Source: Balanoglossus misakiensis
Lineage: Eukaryota > Animalia > Hemichordata
Assembly (NCBI GenBank): GCA_040954595.2
Contig: CM082576.2
Coordinates: 17,903,028-17,967,027, forward strand
Length of the DNA: 64,000 nucleotides
Direction of reading: 5' to 3'
The notes beneath the pieces were generated by a model. The model was not told where the DNA came from. It was given only the letters and a program-made list of their open reading frames with translations, and did no database searches. Below, one piece after another: positions 1 through 64,000 of this stretch. A program made the translations under genes and the position numbers. Within the stretch, counting starts at the first letter, position 1, and every line of letters starts with the position of its first letter.

Positions 1-1330
1 TTTGCATATAGTGACGTCCCTGGCATGGAAATGCGGAAGTATTTGTCGAAGTTCGCTCTTGGATGTTATCGGCCTGTTATTGACGTTATGTACATCGACT
101 TTCGGGTATTTTCGGTTTGACGTGTACGTCACACCCTCCCTTCCAGCATGGCGTAAAACATTTCAGTCGAATTTCATGAAAATCGATGTCCGTGTGACTA
201 TTTGCCCGCCATGATTCGAATCGACATAACAAGCAATAGAACGTACCAGTTTAAAAACAATCGATCTGAACCTTCTATACCTAGTTTAAGTCAATTGACC
301 TGTTGTTTCATGTTCCATATACAGTGTTGAACGAAACAATGTCTTCAAACAGCAGATTATCTAATGGGGGACAATGGGGGACGGTTTTTGCGAATGGTTT
401 GCTCACTTCCGGTGCGCTAGATTTGTCAAAGCGCGTTTTCACGTGTACGGGTATAGGTACATGCATGTACATATTTCAATTGAACTTGTTTTTCAATGTT
501 TTGAAAGGATCGGGTAGGTGACTCTGCTTTCTGAACCGTGCCTCTTTCTTCCCCAACAGGTCCAACTACACGTGGTCCTAGTGGCCAAGTTATCAACGTG
601 ATTTTTGAAAACCTGATATGGTAATTTATTCCTACAGTTTTCCTAAGTTTGGAGTGATCAACAACTTTGGTTACCTCCTCAAGTGAGATGTCATGATTTA
701 AAACAGTACTATGATGGTAGCCTTCTGTCAACTGCATTTCTAGTTTCATTTCATGTTAGTAATGTGTGGTTCAGTTGCTATTTACATTACACAAAGACTA
801 TGAAGCCCTTTCTGAATTCCATTGTTCTCAATAAATTACACAAACACATGATGTACAGAAATGAATATATTTAAATCTTTATTTCTTAAAACCTGGCAAC
901 AAACAAACAAATAAGTGTGTATAAACATGAATAAATATTTCAACTTTTCATAAAAAATATGGTCTCTTGATTCATTTTTGATCAGCCCCCTTCCCCCATC
1001 ATTGATTCTACTCATGTAAATGTGTTTGTTTGCATAATTTAGACGGCGTCGCTTGTTCACTAAATATTCTATCAGAACAGTTATTGAACAGAGCTAGGGA
1101 CGGGATGATATTCCATTAGCATTCACTAGGGGATATCCATGTGTACAGTCATGACAGTCATTGAACAGAGCTACATGGCAGAACATTTTATCATCGTTAT
1201 TGTACTGAAACAGGAGTGGGAATGACATGTTATTCTCTGTCATAGAAAAGAGCTATGGGTCAGCATAACATTGTATGGGGAGAGGCAACATATTTTTTGT
1301 CACTATGTCAGTCATAGTTCAACTACTACT

Positions 1331-2033
1331 AAATAACAAGACAATGTTTGGAAGCAACTATGGATATTTTAGAACAAACAGCCGATCTACAGAGTCTACC
1401 GGAAAACTTTCTTATTCGCTCGGGCAGTGTGTTCTACGCATGACAACTAAATATGCAAATAACGAGACGGCGTTTGGAAGCAATCATGGATATTTTAGAA
1501 CAACCGTCGATCTAGCTACAGCGTATACCGGAAAACGTTCTTATTCGCTCGGGCCAGTGTGTTCTACGCATCACAACTGATGCAAATAACAAGACAGCGT
1601 TTGGAAGCGACCATGGGTATTTTAGAACAAACAGTCGATCTACAGAGTCTACCGGAAAAATTTCTTATTCGCTCGGGCCAATGTGGTCTACGCATCACAA
1701 CGGAATATGCAAACAACGTGACGGCGTTTGGAAGCAACCATGGATATTTTAGAACAAACAGTCGATCTACAGAGTCTACCGGAAAACTTTCTTATTCGCT
1801 CGGGCCAGTGTGTTCTACACATCACAACTGAATATGCAAATAACAAGACAGCGTTTGGAAGCATCCATGGATATTTTAGAACAAACCGTCGATCTACAGA
1901 GTCTACCGGAAAACTTTCTTATTCGCTCGGACCTGTGTGTTCTACGCATCACAACTGAATATGCAAATAACGAGACGGCGTTTGGCAGCAGCCATGGATA
2001 TTTTAGAACAAACCGTCGATCTACAGAGTCTAC
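1331..2033. repeat. Tandem array of a ~127-bp unit, ~5.5 copies
   Basis: Unit start AAA(T/C)AAC recurs at 1331, 1457, 1584, 1711, 1838 and 1965; core TGGATATTTTAGAACAA...CGATCTACAGAGTCTACCGGAAAA is conserved. Confidence 0.95.
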
Positions 2034-2034
2034 A

Positions 2035-2107
2035 GGCCGATTTACACGAGGCAACTCGGCAGACAACTCGGCAGGCAACTCGAGTTGCTCGTTGAGTTGC
2101 CTCGTGT
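2035..2107. repeat. Short inverted-repeat cassette, probable MITE terminus
   Basis: ACACGAGGCAACTC (2044-2057) is inverted at 2094-2107, with internal CAACTCG repeats; it directly abuts the tandem array. Confidence 0.55.
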
Positions 2108-5100
2108 GTATGATGTAGTCGCGTCGCTGGAACGTGTCTGGCGACGTCGCCTCGAAATCCGTCGTGTCAGATTTTCGGGCGACGAGTAGCGTGACGCGCA
2201 AGCGATTGCCCTGTGATACCTCAATACATGTTGACATCTGCACATGCGAAAATGGTAATAATTTGTTATTTTACGAACCAGAAACTAGCTGTAGACTCCG
2301 GAAAATATTGGGTTGATAAGTATTTGCTATGAAATAGGACAATTGTATAATATTGTAATAGTTTAATTTTTCAATATAAACTCAAGTTTTTGTGAAATAA
2401 CATTTCAATTAATTTTCTTTCCTGTGACGGTACGGAAATAAACTACTGTTAATTTCCGTGAAAATGGTTATGACGATTGGCACTTCAATTGGAACGTACT
2501 TGGTCCAGCTTGCCAATTCAACAATATCAGATTTTTTTTTTCGTGAGGTTCATTGTGTTTGTTTGTTTTATATATATTTTTTTTTTGGGGGGGGGTGCCG
2601 TAACCATATATTATAACCAAATTTCAGAGTAAACGTCAGATTATAATTATTGTCCAAAGTTCAATAGTTTTGCACAACCTCGAGTCTCCAATGTAGGCTA
2701 CGTCGTAGAACCCGCTTTTTGGGTAAAAGTTATTTCTTTGTCTGTGACGACATCATGCATACTCTGGCTCAGCAATCTCGAAAAATGTTGCACCAAAACT
2801 TAATATAGCTTTTCACAGAATCATTGAAAGATTGTGGTTACCTTATGCGGGTACGTTTGTTCAAGTAGACTTGACACCAAATCTTCTCTGTCACTGGAAC
2901 TCTTTTGACCCCTATGAAACCTATATTTAAATACTCACTTTCTTTCTTCCGTATGGTATCAATAAACAAGAAAGACAAACAAAACTTTCACGAGAGAATA
3001 GATTTTGTATTTGCAATGACGGCAGTACCGAAAACGAGAACAATTTCCTTTTGCAATGTAAATTTAATAACGTTTTAAATTATCTCCCACCCCGGTACTC
3101 CACAAACCCGAATCTAGATAAATTTGGAATTGTGCCGTATTTATTTCCTCATCACAGACTCCCTCTCCAAGCGTACATCATGAACAATTTAGGCAGAAAT
3201 AATTGGGCCACATCAATTACTAGTACATTTTGTTTTCATATAGGCTGGGCTATGTCTGGGTGGTGCAAGAAGCTGGAAATAAAAATTCAAGTTGATTTTT
3301 ATTTGGTTCTATTAACTTTTTTCTCTGTAAAATCTGAGTAAACGATTGACAGAGAATGTTACTGTAAGTCTATTTTCTGATATGAAGCGGTGGCCTTGAA
3401 AAATAGGCCTAATAAAGCATTGTTGTTATATGCGGCTAGTCTGGCCGTTGGAAATCGGGCTTGCTCAGCGTGGCTGGTGTAACCTTCCCACAGGTTACAA
3501 AAAGTACAGAGTGTAATAATGTCATACACGAGTAGGAGCGCTTTTTATTCCTCTCTGGGGCTTGGGCCTGGAAGTAAAACCTGAACACTCCATTAGCCCT
3601 ACGGAACGTTTCAATCAATTTGCTCGTTCCACTCAGTTTATGTCGAAATGGAAATACTATTCTTAAAATACACTTTCCTCTAACGTGTTTCACCATCTAA
3701 CAACGGGAACGATGGCGAATTTTGTTTCTTCATAACGAGAGTGATGGAACTCTTCGATGATTTGTTTCTATCGGGCCGATGGGCCGATTCCCGGAAGACA
3801 CGTCACCACAAGAGGGCGCACTATGCAAGCTACTCGGGAAAGCTCTGAAAGAATGCATGAAAACCAAAAGAATTTGTCCGCTCAATTCAATACAACGCAG
3901 TAAATACGTGACCCATCACCTCTTTGTTTTAAAGCAGATGTGTGTTTACGCATGTAAGTACATTCAATGACAATGGTGTTTGCAAGGAAAATTTGACAAA
4001 ATAAGTAAATTGTATTTATTTCTATATTTCTAGAAAATTATGAAAACATTTTGGTAACATGTACATATTAATCATCTTATTCGAAGGCACACAAGCAAAG
4101 AACAACACGTTGTCCCCTCGTTTATATACTTCAAACTTTTAATTTTTAGTAATTTTGCTTAGTGTATCTGCTGTTTCTAATTCCAGAAAGTGTGTGGCGT
4201 AGGAATTTTATTTATTTTTTTCCCCTTCAAGTCAGTTTTATAGTTTTATCAATATAGTCACATGTATACTGTTCATGCAGTCACTGATCACGCGCCCCTA
4301 AGTGTCCAGTGTTTTATAGATATAGCTGAAACAGTTCGAGTATGCCGTTGCCGTCACCAAAAACCAGAAAAAAGGGGCGACGCGCTGTTATTCAAGTGAC
4401 GCGGGCGCTGACCAGAGGCATTTCATTTTTTTTGCCTTATCAGATGATTTTGTCTCTTATTTGTTTTTTGGATAATATTGTCTAAGTTGTCTAAGGCAGA
4501 GCGTGTCAGGAGCATGCGCAACATGTGTAGTTTGACAATGTGTGGCGCTTTGAAAGGCATATCATTGATGTCAGTGCAGCCATGCAAATTTGATTGTTTA
4601 TATGCATGGTTGTATAACAGTGGTGACATGGTAAAGAATTTGACCAATCAAAAATAACCTTACGAGAGAGTGCTGCATAACTTCGCAATCTTGGAAGGCT
4701 GTTCCTGATTGGTGAGGTTTTTTGACAGCTCAATCTGCATGCTACCAACAACTGCGTTCAGTTTGTTTCACCTGTTGTTTTATCCTTTACACCTCCTTAC
4801 GATGTCATTTTCACTTCTGTCTATTTAGCATATCGCTCAAGGTATTTGCATAACAATAAAACCTTGTCGTTGACGTTCAGTTCGTTTATCGTTCTCCCTT
4901 CTGTCCACACGCCTTCATATTCGATCCGCAAACATTCCCTAGCTTTAGATTTTTTCTCGATTTATTAGTTCTTAGTTTAGTTTTATTGCATTTCCCAGTT
5001 CATTATCATATTTCATAGTTTAGATCAGTATTAGTTTGATATAGAATTTTTTTTCATTCAGTTATCGTTTACAGTCGCATTTCTTTCAAATTTCTTAGTC

Positions 5101-5189
5101 ATTTAGTTAGATAGATTAGTTTATTATATTAGTTCCGTTTATTATTATATTTTTAGTTAGTATATTTTCTTATTTCAGATTAGTTTTAG

Positions 5190-5340
5190 TATTAGTATTT
5201 TTAGTTGGTTAGTAAGTTAGTTAGATAGTTAGTTACTTAGTAGTTAGTTAGTAAGTTAGTAAGATAGTTAGTTGCTTAGTAGTAAGTTAGTTAGTAAGTT
5301 AGTTAGATACTTAGTTAGTTAGTTAGTTAGTTAGTTTCTT
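5190..5340. repeat. Degenerate (TTAG)n microsatellite
   Basis: Run of TTAG/GTTA units after a T-rich tract. Confidence 0.85.
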
Positions 5341-6470
5341 AGTTATAGTTTCAATATTAGTTTTTGTTCGGATTTGTTGCTGTCCCTGGGCCAAAAGATT
5401 GAAGTAAGTATAATATATATTGTTAATGATTTTTCCTTGTGTTTGCGCGCAACTTCCCTTAGGTAGCTGCCAGGGCCCTGTATTATATGTTCTGGTTCGC
5501 ATTGTGCATGACATATCCGTCTTGTAACAAGAGAATCCATAAGCAAGTAGGTTGTATAGAAAGAACGGCAGGGCCGGTTTTCGTTGCAACAATTTGCTCT
5601 GTTTTCTGCTTGAGTCAGGCCTACGTGTTGGAATAATGGCAGACGGACGTATTCGACATTGAGTGCAGCAATGCCAAAACAATACATGGTTCAAAGCAGC
5701 AAGTCGGACCAATTGATATCATAAGAATGTCAAGATTTACATGAAGCCTATAGGCCCACCAGGGCCTCTTTAATTGACTATCTCCATACAGTAGAACTAA
5801 TTACATGGTCTAAACATTAGCGTCGAATGAAATAGAAAGTAAACCAAGTATTGAGGCACACCGTACACCATGAATAGATCCACGTGGAGGACGGCAGCCA
5901 ACCGAGTATAAATTACAATCTGTACAAACGCTTTCAATTTGTCTTTTCCCATAGGATTGCTAGAAAACCTGCGTCTGCTATTGTCATTTTCATGAACGTT
6001 TAGGTCTACCCATAACTCAGTCAAATGAATTAAAATTGAATGGTAGAAAACAATTGAATAGCCAACGCGCTCAATTTCGAGGATAAACTCCGTTGAATAT
6101 GTTCACCCAAGGGGAAAACGGAAAATTGTTGCCTCGGTAGTTTTTATTTTCATTATGATCGACTAAACTCACGGCCTTGAATTTCAAAACCAAGCACGTT
6201 TTAACCCCCTGCAATTTATTAGCGATCGAAAAAATGCTTACAAAGGAGTGTAAACAACCAGCAACTTGTAAAGAGAAGTGACAAGACTTTCAATTTTACG
6301 AATATTCACGCATTAGTATTCTCGCGTACTTGCTCCGTGTCTATACAGCATTTGCCACAATTGACAAATGAGCGAACTCCACTTTTCTGCTAACCACCTT
6401 TGGAAATATTTATTATTGGCTTTCGCTGTCCAGCCGCCATTATTTTTATAGTGTCACTATTTACACTTTA

Positions 6471-7372
6471 GGGACCGTTCAGTTTTTACGGCAGGGGGGG
6501 GGCGGCAAGTTTTGTGTCATCAGTTTTCAAAATCAGGCCGACCCCCCCCCCCTTCGTCCAGGACCAAAAAATGATGACCCCCCCCCCTTTGACAGACCCA
6601 AAAATATGATGACCCCCCCCCCCGAAAACATTCGCCGTCCTGATCCTATGTAGACTGTATGCAATAAAGGGAATGAGGCTCCTCACACCTAAATTATAAA
6701 TTTCTTAAAGTAATTTAAGTATATAATAGTATATCGTTGCAATAAAGAAATCTATGAACAAATTAAAATGACAAGTCAATACAATAGTTGCCAGAATTGG
6801 TAAAACAAGAAAAGTGGCGGGGGTGGGCGTGGGAGGGGGTGTCCCCCTCCCACATAAGAAAATTTTGTAAAATACGGTGCTCAAAGTTGCATTTTTATGA
6901 ACTCAAAAGCAAATTATCTCAATTTTTGGGAGGACCAATTTTACTTTTGCCACTCCACTCAAAGTTAGAAGATTTGGCGTCATCCACGTCATGACATCAT
7001 TTATAAAACTTCTAGTATATAGAAGATGCAGCGCGAAACTATCAGTTATGCGAAATGGTTTGAACGATTATTCTCCCTTATATATTTACTTTGTTAAATA
7101 ATATCATCGGTGGGGTTGGGGGGTGACAAGCACTCTGCCCTGGTACACTAGACAAACCATTAGAAAATTTTGCAAAATAAAGGGCGCGAAACTGCAATTT
7201 TGTGGAATCAAAAGCAAAAGTTCGGTGGCAAAAGTATGTGACCTCCCCCCCCCTAAACGTTTAAAAAAAACAGATGACCCCCCCCCCCCTTAGGACTTCA
7301 AAATTTAAGTGACGCCCCCCCCCCCCCTGGATTTTGCCGCCCCCCCCCCGGCCGTAAAAACTGAACGGTCCC
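6471..7372. mobile_element. PIF/Harbinger (Tourist-like) MITE, complete copy
   Basis: TIRs GGGACCGTTCAGTTTTTACGGC / GCCGTAAAAACTGAACGGTCCC; TTA on both sides (6468-6470, 7373-7375); non-coding; related copies at ~14315 and 54005. Confidence 0.9.
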
Positions 7373-8133
7373 TTAGGGCTATTTTTCACCGTCCACTGAA
7401 TGATGACGGAGCTCAGCTAGTGCCCTCGAGCGATATGTTTTCCAGTCTTAGAATATCCAAACGAAAACACACCAAGTTTTCTGCCAGTTGTTTGTATTTT
7501 AATTTTCTGGCGTTGAACAAGCCGCAATGACTGTGTCTCGGACTATTTTGCAGACACACATGTTAAACTAGGTTGTCGGCATTGACAGTCCCATAAATAA
7601 TATGGTATCGACCAGTGCAGGCCCACGTTCCCGTCCGCAGTTCATTTTCAAAATGAAAATTATTTTCATAGTACAGTATTATAAGGTTATAACCGGAGCA
7701 CGCCCTCAACAGGGTTGACCTTTGGCCTGTCACAAAAGCACTCGATCGCCATGACTCATGAGACTCGAGTGTCGGTGCGTCGACCAGAAGTAATATTTAT
7801 ATTGATTTATTGTGTCTTCAACTTGAGTCATGTCGAGCTGAATCAAGGAGTCATGGTCCAAGCAATGATGAGACAGGTAGAATACAGTTTTCAGCCACGA
7901 TATGATGTGATACACGACTAAACCAAAACGCCTGCAGAATCGTAGCTCGAGGTTTTACCTTGTGAGTATAATGTAGAATGTGTGTATTGACGGAAACATT
8001 AGACGCCGTCCACACACAATTCCACGTAAAAATCCGCATGCATGTGAGTAAAACTCTGTAGTATAGGCAGTTACAGCCCTGCGTACAGGTCTGTGTGTTC
8101 CAGGCGTTACACGGGGCTAAGACAGTGAGTAAT

Positions 8134-8218
8134 ATGGCGAAGTATGCCCCTGATATTGGCCCTCCAATAAACATATCATATTTTTCTATGTTTCTCTGTG
8201 TGTTGACCAATAAGGCGG
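8134..8218 (+). CDS. Candidate first coding exon of the + strand host gene (MAKYAPDIGPPINISYFSMFLCVLTNKA)
   Basis: AATATGGCG start context, open frame, and phase-1 donor G|GTACGT compatible with exon 8543; alternatively translation starts at ATG 8545. Confidence 0.3.
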
Positions 8219-8542
8219 GTACGTTTACACCTTTGGTTATAATCCAGCAACAGGCCTGGTTTGGCATGCATATGTGCCTGGTGAAATTCCTCCAACACCT
8301 CTTCAGGCCCAAAATAAATAATGATAGCTCCCTTAGACAGCTTCAAGTTGTAATTATATATAACTGTTGGCCTGTAATTCCTCGACCAGTAAACTAGTAC
8401 AATTTACTGTCTCAGACTTTAACAGTTTACATCGATAACAATATTCAACTTGCAAATAAGCGTATGTGAACACGAGGAAGCACACCTGGTATGATACCAG
8501 TTTATTTGAAATAATGACATTTGTTATTTGTCATCCTTTTAG

Positions 8543-8616
8543 ATATGTGGGATCGGGAATACTACTCTCCCAAATATGGTTCAATCAGGCCACAGATTTT
8601 GGAGGAAAACTATAAG
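8543..8616 (+). CDS. Host gene exon (DMWDREYYSPKYGSIRPQILEENYK)
   Basis: Acceptor TCATCCTTTTAG|, donor AAG|GTATGT, open frame ending in phase 0. Confidence 0.65.
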
Positions 8617-8730
8617 GTATGTTAATTTTGAAATGCAATTACAACAAATATATTTAGTTTTGGGTTTAATAATACTGATAAGTTGGTATTTACTATAGCA
8701 TATTTATATATTTGTGAACACAATACTGAA

Positions 8731-8968
8731 GGCCAAAATAAAAACGTGCTGTTACGATTACCCCACCTACCCTTATTTTAACCCCGCCGACCCTAAACTT
8801 TTTAGAGCTTCGTAAATCTAAAAGTAAAAATAGCGATGTCAAATATACAAAATTTATGAAAAATGAGAAATAAAAAAATAGCAAAATAAAAAAATATCCC
8901 TACCTACGTACCCTATTTTTGAAAACCAAGTAATTGGAACAGCACATTTTTTTTTTGGGGGGGGGGCC
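8731..8968. mobile_element. Small MITE, probably PIF/Harbinger-type
   Basis: Imperfect TIRs GGCCAAAATAAAAACGTGCTGTTACGATTAC / GTAATTGGAACAGCACATTTTTTTTTT(G)nCC; flanks GAA and TAA. Confidence 0.7.
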
Positions 8969-9924
8969 TAATTCTGATCATTTGGATTTTTGGTGAGAAC
9001 TCTTCTTCTGGTAGTAATTCTGTAACAGATTTGACATTTAAGAGGTTGCTTGTTTGAATTTCGCTGTCTGTATTATGAGCATGCTGTCTTTAAAATTCCA
9101 TTAGTTTGTCGGGTAAATATATTAATGTGTATACTGGGAGCTGTGATCAGATACCAAATAAGTAAATTATCTTTGAATATGTTGGTGATAGTGACAATAG
9201 TCATCTATCATGGAAACATGATGCCAATGAATGGTATGGGTGACATGTTGCTAAACCGATGGCTGACCAAATCCCATGAGTGGAGGTGACTATAGCTCTT
9301 CCAGTTGTAAATGGACAAAATCTCTCTTTTTTGAGCTTTTTTTCATGAATTTTGTGAAAAGCTGTTTCTGAAATACATGTACTGGTTAACTGTAAGACTG
9401 AACATTCATGGTGTCTACCAACATATATTTACCGTTGAGTCAACTTTTGTCCATGGAAACTTGACTGCACAGCCAATGTCTGTCAAAGCCGTGTGGCATA
9501 TTTCTTCATGTGCCTCTGTTTTTGTTATGCACTGTGAAGGCCAGGGCAACTTTGGGGAAGGGAATGTGTTGCATCATTAGAGTTGATCAAAATGTTTTAG
9601 GGGGAAGGGAACTGCCAATACACACTCTTGAACATTGCTGCAAAGACTTCTCAATCGAAACACACACATAGCAACCAGCAATCAGCCAGCATTTTTCTAA
9701 AATGGGCTAAAAACTCATTGCTCCAATGGCCGTCATGCCATGTGATGTGACTTACATGTAGCATGCATAAATGGTTTTGTACCATGCACCGCCCTGTTCC
9801 CCCCTATCATTGCTTCAAAATATCAGGTTTGAGCATTTAGGACTTTGACAATTGACACTGTGCTGCAATTCCTGAAAGCGTCTTTTATAATCCTAAATGA
9901 TTATTCTTCCTATTTCATTTACAG

Positions 9925-10002
9925 AGAATTAGGCATAGGCAAAGTGTCCGCAGACATAGAGCAGGAGCACGAGACGAAAAAGTGAGCGTGTTGCGTTGCA
10001 TG
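9925..10002 (+). CDS. Host gene exon (RIRHRQSVRRHRAGARDEKVSVLRCM)
   Basis: Acceptor TATTTCATTTACAG|, donor ATG|GTAAGT, 78 nt, phase 0-0, open. Confidence 0.75.
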
Positions 10003-11557
10003 GTAAGTGATTCACAACAATGGTAGATAGCCTGAAAGTGAATTCTCTTTTCATATCTGTAACCCAGAAATAGCCAAACACATTTTGTTCACACATGGCA
10101 CAAGTGACTATGTGCTTTTAAAGCTTCTTTTAAAGCTTCTATATGAATATCCGCTTTTCATCTCTACTTGGAGCTTGTCAGATACCAGTAGGCTGATTGT
10201 CCTGAAATGTCTGTCATGTTGTATGTTCATACAAGTTCAATCACATGATACAGAAGTTCCATTTGATTATTTTCCTTTGCGGACTTCAATATGCATTTAG
10301 AATTTACTATGCATAAATTTAACAAAATTGCGTCCAGGCAATTGAAAAACTGTAATAGAACACCACCGTACCGGTACATTATTACAAAGTTTTATATATT
10401 AATGTCATGTTGCCTGAGTGAAAATTGTAACATTTCTGTGTATTTCTGCATTATTCGTATCTTGTAAGCCTTGCTGAATACAATTTGCAAATTTGCACTT
10501 GTGGTGTATGCATCCTTCATTATCTTTGTGTAATTATGGTCAAATATTGTGAAATATGCAGGATTTTGCATTAACTGAACCACTGATGATAATCGTTATG
10601 GAAATGTACCTTTTATTGTACATACTTTATGTAACAAACCATTACTGATGTTTTCTGCCCTGGCAAGTTTTTAAGCATTGTTCAATCAGATTCTGCAATG
10701 ATGGAAACAAAATAATATATGCTACATTCTGGCAAATGGGGATATAGCTAATACTAGTATGAATTTTTGAGTGCCTGAGATGGCTATCTGTGACATGAGT
10801 GTACTACATGCAATTAAGTCACACATAAGGTGGGTCATGGACTTTCAAATACGTGACAGCGCCCTCTATTGGTTGGATATGTACATGTAGATGTCAAATT
10901 CGAACTACAGAGGCTCACGAGAGTGAACAGTTAAAGCAACATAAAGGAAATATTGGGTTTTTAAAAAACAAACTTTTGGCATTGCAAAAAGACTCAGTAT
11001 ACAAAATCATGTAGTAATGACATGTTCTGCCAGATTTAGCCTGTCATCTGGACCAGATCTTGAATGAGAATTAACCTGGAGGTCAGTGAGAGAGGGCTTC
11101 CATAATGAGCATTCAGGAACAGATTTTCATTTTATTTGATTGAGCTAGTCATGAAACTTCTGCAACCACACATGAAAACGCTAACAATTTTAATGGTATA
11201 AGAACATATTTTCATCAAGTTGACCATGAAGTTAGACAAATCAGTAGTTTGATTTTAGAAGAAAACACCCATTTTTTTGTTAATTTTAGTTGTTTATGGC
11301 ACCATTTTCTGGAAATTTTGCGGGGAATTTTTTCTCATTTGTTTTCAAAAAAGGTATGCGAAATGAAATGAACGTTGGAATTTTTGATACCTCTTAAGAG
11401 GAAATGATGTCTGCGAATGGTATGGGCTATTATGTATTCTCTGCGCATGCACAACAGTTTGACAATGTTTGAACAATTGTCTTGCAAATGATATCTGCTA
11501 CCTGTTAATTTTATGTCTACTATTTTCACAGTTGCAGTTTGTGACATGTCGTTGACT

Positions 11558-11670
11558 AATAGAATCTCACACTCCCAAGGACCTGGGATCATATTTCTCA
11601 CACGAGTTGGGGATTTTCCCTCCCACACCTGCCTGTTGCTCGTGTGGGACAAAATATCGAAGGCCTCGTG
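11558..11670. repeat. One-armed copy of the hairpin element at 25364
   Basis: AATAGAATCTCACAC(T/A)CCCAAGGACCTGGGATCATATTTCTCACA shared with 25364-25410. Confidence 0.7.
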
Positions 11671-12162
11671 AAACAGTCTGTGTTTTTTTTTTGTAAGGGG
11701 GGGGGGGTGACTTACAGTCCCTCAGGTTACAGACATATGCTCATGGCCAGTCAACATGTTTATGTAACTGTCAGATTGTGAAATATGTACAACTCAAGTG
11801 CTACTCACACATGTATACATGTACCAGTCACAGATAGCCTTCTGCAGTGTACTCTTACACTTGCTAAATGTGATGGACTCCAGTAATTTTACACACACAA
11901 AAGCACAGGCTTCAGAGAACAGACAATTTGTGGTCAAAAAATGTATTGTTCTAGCACAACTATGTGTTAGTTGTTATCAGTTGAACCTTTGTCCCCACTA
12001 CCCAGAAAAGCCTAATGTAAGTAGCTAAATGATTGTTCTGACCTCTTACTCTTAGCCAAGTGTACTTTCATACAATATTTAAAGGAAAGCGGTCGTCGGA
12101 CCGAGTTGGTGCCCCCCCCCCCCCCCCCAATGAGAATATGTCCCCTCATACCAGAGCAAACC

Positions 12163-13699
12163 CAACTGCAGTCGGCACGACCTACTAGTCCTGTTTCATA
12201 AGTCAGGTCCATGACATATGTACCGACATCTGTGATTGGTCCATCTGGTAATCTTAGGTCCACTTGCGGCACGCTGATTGGAGGGACCATATGTGTTAGG
12301 TCTTATCATTATGTATTATTCACTAGACCTTGTAGGTTAGGTCTTATTACTATGTATTATTCACTTTACAGCTCCCTGATTGGTTAATGTGTAGGTCTGG
12401 TCCTCCAGTGTTCACTGCCTCATTATGCAGGACCTTGTAGGTTAGGTCTTATTTATATGCATTTATTCAATTTTCAGCTCCCTGATTGGTTAATGTGTAG
12501 GTCTCCAGTTTTCACTGCCTCGTTATGCAAAGTCTTTTGTACTTTCTGAATACTGTTGTCGTATTCTGTCTGGCATGCTACCTGCGCATGGTCGAAGCTC
12601 GCGATCGATCCCAGTGTATAAAGAAAGGCACTCATATAATGATTGGATTTCACCTTTTCCTTCACTATTCATGGCATTTTATGTGATACTGTGAACTAGA
12701 TACTCGAAATAAAAATTGCCAGGAGAAATTTCGCATTTATTTCCAGTGGCGGTTTGTTGAAATGGGCTAGTGTTTTGTTACGTAATGTCTTTCAGCGCAT
12801 CACTTCGTGTAACACCTGGCTGAATACGAAGTGTGTGCTATTCATTCGAGCAAACCAAAAATATCTTACAATAGAAATGTTTAGAATAGCATTGCATTTC
12901 TTTGGGAAACCTCATTAGTTGCTTTACAGGTATGATTACTTTTATTGTATTTCTTTCACGAAGCTGCACCGTCATAGTTCCATTTTTATGAAAACAATAT
13001 ACGAATGTATAAACGGACGACGTGCTCCTTATCACAACATCTTCGTCAAAACAAATTTACTTTAAAATAGTAATAACAACAATAATAAAATTGATGGTGA
13101 GAAGTAGGAGGGTGATTAAAAAAAAATACAACTGTTAGCTAAAATGCTTAGATGAGTTAATCAGATTTTCAAAGTTCACCTAAAAGATCATTTAATCTTT
13201 CCAGGGTGCGGTTTATGTTGGAGATAGTATCAGTCAGGCTATTTCTCAGAAAATCAATGAACGATCTGCGGACACCTCGAATAATGTGTTACCACAACGC
13301 TAGCCAGGAAGCACATGGGACATTTCACAATGAGGCAGTGAACACTGGGGGACCAGACTGACACGTTAACCAATCAGGGAGCTGTATGGTGAATAAATAC
13401 ATATTAATAAGACCTAACCTACAAGGTCCTGCATAATGAGGCAGTGAACACTGGAGGACCAGACCTACACATTAACCAATCAGGGAGCTGTAAAGTGAAT
13501 AATGCATAGTAATAAGACCTAACCTACAAGGTCTGGTGAATAATACATAGTAATAAGACCTAACACATAAGGTCCCTCCAATCAGCGAGCCGCAAGTGGA
13601 CTTTAGAGAAGCGGATAAACCAATCAGAACATGTAATACGTGTGCATAGGACCTGTAATGTAGGTCATTTTGAAACAGGACTACTAGGATCTTCAGTTG
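12163..13699. mobile_element. Long-TIR (foldback-like) non-autonomous element
   Basis: Arms ~12163-12530 and ~13325-13699 are inverted copies built of subrepeats (GTTAGGTCTTATT; CAGCTCCCTGATTGGTTAATGTGTAGGTCT); ~790-bp unique spacer; no clear TSD. Confidence 0.75.
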
Positions 13700-14314
13700 C
13701 TGTCATGGCCCCATCTACGCTACGGTGTTTAATACACATGTGCACAATTTTTATGTACATGCATGTATGTACGTAGAACAACACGATATGTCAATAACAC
13801 TGGCAATAAAGACATATTCTGGAGAGAACCTATAGAGTAAACAGCCAATTTAAATACACCCAGGCACAGCACTTGTATTTGTGCCTGTGTGTGCCTTTAT
13901 ATGCATTCTCACACTCCTGGCAACTGGGAGTGTGGGATCGAGAGTGTGGGATTATATTTGGGAAATTACGAAAATATCTCACTCATTTTTGTCAGTTTTC
14001 TCAAATACAGCCGATACGATCTCACAACTATAGAGCTATATCACTGAAAAACTGATCAAACATAACAAATGTTGCGTAATTTTTTCCAATAAACTGCCGT
14101 CTCTGGGATGCATCGTCTCTGACTTATCACAGTATTGAGTATCGAAACGCCACAATTGAAACTTGGGTTTTCTTAAAACCTAAAGAAACATATGCAATTA
14201 TAACAGAACTCTGTGACCTCTGCAAGCGATCTGTGCCATACAGAAGGTATTTGAACTGGTGATTCGCTGGATCTGCTGTACTTTTGTCTACATTTGTGAA
14301 AATCGCTTCTGATA

Positions 14315-15094
14315 AGGGGGGATAACTTTGATTTTGAAGTCCAAAAGGGGGGTCATCTTTTTTTAAACGTTTTGAGGGGGGTGAGGGTCACATACTTATG
14401 CCACTGAACACGGCAAACTGTTGCTTTTGAGTCCACAAAATTGCAGTTTCACGCCCTTGAATTTACAAAATTTTCTAATGTGGGAGGGGGACCCCCTCCA
14501 TTCTTTGCCACATTTCATTTATTGGCTGCTTTGTCTAATGTACGTGGGCAGAGTACTCGCCAACCCTATCCCACCGATGCTTACTTTGAGTGGAATGGCA
14601 AAGGTAAAATTGGTCCTCCCCCAACATTGAGTTAATTTGCATTTGAGTTCATTAAAATGCAACTTTGAGCACTGTATTTTACAAAATTTTCTTATGTTGG
14701 AGGGGGACACCCCCTCCCACGCCCAACCCCGACACTTTTCTTGTTTTACCAATCCTACCAACTATTGTATTGACTTGTCATTTTAATTTGTTCATAGATT
14801 TCTTTATTGCAACGATATACTATTATATGCTTCAATTACTTTAAGAAATGTATAATCGAGGTGTTAGGAGCCTCATTCACTTCATTGCATACAGTGTACA
14901 TGTACATAGGATCGGGACGGCGAATGTTTTCAGCGTGGGGGGGGGGGGTCATCATATATTTGGGCCTGTCATAGGGGGGGGGTCATCATTTTTTGGTGCT
15001 GGGTGAAGGGAGGGGGGGGGGTCAGCCTGATTTTAAAAACCCATGACACAAACTTGCCGCCCCCCCCCCCCAGCCGTAAAAACTGAACAGTCCC
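14315..15094. mobile_element. Harbinger MITE copy 2, opposite orientation, one TIR lost
   Basis: Reverse-complement match to 6471-7330; ends CCGTAAAAACTGAACAGTCCC|TTA. Confidence 0.85.
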
Positions 15095-15325
15095 TTATGT
15101 ATGTATGCAATTATGTGTGTTTGTGTATGTATCTTTGTTCTCTACAAAAAACTTTAAATATGTGTAAGATCTGTATTTGGTATAGAGGTGCATTATCACT
15201 TATCAGGTATATTTTACTTTCCAGTTCCAGGCTTTTTGGTGGTGGGTGCTGGTCATTGTTGTGTCACTTGCAGTGATGTGTTGTGTTTTTGTAAGTATGC
15301 ACATTAAATGTATGTATATATGTAC

Positions 15326-15387
15326 ATGTATGTATGTATGTATGTATGTATGGATGGATGGATGGATGGATGGATGGATGGATGGAT
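15326..15387. repeat. Compound (TGTA)n(TGGA)n microsatellite
   Basis: Directly visible. Confidence 0.95.
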
Positions 15388-15609
15388 CTTGTGTGGTGCA
15401 CCTGACTTTGACAGTACCTGTGTGCGAACATTAGAAGCAGCCATCCTGGGCATGGCTGACCAGAAATTTGTGCAAGATGGCGGCCAGTAACTGACCCTTG
15501 CCTTTTAGCTGGCACAGCCAGCAGTGGGAATGGGGCAGGGGAGCAGGCAAGACACTGGAAACATTTCTTCTACAGGCAATGTTTAAAGCTTGTTTTGTTT
15601 TTTCCTCAG

Positions 15610-15806
15610 GTTCAGCACAAGCACATTAAAGAGAAAAAGTTAACAATGGAAGAACTTGCAGAGATGTATAGCAGCCAGAAAATGATCCTTCTGAGGAAAC
15701 AAGAACGGCTACAAATCCAATTAGAATGGATTTCACAAAACGAGGCAATGTTACATGATTTTACGAAACTGGCCGATACTTTCAAGACATTGGAGCAGGA
15801 GACAAG
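15610..15806 (+). CDS. Host gene exon, coiled-coil-like (VQHKHIKEKKLTMEELAEMY...LEQET)
   Basis: Acceptor TTTTTTCCTCAG|, donor AAG|GTAGGT, phase 0-2; matches ORF 15595..15810. Confidence 0.85.
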
Positions 15807-16776
15807 GTAGGTGTGGCGTACACTTGTATATATGTGCAAAGTTGAATATACCGCAGTTCATGATACTTCAGTGGCACCTTTGTGAGAACAAAAATTAAGC
15901 GGTCTAATTATGTGGTCAGAACTATAATATTCACATTTTATATTTTGCACAATTTTCATTTCAATCAGAGCGCACTCGTATTATTTGCACATTGTACATG
16001 TGGTATCTCATGACAGTATTGTAGTCATCATGTACTGCATGACTGGTTGGCCCAGTCTCAAGCAGTTCAAAAATAATGTACACCCAAAAGGAACATGGTC
16101 TTAGAGTTTTTGTGCCAACCAAAATGAAACGGTCTAATCATGTGGAAGTCATTTTGTCAACTGTAACTCATTGTAAAACAGGGAATTAAAGCAGTGAAAA
16201 TGCTCTGAGTGCGTCGACAGAGTTGCATCACCCAGGAAAATACGGATGAAGTCGTCAAAATGCACCCAAATGACAAAAAAGTGGTCTGGCTGCAAAACGC
16301 CTCAGCCAAATTTTGTATAAATTGGGTCCATATAAATGAAAATTGGGTCCACCAAAATTGAAAAGGTGTCTGCAAATATTATAGTAGTTCTGACCCAGAA
16401 TTTAAATTGTTGTTGGCGTGTAGGGGCCAATATGGTCCATTGCATTTTCTCATCAGGGGCCACCCCTGTTTGTATGTATATTGGCCAGACTTTCCCATTG
16501 AAAACAACATTTGGATCAAACCACCAATGTGGTAAAAGAGGTAGATTAATTCAAATACTGAATGAACAGCATTGAAGAATTATGTGTCTTTTAATTTGCG
16601 TCTTTTTCAATAATGTCTTAGCTTTCATTTTTGTGTGTATATACCAAGAATGTGGCAGTTTCTTGAAGAGGGTGCACATACGTGTCTAACAATTTTGGAA
16701 ATCACTGAAAATAACCTGTAAATTGCTGAAATATGAGTCAGTTTGAGCCCATGAGTCTTGTGCATACTATCAACTA

Positions 16777-16957
16777 CTGTGGAACAGGTTATTTTTGCGA
16801 GCAATAAATTTAAGCGAAGTACGGGAGAGCAAAAAATACGCAAAACATAGTTGTGAAAGAACAATGTGCATGAGAACGCGAAAATTAATTCTCGCGTAAC
16901 AGTTGCCTCTCTCGATATCGCGAAAATTTTGACTCGCGAAAATAACATGTTTTACAG
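16777..16957. mobile_element. Tc1/mariner-type MITE
   Basis: TA|CTGTGGAACAGGTTATTTTTGCGAG ... CTCGCGAAAATAACATGTTTTACAG|TA; imperfect TIRs with TA TSD. Confidence 0.75.
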
Positions 16958-16993
16958 TATCTCTAATGTTGTAATGTCTTGGGTTTCTTTCAG

Positions 16994-17125
16994 CTGGGAT
17001 AATCTGCAGCATGAAAATACCAAGAACGAGTACCACCAACATTTCGAACAAATGGATGAGGCACTGACCGCTTTCAGCCAAAAAGCCAGAGTGTTGAAAA
17101 CGTGGTGGAGAAATGCTGCTGAAAG
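16994..17125 (+). CDS. Host gene exon (SWDNLQHENTKNEYHQHFEQMDEALTAFSQKARVLKTWWRNAAER)
   Basis: Acceptor TTTCTTTCAG|, donor AAG|GTATGG, phase 2-2, in frame with both neighbours. Confidence 0.85.
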
Positions 17126-17531
17126 GTATGGTGAATCTTGACCCCTGTGTGACCTTTACATCCTGGCATTTTGTTGGCAAGATTTAATCATTTTGAGTTT
17201 AAACTCTGGATCAGCCAACCTTACACACTGAATCTGTGCATATAGTTGTAAATCATCCCAAAACAACAAAATTGTCTTTTACACAAAAGGGACACATGTT
17301 GTGTGTAATGTTGAATCATGTGCCAACAAAACACAGGTGTTTCTAAAACTTGTAACAAGCAGAACCTACAGTAATGACCAATAATGAACTTGAAATAGAT
17401 AGAATGATTAAAGGCACATAAGCTGCAACTTATGGGATAATTATCATAATTTTTGTTTCAAACTGTACTACCATTAGTCCATGCAGATGAAGACAGTGAA
17501 CTATACACTTGTAAGCATTCTAAACCCTTAA

Positions 17532-18702
17532 AGTGGAACGACACCCACAATTTTGGGCTTCAAAGTACAAACCAGGTGTCAAAAACGGCAACGTTCCGAT
17601 GGGTTAATTCACTTTCACTTCCTGCGCAAGCAGAAGACGCGAGTTGAAAATACTACAGTGACGTCAGCAACTTGCGTTGCAGTCGACGCGCAGCGCTCTT
17701 ACACGTTCGACATAAACAGACACATTTTGCGCGGATCTGACATGGCGAAATGTCAAGTTCATGATTTCAAAAACATATTCGGAAAATCGACGGGGATAAG
17801 TTTCTTTCAAAGGCAATGCTCTACGTGTATTGTATTTGTCGATGCGTGCAGACATAGACCCTGCAATGTTCACGATGCCATGCATGTCGACGTTTATGAA
17901 CAAACCGTAAGGCCTATACAAAGTTGTTCTAACTGCCACTGATAATAATAACCGTACCGTTTTAAATCCTTCCTGCACGTTTTTTGGTACACGTATTTGG
18001 GTTTAATTTCCATTTATTGACGATCGCATAGTTATCAAATGAAAGCAACTAAAAAGGGCAGTTTTAATACATTTCAAGAGACGAAACATGCATAGAATAA
18101 CTATGGCATTGGCTCCATTATACTACGGACGTACTACACCTGGAGAGCAGGACGATGCACCTGCGTTCTTTTCAACTCCATAAACGGTGACAAAGTATTA
18201 TTGTAAGAAAAGTGGTTCAAAAAGGTGACAACGAGGGAGAGACAACAAGGGAGGGTATTGTTAACAGCATTGTCTGTTTCACCATAGACCCTAGGGTCTA
18301 TGGTTTCACTGAAACCACACCAAGTGTAAGCCTTGACAAACGGGACACATCGGAGATCAGAACTGCATGAACTTTTGTCCTCTGTAAAATTCAGTCGCTT
18401 GGTCGTAGAAGGGAATCTCTGGTTCAAAATTGTAGCCTACTACCCGAGAATATGTTGCCATGCTAACGTCGTCGGTCGCGTGAGTGCAGGCGTGTATAAG
18501 CATAAGCTCGCTCCAACGCGTCGGCAGTGGACAACGGTACCACAATTAAGTTGCTGACGTCACTCACTTCCGGGTTCGCGCAGTTTTGGCTGGCTGTAGC
18601 TCTGTTATGCGTAAGTGAAAGTGAATGAAACCAACGTTTTTCATAGTACTTTTTAATCGCATTTCGCAGAATTGGCTCAAAAACGGATCACAACGTTCCA
18701 CT
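17532..18702. mobile_element. Nested Kolobok-like element
   Basis: TTAA|AGTGGAACG ... CGTTCCACT|TTAA; 9-bp perfect TIR with TTAA TSD. Confidence 0.7.
18283..18302. mobile_element. 20-bp palindromic micro-insertion with 7-bp TSD
   Basis: GTTTCAC|CATAGACCCTAGGGTCTATG|GTTTCAC. Confidence 0.7.
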
Positions 18703-18895
18703 TTAATATGAGTGCATATGCAAGTTTTAACCAGATAAATAATAAAGCTTTGCCGCAAGCGAATATGGCCGCCACCATGGGAAAATGCAAGAAACAATGA
18801 AAATGTTGCATTTCCGATTGTGAAACTTCATAAACAAAACATGATCTCATCTACTTGAGCTCATGGACGTAAATGTACACCGCTGTGACATTATA

Positions 18896-20169
18896 TTTGG
18901 GGGCACAAGCGCCCTCAGGCGGCTTGTGCCCCCATTGTTATTGTTGGAATTTTTCTTTATTATTATTCTTCTTCTTCTTCTTCCGAGAAATTCGGCCAGG
19001 TAGATCTGGGAAACCGCTGCACCTAGGGGGCTGAAACTTGGTAGGGTGGTAGGGGCCAATGAGTAGACGTGCAGTGGCTCGTGAATATTTAATTAGTCAC
19101 GTGACCTGGCGGCCATATTGGATTTCCTGAAAATCGTTAAACGAGTCCTTCTCAAAAGCTGCTGGGCCGATCGAGTTCAAATTTGGTGTGCAGGTAGCCT
19201 ACCTTCTGTCCATCATTTTACCCCTTGAAATCATGACGTCACACATAAAGTTTTTTTGCTACAATTGTTTTTCTGAAAAACTACTTAAAACTTTAAAAAT
19301 CTTCTTCTCCAGAACCAGCGGTTACCGAGTCTTGGGATTTGGGATATGTGGTCACCTAACCTATGTCTATCAAGTTTGCGAAGCGCACTGTGATTGGTCG
19401 ATCATTATGGCGGCCATGTTGGATATTCGGAAAACCATTGAAAAGTAATAATTCTGTTTTGTAGCCAAAATGTTGACAGCATGGAAATTCTTTTTTTGGA
19501 TATGAGTCATCATATGACCGGAAGTTGTCACAATTTTTCGGGGCAATTTTCACATGACCTTTGACCCATTTTAAACAACTAATTATATATGCATAATCCC
19601 CATACCTCCTCTTGTCAAAGCACCACAGTCATGAATTTTGTGGACATGGGTACCAATGCTGCCAGGACATGGCACAAATATTTTGGTAATTTTGGCAATG
19701 ACCCTTGACCTATTTCTGAAACATCATTTTTCTGCATATCTAAATCCATGCTACCCAATAGGGCTAGAGGTCTGGTATTGGTTGGACATGGCCCACTCTG
19801 GGGTCAAAATTTTATGCCCTAATTTTGGGTGACCTTGGGTGACCTTTGATCTACTTTCCCATATCTCAGCATCCAGAGCAGTTAGAGCCCTGGCTTTTAT
19901 GGGGATCGAGCACATAATGGAGTCCTACACAAGACCTCATTAATTATGTGCATACCTAATTGCAGGCGAACCAATAAGGCTAGGGGTCTGGTTTTTTGTT
20001 GGATCTAGACTAGTATGGGGTCCAATTTTTTTGCCCAAATTTGGGGTGACCTCAGGTGACCTTTGACCTACTTTCCCATATCTTGGTATCCCCAGCAGAT
20101 ACAGCCGTGGCATTTGCTGGTCACCATGGGAACCGCTTGTGCCCCGCCAACGCTGCTTGCAGCTTTAAT
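18896..20169 (+). mobile_element. Non-autonomous Helentron-like (HINE/DINE-type) element
   Basis: 5' hairpin GGGGCACAAGCG...CGGCTTGTGCCCC, (TTA/CTT)n tract, 3' subterminal GCTTGTGCCCC followed by short hairpin GCTGCTTGCAGC and T-rich end; no TSD. Confidence 0.75.
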
Positions 20170-20393
20170 TTCCTTTTTCATTGTAAAATTGCACTTTTTT
20201 AAAAATTGCAGGAATTTTCGTTTTTTTCTTTAATTTTTGGCCATTTTGTCATAAATAAGTGTTGAGCTTGATATATCATCATGAAATATAATTTAATAGA
20301 CATAATTAAAAGTATATATGAGATTATTTAAAACTGTAATTTTTTATTCAGTTGCAGCTCATGTACCTTTAATAAGGAGCAATAACAACCAAA

Positions 20394-21869
20394 AATTAAA
20401 GCTGCGAGCAGCATTGTCGGGCCCAAGCGCTGATCTTGAATTATATATGCACAGTATGAATGAGAAGAAACAGAATTTTCTATTGGATGTATTATCTTAT
20501 GACATAACAAGGATGTGTGTATTTTTGCCGCTGAAATAGGGTGAAGTAGGTCAAAGGTCACCTGAAGTCACCCGACATTTGGGCAATTTTTTTGACCCAT
20601 ACTGGTCCATGTCCAACAAAAACCAAAACTCTAGCTCTATTGGTTCGCCTGTAATTAGGTATGTGCATATTTAATGAGGTCAGCAGGTGTCACAGGTGAC
20701 CCAAAAATGTGGCTTTAGATTTTGGTCCCATCCTACCAAATGCCATGGTTGTATCTGCTCTGGATGCTGAGATATGCGAAAGTAGGTCAAAGGTCACCAG
20801 GGGTCACCCAACATTTGGGCAAAAAATTTTGATCCTATACTGGTCCATGTCCAACAAAAACCAAACCCCTAGCTCTATTGGTTCGCCTGTAATTAGCTAT
20901 GCGCATAATTAATGAGGTCAGCAGAGGTCAAAGGGGTCATGAAAAGTAGCAAAATATTTTGATCACACACTAATCCACATTCATCAAAAACCAAACGTCT
21001 AGCCCTATAGGTTAGCCTGGAATTAGATATGCAGAAATAATAACGCGTGATAAGTAGGTCAAAGGTCATGTGAAAAATCGCCAAAAAATTGTAACATATT
21101 TTAGTCACATGACGATTGATATCCATAAAAAGAATTTGTATGCTATCAATTTTTGGACTAGAAAAAGGAATTTCAATTTTTCACTGCTTTTTACAAAATC
21201 CAATATGGCCGCCATAATCTTCGACCAATCACAATGCTCTTTGCAAACTTGATAGACATCAGTGTAGTGACCATACTCCCCGAATCTTGCGACTTAGTCA
21301 TCGTCGGTTCTGGAGAAGAAGATTTTTGGAGTTTAACTATGGTTTTTCGAAAATCCAATATGGCCGCCATAATCTTCGACCAATCACAATGATCTTCGCA
21401 AACTTGATAGACATCAGTTAGGTGACCACATACCCCAAACCACGTGTCTTGGTTATCACCGGTTCTGGAGAAGAAGATTTTTGAAATTTAAGCCAGATTT
21501 CTGAAAAAAAATTGTAGCAAAAAAACTGCAACATTGACAGCAAAATTTCCAATTACAAAAATGATGGGTAGAAGGTAGTCTACCTGCATGCCAAATTTGA
21601 AGTCGATCTGACTTGTAGTTTCTGAGATCTGAGATTTGATTTTTTTCAGAAAATCCTATATGGCCGCCAGGTCATGTGACTAATTAATTATTCACAAGTC
21701 ACTGCACATCTACTCATTGACCTTGACCACTGTAGCAAGTTTGAGAAGTGTACCTGAAGTAGTTTCAGAGATCTCGTTGGCCGAAGAATTGACACAAGAA
21801 TAAAGAAAGAAAGAAAAATTCCAACGAAACCAATAGGGCCCAAGCGCTTGCTTGCGCTTGGGCCCTAAA
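20394..21869 (-). mobile_element. Helentron-like element, same family, reverse orientation
   Basis: Begins AATTAAAGCTGCGAGCAGC...GGGCCCAAGCGC, ends TAGGGCCCAAGCGC...GCGCTTGGGCCCTAA; internal tandem subunits. Confidence 0.75.
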
Positions 21870-23390
21870 TATAGCTGCAAGCAGCAATAGCGGGCCCAAG
21901 CCAACATAGCACATAGCAACATAGCAATAAGCATATTTGCTCTGGATGCCAAGATATGAAAAAGTAGGTCAAAGGTCACCTGAGGTCACCCAAATTTTTG
22001 GCAAAAATTTTTGACCCCATACTGGTCCATGTCCTACAAGAACAAAACCTCTAGCCCTTTTAGTTAGCCCGGAATTAGGTATGCACATAATTAATGAGAT
22101 AGCAGGTGTCACAGGTGACCCCCAATTTGGCTTTTCAATTTTAGTCTCAACCCTCCAAACGCCAAGTCTGTACCTGCTCTGGATGCCGAGATATAGGAAA
22201 GTAGGTCAAAGTTCACCTGAGGTCACCCAAAATTTTGGGCAAATTTTGTTGACCCTATACTGGCCCATGTCCCACAAGAACGAAACCTCCAGCCCTATAA
22301 GTTAGCCCACAATTAGGTATGCACATAATTAATGAGATATGCAGGTGTCACAGGTTACCCCCATTTTGGCTTTTCAATTTTAATCCCAACCCTCCAAACG
22401 CCAAGTCTGTACCTGCTCTGGATGCCGAGATATAGTAAAGTAGGTCAAAGGTCACCTGAGGTCACCCAAAATTTGGGCAAGAAATTTTGACCCTATACTG
22501 GTCCATGTCTCACATAAACGAAACCTCTAGCCCTCTTAGTTAGCCAAGAATTAGATATGCACATAATTAATGAGTTAAGCAGGTGTTACAGGTGAGCCTA
22601 AAATGTTGCCTTCTATTTTGGTGCCATTGTGCTCACTGACCACAAGACAGTCACTGTACAGGACTATTGCACAGACCAGAATTCCACAATAAGACATGGA
22701 CATAGCTTAACCATAGAGGTATAATTAAAGGTATAAATTTCATAAAAAAATTAATATAAAAAAATCGGTCGATTTTTCATACTATTTTTTTTTCGCTTAA
22801 AATTATTGACAAATGCTAGGCTGGCTGCACACCAAAGTTGGAGATGATTGGCCAAACAGATTTTGAGATATGTATGCATATTTATCCAAAATAATATGTG
22901 GTCTTAGCTTTACTATGGAAAGTATAGGCCCATGGCTTGGTCAAAAAATATGAAAATTAATACTTAAAAATCTTCTTCTCAAAATTGGCATGGCCAATGT
23001 CCTTGACATTTGGCATGTAGGACACTGACCACATGGTCCGCAAAAGTTGCTAAAAGAATTTTGATATCTCCATTCATATGCAAATAAGGCCGATTTGAAC
23101 GTTTTGCCCATATATGGTAATCAGGTCACGTGACTAATTAAACATTCACGAGGGTACTGCACTAGCTCTCATAGGCCTGCACCACTGTGCCAAGTTTGAG
23201 ATTTGTAGGTTCAGCCGTTTTCAAGATCAAAGTGGCCGATAAAACTGCACAAGAAAAAAAATCAGTAGAAGAAAAAAGCCAACAATACCAATAGGGCACA
23301 AGCGCCTGAGGGCGCTTGTGCCCTAAAAAGTAGAAGAAAAACCAGGACAATACCAATAGGGCCCAAGCGCTGCATGCGCTTGGGCCCTAA
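21870..23390 (-). mobile_element. Helentron-like element head-to-tail with the previous one; doubled terminal hairpin
   Basis: Begins ATAGCTGCAAGCAGC...GGGCCCAAGC; ~238-bp internal repeats (AGTAGGTCAAAG at ~21963, 22200, 22439); hairpins at 23292-23325 and 23357-23389. Confidence 0.75.
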
Positions 23391-23419
23391 CAAGCCACTA
23401 ATATGACCTGTCAAGAAAT

Positions 23420-23465
23420 TACCCCACTATCACATAAAGAGATCTCTTTATGTGTTAGTAGGGTA
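23420..23465. repeat. 46-bp hairpin
   Basis: Perfect 24-bp palindrome CACATAAAGAGATCTCTTTATGTG (23431-23454) extended by imperfect TACCCCACTAT / TTAGTAGGGTA. Confidence 0.8.
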
Positions 23466-23762
23466 TATGGCAAGGACTGAACATAGCGTAAGCGCTCGTA
23501 TGACAGAAAGCGGGAGATCGTCTAAGCTACTGATTTTTCGATTTTAGCTACTTTACAGTACGAAATACTAACAAAGCATTTTTTCTGACGCCTGTGATTT
23601 CAAATGATGAATATAAGCAGCATATAAGTCGCGTTACATGAGTTAGTTTGACATACAATCTGAGTTGTTCGGATTTTGGAGCAACGAGTTGCCCCACATT
23701 ATCAGTTTGCCTTGAATAAACTTTGACATCTCCGCTGCACATTATTAAGTTGTTATTTTCTG

Positions 23763-23950
23763 AACTAGCTGTAGACTCCGGAAAATATTGGCGAAAATTG
23801 TTTTTGACCAAAAATTGTCTGTACAAACACACATGATGACCAACTTCTTTCAGTCAGCCCTGTAACAGACAGGCAGACACACAGACAGACAGAGACGCTC
23901 ACTGACCTGCCATTCACTCTTAAAAATGTAATAGCTGGTGGTCTCTGTAA
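23763..23950. mobile_element. Short interspersed repeat with (CAGA)n tract, possibly Helitron/Helentron-derived
   Basis: Start AACTAGCTGTAGACTCCGGAAAATATTGG is identical to 2283-2311; ACAG/GCAG microsatellite at 23866-23895. Confidence 0.5.
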
Positions 23951-25363
23951 CAGGCGGCCTATTAAAGTTATGTAAACATATGCATGTCTTAGTTCAGGGT
24001 AACAACTCCTTGTAAATAGTAACTTTAAAAACAACTGGACGATTGGGTTTGGAGAAGTTTTGATATAAACCAAAAAGAAATTTACAAAAAGCAATCCAAC
24101 AATCAGTTTCACAGAAAACAATATTTGAATGTTCAAAAGTGGCAAAAAAACACAAAAACGTGTGCGAATATCTCCATAATTGTACAATATCTTCAATCAC
24201 CTCAAGGAACATGTCTGCCATAGTTTACAGCAATGTGACAAGCGGTTTCAGAGAAAACAATTTTTGACAAATATTGCAAAAATTTTACCAATCGCGCAAT
24301 TATGCAAATATCACAAATTGTTTTACAGCATCTTTTTGGAGTTACCTCCAGGAACATGCCTAACAAATTTCAAACTTCAAAGTACTCTGACATGCAGTTT
24401 TGCAACAATTTAAACAAAACAAAAAATGGTAACTCAGACAACCTGTAAGAAGCTTCATGCTAAATTTCAGCCTATCACTTCAGAAATGAAGATTTTTTAC
24501 TGATAATGTGGAAAAAGACAAATAAATGCTAAGACTTAAGGCCAGGAAGAAAAAATAAATTGTTCATGGAATTGCTGCTTCTACTTTGGCTGTTTTGGAA
24601 TTTTTATTTGTTTGGATCATGGCAAATTCTTACTTCTGCATTACAAATATTCTTAGTACTGCCGTTGGTGGCGCCCTACACTTTCTCAGGTTTTCGCGAG
24701 CATAGGATTTTGAATTAGACTTCCGACATGTTTGGACTGAGTTGTCCGCAAACACATTGTTCTGATGTCTGAATTTGGGCGAATGACAACGCGCAGTGGG
24801 TAGCTTTGGGCACACATTTCCTCGTTCTGTAAAGGTTGGTACATGTCACATCATGAGTATTAATTTGATCTCTAACATTCGATGTGACGGCGAACAGATT
24901 TGTTCGAAAGACGCTATTCAGTGTTTGTCCTGATGTTTCGTTTTGCAATTTGTTTAACAAGATCGTCACAGCAGATTGATGGTGCATCTGGTTGAATGAA
25001 AATTGCATCGAAAGTGTATAAAAATTATGACAGCGACAAAACACATGGTTGCGTTGATGTTTAAATACGATCTGAGGTGTCAGTCTACAGTGAGTTCAAC
25101 ATGAATTTTGCAGTGTTCAATGTGCCTAATAAGACAATCAATTTGCACACAAAGCCATTCCATCGACTTCCGCCTGTACAGCACCATCTGATACTGGCAG
25201 CCACATTCAAAATGCGTTTTTGATCATGATGTCCACTGCTACTGATGTTGGTCTGCCTGACAAAATAAAAGTTTCCCAAAAGCTATTACAATGATATTAT
25301 TCAGCTGTTTGACGTACTTGGTGCAGACTGGAACAAATTAGACATGACTACCATGACCAGAAT

Positions 25364-25478
25364 AATAGAATCTCACACACCCAAGGACCTGGGATCATAT
25401 TTCTCACAAGAGTTGGGGTTTTCTGTCCGACGAGTGTGAAAAATATGATCCCAGGTCCTTGGTGTGTGAGATTATATT
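25364..25478. repeat. ~115-bp hairpin element
   Basis: AATCTCACACACCCAAGGACCTGGGATCATATTT inverted as AAATATGATCCCAGGTCCTTGGTGTGTGAGATT. Confidence 0.85.
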
Positions 25479-26865
25479 TCTCAAACGGTCACAATTTAGC
25501 CAAATTCGTTAAAAAAATGAATAAACGACTCTGGAACTGTAGTCTAGGCACGTTGTAGTCTCGCGCCATTGGATAATATTTAGAGCGCATTTGCAAAAGA
25601 ACGCTTTGTCAACCAATCAGTGCTAGCGTCAGATTCAGCTTTCGATTCAGTGAAAGTGTGGGATCAATTTGTTCTCACACTCCCAGTGTGAAACAGTGTG
25701 TGTAGTGAGAGGTAGTCTGTACAGTGTTGTTAGACCATCGTGTAGAATGTGGAGAGACAGTAAAGAGGCCAAGACATGGGGCCAAAGTAAAATGATGTTA
25801 GATCCCACCAGGACAATATTAAAGAATAATACTTAATTGTTGGATTTCAGTGATTTACTGTGCATTTTATTTTATTCTGAGAGCCTGTTAAATACTCAGA
25901 ATATATTGTGCAAACACCAACTGATATATAATGGCCTGGTTTTTTTGCTGGGGAAATACAGTATTGAATTCAGTTACAAGTACAGTACATGTATCAGAGA
26001 TATTTCTGGTAAAAAGCAAAACAATTATCTCGCACTGTCTGCATCTGTGCAAATATGCCAGAGAACTGGTTTTACCTTCGGCCTAAAAACATTTAAAAAA
26101 ATTTCTTCGCTCGCTGCTCCTGGAACTAGGTCAAAACAATCCAATGAACAAGATTGTTCTCTCTGGCCTAATATCAATATAACTGTTTGCTGCTCCATTT
26201 TATGTAGATGGGAATTTATATGGGGTTTGTAAAGTTTCTTCAAACATTCAGAGTATGCCAGTTCACATAGATGAAAACATCTAAGTCAACGCACAACATT
26301 TAAAGTTGTGCAAAAACTAACCAACACTCGAGCCCAAATTCCCAGAACATCAAACTGTGACAAGTTTTTCTGGTGATGATATGAAATTAAACAACTGTCT
26401 AGTTCCGTGAAAATGGTCATGATAATTGACACTTATTGCATAACTTCAGATGACTATATGAAATTGGAAAAGATGGTCATTTCCACAGAATCCGTGATTA
26501 CTCATTCTGTCTATTTCTAGGATGTTATTGGTCATTACTGCAAATTTCCGCTCATTACTGCTCGTTACAAGTTTAACAAGCACCCAACAAAACACCCAGA
26601 AGTCATTTAGAATGGCACAAAATAACAAGTCCATAAAAACTGAGCATGATTCATTGTCGATGTAGACTGCATATAGTACTACTTGATGGATTTTTTGCAT
26701 TACCTGGCATGTGTACTGCAAAGACAATGCCTGGAGTTATAGAGGGTGTTTGATCACAGAAGCTGTCTTTTGTGTCACATGCAGTCAAATTACTCCTCAT
26801 TGTCACCACGACCCTCAGCTCATCATTTATACTTTTCCTGTACGGCATCTGTTTTCTTTTTTCAG

Positions 26866-26908
26866 ATACGAGAAACTAGATGCTGGTTTGCAGGATGGAG
26901 AACATTGA
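26866..26908 (+). CDS. Host gene terminal coding exon (RYEKLDAGLQDGEH-stop)
   Basis: Strong acceptor TTTTCTTTTTTCAG|; phase 2 continues the exon ending at 17125; TGA at 26906-26908. Confidence 0.7.
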
Positions 26909-27583
26909 TCCGTATGCCACCTGGCAGATTGAAGTCCGACTACCAATAGTACCATGCAGAAACTAGATGCTGGTTTGCAGGATGGAGAACATTGATCCGT
27001 ATGCCACCTGGCAGATTGAAGTCCGACTACCAATAGTACCATGCAGAAACTAGATGCTGGTTTGCAGGATGGAGAACATTGATCCGTATGCCACCTGGCA
27101 GATTCAAGTCCGACTACCAATAGTACCATGCAGAAACTAGATGCTGGTTTGCAGGATGGAGAACATTGATCCGTATGCCACCTGGCAGATTGAAGTCCTA
27201 CTACCAATAGTACCATGCAGAAACTAGATGCTGGTTTGCAGGATGGAGAACATTGATCCGTATGCCACCTGGCAGATTGAAGTCCTACTACCAATAGTAC
27301 CATGCAGAAACTAGATGCTGGTTTGCAGGATGGAGAACATTGATCTGTGTGCCACCTGGCAGATTGAAGTCCTACTACCAATAGTACCATGCAGAAACTA
27401 GATGCTGGTTTGCAGGATGGAGAACACTGATCTGTGTGCCAACTGGCAGATTGAAGTCCGACTACCAATAGTACCATGCAGAAACTAGATGCTGTGTTGA
27501 AAGATGGCGGAGATTGATCTGTATGCCACCATAGCAGAGGAATGCTGCAAGATGATTTGGACCAGAAGTCCAACTACCATGCA
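26871..27583. repeat. 87-bp tandem array, ~8 copies, overlapping the stop codon and 3' UTR
   Basis: AGAAACTAGATGCTG recurs at 26871, 26958, 27045, 27132, 27219, 27306, 27393 and 27480. Confidence 0.97.
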
Positions 27584-27898
27584 GTCTCCATGATGACTCA
27601 TCTGTCAACAGAGGTCCGTAGACGCATGGACTCCCAGCTTGCAGTGCTTACGGTAGTTTTGGGGGCATCCCTGCCATGCATTTTTATATATTTGTGTAAA
27701 TTTAGTTAATTTTGGTGTACACATCTGTATTTGGACGGTTTATTTATATAGGTATATTAAGTTATTTTGTTAGTTGTTACTTGTAGTTATAGTTAGTTAT
27801 AATATAGTATAGTTATAGGGTATTTATGTTTGTTTGTTTGTTTGTGTGTGTGGTGTAAGTGTGTGTGTCATTCAAAGTGTAGGGTACCTGTTTATTAT

Positions 27899-28070
27899 AC
27901 CACGGTCACACTGGTAAAAATTTGAAACGTTTCGGAGACACTATTTGCCTTTTGTAAACACAGAGAATTAATCCTTTGAGTCGCTTGTGTCCACACACAC
28001 AAAGTTTATGTATAGGCGCTGAGGCTCGGCCCCATAGACAATGAGTTGCAGAGAGGTGTTAATTCTTACA
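27899..28070. repeat. Dispersed repeat, second copy at ~47368-47540
   Basis: Shared ATTAATCCTTTGA...TTTATGTATAGGC...GGCCCCATAGACAATG. Confidence 0.75.
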
Positions 28071-28099
28071 TTGATTTGTTTCGCAGTATAATCTAATGT

Positions 28100-28470
28100 G
28101 GCTATTGGTCCATATTGGATGGTATTGTGACGTGTTGTTTGCAGTGAGGTTTGATACAGCTCCCAGCAGACACCACTTTGTGTGAATTTCTTCATGTCAT
28201 CGCCAATTTGTCACTTTTGTGGGTTATTTGTTTGGTGTTATGATTTCGCCCCTTTAACTGTCGATCCAGTAGAGACAGTGTCATTAACAATGGATTGCCA
28301 TGCATAACTTGACGAGGAGAGTCCATGGAAAGTCAGTTTTATTCAAGAACTAGATTAGTTGGGGCCTTGGAAGACTACATCATAGAATTTGTAATGATAA
28401 CCGTTGACCCTTTGATACAAGGTGTCTGTAATGAATTTGGAGTCGCTTTGAGATAAAAATTCAGAAAATG
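28100..28470. repeat. Old dispersed repeat, inverted copy at ~40420-40840
   Basis: CATATTGGATGGTATTGTGA...AGCTCCCAGCAG...CACTTTG.GTGAATTTCT matches the reverse complement of 40755-40840. Confidence 0.65.
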
Positions 28471-30399
28471 TGGACCATGACATAAAATGATTGGAAGTCT
28501 TCTTTCACGTTCAAAAAACATGTGCTAATTATAAAACATACGTAAGAGAGTATGTTGAACAACATCTTTGGAAAACATATAAACAGAGTATACTGCTTTG
28601 TATTGCCTTGTTAGCCTTTGTGTAAATTACAGGCTCTTGCTTCTAATACTTGTGTCAAACTTTTTGCTTCACCCACACCCATAGTAGGTGTATGGTTTGG
28701 GTGCTACTTCTACTTTCATACTCCTATGGCCCATGTGTGTCCTGACTTCAATATTGCAGAATCTTGTATTAGAAATGCAGCTTTATGAGGCATGGAGCCA
28801 CCGGCCCAGCTGTAGTATTTGCAACCTTGTCCACTTAGCATTGGTTCGTATTTACATATTATAACTGCTGTCTTGAAATCTAGCAGTATCACTTGAGGGA
28901 GGTTAGTAGCATTGTGCTGAGAACACTTGTTCAGTAACTCTTGGAGTCTATATAGTGAATTATTTTGCTCCTATAGTGGAATATTTCAGCAGATTTCCAA
29001 CTCCAACAGACAAAAAGGGTATTAAGTCCATCACTGATTTTACCGAATATGGAAGTGAATGGCTGACGATCTGTAACAGACATGCTCTATCACACTGCTG
29101 ACTTCTGCACCAGGGCTTCTGGGATACAGCTATGTCACATATATACCCCTATTCATCGGAGGCAAGTGTCTAGCATGCCATTTGAGGATGCAGCAATCAT
29201 GGATCACCACAGGGTCCCACCTTGGAGGACAGTTCAACTTGGCATTCAGCTCACAAGGCAGAAATTATAGCAAATGGGTTTCCCATTGGCTGCCCATATG
29301 CGATGTCACTTTAATTTTTAGCAGTTGTCAGAATTCCTTCTTCCTCGCCGCCAGTGGCATACTATTTTTTCCACATTACGAAACTATCATTTTATAGGTT
29401 ACCGGTATACATGTACATGTGCGTGTACATATGATATTATCGAGGTGCAGGCAACACCTGTGGGGTATACGTCCACCTGTGATCACTAAGATACATCTTT
29501 CAGCTAGTATACAGCCTCTGATCATAGTGATCATCTTCCTTGTGTCTTTACTAATGAAACACACCATTTACCGGTGTTGTCATTGATATCTCTGATATTG
29601 TCAGCTCTGTCAAGTTGTGGGCAGCTTCATCTTTCTGAGACCTCTGGTCATCTGAACTTGATGACAACTTTTTGACCTAAATCCGTAAGTTTCAATGGGA
29701 TCTTATGGATATTGCTCAGGCCAAATCACTCAAGTGTAAAACAATTTCCATCAAAGACGTTACACATTGGGGACAGGCCTCAAAATACAGTGAAATGTAT
29801 GGTGACAATCACCTGACAACCTTCGTGCTTCACTACAAGTCTTGATTTGCATCAGACCATTTTTTCTGCATGTCTGGCAGTCCAGTGTCGTGGGAATTAA
29901 CCCCTGCACATGAAACTGAGCTTCATGCAGTTCTGTCTTTTACTATATCACCAGAAAGCACATAGCCTTATCCATTCAAGTAGTGTTAGTAGACAAGAAC
30001 AGCCAATACCACATCAACCGACCAGGCACGAGCTCTGTTTAATTATTCTCTCAAATCCTTTTATTACTCATGTACTCACTGGATCCTGTTCCCTCAGCCA
30101 ATCCATTCGCAATTTGCAATCTACATATGTATTAGTTTTCTTTTCTCTTTACTATTGTCTATGGTTCTTGGTCTGTGTTGAGATGGTTTTAACAGCTGTG
30201 ACTTATCTCTATTGGCTGAGGCCCGTCTGGCTGATTGGCATTTTCATGATACACACAATTTGAAATAATGTCAAGGGAGCCAAGAAAAATACTTTGCCAG
30301 GAGGATGGGTCAGGTCAGAACACTCTATTCCGCAAAACTACTTTGAGCTAGACGTTCAACTCATGCTTTCAACCCTATGTTATCTTATAGCAGGCTCCC

Positions 30400-31355
30400 A
30401 GATCCACTTGTTTCTCACCATGTGATGAATATTTGTCCAGCCATGAATCATTGCTCATCAGGAATTATGAATAGTCAGGCCATTATAGCAAGAGTGCATT
30501 GAAGAGTGCATTGTACTTCACCAAGGCATATACTGGAGATCATGCCAGCTGAGGTGGATGGTATATATCTCACCAGGAGACCAATTTGCTTTATGCAGTT
30601 TGTTAAGCTCAGATCTTTGTTCTTCTTAATCACAAAGCCCTCCTAAGTTGGGACTACTGGATGCAGGCTATTACTAAGTATGATACTGATGTCCACATCT
30701 ACATGCAGTGTTTGTGTGGTGAGTACCTTAATTTGTACAGTACAGCAGTGGATCTTGGAGCACCTATGAGGAACATAAGCTCAATACCCTTTCACATGTT
30801 CTGCCTGTGACGTATCCTGGATGTGAAATATCAAGACAAAGTTAATAACACCACTGTCCTGAAGAGAGTTGGAATTTCTAGCATGTACCTGGTACAGTCT
30901 GCTGAAGCAGAGACACAATACACTGGCTTGGCAATGTGCTCATAGATGATGGGTGGATCCTAAAAGACCTCCTGTACTGCGCAAACTGACACTTAATGGC
31001 AAACAGACCTGACATTACACCACAGGGATGTTTGCAAAAGAGACACGAAGTCCCTGGACATCAACACAAACTCTTGGGAGTCTAAAAATTAGCCTCAGAC
31101 CGAATGACCTGAAGACAAGTCTTGAAGTGGTTGGCAACGGCTCTCCAACTTTGAAGAGACACTCGCCAAAACGTGCGGAGTCAAGAGACAGAGAAGGAAG
31201 TTATCAAGCCAGGCAAACAGCTCCTCCTATTTAAAGTATCAGAGAGACAGTCATTCTCACATTGGATTGACTAGTCACACCTGAGGCTGTTCCAGACCTA
31301 GACCAGCATCCCAGCATGAAGATCCAATTGATCTCTCAAGACTGAAGGATGCCAA
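30400..31355 (+). mobile_element. Decayed 3' part of an RTE-clade LINE
   Basis: Broken frames give FHMFCL*RILDVKYQDKVNNTTVLKRVGISSM, HWLGNV, KDLLY, RDVCKRDTKSLDINTNSWE and HSHIGLTSH; RTE-like 3' end TCTCAAGACTGAAGGATGCC. Confidence 0.8.
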
Positions 31356-32009
31356 CTGAACGCACCTCATCCGTACTGCCTCCACATTGTAGTACTGTTT
31401 CATCTAGTGGAACACACACTGAAGGGAATGTATTGAGCACTTCACCAGCTGTCCCATACATCTTCATTATGAAGATGATTTCTTTACTTCTGTCTCACTT
31501 TAGAGAGGGGAAATTTACACAAAGGCTATTATTAGGGACAACTGAAGTATACTGTTTTTAGGATAAAACTTTTCCATGAATGTGAGTGATGGTTTTCAAA
31601 AGTCACACATCCTATGAATGAAGGCGTTATAACCCACCTCATCTGACTTTGAAACAGACACAAAAGAAATGTTTACAACAACATCAAGAATAATATGTAC
31701 AGACATGTACATGTATCAGACCCACCAATAAGTATTTACGCACCCACGTTCTGCAGTGAAAACATTTCAGAAACATGAAATAACACACCTTGCAGACAGT
31801 TTTTAGCAAAAATTCAAATATATTTCATAAATTCACGAGAAATAACAGTCATACAACAAAAATCTTTCATCTGCGATTAAATTTGAGCGAGAAATATCGA
31901 CGTAAAAATAGATGTGCGACGGAGTCAGCGAAACATTCCATTCTCTATGGGAACAACAATGCAAAGAACGTCATGAATATTCATGAGGTGAAATCGAACG
32001 AACCAAATG

Positions 32010-32805
32010 TCAATAATGGGTATGTCCACCCCTTCGCCTAATGACCTCTCGCTGGTGCTTCGGCATAGTATCGACGAGTTTCCGACACATATTTTGCAGG
32101 AATTGTTCCCAAGATGTTACTATGCGATTAAATAGGTCGTTGATGCTGTGTATTGGACGGGAATGAACGTCCAAGTCGATTAACTCCCACAGGTTCGCGA
32201 TGGGGCTCAAATCAGGAGACTAGGCTGGTCACTCCAACGTTGTAAAATTGTCGAACGGATAGCCGTAATCCTGGGGATTTTGCAGAAATGATTTCACATC
32301 CAAGGCAGTATGTTCGGGGGGACTAATCTTGTTGGAACACAAAATCACAAACAACCTGGGACCACTGAACAGGTGTCCAGTTGACGTAACGCGGGGCAAA
32401 ACGTAGTCACGCTGCATTGTGCCGGGGTTGTAATTTCGGCTTTTTCTTGGCCACACATCCATGGAGTCTGACTCTTCTATACAATCGAGATTTGATTGTG
32501 CTCATACTCAAAAGTTTCCCGGTATCCTCATGAAATTTAGCGCGGAGGTCACGGGCCGTCTTGAATCTGTCCGTCAGACTTGATCTAATCAACATTCAGT
32601 CTTCCCGTTCAGTTGTTCGCCTTGGCCGTCCAGATCGGTGTAAATTGTCCGTGCTACCATTTCGAACAAGTTTCCGAATATTGTACCTGACGCTGCCTTC
32701 GGTGATTCCAAACTTCCTTGCAATTTCTCGGTTTCTCAAACCTTGCCTATGCAGTGACTCAATTTGACCTTTCACAAATTCAGGAAGTTCGCGAACTTTA
32801 AGCAT
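32010..32805 (-). pseudogene. Tc1 transposase pseudogene
   Basis: HTH N-terminus, RSGRPRRTT, AKKKPKL, SPDLSPIANLW and C-terminal GGHTHY; premature stops, and most of the DDE core is deleted. Confidence 0.93.
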
Positions 32806-33121
32806 GATTTCACTTATTCAATGTTTACAAACAAAAATTATGCAGCAACCTCCGACGACCTCGATCAGAATATTCATAAGCAAATCTGGCAGATTTTCCC
32901 GCTCCAAAATTTAATCAGAATTATATTTAAAAGGTCCGATTGGTGGAGATTAAAATATGAATAGAGGGAAATTAGCCGCGGACACAATGGCTCGAAAAGT
33001 TAATGAAAATGAGTATACCGCCATTGCAATAATCATAGGAAATTTCACTGGCCGAAAAACACGCCGCGTATGCAGTCATATTCGGCGCGGCAACACATCT
33101 GTGTTGACTAAAATGGGTTAA

Positions 33122-33860
33122 GGTGGCATTGCATATCATGAAAACTTGTGATTTTTGCCAAATTTTACTTTTTTATATAAATCGGTAGGCCTAATACTGA
33201 CCCACATCCTGACTAATACGTCTTGGCGGAAATGGTGCATAATCACCCCAAAATAGCACTTTTCTGAATGAGTTCACAGCTTAACAAATAGGTGTCAACA
33301 ATGCAAATGGCCATTTTCTCAGTTTGCATTTTCGCTGCTCTTGACAACTTCAGACGAAAATAGCTTCGCTCTGCGTTGGCCGAATTTGCTCAAATTTTAA
33401 CTGGGGATTGTGTATGACCCATCCAACAAAACGGTATTTTTGTTAGTCGATAAAGTGTCCCTGGCGGGAATAAACTCTGATTCAATTAAACTCACCGTGA
33501 ATTTGATCAAATTTTACTAAAAATCTAACTTTCAAACGCTGTTACTCCTCAATGGAAGCAGATAACGCAAAACAAAATTACCGTTTTTTTCACGTGTACT
33601 CTAGTTTCGAATGACATATTAAGATGCATGATGCATGGTCAACTTTTTTACCTAATTTAAATTTAATGACATAATATCAAAAAATGTTTTTTTTTTCACC
33701 CAAAATCGCCACCATTTCCGGGGATCAATAATATTTGCAACTCAAACAAAAGTTCAAAAACTCAGCTTCCAGAATATATATGGTTTATGGGGGTTTTAAC
33801 GTAGTCTTTGATGAGAAATAGGCCTCTGAAAAAGTCTCGACGGTTTCATGCAATGCCACC
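33122..33860. mobile_element. Kolobok-like MITE nested in the Tc1 element
   Basis: TTAA|GGTGGCATTGCAT ... ATGCAATGCCACC|TTAA. Confidence 0.88.
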
Positions 33861-35496
33861 TTAAACCTTCCGTAGGTTATTTATTTTCGGAAATAAGTTA
33901 CAGTCGATCGATTTTGTGAATAATTTTTTATAGCAAACGTTCATGGTCAAGGTGCGTAAATACTTATTGGCGGGTCTGTATATATAAAGCCTCTCTAAAG
34001 CCAGTGAATGAGACCTGGTATACTTAACAAATGAAAAATAACAGCATCTGGCAGTCATGCACACATGTTCACTTTTGTCATATAATGTAAAGCCAAACAT
34101 AATTTCGCAAACAATTTTGCACTAGAGATTGTAGCATCCTGCAATGTGTTGCAAGTAAATTCGCTGAAAATATAATGTAATAGCTAGACACTCATAAAAT
34201 GAAATCGTACGCTTTGTATGGAATGTTACGTTTGTCACAGACTACATGCATCGTCATGGTGACTGAAATTTAACAGCCCATGCATCCATTTTTGCTGTTT
34301 ATTAAAAAAAAAATTGTGCATTTATCAGAGATTGCGTTTACGCAAAAATTATGTATTTTTGACGCCAAAATACTCATTTGACGTGAAAATCTTAATAAGT
34401 GCATCAATATTGACACATAGGAATGGCCTCTCTATTTGCACAATGGTCAACATTAAACCATACGCATACGGCTCACTACCCCTGGGATCAAAATAATCAC
34501 TTGCGTGCCCGACCTTTTGTACTCAAAATGTAGCTAATTTTGTTTGATGAATTTTGAATTAGACATGTGTACGACGCAGGCTAAGTAAAAGGAGTTTGAC
34601 ACATTTTTTTATGAATGCATCAAAAATACGCACTCAAAAAAAATGTTATCGCGACCTCTGTTTATTATCAAATACATTCAAATCTACATATTAGTGGTGT
34701 TACATATCTTCAACCTCGATTAAAAATATTTGTAAAAGTACAAAGGCAAATATGGAGCATAATGATAATCACCAAAATTCAGCTAGACAGATAAAAATAC
34801 AAATTGTTATTTCATCAGGTAAAATTCCTCAAATTTACAAGCAAATTGGTATATTATCAGTGTTTCAGCCAGCTTTTGAAAGCACACAGTACTAGAAATA
34901 TCTCATGATTCATTCTGATTTGTACCAACAGATAATCCTCAGTCAAACCAGGCATAGTTCACATGTGAACAGAGAATTGTAGATCACTAATACCAAGTTC
35001 GAGATCGTACTTTTAAGGCAAATCTTACTGTGAATAACCATTTCAAATTATTTTTAAAATTATGCATTATTGATAGAGGAGATACTAATTTTATAAAGTA
35101 ATCAAGCAATTGCATAGCCAGCTATACAAAGAAGTTTGAAGTAAAACAGGGACACTTGAAATACCTGTTTTATCAAACAAAAAATTATTTTTCTATGAAC
35201 AGAACAAAGGAAATTTACATGTTAACTTTCAACAGAGACTGGCCACCTCAGTTAGTCATTGCTTGTTTCCCCTTAAGTGTGACATTTGCAGTACATGAAT
35301 ATCTAGACTATGGCTTCTAATTTTGATTTTGAAATTTTCACTCTTATTGCTTAACATACTTTTCCTAGATAAAAATAAATATATTTATATGTACTTCATA
35401 TCATTGTTAGCATGTAAAAAAGAAAAAGTTATTAAATTGGCAACGTTCAATGATACAAATCATGGAGAATTGTGGGTAAAATATTGTACTGTGAAG

Positions 35497-35648
35497 CATG
35501 GGAACATTGTGACCCGCAGCAGGTTATAAAGGGGGACAAATCATATTTTCGGGGGACAATATATCAGGACAGGGTTCTCCCTGGGAATAATCATAGATTC
35601 AGGGCTAATTTCCATAAAATTTACATAATCATAGCTTCTTTTGGACAT
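35497..35648. repeat. Repeat with inverted copy at ~39975-40127
   Basis: CATGGGAACATTGTGACCCGCAGCAGGTTA...CATAATCATAGCTTCTTTTGGACA present on both strands (also mirrored in ORF-track peptides AWEHCDPQQV...). Confidence 0.9.
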
Positions 35649-36540
35649 CACTAAGGCCCCTCAACATCGATATAAAATATTTAATATTATAGCTTTATCA
35701 AGTGAATTTTGTGACGTCATAGCTGTCAATTATTACAGATAATGTATCGTGTTATGACGTGGACGCGCGACGCACTCAAGAACCAGCCAGACGTGGACAA
35801 TTTCTGAATGAATAACAGAGGTTTTCAAACAATGCGAACATATTAAGGGCTAAAAAAGAAATGCAAACATACACAGAATAAATACAATGTACTGCGATAT
35901 TTATTAATTTTAAATCTGACCTTGACTAGCGATTTGTTTATTTTTATCTTCCTAATGCGGCTCTACATGTCATCTGCTCTTGAATCACGCGCAGTTTTAA
36001 ACATGGCTCGGTCCCACACGTAAAGCAAAACTCTCAATGATACTGGATTTGACATTCGTTCACCATACATACCGTGTACCATGTACCAAGCAGTCATGTC
36101 AGCGAAGTTATACGTAAAAAGTTATGCCGCAATTGTCACTGTTATGTTGTCTATGCGGTATGGAGGGTCGATCGAGGGCGAGTTTGTTTATGTAATGCAA
36201 CTTTTCGAGCGCTCGTATACGTGAACTTTCCTGAGAACGCCAATGAATGCAAATATTGCCTGAGTCCTCACCAACATTTCACAAAAATCAAAACTTTTTC
36301 TAATATATTTCAGCAGAACCCTTAAATGAATTTTCGCATGCGTTAATAAACCTTCATTATTTATTTCCTGATGTTTGAATATGATACTAGAAATGTACGG
36401 TACATGGATTGACTGCAATCAGCTGATCTTATGTTTACGCCATTCCTCTGTTTTCGATATCTGTGACTGAGTCTGAGTTTTTCTGTGATTTTTTTTTTTT
36501 TGGGGGGGGGGGGAAAGATCAACATTCAGGATTAGATTAA

Positions 36541-36860
36541 AGGTACATGAGCTGCAACTGGATAAAAATTTTAAGTTTTAAATAATCCCATATATCCTTT
36601 GAATTATGTCTATTAAATGATATTTCTTAATAGTATATCAAGATCACTTATTTATGACAAAATGGCCAAAAGTTAAAGAAAAACGAAAATTCCTGCAATA
36701 TTGCAATAAAAAATGAAAATGTAATGTCCCAGCGGAGTACATTTACTTCCATAATTGTAGTGGATGAGATCATGCTTTGTTTATGAAATTTTATAGTGGG
36801 AAATGCAACGTTTTCCTTGTTTCTAGCATTTTTTCACGGTGGCGGCCATATTCATTTGCA
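36541..36860. mobile_element. Partial Kolobok-like copy, same family as 17412-20368
   Basis: TTAA|AGGTACATGAGCTGCAACT start; colinear with the reverse complement of 18740-18893 plus 20170-20368. Confidence 0.75.
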
Positions 36861-36865
36861 GTTTA

Positions 36866-38404
36866 CTGGTCCTGGGCCGCTGTTAATTTTATAAGCCTGT
36901 GCAGACGCGCAGACACATGGCATGACCTCCAACAAAAGTTGCTTCATCTTTTGTCATGTTTAGCTGAGTTGTTACAATGCGCGCCCGCGCTCAGAGTGTT
37001 GCTTGTGTTACAAGGCTATTGATGCTACTTATAGGACGCCTGTCTAAAGAAAATTTGTGCACTGAATGAAATGGCAGCGCACTGCTCTTGACAGCGTGCA
37101 CAGCTGCGTTGCTTCTAGGGTGATTCAAGCCGTGGACGGTGTGAAATCACTCAGTTGTGTTCACTAAATTATCAAAAATTGAAAGGGAGTAGTAAGTTAC
37201 AGTGAAAGCAAAGGTGGATGCAGAGCAAAAGTATGGGAGGTGACAATCTGTCATATTGTTGTTCACTCAGTAAGAATGTGTCACAGTGACCCATGAAGAT
37301 TTATTTTGTTGTGACAATCCAATATTTATTGCATCAAATGTCGCAAGGCCGCACGCAAGCTGAAACACTGTATATTGTTTTATTTCTGTAATTTGTGATT
37401 TTAGATAGTATTAGTGTTTAAAACACAGAGAGAGCACCTATTTAGGATTCTTAGCCACCCATTTGTTTTTCCAACTGATTATCTGAAATTTTACAAAGCA
37501 AAGCGGATAGTTCTGATAGACAGACAAAAACTACTTGTATGATAAAATTATACTGTTACCAAGTGAAGGAATGTCTTGCTTGTGTCTAGAAATCACAAAT
37601 TATCACAGTCTACTGGTTAGGACCTTGCAGGCCTACAGATATTCGGATGACTGCTTTCAGGACAGTTACACTTGAACATTGCAGCCTTCTACTGCAATTG
37701 CACCTTAATCTTTAACCCCAATCTAACCACTAACATTAACCTCTAACCTCTAACCACTAACCTAAATAGCAGGCAGGAATGTCCACGTTTTCTGTCCTTG
37801 AAGTTGATACCCTCTGAATATTTGGCAAAAGTCAGATTGTCTTGACACTTAAACAAAAGTGCCAATGTTGTATGACTGCCTACCAAATATGCTCTCTCTT
37901 TCAGTGTTTCAGCTAGCGTGCGGCCTTGTGACATTTGACGCAATAAATGTTGGATTGTCGCAACGGAATAATCTTCATGGGTCACTGTGATGCATTCTTC
38001 CTGAGTGAGCAACAATGTGACTGATTGTCACCCCTATACTTTTGCTTTGCGTCTAACTTTGCTTTCACTGTAACTTACTACTCCCTTTCAATTTTTGATA
38101 ATTTAGTGAACACAACTGAGTGATTTCACACCTTCCACGGCTTGAATCACCCAAGAAGCATTGCAGCTCTGCACGCTGTCAAGAGCAGTGTGCTGCCATT
38201 TTATTCAGTGAACAAGTTATCTTTAGACAGGCGTCCTATAAATAGCATCAATAGCCTAGTAACACAAGGAATGCACTGAGCTCGTGCGAGCATTGTAACA
38301 ACTCAGCTAAACATGACAAAAGATGAAGCAACTTTTGTTGGAGGTCATGTCATGTGTCTGCGCGTCTGCACAGGCTTATAAAATTAACAGCGGCCTAGGG
38401 CCGG
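36866..38404. mobile_element. Long-TIR non-autonomous element (~500-bp arms), TA-flanked
   Basis: 36866-37370 is an inverted copy of 37902-38404; ends TA|CTGGTCCTGGGCCGCTG ... CAGCGGCCTAGGGCCGG|TA. Confidence 0.85.
37639..37821. repeat. Small insert with degenerate (CTAACC)n telomere-like tract
   Basis: CTAACC-like units at 37712-37765; short inverted ends ATATTCGGA / TCTGAATAT. Confidence 0.5.
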
Positions 38405-39330
38405 TAATAATTGCGAAGGGAAGATAAATTTCATTGCCACCTGCCCTGATTTATGCCTACTTGATAAGGTAAACTTTTAATTACTTTGCACTATTTGATT
38501 TTGTTTAGAATAGGGTGGGGTATGATTGCAAAAAAATTATTATCAAAGTAATTAATCTGATCCTGAATGTTGATCTTTCCCCCCCCAAAAAAAACACAAC
38601 AACAATACACAATAGCATTTCTTCACCAATGGCAGTTATCATAATTAACACAAAATCTGAGATGTCTTGTCTTAGGATATGTTCAATTTCTAAAAATTAC
38701 ATAATGTACATTGTAGTAGGATGTAAAAGACAACCGGCACTGAAAACTTGTGAACTTGGCATGGACAGGCAGTGTTTCATCCAGGACACAGGTGAATTAG
38801 GCGTTCTGTTCGGGGAAACAAACAATCAAATAAATAAACAAACAAACAAACAAAAAAGAAACAACAACCACCATCATGATAAACAACGCAGTGTCTTGAA
38901 TTGAACCACCCATTCGCGCGATCGAGCAGCTGACACAAGAAGTGGCTTGTGTCAAAGGTCCCGTCCGTATGCCAGTAAATTGTCATATAGTGGGAAGGTG
39001 TCCAACTCCCACTTGAAAACTGCTCGACACTGTTGAATATTTGCAATTTTTTAGCCTCTAAATGTCTGACATCTATAAAATTTCTACCCCATTTTAAAAC
39101 ATCAATAAACAGGCTATCATATCAGCATCCATTTATCAGTCTCTTTTACTACTGGTTGTTGCTAGCGCGTAAAAAATATGACAACATCACAGTTTTTGAG
39201 GGGCATAGCAAGTTGTGGGAACATCAGGGTGTTTTATTGTAGCGGACTTCGTAACCCCAGGTCAATTTCAAATACTTTCACTAGTAATAGTATTTCACTA
39301 GGCCTACTTTACACTGGATATAAAAACGAC

Positions 39331-39901
39331 ATTATATTATATCATGCTACCGTCCGCAATTCTGATTGGACGAGAGCTCAATCCATCGATGCTAAAATAC
39401 TCAATAATGCACTGCTGGCAGTGCTAAAACAGGCCCCTGAACTAGCATACGGCAGCCAAAATGTGCGGTTAAACCACAGTCGCGCGTGTTTAAACCAAAT
39501 AAATAAAACAAAAATACTGTTGAATTAACGGACATTTTATTTTGGAACTGCTCTGTGGAAATATTTGTCACTTTGCCACGCGCGATGCCCGTCTTGTCAC
39601 TTTTTGTCGTCTGCTTCATGTTTAATGCTCGATCCGGCCGCTCGTGTTTACATTCATCGTCGCCATGTTGGTTCACGATCGTAATTTCTCTTTCTGACGC
39701 CGTTTCGGTAAGAAAATGACACTGATATGCCACAAAAACAATTGTTGATATAATATAATAGCAATAACCCCCACCTCAGTCGGGTATACACTCAATTTGG
39801 GTACAATTCGCTCTATATAGCACTCGCCTGACGGCTCGTGCTATATGTCTCGAATTGTACCCAAATCTCGTGTATACCCGCCTGCGGCGGGGGTTATTGC
39901 T
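39331..39901. mobile_element. Hairpin-ended element (142-bp palindrome at 39760-39901), tentatively Crypton-like
   Basis: GCAATAACCCC...GGGTATACA...GGGTACAATTCG mirrored around CACTCGCCTGACGGCTCGTG; segment 39341-39390 has an inverted copy at ~58848-58898. Confidence 0.6.
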
Positions 39902-41157
39902 TAAATATTCTTTCTTAGTAAGTACGATGTGCCAATGTCAGCATACTTGATAAGTAACGGCCGTGGTAAAATTTGTCCAAAAGAAGCTATGATTATGTAA
40001 ATTTTATGGGAATTAGCCCTGACTCTATGATTTTTCCCAGGGAGAACACTGTCCTGATATATTGTCCCCCGAAAATGTGATCTGTCCCCCTTTCTAACCT
40101 GCTGCGGGTCACAATGTTCCCATGCTTTCAAAAGCTGGCTGGACTTTGATGTGTCAAACTTCTTTCAACAAAAGGGAACATGTAGCCAGGTAAAAGACAG
40201 CACATATTTTGTAAGAACCGTAGTATAGTTTTTATCAAAAATTTAATGCATTTCTGTTTCAAGGCTGAAGTAGTGAGAATTAATCCTTGTTCATAGGTTG
40301 TCACACTCTTTAAGTACCACTATTTTCATATCCATAGAAAAAAAATCATAAAATGTATGATCTCCAACGATGCATCACAGGGAAATTTTTACGACTTTTC
40401 TGCTAGTTTTTTTTATGAGACCATTAAAAGGCTTCCTGTCATTATAGGGACTACTCTCATTTGCATGTTGCATATTTGCTGCATTTTTATCACCAAGCTT
40501 TTCAAATTCTTCTACGGATGCATTGATATCAGGGGACAACAGTGTTGTTGTTGCAAATCCCATGGTTTAGACCCCCAAGGCACCGGCTATTCTTTGTTTT
40601 TGAATGAAGCTGGTTTTCCCTCTGGGCCCTCTAAGTCAGTTATGCATGTGCAATTCATTGTTAATAACATTGCCTCTGCTGGATTGACAGTTGCAGGGGT
40701 TAATCATAGCACCTCACAAATGATCCACAAGACTGACAAATTGGTTGAAGACGTGGAGAAATTCACGCAAAGTGAATACTGCTGGGAGCTACATTGAAAC
40801 ACACTGTTGACAGACACATTTCACAATACCATCCAATATGCTATGGCATCAACATTCAATCAGTCACTGTCTGCATGACTTGTGTACTTTCCATCTTGTT
40901 GTAAGAGTTGCTCGATTTGCTTGACATCTCTTGCTTTGGCTGTATTTGCCTGAATGGCAAATCTGCAAATTGTTTGAAATCTTTTATTTTATCTTTGATT
41001 GTAATCATTTATCTTGTTTGAATACTTTTTTTAGCTTTGATGCAATTTTTCTGACCTTTACTTAGTGTTTGTAGTTGTTTATTCCACAACATTGTTTTTG
41101 TTTAAAACCCAAGTTGTGAGTTTTCTCAAGAAGATACGAGTGACAGTTTGAAAAGCG

Positions 41158-41193
<36 letters not shown>
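41158..41193. repeat. Poly(A), 36 nt
   Basis: Directly visible; no TSD found. Confidence 0.95.
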
Positions 41194-41195
<2 letters not shown>

Positions 41196-41630
41196 GACTA
41201 GAATACTGGCGTAGCTTGTTCACTCGATTGCTGCAATACAATATATGGATCGGAAATCAAGCAAGTTTTTCATGTAACTTTTGTTTCATAACCAAAAAAA
41301 AAACTACATTTTGTCTTTCAAGTGCAACCTCCAATGAAAAGTTACAATGAATCGGTAGCAGATCATGCAAATGCCTGTTGATCTCCGACCTATTTGAAAC
41401 TCAAGTAAAATGTGTGGACACAAGATTTTGAAGTCCCTGATAAGAAATGTTTACCCACTTATGATAATAAAAAAAAGGAGCGCCCTAACCATGGCACATG
41501 AGAACATGTCTTAAAATTTTTCTCGGGGTGCCTCAAGTAAATTAGATTTTGAAATGTCCTCTGAAATGCCCCAACCAGTCTTGGCCCAAACTGCCCCCAC
41601 CCCTCCTCAGTAATACCCATTTTGATACAC

Positions 41631-41631
41631 C

Positions 41632-41719
<88 letters not shown>

Positions 41720-41957
41720 CGTCCGTCCGTCCGTCCGTCCGTCCGTCCGTCCGTCCGTCCGTCCGTCCGTCCGTCCGTCCGTCCGTCCGAGCGAGCGAGC
41801 GAGCGAGCGAGTGAGTGAGTGAGCGAGTGAGTGAGTGAGTGAGTGAGTGAGTGAGTGTACACATGTATTTGTCCAAACTTTTGAATAGTTTAGTTAGTTA
41901 GTTAGTATATAGTTAGTTAGTTAGTAAGTAAATTAGTTAGTTAGTTAGTTAGTTAGT
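41631..41957. repeat. Compound microsatellite (CTGT)n(CCGT)n(GAGC)n(GAGT)n followed by (TTAG)n
   Basis: Directly visible; explains the low-complexity ORFs at 41542-41876. Confidence 0.97.
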
Positions 41958-42547
41958 ATAAGTTTAGTATTTAGTTAATTAGGTTTATTAGTTTTGGTAG
42001 CATAGGTTTAGTTAGCATACATTTATTTACTTACTTGATTTACTCAGTGTATATATTTATTTATTTTATTTATTTAGTTCAATGCAGATGTGTACACTTA
42101 TTATAAAAAAAATGAAAAAAAATTGTTTTTTAAATGTGTGGTCTTATATCTGCACTGACTGGAGGGGTAATATGAATTCTGGCTGCCTTAAATAGGATTT
42201 CACTTTGTGCTAGGGGGGGGTCAAATCACATTGCATTCTGGGCAAAAAGTCGACACCCACTGTAGTAAGAGATAGAAGAAATGATATGTTTACTGTATTT
42301 CATGACTTCCTTTGGTCAAACATGTCCGTTTTGTAGTTAGCAACTCATTTTAACTTTTTTCACATTTTGTTATTTTTTATGTTAAAAAATTTCAGAATGA
42401 CCCATCATCACTTTAGCTCATGAACTCCCATTTTTTAAACATGGCCAAAATTGGCCATCTTGAAATTGTGTTGACCATATGAGATTTTCATCACTCACTT
42501 AGGTAGCTTAAAACCTATTTAAGGTTGGGAGGATTGGTTGCTGTAAC

Positions 42548-42575
42548 CGTGGAAGTACTAGAGAGTACCTCCATG
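42548..42575. mobile_element. 28-bp inverted micro-insertion with 7-bp TSD
   Basis: CTGTAAC|CGTGGAAGTACT-AGAG-AGTACCTCCATG|CTGTAAC. Confidence 0.6.
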
Positions 42576-42783
42576 CTGTAACAAAGCTTTGATTTATTCT
42601 GAGGGGCGGAGGCACGAGAAATTGGGGTTAATCAGTCGTGTTAAATGCAGATCTCTCCCAGCAGCAGAACATTTAATAAGTGTTACCCTCCCTCTATATT
42701 AGTCCAAATTTGTATAATGACGTAACCCTCGCATAAAGGGGTGTGTTAAATTTGGATGCAAGTATGCCACCTCAGCTTGGTCA

Positions 42784-43092
42784 TTATACACATGATGACT
42801 GACAATGAGGGCAACAGTGTATTTTGATGACCGAGGGTGCTGCTAGTCACAACTAAAACAGTCTTGTTTTCCCGAGGGCATAGCCCGAGGGAAAACAGAT
42901 TGTTTTGGTGTGACTGGCAGTCCCGAGGTCATTAAAAATACACTGTTGCCCGAATATGTCAGCCATCATGTGTTTTATAACACACCAAACCGATCGAACT
43001 GATGCCCAAGGCAACAGTTCGAAATGACTAAGGTCACGTGACGTCGTATTGACGAATCACGATCGAGGGTTCGCTGCATGGTGTGTTATAAA
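42784..43092. mobile_element. Hairpin element (~197-bp palindrome) with an extra inverted terminus, tentatively Crypton-like
   Basis: Arms 42784-42870 and 42890-42980 around CCCGAGGGCATAGCCCGAGGG; TTTATAACACACCA (~42975) is inverted at 43079-43092. Confidence 0.65.
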
Positions 43093-43940
43093 TCAAACTG
43101 TACCCACAGTGCTTCAATGTGACCCTCTCTCTAGTCCTCATTTGTATAATGTGCGTCTACCACAAAGGACCATGTTAAGTTTCCACCTTCTTGGTCCCAT
43201 AAAATCTATCCAAATAAACAAGGTTGTTTATGGTTTACCAACATCAAGAATCAGGAATACAGAGGTAATTGACCAAACAATACAATTCGGACTTAAATCA
43301 TAATTGTATAATTATAAAATTCTGAGTTCTCACTAAGCAGGCGCCGGGCCATCAAGACATCTGGTCAGCTACTTTGCAGAACAGGTCACCTATTCTTTCT
43401 CTATCAACAGTACCAGAGAATAGCACCATGGCATTCTATGTTTAAGTTTGTCAATCAACCAACCAAGTGAAAAACAAGATCCTAATTCAACCGTTGCCAT
43501 TGCAAATAAACTTCAACATTTGAAATCAATGTCAGAGCAATTAATGTTGTAAAGTTAAAGGTCTGATGAACCATTATTGCCTTTGAACATCACCACATTA
43601 TGACTCTGTGAGATGATCAATGCAGGACTGTGGCGGCTGGCAACTTAGTATAGGTTGCAAGATCAAAAATGTTTAGTTCTACTTGTTCTAGTGTTTGTTA
43701 AATATACCATAATTTTCAGTGATACCCTTGAAAAAATAAGCTCAATGTCTCTTCTTTACATCTACATGATTTGATGAGAATTGACTAATGTTTACAACAA
43801 AAACAACTTTTGTATTGTATTGTACTAAAAAGAATAATCTTATTCTGGCTCAATAGTAAATTTTAAAAATAACAGTGTAAAACGAGGCAGAAACACAACA
43901 AAATCACGTCACCACAAAAAGGACAAAAACATTATACATA

Positions 43941-45400
43941 TCAGGGATTAACTTTCCTGATGGCCATTGGCACAAAGCTGTTGCTGAACCTCAGCTTAGA
44001 CCACTTAAGGCAACGACGTCTATGACTTGAGGGTAACATTTCAAAGGAGAAATACAATGGATGGTTTACATCAGCAGTGATTGCACAAGCTCTGAGAGAA
44101 CCGGTGTGGATCTCCCAAAAGATGCTTGTTGCTTTTAACAATGGAAAGCAATAACACACATTGCAGTAAGTCCAGAGTGGTTCAACAACACTCCAGTACA
44201 ACAAAAGTAGCAGATGTGAATTAACATGAAAGGAACACAACCTCTTGAGCATGTGCAATCTTTGCTGTCATTTCTTTTGAATAGCTGTTGTGTGCTGACT
44301 TAAGGAGTGTTAATTGTTAAGAATATCACCAAGATACTTAAAAAAGACCACCTGTTCATTGGGTTCACCATCAATACAAATTGGGACATTTGGTCCTGAT
44401 ACCCGACGAAAGTTAACGTTAAGTTCTTTTGTCTTTGAAACATTAAGCTGTAGAAAATTTGAATTACAGCTATTAGAATAATACTTTACCAAGTTTACAT
44501 ATTCCGTTTCTGAGTTTGTGTCATTTAAAAGAACAAGTACAGCTGCACTATCAGAGAATTGGAAAGAAATGAACTAGTTGAACAATTACTCTGGCAATCA
44601 TTTGTATAGAAAATGAACGAAAATGGGCTAAGCCTGAAGACACAGCCTTGGGGCACTGGTGTTGGTGAAGACCACAGTAGATAGGCCTCCCCTACTCTCT
44701 CACAATGTGGTCTGTCAGTTAGGAAGTTATAAACCCAATAAACTATTGCAGGTGCATGGTGCACCTACCTGCAATGATATGTCTATGATAATGTGACGCT
44801 AAGTGGTGTTGAAAGAAGAACTGAAGTTGATGAATATAATCCTGGCATAGTGCCCCGCTTTATCAAGGTGTTTTAACAATTTATGAAGGAGACAAGCAGC
44901 TGCGTCATCCGTACCTTTAGGATCTACTTTTGACTGAACATAGGGGAGTAGATGAGACAATATCAAACATTTCATTATGAAGGATGTTGCTTTAGCTCTG
45001 AAGAAAAAGTAATTTTAGGAACTGGGAAAATTTTTGAAGTCCTCCAAATTTTGGGTTTAGTGCCTGTATCAATAGAGCGCTGAAAGAAATTCTGAAACAA
45101 GGCCTCTAGTCCATCCACGCACGCCTTCAGAACACTGCCAGTTATACCATCTGGGCCAGGGGCTGTCCAAGGTTTCATATATGGTACTTGAGTTGTCGTA
45201 CTACATCACCCACAGTGATGACTACATCATTCTGGCATGGGGGTGGACAGGAGGACAGCCTCCTGTCACACTCCTCAGAGAAATCTTGCTTGTCAAAACC
45301 TTGTATAAAATATGTTAATATCAGAAGCCAATGATTGTGAATCTGAAGGAGATAAAACTCGTTGTACACTGATTTGACCAGACATCTTTTTTCAAATACT
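43941..45400 (-). mobile_element. Decayed LINE reverse-transcriptase fragment, Rex1/Babar-like
   Basis: APGPDGITGSVLKAC, IWRTSKIFPVPK, PQGCV..SP..F..YTND, LQLNVSKTKEL, FKYLG and HPLYFSFEMLPS..RFSNSFVPMAIR in broken frames. Confidence 0.88.
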
Positions 45401-46679
45401 GAAAAGCTTTCCTCATTGGGCGCATGATTTCATGACACAATAGACAATAAGGTACAGTTGTGTTTGTGGGTGCTCCATAAGGCATTCGTTTTGAGACTAA
45501 GTGATAGCTCTGATCCTGCCCACCCAGCACTCGTGTAAATCAAAACTTAAAGTGTTAAATTTTCCGCTCATGCAGTGATTGAAATGGCATGGCATTTGAC
45601 CTTACCCCCCTCCTGCTCCTCTCCCCTTCCTCCCACCATAGTTGTGTCTAGAGCCCTGATGGGGGATAGGTCTCATTTTATAGCGCACAATAACCGGTAA
45701 TGTTTTAGGTTGGGTTCACAGCAGAAGTACTGACTCGGCCATAATCAAAACTGTTGTTTTCCCTTACTGTGTTTTCTTCCTTTGAAAATGATAATCATTG
45801 GATCTGTAGAGACTGTTTATTTTCTTCTGTTTAAATCTGAGAAAGATGACTGTAAATTACCCCTTCCAACCTCATGCAGTTGTCTGTGGTATCTACATAT
45901 GTACCTGGTATCTCAAAGTTTTAACAGCTTCAAAACATTTATGCCAACCAGACTGAAACTAATTTTACTTTCCGAACAATGTTCTTGTCACTGATTCTAA
46001 TCTAATTACCAGATGGAATACTACACAAATGGGGAGGTCACATAAGAAATCAGATACTGTGCATCTAACTGCACAAATACCATTATCGCTGACCACAACT
46101 GGGTATCATTGGCAAACATAATCATTTACAAGTACGTACTATGTAATGGATTACCAGCTGTATAATGGAACACTCAATCGACAAGAATATAGCTTTATGA
46201 AATGTGACCTTCACCTTCTATTATTTTGAAAAAATGCCTCCCCCACAATTGGTCCCCCCCCCATGCATTAGCTGAACACTCCCTTGATTAGACATGGGTC
46301 TAGGTGCCAGTAGAGTGCTGAATAAATTCAGAATGTGTGCAAAGAGACATGTACATCATCTGATCTGCTTGGCCTCTATGTACTTGTATATGTTAACGTC
46401 CAAACAAACCGATCCTTGTAGGCCAATCAAAGCACACCGTGGGGTTAGATTGTAAGCAGTCTAACTGCACAAATACATTTTGCAAGCAAGCCTGTTTTAA
46501 TTTATGCCACATAACAAAATCCCTACCTTCAATAGTTTTAAGTGAGTGTATTCTGGTACAGTGCAGTGTTTCCTTGTAATGTTTCAAACCTGCGCACACA
46601 TAAACAGTAGCTAAAAATAAACAGTATTCTGGTACATGAAAGCTCATTCAGTGCAATGATTCCATTGCTCATCTGAGCT

Positions 46680-46723
46680 TCAGAAAACTTTGGGTACAAC
46701 ACTGTCCACTAGCAGTGTTACAT
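46680..46723 (-). CDS. Candidate terminal exon of a minus-strand gene (DVTLLVDSVVPKVF-stop)
   Basis: Minus-strand acceptor CTTTCTATTTTCAG|, open to TGA; phase-compatible with 48755-48784. Confidence 0.3.
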
Positions 46724-48754
46724 CTGAAAATAGAAAGTCGGTTTGTATTTACAAGATTCAAAATGTACTCCACTACTCAACTCCTATAGTAAAAAATTTG
46801 GCACACAAGCCAATTTGAGAAATCTCCAACACAATAAATGGGACAGTAACAGGAGTTGCATGAAAGCTTGGCCACTCACAGAAAAATAACAGAACTTAAT
46901 ATCACATTAAGGCCCCATGAGCTGCAACTCAATAAAAATTTGTCACGCTTTCAATCTCTCCAAAAATCTTGGAAAGGCTTTTAATTCTGTCAGCTGGAAA
47001 GTAAATAAATATGAAGGTTTTTTTGTGAGTGAATTTTGTAAAAAAACTTGGATGTCCAGAAACTGCCTCCAATGTGTGTTCGTTTTTTTACCTGGCAGTG
47101 TGTTAAAAATTCACAGTATCCAGATTTTCTAACATACCACTATTTGACTTTCTTGAGGTATTAATAGCAATATGCGCATACTACAGTAGTTATCTACTCT
47201 TGCAATAGACAGTTGAAGAAATGGGTGTGGCACCTTTTTATTCTTTATTGTACATACCGGTATTTACATAGCCACAATCGAGTTTACTGATTTGTTTGTG
47301 TACACCGACCAGTAAACTTTAACTTAATTGGACCATTCAAAAGTAAAATCATGAAATTTTTTTAATACCAGATTCACACAGGGCAAAATTCAAAATGTTT
47401 GAGAGACACTACTTGCCTATGGTAAATACAGAGGATTAATCCTTTGATTCGCCTCTTGTCCACATACAACATTTATGTATAGGCACTATGGCTTGGCCCC
47501 ATAGACAATGGGTTGTTTAGAGGTATTAATCCTTACACCGGCGCAGGTCGTCAAAGACGTCTCGAATCTGAGACGTTTCAGCACCACTTGAACTGGTAAC
47601 AAATAATTATTTATGCAAGTATTTGATCTGAGACATTTTAGAAACGTATTAATGGTCCCTGTGTAACCCCCATATAAAATTGTGCTTAATTAAATTGGCA
47701 GTTTAATCAGTAATGCCCTGACAGTGGATCTGACTATAGAGAAAATTTCCATGTATCATTGTCATGGATTTCTGGTGGAGTGACCATGAGATAGGCAATA
47801 GACCTGTTATGCATGAATGGATCACCAATTATGTATGAGGTGCATGTATATTTGATTTCAAGAAAAGAGTTTAAATGAATTTTGGACATTCCATGCCATA
47901 TCACACTGTTCACTGGCATGGACTAACAGAGTATGGGAGGGGGGGGGGGGGCATTTCTTGAGCATAAATTGCACAATCTAAAGGAGAGAGGTGGGGAAAA
48001 GATTCCTCCATACACCTGAACATTTTTTTTAATTAATTCTTTGCTTTGGCTAGATCATCAATGCATTGCATTTTGTTGCCATGCTATAGCAACCACCTGG
48101 CAATGAAAAATCACATACAACCACCTGCCAAATGCCAAATCCTTGAATTTTATAATCGTGAAAATAAATTTCATCAACCATAAGACCAAACTGCACTAAT
48201 ACCGTGTACAAAAACATGAAAATGTTGATGATGGATCCAACTTGTGTGAGTTTCAGTGCTCATTCATAGTTCACTGTTGAGGTACCCGATCATTGTAACA
48301 ATGTCATGAGATGCAGCATGAAAGAGGACATCAACAAAATGAATATAACTATGAGTAGAAAGGATGCCATCCCCCCCCCCCCCACTTCAGTGTTTATATG
48401 AATCCTTCCATATTCATGACACAACCATTCTGGTCAGTTTTAATTATAGCAATCATATCCAGAAACTACTTGCTTGCAAAGTTTTCTGCCCAAGGTTTTA
48501 AAAAGCTAGGTCCTGTACGTGCATGTACAACTCATTCAAAATAACATCACCATTGCATGATAGAACAGCCATACACAAATTCGTTAATACAAATGTAGAT
48601 GCACACCTGCAGTATGATTACAACCACACATGTACTCACTTTATCTACAGGTATATACATTTATGATCATTATATACAATTAATAGATGTTTGCTTCCCA
48701 AATTTACAGACAAAACATTTCAATTTCTTAATTAAAAGCCAATAAATTCTGTAC

Positions 48755-48784
48755 CTGCCAATAACCTCTGTTCCATTTCAATAT
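48755..48784 (-). CDS. Candidate 30-nt exon (DIEMEQRLLA)
   Basis: Acceptor CTCTTATTCATGTAG|, donor CAG|GTACAG, phase 1-1. Confidence 0.25.
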
Positions 48785-50308
48785 CTACATGAATAAGAGC
48801 ATAAAAAAGGTTAACATTAGGTGAATCTTGAATTTGAAGGAAGATATTGAGATCTGGGAATGTATTGTATAGACTTCAAATGAGCAGAAGTCAGTCTCAA
48901 AGTTTTAAAAGATTTATTACACTGTCAAAGACTGAGTCCATAACAAAGAAATGTGGGCGGGGTTTCTTGAATGAGAGGGCTCTTGGCAAGTTTGGGGTGG
49001 GGCTATGGAATATCCTCCCGCTGTCTGAGGATGACAGTTTTGACAATGTTTTGGTTTGGTCCTTAACTACAAGAATAAATTTCATGTATCTTGTTTTGTA
49101 AATAAAAGGATTGTTGCTAACCTCATCTGTTGGTGCCAACAGTTCTCTGAATCATGACTAGCATTTCATGACATAAGAACAACAACTAAGCGGATACTAC
49201 AAAACAACAACTGCACTGTGACTTCAAACAATCAATCAATCAAGCCTCTGCACACCTCTGAATAGTGAAACATTAAAAGGTAGGAGACAGCCAGCCAATA
49301 TGCATTGCATGGTTATTATATTCCGTAGCCTTATACATAACATTTTGAGAAAACATACAATTCATTCTGTACGTACTGGAACATGTTGTATGCTCTGAAA
49401 TCAACACAGAATGTCGGACCCCTGCCATTTCAAGGCGCATGATCAGGCCCAGTTACAGAGTTAATTTATCTAAAATCTCCACATGCAGTTTTAAATTTTA
49501 ATGGTTTGCCTTTTGCTAATAGAGCAGTGAAATTGATAACATAGAGATATCTACCATAGATGGCCACTATTTGTCAATACCGGTACTGGTATCTTGTTTG
49601 ACTAAACTTTTGTTGCCCTTTCCTGATCAACTGGGCTATGTTGCCAAAATGTTGGAGAATTTGTGTGCTTCTTTAACACAGGATCCCACGTGTACAGTGA
49701 GCACATTATGCAACTTCTGGATCTATACAAGCCCCAAATATAATGTCATTGAAGCCCTAAGACTAGGAGCTGCCACTTGTTGCATTATTTTCATGATTTG
49801 ACTTCCAACATAGATTGGTCCATCTAAATAAGCTTACTGATAGGCATACATGAATATGTTACCGACGCCCGATTGTGGCTGTATGTTGCAATTTGAACAA
49901 GTGATATATTAAATAGGTGCCACACCTGTTAAATCAGCCTCTATAAAAAGAGTTCACAACTATTTTGGTACGCATCGCCAAGAGTTAATAACCAGAATCA
50001 AATGCAAATACAAGTAATGTGGATTAATGATGAAGATTTTATATAAAAGGTAGAAGATTTGATTTTTGGAAAAATGTGAAATTTGGCATTTCATGAGGCT
50101 TTCAGGGAATAGTAGTACCTGAAGACTGGTGTTGTCACCATAGTACATGCATTGACCAGCAGAATGTTGCTATAATTCCCAATGATTTGGCCAAAACTGG
50201 TTCCCTCTTAAATACTAGAAGGAAGGTACCAGTATGCATGTTCCTTGGTTGGTTAAATAAATTTTGATCAAAATTATGGTAATATGTGCCTTAAAGTCAG
50301 ATTTTAAG

Positions 50309-51575
50309 AATAATAATAATAATTTATTTATATAGCGTCAGTATCCACAAAAATGTGATCAATGACGCTTAAAGCAAAAATACAATACAACAAATGGCTA
50401 AAAAACAGATTTAAAGAGTAAAGTTTTAACATTTGATTTAAAAACAGAGAAGTCTGGTGCCTGGTGAATGGTGAGTGGAAGATTATTCCAAAGAATTGGA
50501 GCAGCAACAGTAAAACCCCGTTACCATAACTCCTGGTGCGTGATCGAACAGGACAGAGTTTGAACTGATCAGCTGACCTTAAATTGCGACACGGAACATA
50601 CAGATCAGTCATGTTAGAAAGATAGATTGGACCAAGTTTATGAATGGATTTAAAAATGAGAACTAACATCTTAAAAACAATACGCTCTGTAACAGATAGC
50701 CAGTGCAACTGATACAAAATCGGAGTGATGTGACAGGTGATTTTTGAACGAGTAACAATTCTAGCAGCAATATTCTGAACGCGTTGAATACGGTTGATTG
50801 AATACTTCGGGAGCCCAAATAAAAGTGAATTACATGAATCAATTCGAGAAGTAATGAATGCATGAACTAATTGCTCTGTAGCAGATTGAGATAAATATTT
50901 GCAATAAGTGCAATGCGACGTAAATGAAAAGTGGCAGAGCGGCAGATCTGTCCAATATGTGGCTTCATTGTCAGACAAGAGTAAAGGATCACTCCAAGGC
51001 TCTTAGCCTGACAATGGACGGGAATCAGAGAATCGCCAACACAAATTTCTGAAATCCCTCTAGCAGACAGATCACCCGAAGTACCAGAGAAAATAACAAA
51101 TTCAGTCTTATCATCGTTTAAGCACAAGAAGTTTTCAGACATCCAAAACCTAACATCGGATATACAAAGTTCAAGATTTGAAACAGTTCTTGCTGTGTTG
51201 TCTTTACAAAAAGACATATAAAGGGAAGAGTCATCTGCATAAAAACTATAAAGACAACCATGACTTTGAACTAATTCACCTAATGGAGACATGTACATAT
51301 TGAAAAGTATGGGACCAAGAACTGATCCATGTGGTACCCCAGTGTCGAGCGGATAGAAAGGTGATTGGGTGGAATTTACAAGTATGCACTGACTACGATT
51401 GGAAAGGTATGACTTAAACCACATGGGAACAGGATCTGAGAGACTAAAGCGGTCTCTTAAGCGATTGAGTAAAATGGTATGGTTCACAGTGTCAAATGCT
51501 GCGGAAAGATCGAGTAATACCAGGAAAACCTCTCGTTTTTCATCAAGAGCAAGCAAAATGTCAGAAGAAAGAGTG
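50309..51575 (-). mobile_element. 5'-truncated L2/CR1-group LINE (RT domain and C-terminus)
   Basis: LVLLDLSAAFDTVNH, GVPHGSVLGPILF, YADDS, LCLNDDKTE, LVHAFITSRIDSCNSLL and HITPILYQLHWL; frameshift near 50900; (TTA)n tail at 50309-50323. Confidence 0.95.
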
Positions 51576-54004
51576 AAACTCCAAAGGTTTAAATTTTCTG
51601 ATGCCTCTAAGTCTGTGATGAGTCTATTTTGAATGAAAGACCAAAACATGTTCGTCTTCTTATTTGTCGTCGCTACTTTAATTCTTATTTACTTTAAATT
51701 TATGTTGATACAGAGATTTGTTGCAAACAACATTCTCCAGAAATCTTTGAATGCATCCCATTCTTATCAATTTTAATCTTTAAAAAGTTATACAAATCGA
51801 GTTGATATACCAGTAATAGCAATTACCCCCCCCCCCCCCCATATTGGCTTTGAAACCGGGAGTGTATCTCCGCTCCTGACTAAGTTTCGGGGGCAGGGTA
51901 AAACCATACTTACCCCCCCCCCCACCATGCACAAAATCCCCCCTTACCCCCCCCCCCCCACCCCCGCCAATGATCATATTTTACACCAATAGGGATATGG
52001 ATTTAAAGAATGGCGCAATCACTGTGAATAACTGAAGTATAAAAATCAAAGATAACAGAAGCGCACATTTTGTTGTTTATGGAACATACAGTGTAATTGG
52101 CTGGGAGGCTTCATGAATCAATAATTGGACGCCAATCAAACTAATCTTTAACGAAAGTCGCTGATCGAAGAAAGTACATTTGTAGCAATGTGTGTGACAT
52201 GAATACAGTTGAATTCAATTTTTGGAACAATACTCAGAAAATTGTCAATCATAACAGATACTGGAGCTTTTACAATAATATTTGTTCACTTTATTTCTTG
52301 CTATTTCTCCCTTTTTATTATTTGCATTTAATCAGTAATCAATTTATTCAGCTATTTATTTTTATCATAAAACAATTGTGTCCAGAAAATATGTAACTTT
52401 GTCCCCGTACAAGAAATTGCTTCCTGCACCCCTGAAAAAGTGAAAATGTGCAAATCTAAGCAACAAAATATCATTAAGGAAATTCAACTTTTTGGTGCAT
52501 TTAATCTCTTTTATTTAGTACTGTCTTTATGAAATTACATTCTCTAGTGAGAGCAGCGCAGAGACACAGGAGAACAGAACTTTTGTCTCTCTTTTCGAGC
52601 GTCCACATCGCTTCATATATTGCTGTGGCGTTAAAGTCGGCTGTTACAATAACATTGATTGTGTAACAACGAACTACAAATTCTCACCAATATTCATAAG
52701 CTTTTCCATGCCATCGTCAATGAAAACGGCACTGGCATTCTGATTTGTAGATCATACGGCGGAGTTGGTATTCCCTGGAGAAAGTCGCTGTCGAGAATAG
52801 CCGATCTTGGTATTGGGAACATAGTCGAATAATGGATTTTGATAACAGCGGTATGCCATCGAAGCCTGCTCTGTAGAAATATGTTTTGTCGGGACTGCAA
52901 AATCTGCCCGACACAAGTCCGACATTTGGCCGTCGTGCATTACCATGATAAACGTGACAAGGCAAAGTTGTGAAAAACCGACTTTGTCATCTCAAAAAAC
53001 CCTGCCGGTGTACATGATGCAGAATTCCGGCATGCCAGTCGAAACTTTCCCGGTACCTTTTTGTTGATGGCGAATACCGTTTGCCACACGAAATTTCGAC
53101 GTGTCATTTGTGAAGTCACAACAGACCTGGCTGTATGATGCGACAATCTACGACAAGAATCACGTGGTTCTCAGTTGCATTTAAATTTTTATTCGTAATC
53201 TGCTCTTTAAAAACTGTATATCATGTTCTGACAGACTTCACCTTTACCAGAAAATGCATTTAGTTAAATCGTATAGATTTTCGAAGTTCTAAGTATCAAT
53301 CACAATTTCGGAAAAAAATGCATGGTTGTCTCTATACATGGTTTCTATATATCTACCCAGTGCCCGTCAGTAGCCTAAACCACTTAACTGTGCAACCCGG
53401 TCGGGCATTTTTTTTCTATCAAACACAAACAAAAATCTATTCATGGATGCGTCAATGAAGCACGCCAAAACAGGATCCCAACCAATCACAACGATGTACT
53501 ATTTCTGGCCATGTTACACCGATGTTTTTACGTGATATGGCGGCAGATGTATGACCTGTCATACTGTCCCTACGTTCCAACAAGTCAGCTACTGACCGGA
53601 AAATTAATTTTTTGGTGAAAAAACATTTTATTGTTTATATTGTTTAACGTTAAAATTTTACTCTGTCTCTGGGCATGCAAGCCTTACCCTATGTGCAGCG
53701 CAATATATTATTAGCATTCTTGTCGCACATCACCAATCAAGTAGGCCTAGGTTGGCATTATATGCAATAATTGAAGCATTGGTGGCCTAGTTGGGTGGGT
53801 AGATGGTGGGCCATCCAGCCACCCAACCAGCCCAACAAGGCTACAATTATTGCAGCTAGGCAGGCATGGAATGTAAGGCTAATTGAATTCAATTACTCAG
53901 AATGACTATCCTCGAATCGTATAGCACAACGCAATTCGCTGATCGCGGTTTCGGCGGTCAAATCATAGAAAGCTCGTACAGCAATTTTGTAACCAATCCA
54001 ATAA

Positions 54005-54846
54005 GGGACCGTTCAGTTTTTACGGCTGGGGGGGGGGGGGGGGGTTGGCAAGTTTGTGTCATCGGTTTTCAAAAATCAGGCCAACCCCCCCCCCCTTCTC
54101 CCAGGACCAAAAAAACGACGACCCCCCCCCCCCCTTGACAGGCCTAACAATATGATGACCCCCCCCCCTCTCCGAAAACATTCGCCGTCATGATCCTATG
54201 TACACTGTATGCAATAAAGGGAATGAGGCTCCTCAACACGTCAATTATAATTTTCTTAAAGTAATTGAAGTATATAATAGTATATCGTTGCAATAAAGAA
54301 ATCTATGAATAAATTAAAATGACAAGTCAATACAATAGTTGGTAGGATTGGTAAAACAAGAAAAGTGTCGGGGTTGGGCGTGGGAGGGGGTGTCCCCCTC
54401 CCACATAAGAAAATTATGTAAAATACGGTGCTCAAAGTTGCATTTTAATGAACTCAAAAGCAAATTAACTCAATGTTAGGGAGGAAATTTTTTTTAATTT
54501 TGCCACTCCACTCAAAGTAAGCATCGGGGATGGGGTGGCAAGAAGCCTGCCCTGGTACACTAGACAAACCAGCGAATAAATGCAATGTGGTGAAGAATGG
54601 AGGGGGTGTCCCCCTCCCACATAATAATTTTTTTTGTAAAATACGGTGATCAAAGTTGCATTTTAACGAACTCAAAGGCATATTAACTCAATGTTGGCGA
54701 GGACAAATTTTAATGTTGACACTCCACTCAAAGTAAGCATCGGTGGGGTGGGGTGGCAAGTAGTCTGCCCTGGTACACTAGACAAACCAGCCAATAAATG
54801 AAATGTGGCGAAGAATGAAGGGGGTGGGTTCGGGAGGGGGTGTCCC
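54005..54846. mobile_element. Harbinger MITE copy 3, right end missing
   Basis: TAA|GGGACCGTTCAGTTTTTACGGC; colinear with copy 1; internal ~220-bp unit repeated (GAGGGGG(G)TGTCCCC at ~54384, 54600, 54834). Confidence 0.88.
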
Positions 54847-55271
54847 CAATCTGATTAAAATCAGATGTAGGGAACGGCGACGTGGTTTTTTTTATGCTGT
54901 CGCCTCACACTACATCTGACCAACTCTCACTGGAGCTCCCGTTGAAATCGACGGGATTTACTGGGCGAATAAACCAATCAGAAGGCGCCTTATAGCAAAC
55001 GATAGGCATCCCACAATCACATGACCTAGCCCCTTGGGTTGTTACCATGGAGCCACCACAATCTGATTAAAATCAGATGTAGGGAACGGCGACTTGTTTT
55101 TTTATGCTGTCGCCTCACACTACATCTGACCAACTCTCAATGGAGATCCCGCTGAACTCTACGAGATTTACTGGGAATATAAACCAATCAGAAGGCGCCT
55201 TATAGCAAATGATAGGCAACCCACAATCACATGACCTGGCCCCTTGCGGTTGTTACCATGGAGCTACCACA
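54847..55271. repeat. Two tandem 212-bp units
   Basis: CAATCTGATTAAAATCAGATGTAGGGAACGGCGAC at 54847 and 55059. Confidence 0.93.
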
Positions 55272-55519
55272 GACATATATCCCGGGCGCGAGAGTCGAAT
55301 CAGCGTGGGGAATGGTTTCGAGCCAGTTCAGCGTGACGACTGAACCTCTATATTCCACCGGTCAACGAAATGTATAAGACGTGACAACAAGTCGCAGTAA
55401 AATTGTTAGACAATCGATTAAATTTGTGTAAGGCCGTCCCAGGGAGAGATTCTGTCGCCACGATCGTTTGTATACACCAGCAGAGTGTACCGACCGACTG
55501 CACAGTGCACTGACTTGAC

Positions 55520-55762
55520 TAGCTCTGCGTGCAGGTCTGTGTGTTCCCGGCGTTACATGGACGTTAGAAGAAGTTAAACGCATCATATTTGGGGTCGGTT
55601 GAAGTAGTAAGGGAAAGGATTTTACTTCGATAAAAACGAATTTCGACAGAAAAAGCTGCGGTCGGGCGTCCGGGTCCGGACCGCAGGCGCACCAGTTTTG
55701 TCTATGGGGCCTTATGCAGGGCTGTGGTGCGTCGGGAACACACAGACCTGAACGCGGAGCTA
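55520..55762. mobile_element. MITE with 9-bp TSD (Mutator/MULE-like)
   Basis: TGACTTGAC|TAGCTCTGCGTGCAGGTCTGTGTGTTCCCG ... CGGGAACACACAGACCTGAACGCGGAGCTA|TGACTTGAC. Confidence 0.88.
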
Positions 55763-56264
55763 TGACTTGACATTCCTTAGCTGAAGTTAGTGTTCTTTTT
55801 AAAAATCTGTCACATAAATTGTTTTGGGATACATGGCAGTGAAATTTGGTTTATTTTTTATAAACTTTTACATGAAGTACGTCATTTTCCCCGACTGGCA
55901 GCATGACTACGAGGGCGAACATGACGACTTGTTAGGAGAGCGCCAGGCTTATAAATTCCGGCAAACATTATTTGGGCGATACCATTTTGTGGTAGGTATC
56001 ACTACACGCCAGTCATGCAAACATGCACTGACTGGCCTTCGGATTACTACTACGGTCTCACTTGTTGCAAAAATCGAACGGTTTTAGCCGGTAAACACAG
56101 ATGGATTAACTCTTAAATCTATCCTGCGCCCAAACGCGCTCCAGTCGGTTTAGTCATTGTTTATGCAAAAGGAAATGCAAAATGTAGCAGAAGCTTCATA
56201 TAACATAATATAGAATACACAAACAGACAGACAAATAAACAAGCAAACAAACAAACAAAAGTTA

Positions 56265-56520
56265 GGGACTGTTCAGATTTAACTTCCAGGGTGGGGCCGG
56301 AGGATTTTTTATTTTCCTGGTGATTGTTTTTTCCATGGACGTACCCCAGTAAATTGTGGAGGAAATCTGTTGTACCCCTTAAATTTCCTGGGGTTTTTCC
56401 ATGGTCCCCCCAAAAGGATTGTGATTTTTATGTCTATTCCTCCCTAAATTGTTCTTGGAGAAAATGGGCGGTCCCTCCTGAAAATCCTCCGCCCCCCGGA
56501 AGTAAATCCCGAACAGTCCC
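56265..56520. mobile_element. Harbinger-type MITE, second family
   Basis: TTA|GGGACTGTTCAGATTTAACTTCC ... GGAAGTAAATCCCGAACAGTCCC; right TSD not preserved. Confidence 0.75.
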
Positions 56521-57587
56521 AGCTAGCACCCTTGCTTCACTGCCAGAGGAGCGACAGCATCAACAAAATGCAGATACACAAGAAATAAGCAGTATATTCC
56601 ACAAGTGAAGAATCCCAGTTACAGACGTTACGAACAAACAAACTACCAACAACAAAGCTGGTCTCTGTTACCCATTCGCCTTTGCAAAGGCATCTGGGTA
56701 ACCAAGACTACAACAAAGCAAGAAAAGGGTCAAGCGTCGTCAAAGAAAACGTAAAAAATCCAGCATGGGTGGTAAAAGTTATTGGTATAAAACGAATAGG
56801 GCCTTCTAGAAATGACGTCTCAGACCCGCAAATGCCACCAGAACACAAAACGTATGTACAGTATAAGCCGGTTGTTGTATGGAGCAGCAATAATCTGCGG
56901 TTGGGCCGTCGTAGATTTTCGTTGGTGGTGAAAATAAAATAAAAAACGCGATCAAGGCTCAATTTTATTCCGGATCACATGCGGTTACGGCCAGAAGAGA
57001 GCATCAAAGTCTTCAAATGACCATGTGGTGGCGCACTTTTTTCGATTGGCTGTATTTCAATTTGTCCGTGGTAAATTTAATTTTTGCAGGTGACTGGCAC
57101 GGAAACTCTTAGCAAGGTTGAGGTAGGATGAAAAAATGCCCCATTGACTCATTTTGGCTATTTTAAAATATGCAGTTTCATGGGGATGGACTACTCGACT
57201 ATCCCAGAGGGGTCTGGAAAATTGAGACTAGGGTGGACTTTTTACCAGGTGTCTCCGTAAAATAGACTTTTATTTCATATCCCAAAAATGAGGTGGTGTT
57301 CTCACCTGCTTTTCCCCCGACGATTTTTTCATGTCTTCTTGAGATCAAAACACTACATGAAACACTACATATACATTTTGTGAGTTGTCTTTTTTCGTTT
57401 TATGTTGGCATTAATTCAATCAGAATTTTTAATTCCTGTATTGTAAAAAGCTTGGGTTTTATGTTTCAGTTGCAGAGTGCTTAAATTTGGACAATATGCT
57501 CGACTTGCGTGGCAATTCTGCAAATATATTTGAATTATTCTTTGGGATCCCCATCTATATTGTTTAATGCAATGAGTTGCGACCGTC

Positions 57588-59228
57588 ATTGGTTTGGACA
57601 TGAGTTTGTTGTTTGCTGTTTGGTTGGTCATGGAGCAACAGTCATGGAGCAACACGTAACATTGCCTGGGGTGTTCAATTCTGTAAATGGCATGAGATAG
57701 TTGCATGTACCCGAGTCTAGTGAAACATCGTTTTTGGCGATGTGGATTTCATTATTGCGTGACTGTGCGGTGGGTCTCGATTCGTTCCTGTCAGACAGCC
57801 CAACAAGGACATACGCTTGACGTGCCTTAAAGGTATACGGTAACCTATGCAAATTTAGCTACAGTTACCATGGCAAATTGAGATACAGCCAATCACAAAT
57901 ATTCAGGAGGTGGCACACGCGACAATAAGAGCGCCACCATTTGTTCTTTAGAACACTAGGATACGCAAGTTTAGCCATTTATGGACATATGCAAATTGGA
58001 GGGGATCGTGTATTAAGTTGTAGACTTTGTCCGACATCGTCCGGTCATCACGGCTGAAATACTCCCATTGCGCATTGCTTATAGATATTTTAGGTCGACC
58101 CCGGTGTAGTCTACTCCAATAGAAATGAAGAAAGTAAATATAAGATTACCGCCCGAAGTCTCAAACGTGAAAGCTATTTCAGTGGCACTACAGTGGATAA
58201 ACATTTAATCCGTGTATACTTCATGAAACTGAATCAGATAACTTTTATTCAAACCAAATAAATGAAACATATGAAGAGAGGCCTATCTTGATTAAACACA
58301 TAAATCTGATATTTTATCATATTAGGTAACTCAATATTTTACACTTGACGTATTTTACCAATAACACAATGTTTCAGCGAACCCGTCAGAAGCAACTTTA
58401 GCAGAATACATTTCCTTGATTTACGTTACATGGTTTAATTCGAGAGACATTTCTCAATAAAATCAAAAGTCACAGTTCATATTTTTTATAGAAACGGTCC
58501 AATTTGTCGAGTGCGCACTGACAAGACATGCATCGTGCATAGACCACTACGCGGATAGGGTATCTGCAATGCATGATGGTATAATTTGCGTTCAACATAG
58601 CGTCTACTGCATGGCTAACGCACGCGCTCAGAACGCAAACTATCCCACAACACCCTGTGTTATGCTATCCGCGAAGTGGTCCATGGCAGTGACAACAATT
58701 CCTATAGAGCAGTTAAGAAATAAACCGGCCGGCCGTAAATTCATTGGCTGTATTTTTTGTATTTATTTGATTTGAAAGGTCGCGTTTTCCCTGTTGCATG
58801 CGATTAGTTCAGGGCCAGTTTCAGCAGTGCTCTATTGAGTACTTTCGTATCGATGGATTGAGCTCTCGTCCAATCAGAATGGCGGATGGTAGCATGATCT
58901 GACATATTGCGTATTGCAATAGGCCTTCCCCAGATAGGTCAGAACGGAGAGGTCATTCCCCTGAGCTTCTTTGTCTTTTCTATTATTTTTTGACAAATGC
59001 GGATTGACGTTCCGTTTCTACATGGCCATGACTGATATTTATTTACGTTTCATAGCGTAAGCGCTTGCTATTCGTTTCGTAATTGTTTTCGTAGTACAAA
59101 CAAATTGAAGAAGACGAAATATATTATCTATGTCCCTAATGAGATAATCGGGGTTACATAATCGCACTTCCAAAGAACGCCGTGACAGAATTCATCAGTT
59201 GGCGAGGCGCATTCTCCACCCGCACACA
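57588..59228. repeat. First unit of a probable ~1.64-kb tandem duplication
   Basis: 57588-58372 matches 59229-59283 plus 63276-64000, with a few substitutions and one 5-bp indel; the second unit runs off the window. Confidence 0.9.
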
Positions 59229-59319
59229 ATTGGTTTGGACATGAGTTTGTTGTTTGCTGTTTGGTTGGTCATGGAGCAACAGTAGTAGTATAGGTTGGAG
59301 CCGTAGCACTCGGATTTGG

Positions 59320-59530
59320 GGAGGAGGAGCTGAGGAGGAGCTGAGGAGGAGGAGCTGAGGAGGAGGCGGAGGAGCTGAGGAGGAGCTGAGGAGGAGCTGA
59401 GGAGGAGGAGCTGAGGAGGAGGCGGAGGAGGAGGAGGCGGAGGAGGAGGAGGAGGAGGAGGAAGAGGAGGAGGAGCTGAGGAGGAGCTGAGGAGGAAGAG
59501 GAGGAGGAGGAGCTGAGGAGGAGGAGGAGG
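59320..59530. repeat. Purine-rich GAG / CTGAGGAGGAG array in the left arm (mirror ~63001-63233)
   Basis: Directly visible; source of the poly-S/P/L ORFs. Confidence 0.95.
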
Positions 59531-59920
59531 CAGACATGGTCCCCTAAGTTGGTGGAAAATTGAGATATGGCTAAGTATATATGGAACGTGCTTTGATTGG
59601 TGGACTTTCTGCAAAGCATGATGTTGGGAGGAGGCAGAGGAGGCAGTGGAGGTGATGAGAGGCGAAGGAGGCCTATCACCCATGAGGTAGACAACCCTAA
59701 ATGTTGGGAGGAGGCAGAGGAGGCGATGAGAGGCGGAGGTGTATCACCCCCTAAGGTAAGGAACCCTAAATGTTGGGAGGAGGCGGAGGCAGGTATTTCC
59801 GGCTGGTCCGATCTCTTCATTTGTATACCATACCATGATTATCGAAGTGCGCCATCTACCGATTGATACCATTTATTCTTTCGGTACACTATTTCACGAC
59901 ATTGTATTCTGTTGACTACA

Positions 59921-61219
59921 ATGAGCTGGGACAGTTCTCCCGAGTTTTCGGCCAGTCAGTGGCAGGAAATTTTAAGTCTTGAGCGTGGGAATGCGAGGGA
60001 AGAAACCGAACATAGCCAGGTAAGTTTTTCATGTAAAATAAATGTTATCGTAGTCACTCGATCGCGCACAGTGTAATTCGCGCCCTGTGTATGGAACTGT
60101 CGTCTGCGTCATGTCCGAATTGACATTGACGTGGATTTCTCCACCAAAATACGCCAATGAATTGAAATCATAAACTAAAATATGTTAGAAATTTTAAATT
60201 AAATTTACGGGTGTAAATTAAATTGGTATAAACATGTTAAAAAACAGCTCCTGTATGAAAGGTGGATATTTCACTGTATGTTGTCGATTGATATGCCGGC
60301 CGGGGTCGTACATACAGTACACAGGTAAAGCACATAGTGTCGCTCTGTTCAACACACTCTGGCATCGAAATATGTTCGATTCAGGTTTACAAAATCTCCG
60401 ACTCATCGTTAATGAAAGGTTTAATAACCCAATGTGTTTGTATATTCTTATTAAATGCTAGATCAATGTCAACATTCAAAAAAAAAAAAAAAAATTTGCC
60501 TCAAAACGATCGTGGGTGAACATCCGCGCACTACTCGTAGTGTCGCTGGGCCAGTATACACGGCACTGTTACGCACGGATTCCAATTAACACGCCTTTGT
60601 TATTTAAATCAGCACATCGTCACAATGTTACTATATTGTTCCCCATTCATTCCTCATGTAGGACACTCACGTGTATGACGCGTGCCTGTTTGCCAGATGG
60701 GTTAAATTTCATCACACATTAGCAGTTAAAAGTGAGATGTTTTCTGTACTTGATGGTCGTGTTTAACCTTATACACACGTATGCGTTTCCTTGTAATAGG
60801 ATCAGCATGAACTCGCTGCAGGGAGTGAGTCACAGCATCACAATTTGATTGCACCGCATCCAAACGTAATCGGGTAAGTTTTACCTTTCTTTCTTTCTTT
60901 CTTTCTTTAGAACAATTAATTTAATAGAAACGAAGAATATTTGTACTTTTTTTTCTTCTTATCTATCATTTTCGTTTAATAGGGACACCGGGGAAGAAGA
61001 AATGGAAAGACAGGATACGGGTGCCTCATCATCCCCGCATCCAAACGTAATCGGGTAAGTTTTACCTTTCTTTCTTTAGAACAATTAATTTAATAGAAAC
61101 GAAGAATATTTGTACTTTTTTCTTCTTCTTATCTATCATTTTCGTTTAATAGGGACACCGGGGAAGAAGAAATGGAAAGACAGGATACGGGTGCCTCATC
61201 ATCCAAGAGATATAGGTAA
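59921..61219 (+). CDS. Predicted 4-exon ORF, ~103 aa, acidic/Ser-rich (exons 59921-60019, 60800-60873, 60983-61054, 61153-61219)
   Basis: ATG 59921; donors CAG|GTAAGT and CGG|GTAAGT (twice); acceptors TTTCCTTGTAATAG| and TTTTCGTTTAATAG| (twice); all phases compatible; TAA at 61217-61219. Confidence 0.6.
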
Positions 61220-61310
61220 AATGATTATTATTGAACTTCACCGCCCTTACAATGTATGAATGTATGTACATGCATGCATGTATGATGATACAGTTATGTT
61301 TGTAATCATT

Positions 61311-62610
61311 TTACCTATATCTCTTGGATGATGAGGCACCCGTATCCTGTCTTTCCATTTCTTCTTCCCCGGTGTCCCTATTAAACGAAAATGATAGATA
61401 AGAAGAAGAAAAAAGTACAAATATTCTTCGTTTCTATTAAATTAATTGTTCTAAAGAAAGAAAGGTAAAACTTACCCGATTACGTTTGGATGCGGGGATG
61501 ATGAGGCACCCGTATCCTGTCTTTCCATTTCTTCTTCCCCGGTGTCCCTATTAAACGAAAATGATAGATAAGAAGAAAAAAAAGTACAAATATTCTTCGT
61601 TTCTATTAAATTAATTGTTCTAAAGAAAGAAAGAAAGAAAGAAAGGTAAAACTTACCCGATTACGTTTGGATGCGGTGCAATCAAATTGTGATGCTGTGA
61701 CTCACTCCCTGCAGCGAGTTCATGCTGATCCTATTACAAGGAAACGCATACGTGTGTATAAGGTTAAACACGACCATCAAGTACAGAAAACATCTCACTT
61801 TTAACTGCTAATGTGTGATGAAATTTAACCCATCTGGCAAACAGGCACGCGTCATACACGTGAGTGTCCTACATGAGGAATGAATGGGGAACAATATAGT
61901 AACATTGTGACGATGTGCTGATTTAAATAACAAAGGCGTGTTAATTGGAATCCGTGCGTAACAGTGCCGTGTATACTGGCCCAGCGACACTACGAGTAGT
62001 GCGCGGATGTTCACCCACGATCGTTTTGAGGCAAATTTTTTTTTTTTTTTTTTGAATGTTGACATTGATCTAGCATTTAATAAGAATATACAAACACATT
62101 GGGTTATTAAACCTTTCATTAACGATGAGTCGGAGATTTTGTAAACCTGAATCGAACATATTTCGATGCCAGAGTGTGTTGAACAGAGCGACACTATGTG
62201 CTTTACCTGTGTACTGTATGTACGACCCCGGCCGGCATATCAATCGACAACATACAGTGAAATATCCACCTTTCATACAGGAGCTGTTTTTTAACATGTT
62301 TATACCAATTTAATTTACACCCGTAAATTTAATTTAAAATTTCTAACATATTTTAGTTTATGATTTCAATTCATTGGCGTATTTTGGTGGAGAAATCCAC
62401 GTCAATGTCAATTCGGACATGACGCAGACGACAGTTCCATACACAGGGCGCGAATTACACTGTGCGCGATCGAGTGACTACGATAACATTTATTTTACAT
62501 GAAAAACTTACCTGGCTATGTTCGGTTTCTTCCCTCGCATTCCCACGCTCAAGACTTAAAATTTCCTGCCACTGACTGGCCGAAAACTCGGGAGAACTGT
62601 CCCAGCTCAT
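61311..62610 (-). CDS. Mirror copy of the 4-exon ORF in the right arm (exons 62610-62512, 61730-61657, 61547-61476, 61377-61311)
   Basis: Reverse complement of the left-arm model. Confidence 0.6.
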
Positions 62611-64000
62611 TGTAGTCAACAGAATACAATGTCGTGAAATAGTGTACCGAAAGAATAAATGGTATCAATCGGTAGATGGCGCACTTCGATAATCATGGTA
62701 TGGTATACAAATGAAGAGATCGGACCAGCCGGAAATACCTGCCTCCGCCTCCTCCCAACATTTAGGGTTCCTTACCTTAGGGGGTGATACACCTCCGCCT
62801 CTCATCGCCTCCTCTGCCTCCTCCCAACATTTAGGGTTGTCTACCTCATGGGTGATAGGCCTCCTTCGCCTCTCATCACCTCCACTGCCTCCTCTGCCTC
62901 CTCCCAACATCATGCTTTGCAGAAAGTCCACCAATCAAAGCACGTTCCATATATACTTAGCCATATCTCAATTTTCCACCAACTTAGGGGACCATGTCTG
63001 CCTCCTCCTCCTCCTCAGCTCCTCCTCCTCCTCTTCCTCCTCAGCTCCTCCTCAGCTCCTCCTCCTCTTCCTCCTCCTCCTCCTCCTCCTCCGCCTCCTC
63101 CTCCTCCGCCTCCTCCTCAGCTCCTCCTCCTCAGCTCCTCCTCAGCTCCTCCTCAGCTCCTCCTCAGCTCCTCCGCCTCCTCCTCAGCTCCTCCTCCTCA
63201 GCTCCTCCTCAGCTCCTCCTCAGCTCCTCCTCCCCAAATCCGAGTGCTACGGCTCCAACCTATACTACTAACAGTCATGGAGCAACACGTAACATTGCCT
63301 GGGGTGTTCAATTCTGTAAATGCCATTAGATAGTTGCATGTACCCGAGTCTAGTGAAACATCGTTTTTGGCGATGTGGATTTCATTATTGCGTGACTGTG
63401 GGTCTCGATTCGTTCCTGTCAGACAGCCCAACAAGGACATACGCTTGACGTGCCTTAAAGGTATACGGTAACCTATGCAAATTTAGCTACTGTTACCATG
63501 GCAAATTGAGATACAGCCAATCACAGATATTCAGGAGGTGGCACACGCGACAATAAGAGCGCCACCATTTGTTCTTTAGAACACTAGGATACGCAAGTTT
63601 AGCCATTTATGGACATATGCAAATTGGAGGGGATCGTGTATTAAGTTGTAGACTTTGTCCGACATCGTCCGGTCATCACGGCTGAAATACTCCCTTTGCG
63701 CATTGCTTATAGATATTTTAGGTCGACCCCGGTGTAGTCTACTCCAATAGAAATGAAGAAAGTAAATATAAGATTACCGCCCGAAGTCTCAAACGTGAAA
63801 GCCATTTCAGTGGCACTACAGTGGATAAACATTTAATCCGTGTATACTTCATGAAACTGAATCAGATAACTTTTATTCATACAAAATAAATGAAACATAT
63901 GAAGAGAGGCCTATCTTGATTAAACACATAAATCTGATATTTTATCATATTAGGTAACTCAATATTTTACACTTGACGTATTTTACCAATAACACAATGT

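Follow-up and report, generated by a model that had tools for sequence, protein, structure and literature searches.

Mavericks (Polintons) are marked by (AGT)2//(ACT)2 ends and by duplication of 6 bp at the target site, and the intact vertebrate elements described in PMC8097293 are 12.7 to 24.6 kb long, with terminal inverted repeats of 46 to 1447 bp and intronless core genes. In nematode Mavericks, the stretch from the left repeat to the integrase is reported to hold intron-containing cargo genes (bioRxiv 2022.07.12.499685). Beyond this class, maize Mu killer, which derives from a MULE and was shown to silence MuDR, holds one transposon end twice, head to head, each with 1.3 kb from the 5' part of the adjacent spliced gene; a ∼4-kb hairpin was proposed for it, and the same source, which connects silencing with short antisense transcripts, contests the model of a read-through hairpin (PMC3440606). 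The packaged 5' snap-back genomes of AAV, a single-stranded DNA parvovirus, carry the promoter and a partial first gene, and double-stranded RNA was proposed to result (PMC8235507), while Galileo 2RT, a non-autonomous form in the P superfamily, has inverted repeats extended with internal sequence from one side (PMC3573991). No paper on palindromic non-autonomous Mavericks was found among titles and abstract openings; Kapitonov and Jurka 2006 and the Repbase entries may describe them.

The window analyzed here, a 64,000-nucleotide stretch of Balanoglossus misakiensis contig CM082576.2, contains an insert of 3986 bp (59284-63269) that begins with AGTAGT, ends with ACTACT, and is 98% palindrome (Table 1). 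The left arm and the reverse complement of the right arm are identical in all 1944 aligned columns, with no substitution, and differ by three indels whose extra bases all lie in the right arm, namely two units, 11 bp each, in the subterminal GAG array and one A in a poly-A run; both array indels fall within the outermost 100 bp, leaving that A as the sole difference across the inner 1850 bp. The element's inverted pairs are the two longest among the 198 in the window, far beyond chance. An empty target site with a single AACAGT lies 1.6 kb upstream (57637-57642), inside a duplicate of the host repeat; positions 57588-57642 equal 59229-59283 (55/55 identical), 57637-58372 and 63270-64000 match at 98.2%, and the empty form also occurs as a contig in run X1 (record 3, depth 684). 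The single AACAGT in the duplicated host repeat indicates an insertion rather than a simple fold-back read. The sequence-only observation is confirmed: coordinates and arm alignment bear out the layout that it had described (3986 bp in all, with 75 bp of spacer between arms of 1944 and 1967 bp and AACAGT at either flank), and the empty site in the host repeat exactly reconstitutes the target of the insertion that it had claimed. A parse with a 14-bp duplication was rejected, since the empty site already contains both 14-mers.

Table 1. Coordinates of the insert, its predicted parts, and the duplicated host repeat
Feature	Position	Strand	Basis
Host-repeat duplicate with empty target site	57588..58372	+	780 aligned columns, 8 mismatches
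Left target-site duplication, AACAGT	59278..59283	.	Same 6 bp once in empty site 57637-57642
Left arm, 1944 bp	59284..61227	+	
Terminus with (AGT)2 end motif	59284..59320	+	Whole contigs in X1 and X2
Subterminal GAG-rich array, 11-12-bp units	59321..59530	+	Arm comparison and contigs
Predicted exon 1, 33 codons from ATG to a GTAAGT donor	59921..60019	+	Sequence model
Predicted exon 2, 74 nt	60800..60873	+	Sequence model
Predicted exon 3, 72 nt, phase 2-2	60983..61054	+	Sequence model
Predicted exon 4, 63 nt	61153..61215	+	Sequence model; frame kept in diverged subfamily
Spacer, 75 bp	61228..61302	.	Contigs; at least 61228-61250 is family sequence adjoining the arm
Right arm, 1967 bp, inverted copy; same four predicted exons on minus strand	61303..63269	-	
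Right target-site duplication, AACAGT	63270..63275	.	

Contigs from public runs were compared; X1 and X2 contain the element, X3 gave no contig on it, all three runs represent one sample, contig depth does not equal copy number, and rare forms are omitted, as the contig tool itself states. Among 28 parses with duplications of 0 to 6 bp, two give long perfect ends, one with 6 bp and AGTAGT and one with 4 bp and TAGTAGT. High-depth contigs start exactly at 59284 in both X1 and X2, with depths of 742.8 and 410 for the whole contigs covering 59284-59320 in X1 and of 2025 and 1791.7 for those covering 59284-59325 in X2, revealing a terminus common to other elements at high depth, with a second variant that differs at two positions. 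No depth falls on 59276-59283 in X2; in X1, the excess over the empty-site contig amounts to just 376 depth-bases, where a fixed T before AGTAGT would need at least 1153 depth-bases at 59283 alone, and the preceding T reaches about one-third of the minimum fixed-T level, near the host's 30% T. Contigs beginning exactly at AGTAGT indicate (AGT)2 ends and a 6-bp duplication, as the sequence-only reading had held, and speak against its own 4-bp/TAGTAGT alternative, which is rejected. The insert has the (AGT)2 motif (Maverick termini being (AGT)2 or (AG)3), the 6-bp duplication (in the one insertion examined), and the long terminal inverted repeats of Mavericks, which range from tens to ∼1500 bp, although its 1.9-kb arms exceed the vertebrate range. 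The GAG-array length varies between arms and among family copies. Elsewhere, the terminus 19-mer matched viral contigs once, within a long phage ORF, and its 15-mer matched 88 times, with no contig end among the 81 matches listed and a best extension of 28/31 to an unrelated repeat-rich stretch among 89 loci; metagenome contigs gave no match to the terminus.

In length (4 kb), in being almost entirely palindromic, and in combining predicted introns with the lack of a core gene, the insert departs from intact Mavericks. It is not an autonomous Maverick/Polinton, which would encode pPolB, integrase, ATPase, protease, and capsid in 12 to 25 kb: none of the 19 ORFs taken from the element scored above the Pfam cut-off, so that, at Pfam sensitivity, the earlier statement stands that neither pPolB nor integrase, ATPase, or capsid sequence is present. 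The spliced gene proposed from the letters alone also stands as a model, in which four predicted exons with GT-AG ends keep one frame open across 308 nt and the gene ends 12 bp into intron 4, at the arm end. Predicted exon 3 falls in a 170- to 181-bp tandem intron-exon duplication (60854-61034 and 61035-61204) whose unit junction is present as a contig in X1 and X2. Among the differences listed for a diverged-subfamily contig (four of nine are unlisted), exon 4 has an insertion of 9 nt that keeps the frame and a single synonymous change, while 56 nt of intron contain four substitutions and one deletion of 3 nt. No homologue of the predicted gene was identified by Pfam on the element's ORFs or by exon-1 protein searches, which gave one candidate, no longer protein reaching E≤10 (a weak test), and a best ESM Atlas value of 0.83, the chance level; the exon-1 21-mer had no match in metagenome contigs, and Rfam had none across 55000-64000. 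An intron-containing gene, here predicted, directly inside one terminal repeat resembles the cargo region of nematode Mavericks (bioRxiv 2022.07.12.499685), unlike which it is truncated and duplicated in inverted orientation.

The sequence beyond the arm points to a longer family. A 347-nt contig in X1 (depth 149) and a 188-nt contig in X2 (depth 564) span 61227/61228 unbroken and extend past 61250 by 271 and 112 nt, respectively, exceeding the reach possible along the palindrome without reusing a 31-mer (limit 61332); 61251-61330, including the fold joint 61302/61303, was masked as repeat in this comparison. Relative to the arm's unit junction, their depth is 1.03-fold in X1 and 1.45-fold in X2 instead of half, suggesting that most arm copies continue past the fold point into other sequence and that the palindrome is probably a rare derivative of a longer family. 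The contigs show no branch at 61227, which makes the folded form a minority at best and lends no support to its propagation as a defective-interfering satellite. The exact terminus is 5.1 to 5.2 times as deep as the inner arm, indicating that most termini belong to other elements. A larger palindromic parent would yield the same depth ratios. Of the proposed snap-back origin from one end of a Maverick-like element, the inverted duplication of an end of a longer family member is supported by the spanning contigs, and a free snap-back genome integrated in trans is retained tentatively.

In the spacer, an imperfect ATGT/ACAT hairpin of 14 pairs is centred on the palindrome axis; an equally stable and equally centred hairpin arose in 13 of 1000 shuffles and in 18 of 787 host windows, in a test picked after the fold had been seen. 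It is a weak hairpin, equalled in stability by 264 of 1000 shuffles and with at least 8 bases paired in nine registers. No microhomology was found on the testable side of the fold joint. The spacer also holds a perfect palindrome of 16 bp centred at 61274.5, which was rejected as the fold point because it lies 9 bp off axis.

The explanation that we favor, with a little less than even confidence, is a non-autonomous Maverick-ended insert in which the first 2 kb of a longer member was folded back, mirror-copied, and then integrated by a helper's integrase. The source would be the terminus and the 5' exons of the predicted intron-containing cargo gene. A nascent or displaced single strand may have ended near 61302, folded at the axial hairpin, and served as the primer for synthesis running back to the terminus, generating a molecule with two complete ends; these two ends would make it a substrate for protein-primed replication and for integration in trans, and the integrase that inserted the palindrome was likely that of a helper element. 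The two-unit array surplus of the right arm suggests that a single copy-back would be insufficient without later or simultaneous slippage. The insertion was probably recent, given 0 substitutions between the arms and a 1% difference between the host duplicates, although conversion could also keep the arms alike.

In-place conversion or a deletion in the centre of a larger palindrome would give the same sequence. The latter, in which a palindromic Maverick-ended satellite with a whole gene per arm lost its centre asymmetrically and kept 75 unpaired bases, is the most credible competitor, although we consider it unlikely: it predicts the equal-depth continuation of arm sequence just as much, the two arms would inherit independent array lengths, and genes lie within the 2-kb terminal repeats of butterfly Polintons (bioRxiv 2025.02.07.637071), but it does not need a hairpin on the axis (the 13/1000 shuffles), and the greater depth of the terminus weighs against it while being compatible with it all the same. 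Less probable again is in-place extension of the Galileo 2RT type, whereby break repair templated by the left end of a longer element extended the right end inward with loss of the interior, so that the 6-bp duplication, like the right terminus, would date from the first integration. The confinement of array differences to the outermost 100 bp of nearly identical arms agrees with this, as does the mechanism proposed for Galileo (TIR1-F1-F1-TIR2, PMC3573991), but two events or one long conversion tract would be required, and since the array is polymorphic across the family, slippage alone can account for the differences.

An assembly or library artefact, in which a chimeric fold-back read took the place of the interior of a real, longer insertion, appears improbable. 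The dominant contigs are not folded, this copy's junctions were not seen in contigs (no left junction among the 16 pieces listed of 78), the fold joint is masked, and the library type is not on record, all of which would suit an artefact; against it, a fold-back read would re-enter the reverse-complemented left flank, whereas the right flank here truly continues the empty site, the right arm has two whole 11-bp units that the left lacks, and contigs drop rare forms. The DNA could also be viewed as a fold-back derivative of an Academ-like cut-and-paste DDE transposon that ends in TAG...CTA and duplicates 4 bp, with the exons as the start of its transposase. Academ transposons end in TAG, spliced genes are common in DDE transposons, and the ends are perfect under the 4-bp parse too. 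AcademX duplications measure 3 to 4 bp (PMC10045372), but the shared contigs begin at the A of AGTAGT with no fixed T before it, so neither a 3- to 4-bp duplication nor TAG..CTA ends were found; moreover, IS3EU and GingerRoot, which make 6-bp duplications, are described with TA..TA or TG..CA ends, absent from this AG..CT insert. This reading is largely refuted and is the least probable of those considered.

The layout resembles that of Mu killer (PMC3440606): the insert likewise holds one end twice, head to head and inverted, each with the 5' part of an adjacent gene (predicted here, 1.3 kb from its ATG), although its ends are Maverick-type and the likeness is one of DNA layout. AAV 5' snap-back genomes (PMC8235507) similarly have one genome end and a partial first gene copied back on itself, but the insert is chromosomal with an integrase-type footprint. 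Galileo 2RT (PMC3573991) shares the repeats extended from one side, and differs in its 7-bp duplication, repeats of up to ∼1.26 kb, and diverged arms. Lacking a 3' end of its own, the truncated gene is predicted to let transcription from either arm enter the antisense arm, and read-through would give a hairpin RNA of >1 kb, as proposed for Mu killer. A bolder version, which we regard as doubtful, is that a fresh snap-back of an endogenous Maverick, caught once it had integrated, acts as a "Maverick killer," its cargo promoter driving a long hairpin RNA that silences the multi-copy parents, and that the centred hairpin records fold-back priming in protein-primed replication.

To our knowledge, there is little direct experimental evidence on how Mavericks replicate and integrate. 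If the insert integrated in this form, its two copies of one end and clean 6-bp footprint imply that either end can stand in for the other and that no more than 1.9 kb of end sequence is needed in cis. The insert also offers a dated, single-event example of how palindromic Maverick derivatives could begin. If transcribed, the layout would make double-stranded RNA against its own family, and, by analogy with Mu killer, predicts small RNAs restricted to 59921-61227 in carriers.

The palindrome is an insert of 3986 bp (59284-63269), composed of a left arm of 1944 bp (59284-61227), a 75-bp spacer, and an inverted right arm of 1967 bp (61303-63269), with AACAGT on each side, in agreement with the sequence-only reading. 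When the right arm was reverse-complemented, the arms were identical in 1944/1944 aligned columns, the right one alone being longer, by two 11-bp units of the subterminal GAG array (59321-59530 in the left arm) and by a single A in a poly-A run; they were the longest of the 198 inverted pairs in the window. With a length of 4 kb and no Maverick core genes, the latter also held by that reading, the element falls outside the autonomous Mavericks. The window contains a second copy of the host sequence: 57588-57642 matched the left flank at 55/55 positions and 57637-58372 matched the right flank at 98.2%, with 8 differences in 780 aligned columns between the duplicates. A single AACAGT in the duplicate (57637-57642) represents the empty target site, which the flanks of the insert reconstitute exactly. 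This empty-site form was also found as a contig (depth 684) in X1, one of the two public sequencing runs of one sample that contain the element (X1 and X2). There the host sequence, at depths of 600-684, is a high-depth repeat in its own right. The element is a real insertion. A simple chimera would be an unlikely source of the palindrome, because a fold-back read would re-enter the reverse complement of the left flank instead of rebuilding an empty site, and that the palindrome is an artefact is very improbable.

The host sequence lies in tandem (57588-59228 and 59229-64000, spacing 1641 bp), and the junction 59228/59229 occurred as an X1 contig at depth 245, between neighbours at 600-684, which indicates that the tandem arrangement, too, is present in multiple copies. 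Within the host repeat, a 14-bp tandem duplication at 57627-57654 predates the insertion, and the target hexamer spans the point where its two units meet.

Among 28 parses of the ends (duplications of 0 to 6 bp), long perfect ends were obtained in two only, namely, AACAGT with AGTAGT ends and ACAG with TAGTAGT ends. The element was present in both runs (0.78 and 0.63 of sampled words), and whole high-depth contigs began at 59284 in each (742.8 and 410 in X1; 2025 and 1791.7 in X2), these being among the 16 of 78 pieces listed after a filter that drops some contigs. The second contig of each pair differed from the exact terminus at 2 positions; this variant (59284-59325) came close to the depth of the exact terminus in both runs, indicating at least two abundant Maverick-ended subfamilies. 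Across 59276-59283, depth was 0 in X2, while X1 had 376 depth-bases above the empty-site contig. A fixed T would give a minimum of 1153 at 59283; the observed fraction of this, 0.33, is close to the host T content (0.30). The 4-bp parse, raised earlier as an alternative, is contradicted by this lack of a fixed T, and the contig starts make a strong but not final case for (AGT)2//(ACT)2 ends with a 6-bp duplication, the Maverick/Polinton signature originally proposed. Among vertebrate Mavericks, this combination is the most frequent one (PMC8097293). A DDE transposon is extremely improbable. IS3EU/GingerRoot also make 6-bp duplications but have TA..TA or TG..CA ends, and AcademX duplications are 3 to 4 bp (PMC10045372). 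The element has both the ends and the footprint of a non-autonomous Maverick derivative.

Contigs were matched to 61036-61330, with 61251-61330 masked. From 61175, contigs crossed the boundary between left arm and spacer (61227/61228) unbroken (X1, 347 nt, depth 149; X2, 188 nt, depth 564), matched to 61250, and continued for 271 nt (X1) and 112 nt (X2). Logan contigs use each 31-mer once, and a contig tracking the palindrome could reach no further than 61332 before a 31-mer recurs; therefore, both contigs leave the palindrome. Contig depth is not copy number, and in within-run ratios to the junction of the tandem 170-bp intron-exon units (60854-61034 and 61035-61204), these contigs stood at 1.03x and 1.45x and the units themselves at 2.06x and 1.95x. 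Since the contigs leave the palindrome at such depth, most copies are unfolded past the arm end, running from inner arm into spacer sequence and then into other sequence. No retained contig branched at 61227, where a common folded form would produce a branch (61251-61330 masked). The exact terminus was 5.1x and 5.2x deeper than the inner arm, so this end is common to other elements. The palindrome derives from a longer family, in which its folded form is probably rare beside the unfolded majority; an empty site lies next to it, and its predicted spliced gene is truncated.

That gene, claimed in the sequence-only reading, was borne out as a model of four exons in a single open frame across 308 nt, with predicted GT-AG introns of 780, 109, and 98 bp.

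Predicted exons in the left arm of the insert
Feature	Position	Arrangement	Status
Exon 1	59921-60019	inward-reading, one copy per arm	predicted
Exon 2	60800-60873	inward-reading, one copy per arm	predicted
Exon 3	60983-61054	inward-reading, one copy per arm	predicted
Exon 4	61153-61215	inward-reading, one copy per arm	predicted

Three donors are GTAAGT, of which two go back to a single duplication, and the arm stops 12 bp into predicted intron 4. In a contig of a diverged subfamily (X1, depth 51), 56 nt of intron 3 showed 4 substitutions and a deletion of 3 nt, but exon 4 showed a 9-nt insertion between codons plus a synonymous change at one third position; these small numbers come from a comparison in which 5 of 9 differences are listed. 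The CpG observed/expected ratio was 1.00 (not depleted) in the arm versus 0.64 elsewhere in the window. Weak single-exon tests found no homologue; a cargo gene would be the likeliest identity. Two repeats of 80 to 100 bp (59621-59789, 79% identity) follow the GAG array ahead of exon 1 and are possibly promoter or protein-binding repeats.

Regarding its formation, we tentatively favor fold-back priming, at somewhat less than an even chance. A single strand ending near 61302 would fold on itself, placing its 3' end opposite 61227, and synthesis would run back to the terminus, yielding a product with two complete ends that the integrase of a helper element could integrate. In its lowest-energy fold, the spacer forms an imperfect hairpin of 14 pairs, flanked by 20 unpaired bases on either side, and the loop sits no more than 1 base from the axis of the palindrome. 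Hairpins as stable and as centred arose in 13/1000 shuffles and 18/787 host windows in a post hoc test; stability alone was equalled in 264/1000 shuffles, and pairing of 8 or more bases is possible in nine registers. The centred hairpin lends weak support to fold-back priming. Rather unlikely is the loss of its centre by a larger palindromic satellite; the contigs fit a non-palindromic parent and a longer palindrome equally. That the right repeat was extended in place with the left end as template, a mechanism proposed for Galileo (PMC3573991), is improbable; the two array differences between the arms favor it.

The closest layouts to that of the element are Mu killer, in which one MuDR end occurs twice, both times with 1.3 kb of mudrA (PMC3440606), and AAV 5' snap-back genomes (PMC8235507). 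Mu killer silencing is tied to short antisense transcripts in a paper that disputes the read-through model (PMC3440606); by analogy, the element might supply hairpin RNA against its parent family, which we consider improbable. Literature searches for palindromic non-autonomous Polintons, the founding paper and Repbase lying outside their coverage, retrieved no paper on the subject, judged by title and abstract start.

Introns, satellites, and a LINE-type reverse transcriptase (50870-51688) point to a eukaryotic host, probably an animal. Other repeats in the window include elements with inverted arms of ∼500 bp (36863-38407, 91.5% identity) and ∼400 bp (12181-13688, 83.5%), an old inverted arrangement (18892-22627, 72 to 82%) of a satellite with 238-bp units, and a dispersed repeat in three copies, one inverted (6470-6968, 14462-15098, and 54001-54640; 86 to 89%). 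Also present are an 87-bp minisatellite at 26784-27605 (units 94 to 100% identical), a 127-bp tandem array at 1331-2059, and a compound tetranucleotide microsatellite at 41623-41861, and a broken LINE-type reverse transcriptase lies in two frames on the minus strand at 50331-51688 (RVT_1, E 3e-22).

Follow-up and report, generated by a model that had tools for sequence, protein, structure and literature searches.

The locus raises the question of why two identical genes, each apparently spliced and both pointing at the same spacer, should lie in the two arms of a palindrome, and in particular whether they form a complete twin mini-gene with a product of its own. We analysed the palindrome together with its surroundings in the window, i.e. 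the whole 64-kb stretch of DNA, which is repeat-rich and has a G + C content of 39%. The reading that we favour, with a probability of roughly 0.55, is that the palindrome is a non-autonomous 4-kb fold-back derivative of a Maverick-type element, and that each arm carries a truncated, spliced passenger gene. Its starting points, namely the ends, the target duplication, the empty site, the identical arms, the strong splice donors and the open spliced frame, can be read directly from the DNA.

The insertion runs from position 59284 to 63269 and is 3,986 bp in size; 3,911 of these bp are within the arms, meaning that approximately 98% of it is one inverted repeat. The left arm (59284–61227, plus strand; 1,944 bp) opens with a Maverick-type (AGT)2 end motif and the right arm (61303–63269, minus strand; 1,967 bp) closes with (ACT)2, giving termini that read AGTAGT at the start and ACTACT at the end. 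The arms are separated by an unpaired centre of 75 nt (61228–61302). A 6-bp target-site duplication, AACAGT, is present at both sides of the element (59278–59283 and 63270–63275). A target duplication of 14 bp was rejected, as it would leave asymmetrical ends. The target sits in a 1,641-bp tandem unit (57588–59228 and 59229–59283 plus 63270–64000), the copies of which are 98% identical and have a CpG observed/expected ratio of 1.08. In the neighbouring copy, a single AACAGT with the same flanks (57637–57642) represents the empty site, and the right flank of the insertion is identical to the flank of this empty site at 723 of 736 positions (98%). The tandem may have arisen by local duplication or may represent two haplotypes that the assembly placed one after the other; the empty site is supplied either way.

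Comparison of the two arms did not reveal a single substitution; the only differences are a single A and two units of an 11-nt repeat. Because of this, and because the CpG observed/expected ratio is 1.0 in the element versus 0.63 for the 64-kb window, the data point to a young insertion. Near its ends, the element contains a GGA/11-bp repeat tract (59320–59530, plus strand; mirror copy 63001–63233), followed by 2.2 copies of a 69-bp subterminal repeat (59637–59789, plus strand), which contain a strong donor after 59755. There is a weak indication that the inner edge of the true terminal repeat of the parent may fall within 59637–59789. In the list of open reading frames no frame longer than 192 codons was found inside the element, and most of its frames come from the GGA tract. 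The Maverick core genes (polymerase B, integrase, ATPase, protease and capsid) are absent, and six frames of the element gave no Pfam match near the cut-off.

Elsewhere in the window, positions 26784–27605 hold an 87-bp tandem array, the minus strand of which contains a frame of 248 codons without a stop. A retroelement at 50328–51688 (minus strand) is represented by reverse-transcriptase frames that are broken (RVT_1, E 3e-22); together with the repeats and the G + C content, this would fit an animal genome. Three other pairs of inverted repeats, at 36863–38407 (375 nt, 93%), 12233–13626 (272 nt, 92%) and 19258–21364 (284 nt, 74%), are probably older non-autonomous DNA transposons. In the second half of a 116-codon frame at 15460–15810 (plus strand), the sequence resembles a host-gene exon encoding a coiled coil, with a sub-threshold Pfam match only.

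Four exons are predicted on the plus strand of the left arm: exon 1 at 59921–60019 (33 codons from an ATG to a phase-0 donor), exon 2 at 60800–60873 (74 nt, with a phase-2 donor), exon 3 at 60983–61054 (72 nt) and exon 4 at 61153–61215 (63 nt up to a likely phase-2 donor, with phase 2 at both ends). The mirror copies of exons 1 to 4 are located on the minus strand of the right arm, at 62512–62610, 61657–61730, 61476–61547 and 61315–61377, respectively. The predicted introns, of 780, 109 and 98 nt, are of the GT-AG type, and the G + C content is 49–54% in the exons and 22–38% in the introns. When joined, the exons give 103 codons followed by a TAA at 61217–61219, which is 8 nt short of the arm end at 61227. 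All of this was found where an earlier note on this DNA had placed it: four exons that join in frame, an identical convergent copy in the opposite arm and a stop 8 nt before the arm ends. The splicing is a prediction from sequence. Among the 103 residues of the predicted peptide, 22 are acidic and 7 basic, and they include no cysteine, LxCxE or CXXC.

As to the number of independent observations, exons 3 and 4 were generated by one tandem duplication, of 60854–61034 as 61035–61204 (181 and 170 bp), so that three independent exons should be counted, not four. Likewise, since the arms themselves are identical, the two gene copies are a single piece of evidence.

The donors were ranked with an approximate matrix against a background taken from both strands of positions 1–57000 of the window (6,799 GT sites). 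The donor after 60019 outranked all 6,799 background sites, and for the donors after 60873 and 61054 only one of the 6,799 was equal or better. The donor after 61215 is weaker than these three and falls only in the top 4.7%. Two GGTAAGT sites are present in 59535–61034; when this region was shuffled 2,000 times with its dinucleotides preserved, 11 of the shuffles had as many (mean 0.11). With an ad hoc score, the acceptors at 60983 and 61153 were in the top 1% and that at 60800 in the top 5.5%; the acceptors at 60911 and 61080 outscore the chosen ones but follow their donors at distances of just 37 and 25 nt. One further donor, after 59755, had been overlooked in the earlier note and is matched or exceeded by one of the 6,799 background sites. 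It ends a stretch of 46 codons in phase 0 that starts with the ATG at 59618 (59618–59755, plus strand; mirror copy 62776–62913, minus strand). A coding 'exon 0' at this place was set aside, the frame being broken by a 16-nt insertion at 59647 in a contig of run X1 (see below); the stretch may be a non-coding or an alternative first exon.

Related copies were compared using contigs from two DNA runs (X1 and X2) of one sample of one study, a third run (X3) giving no contig. The sample is possibly the source of the assembly itself, so that its runs do not count as independent support; it could also be pooled, which bears on the count of sequence types. For the region around the arm end (61045–61302), 11 contigs were compared and three loose ends dropped; letters were compared only up to 61250, everything beyond being judged by length alone. 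Five of the 11 contigs cross the arm end at 61227 unbroken. Two of them, X1#5 (347 nt) and X2#11 (188 nt), begin at 61175 and reach 271 and 112 nt past 61250, respectively; the diverged contigs X1#3, X1#6 and X1#7 likewise cross 61227. At least positions 61228–61250 of the unpaired centre are ordinary family sequence. Contigs of this assembly method cannot repeat a 31-mer. If X1#5 and X2#11 tracked the path of the window as far as they extend, they would repeat a 31-mer from 61303 on; the copies that they represent must therefore leave this path between 61250 and approximately 61332. In this one sample, and given this assumption on contig building, the family continues at the point where the palindrome turns round. 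These positions are likely the start of the next intron, and the fold-back junction is situated further to the right of 61250. We rejected a parent with terminal repeats ending at 61227, since it predicts a branch at a position that five contigs cross.

For the region upstream (59535–61044), there were 46 and 32 contigs, and the comparison rests on the 16 pieces listed. At least three sequence types were seen over exon 1 in run X1, showing that the family is multi-copy. Two deletions at the DNA level, of 518 and 233 nt, lie wholly inside intron 1, with joint sides of only 27 and 30 nt. The contig depth in X1 was 663 over 59535–59648 versus approximately 250–350 in the gene region, whereas X2 had no such step (865 versus approximately 160–1,600); contig depth is not a copy number and was not used to place the terminal repeat of the parent. 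Loose ends with a doubled GATC in X2 are, by inference, a trait of a proximity-ligation library, which makes breaks in X2 unreliable. In one X2 loose end, terminus-like letters are joined directly to the 69-bp repeat region before 59707, which suggests that there is a relative whose end is far shorter and without the GGA tract.

The unbroken contigs over 61227 would be equally expected if the parent itself had longer arms that continue alike. The palindrome could then have arisen, by loss of the centre, from a longer palindromic satellite of Mavericks with the whole spliced gene in both arms; the fold-back would be old and family-wide, and the gene would still be truncated here. In one contig, similarity to the arm ceases behind 59730 and the next 255 letters are unlike it, which resembles the inner end of a terminal repeat of ordinary length (402 bp on average) and thereby argues, weakly given that the copy types differ there, against such long arms. 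We consider this satellite origin unlikely, but it is the alternative that survives best.

Under either origin, the significance of the stop at 61217 has to be decided. The introns after 60873 and 61054 also open with GTAA in phase 2, and each gives an in-frame TAA when retained. As any phase-2 GTAA donor yields such a stop, the one at 61217 is automatic. The site itself, AG-GTAAAA after 61215, follows a 63-nt exon with phase 2 at both ends and precedes sequence with a G + C content of 32%. Because family sequence continues beyond the arm end, a donor at 61215 would be a simpler reading than a true stop, and what is present here is likely the 5' fragment of a longer, intron-bearing passenger gene. 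The earlier note had mentioned this possibility, i.e. that 61215 is a donor and that the fold-back point cuts the gene short, as an alternative to its complete gene; with the shared phase-2 GTAA and the copies that continue past 61227, it has become the better supported of the two.

Constraint on the frame was assessed in the diverged copies of the upstream region. In one type (represented by X1#2 and X2#11 of the 59535–61044 set), five scattered gaps total 18 nt. If the place of a gap is taken as the first missing base, this type has an ATG 29 codons before the donor and its first six residues are identical; with the other reading of the gaps it has no ATG. In another type, 9 nt are inserted between two codons of the last exon, which also carries a silent change; its acceptor and the 61215 site are retained. 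Among the gaps listed, three of three in exons and one of seven in introns were in frame (Fisher p 0.033), after removal of double-counted events and of rows stemming from the duplication in the window itself, with one ambiguous row dropped and one further gap row existing. The p value becomes 0.061 when the ambiguous row is counted as in frame and 0.08–0.13 without the tandem duplication. The substitutions listed (45, with 13 further ones existing) include 14 in exons: 10 missense changes, 3 silent ones and 1 nonsense change. The nonsense change affects codon 14 in contig X1#3 of the 59535–61044 set and gives an early stop in one copy type. With one more silent change, deduced from the gaps, the silent share is 4 of 15, which equals the neutral expectation (p 0.52 and 0.79). 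The donor after 60019 is too near the contig ends for scoring in diverged types. Together, this fits a real gene in which constraint on the front part is limited to the frame, or one that is decaying in some copies. The conservation of frame and splice sites in diverged members, on which the earlier note had made its gene depend, is thus divided: start and frame are kept in one copy type, and an early stop is present in another.

With these results the proposal of a complete, functional accessory protein of 103 residues ending at 61217 can be weighed. The open spliced frame, the in-frame exon indels and the AG-GTAAAA site (hence the TAA) kept in a diverged copy are what such a protein would predict. 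Against it, the stop is the one that phase-2 donors yield automatically, constraint at the amino-acid level is lacking, one copy type has the early stop, and neither an LxCxE motif or cysteine nor a Pfam match near the cut-off was found. A complete protein of this kind is very unlikely. The description in the earlier note, of an accessory protein of viral type that is small and acidic and has a basic tail, is unlikely for a complete product because the tail ends at the donor, in addition to the missing motifs and constraint.

Searches with exon 1 as a query did not yield a homologue among proteins of 91–2,000 residues (7 candidates) or of 28–90 residues. In the Atlas, the best scores were 0.82–0.83, to hypothetical proteins, which is below its reliable range; short, low-complexity queries of this kind are weak. 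Metagenome contigs gave no matches for two end patterns and viral contigs none for the 69-bp motif. An 18-mer match in three viral loci was dismissed as chance: the best extends to 22 nt inside a long frame on the opposite strand, with no further similarity.

If transcription crosses the centre, a long hairpin would follow from the geometry. For a plus-strand transcript, the first ATTAAA after the centre is at 61380–61385, with others at 61436, 61550 and 61605; the first of these is possibly an incidental poly(A) signal, as predicted from the motif. A transcript that stops there would still form a stem of approximately 90 bp (-181.8 kcal/mol, predicted), and both predicted genes point inward, as might be expected of a hairpin-RNA locus that the host has retained for silencing the parent family. 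The stem, however, follows from geometry alone, and the identical arms and the adjacent empty site point to a recent event, for which there is no sign of selective retention; we give such a locus slightly less credence than a complete protein. In Rfam, three microRNA-precursor matches to the centre were all far below the gathering score and are explained by the hairpin. A broader idea is that Maverick replication gives rise to copy-back molecules by which an intron-bearing passenger gene becomes an integrated hairpin with convergent transcription, and that such an element acts as a double-stranded-RNA trigger against every Maverick with that gene. It would then be a defective-interfering element of the germline, silencing the helper on which it depends; we regard this idea as rather improbable.

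Least probable of all is an assembly artefact (a fold-back read or collapsed ends) or chance splice signals: no strand-changing, fold-back joint is present among the X1 and X2 contigs listed for 61045–61302, but a minor branch may be pruned or filtered from contigs, the arms differ in their repeat lengths, a simple fold-back read is excluded because the right end is followed by the target duplication and the correct flank (98% over 736 nt), and both the donor ranks and the shuffles oppose chance.

The origin that we favour, a fold-back derivative of a Maverick-type element, would have come about as follows. By likeness to the nematode cargo region discussed below, the parent Maverick would have had a spliced passenger gene immediately inward of its terminal repeat, and the piece in each arm would be the acidic, likely disordered N-terminal part of its product. 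During end-primed replication from one end, a template switch approximately 2 kb in would have led to copying back. The resulting molecule, having two good ends, could then have been inserted by the integrase of a helper element. Without the downstream exons, transcripts are predicted to retain intron 4, to stop at its TAA and to fold back, exon 4 pairing with the opposite arm. The output is likely a truncated peptide or a double-stranded-RNA by-product and would not be a selected product. The points against the fold-back reading are that the copy data are from one sample, that a longer palindromic parent fits the contigs equally, that the donor after 61215 is weak and that the substitutions look neutral. 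The 'complete twin mini-gene' largely dissolves into a truncated gene doubled by the geometry of the element.

Comparison with known systems places the element closest to the Mavericks. In these, (AGT)2//(ACT)2 is the commonest end motif, (AG)3//(CT)3 also occurs, and insertions have 6-bp duplications; terminal inverted repeats range from 46 to 1,447 bp (mean 402 bp) and element sizes from 12.7 to 24.6 kb, and in vertebrate Mavericks the core genes lack introns (Barreat and Katzourakis 2021, PMC8097293). The palindrome shares the (AGT)2//(ACT)2 motif, the 6-bp duplication and the inverted ends with autonomous Mavericks/Polintons (PMC8097293; 10.1101/2023.08.22.554363). Unlike these, it measures 3,986 bp in total, its arms of 1.94–1.97 kb exceed the known range of terminal repeats, it has no core genes, and its coding signal is spliced instead of intronless. 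As judged from its sequence, the element behaves as a helper-dependent Maverick derivative and not as an autonomous Maverick.

The gene in the arms is best compared to the cargo of nematode Mavericks, a poorly conserved region of 2–5 kb between the left terminal repeat and the integrase that contains intron-bearing genes (Widen et al., 10.1101/2022.07.12.499685). Here, too, sequence signals alone indicate an intron-bearing and poorly conserved gene beside the terminal repeat. In contrast to that region, the gene is cut off (letters being read only to 61250) and doubled in opposite orientation, and a marked rise in G + C content is lacking (0.41 versus 0.39). If the host is not a nematode, this suggests that intron-bearing passenger genes near a terminus also occur outside nematodes. 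The small 'Oncoid' genes of adintoviruses (PMC8502044) are similar in being accessory genes of a Polinton-type element, whereas the 103 residues encoded here have no LxCxE or paired CXXC. In the Maverick/Polinton literature (including PMC6431247, PMC1864894 and 10.1101/2024.01.15.575659), covered mostly as titles and abstracts and possibly not including catalogued non-autonomous Polintons, no palindromic Maverick derivative with a spliced gene was found; the spliced, truncated gene in the arms is what is particular to this palindrome.

Copy-back or snap-back defective viral genomes, described mainly for negative-strand RNA viruses in a review (PMC13506859), offer the closest parallel to the shape of the element: one end is copied in reverse, the palindrome spans nearly the whole length and the product is helper-dependent. 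The present element differs from them in being DNA, in being integrated with a target duplication, in having a loop of 75 nt and in keeping exons. Maverick replication has so far been inferred mostly from gene content, and an integrated fold-back with a 75-nt loop would be a physical record of a template switch. A fold-back insertion of this kind would show that the ends alone suffice for integration and, if it is transcribed, would allow a direct test for fold-back-derived small RNAs against helpers.
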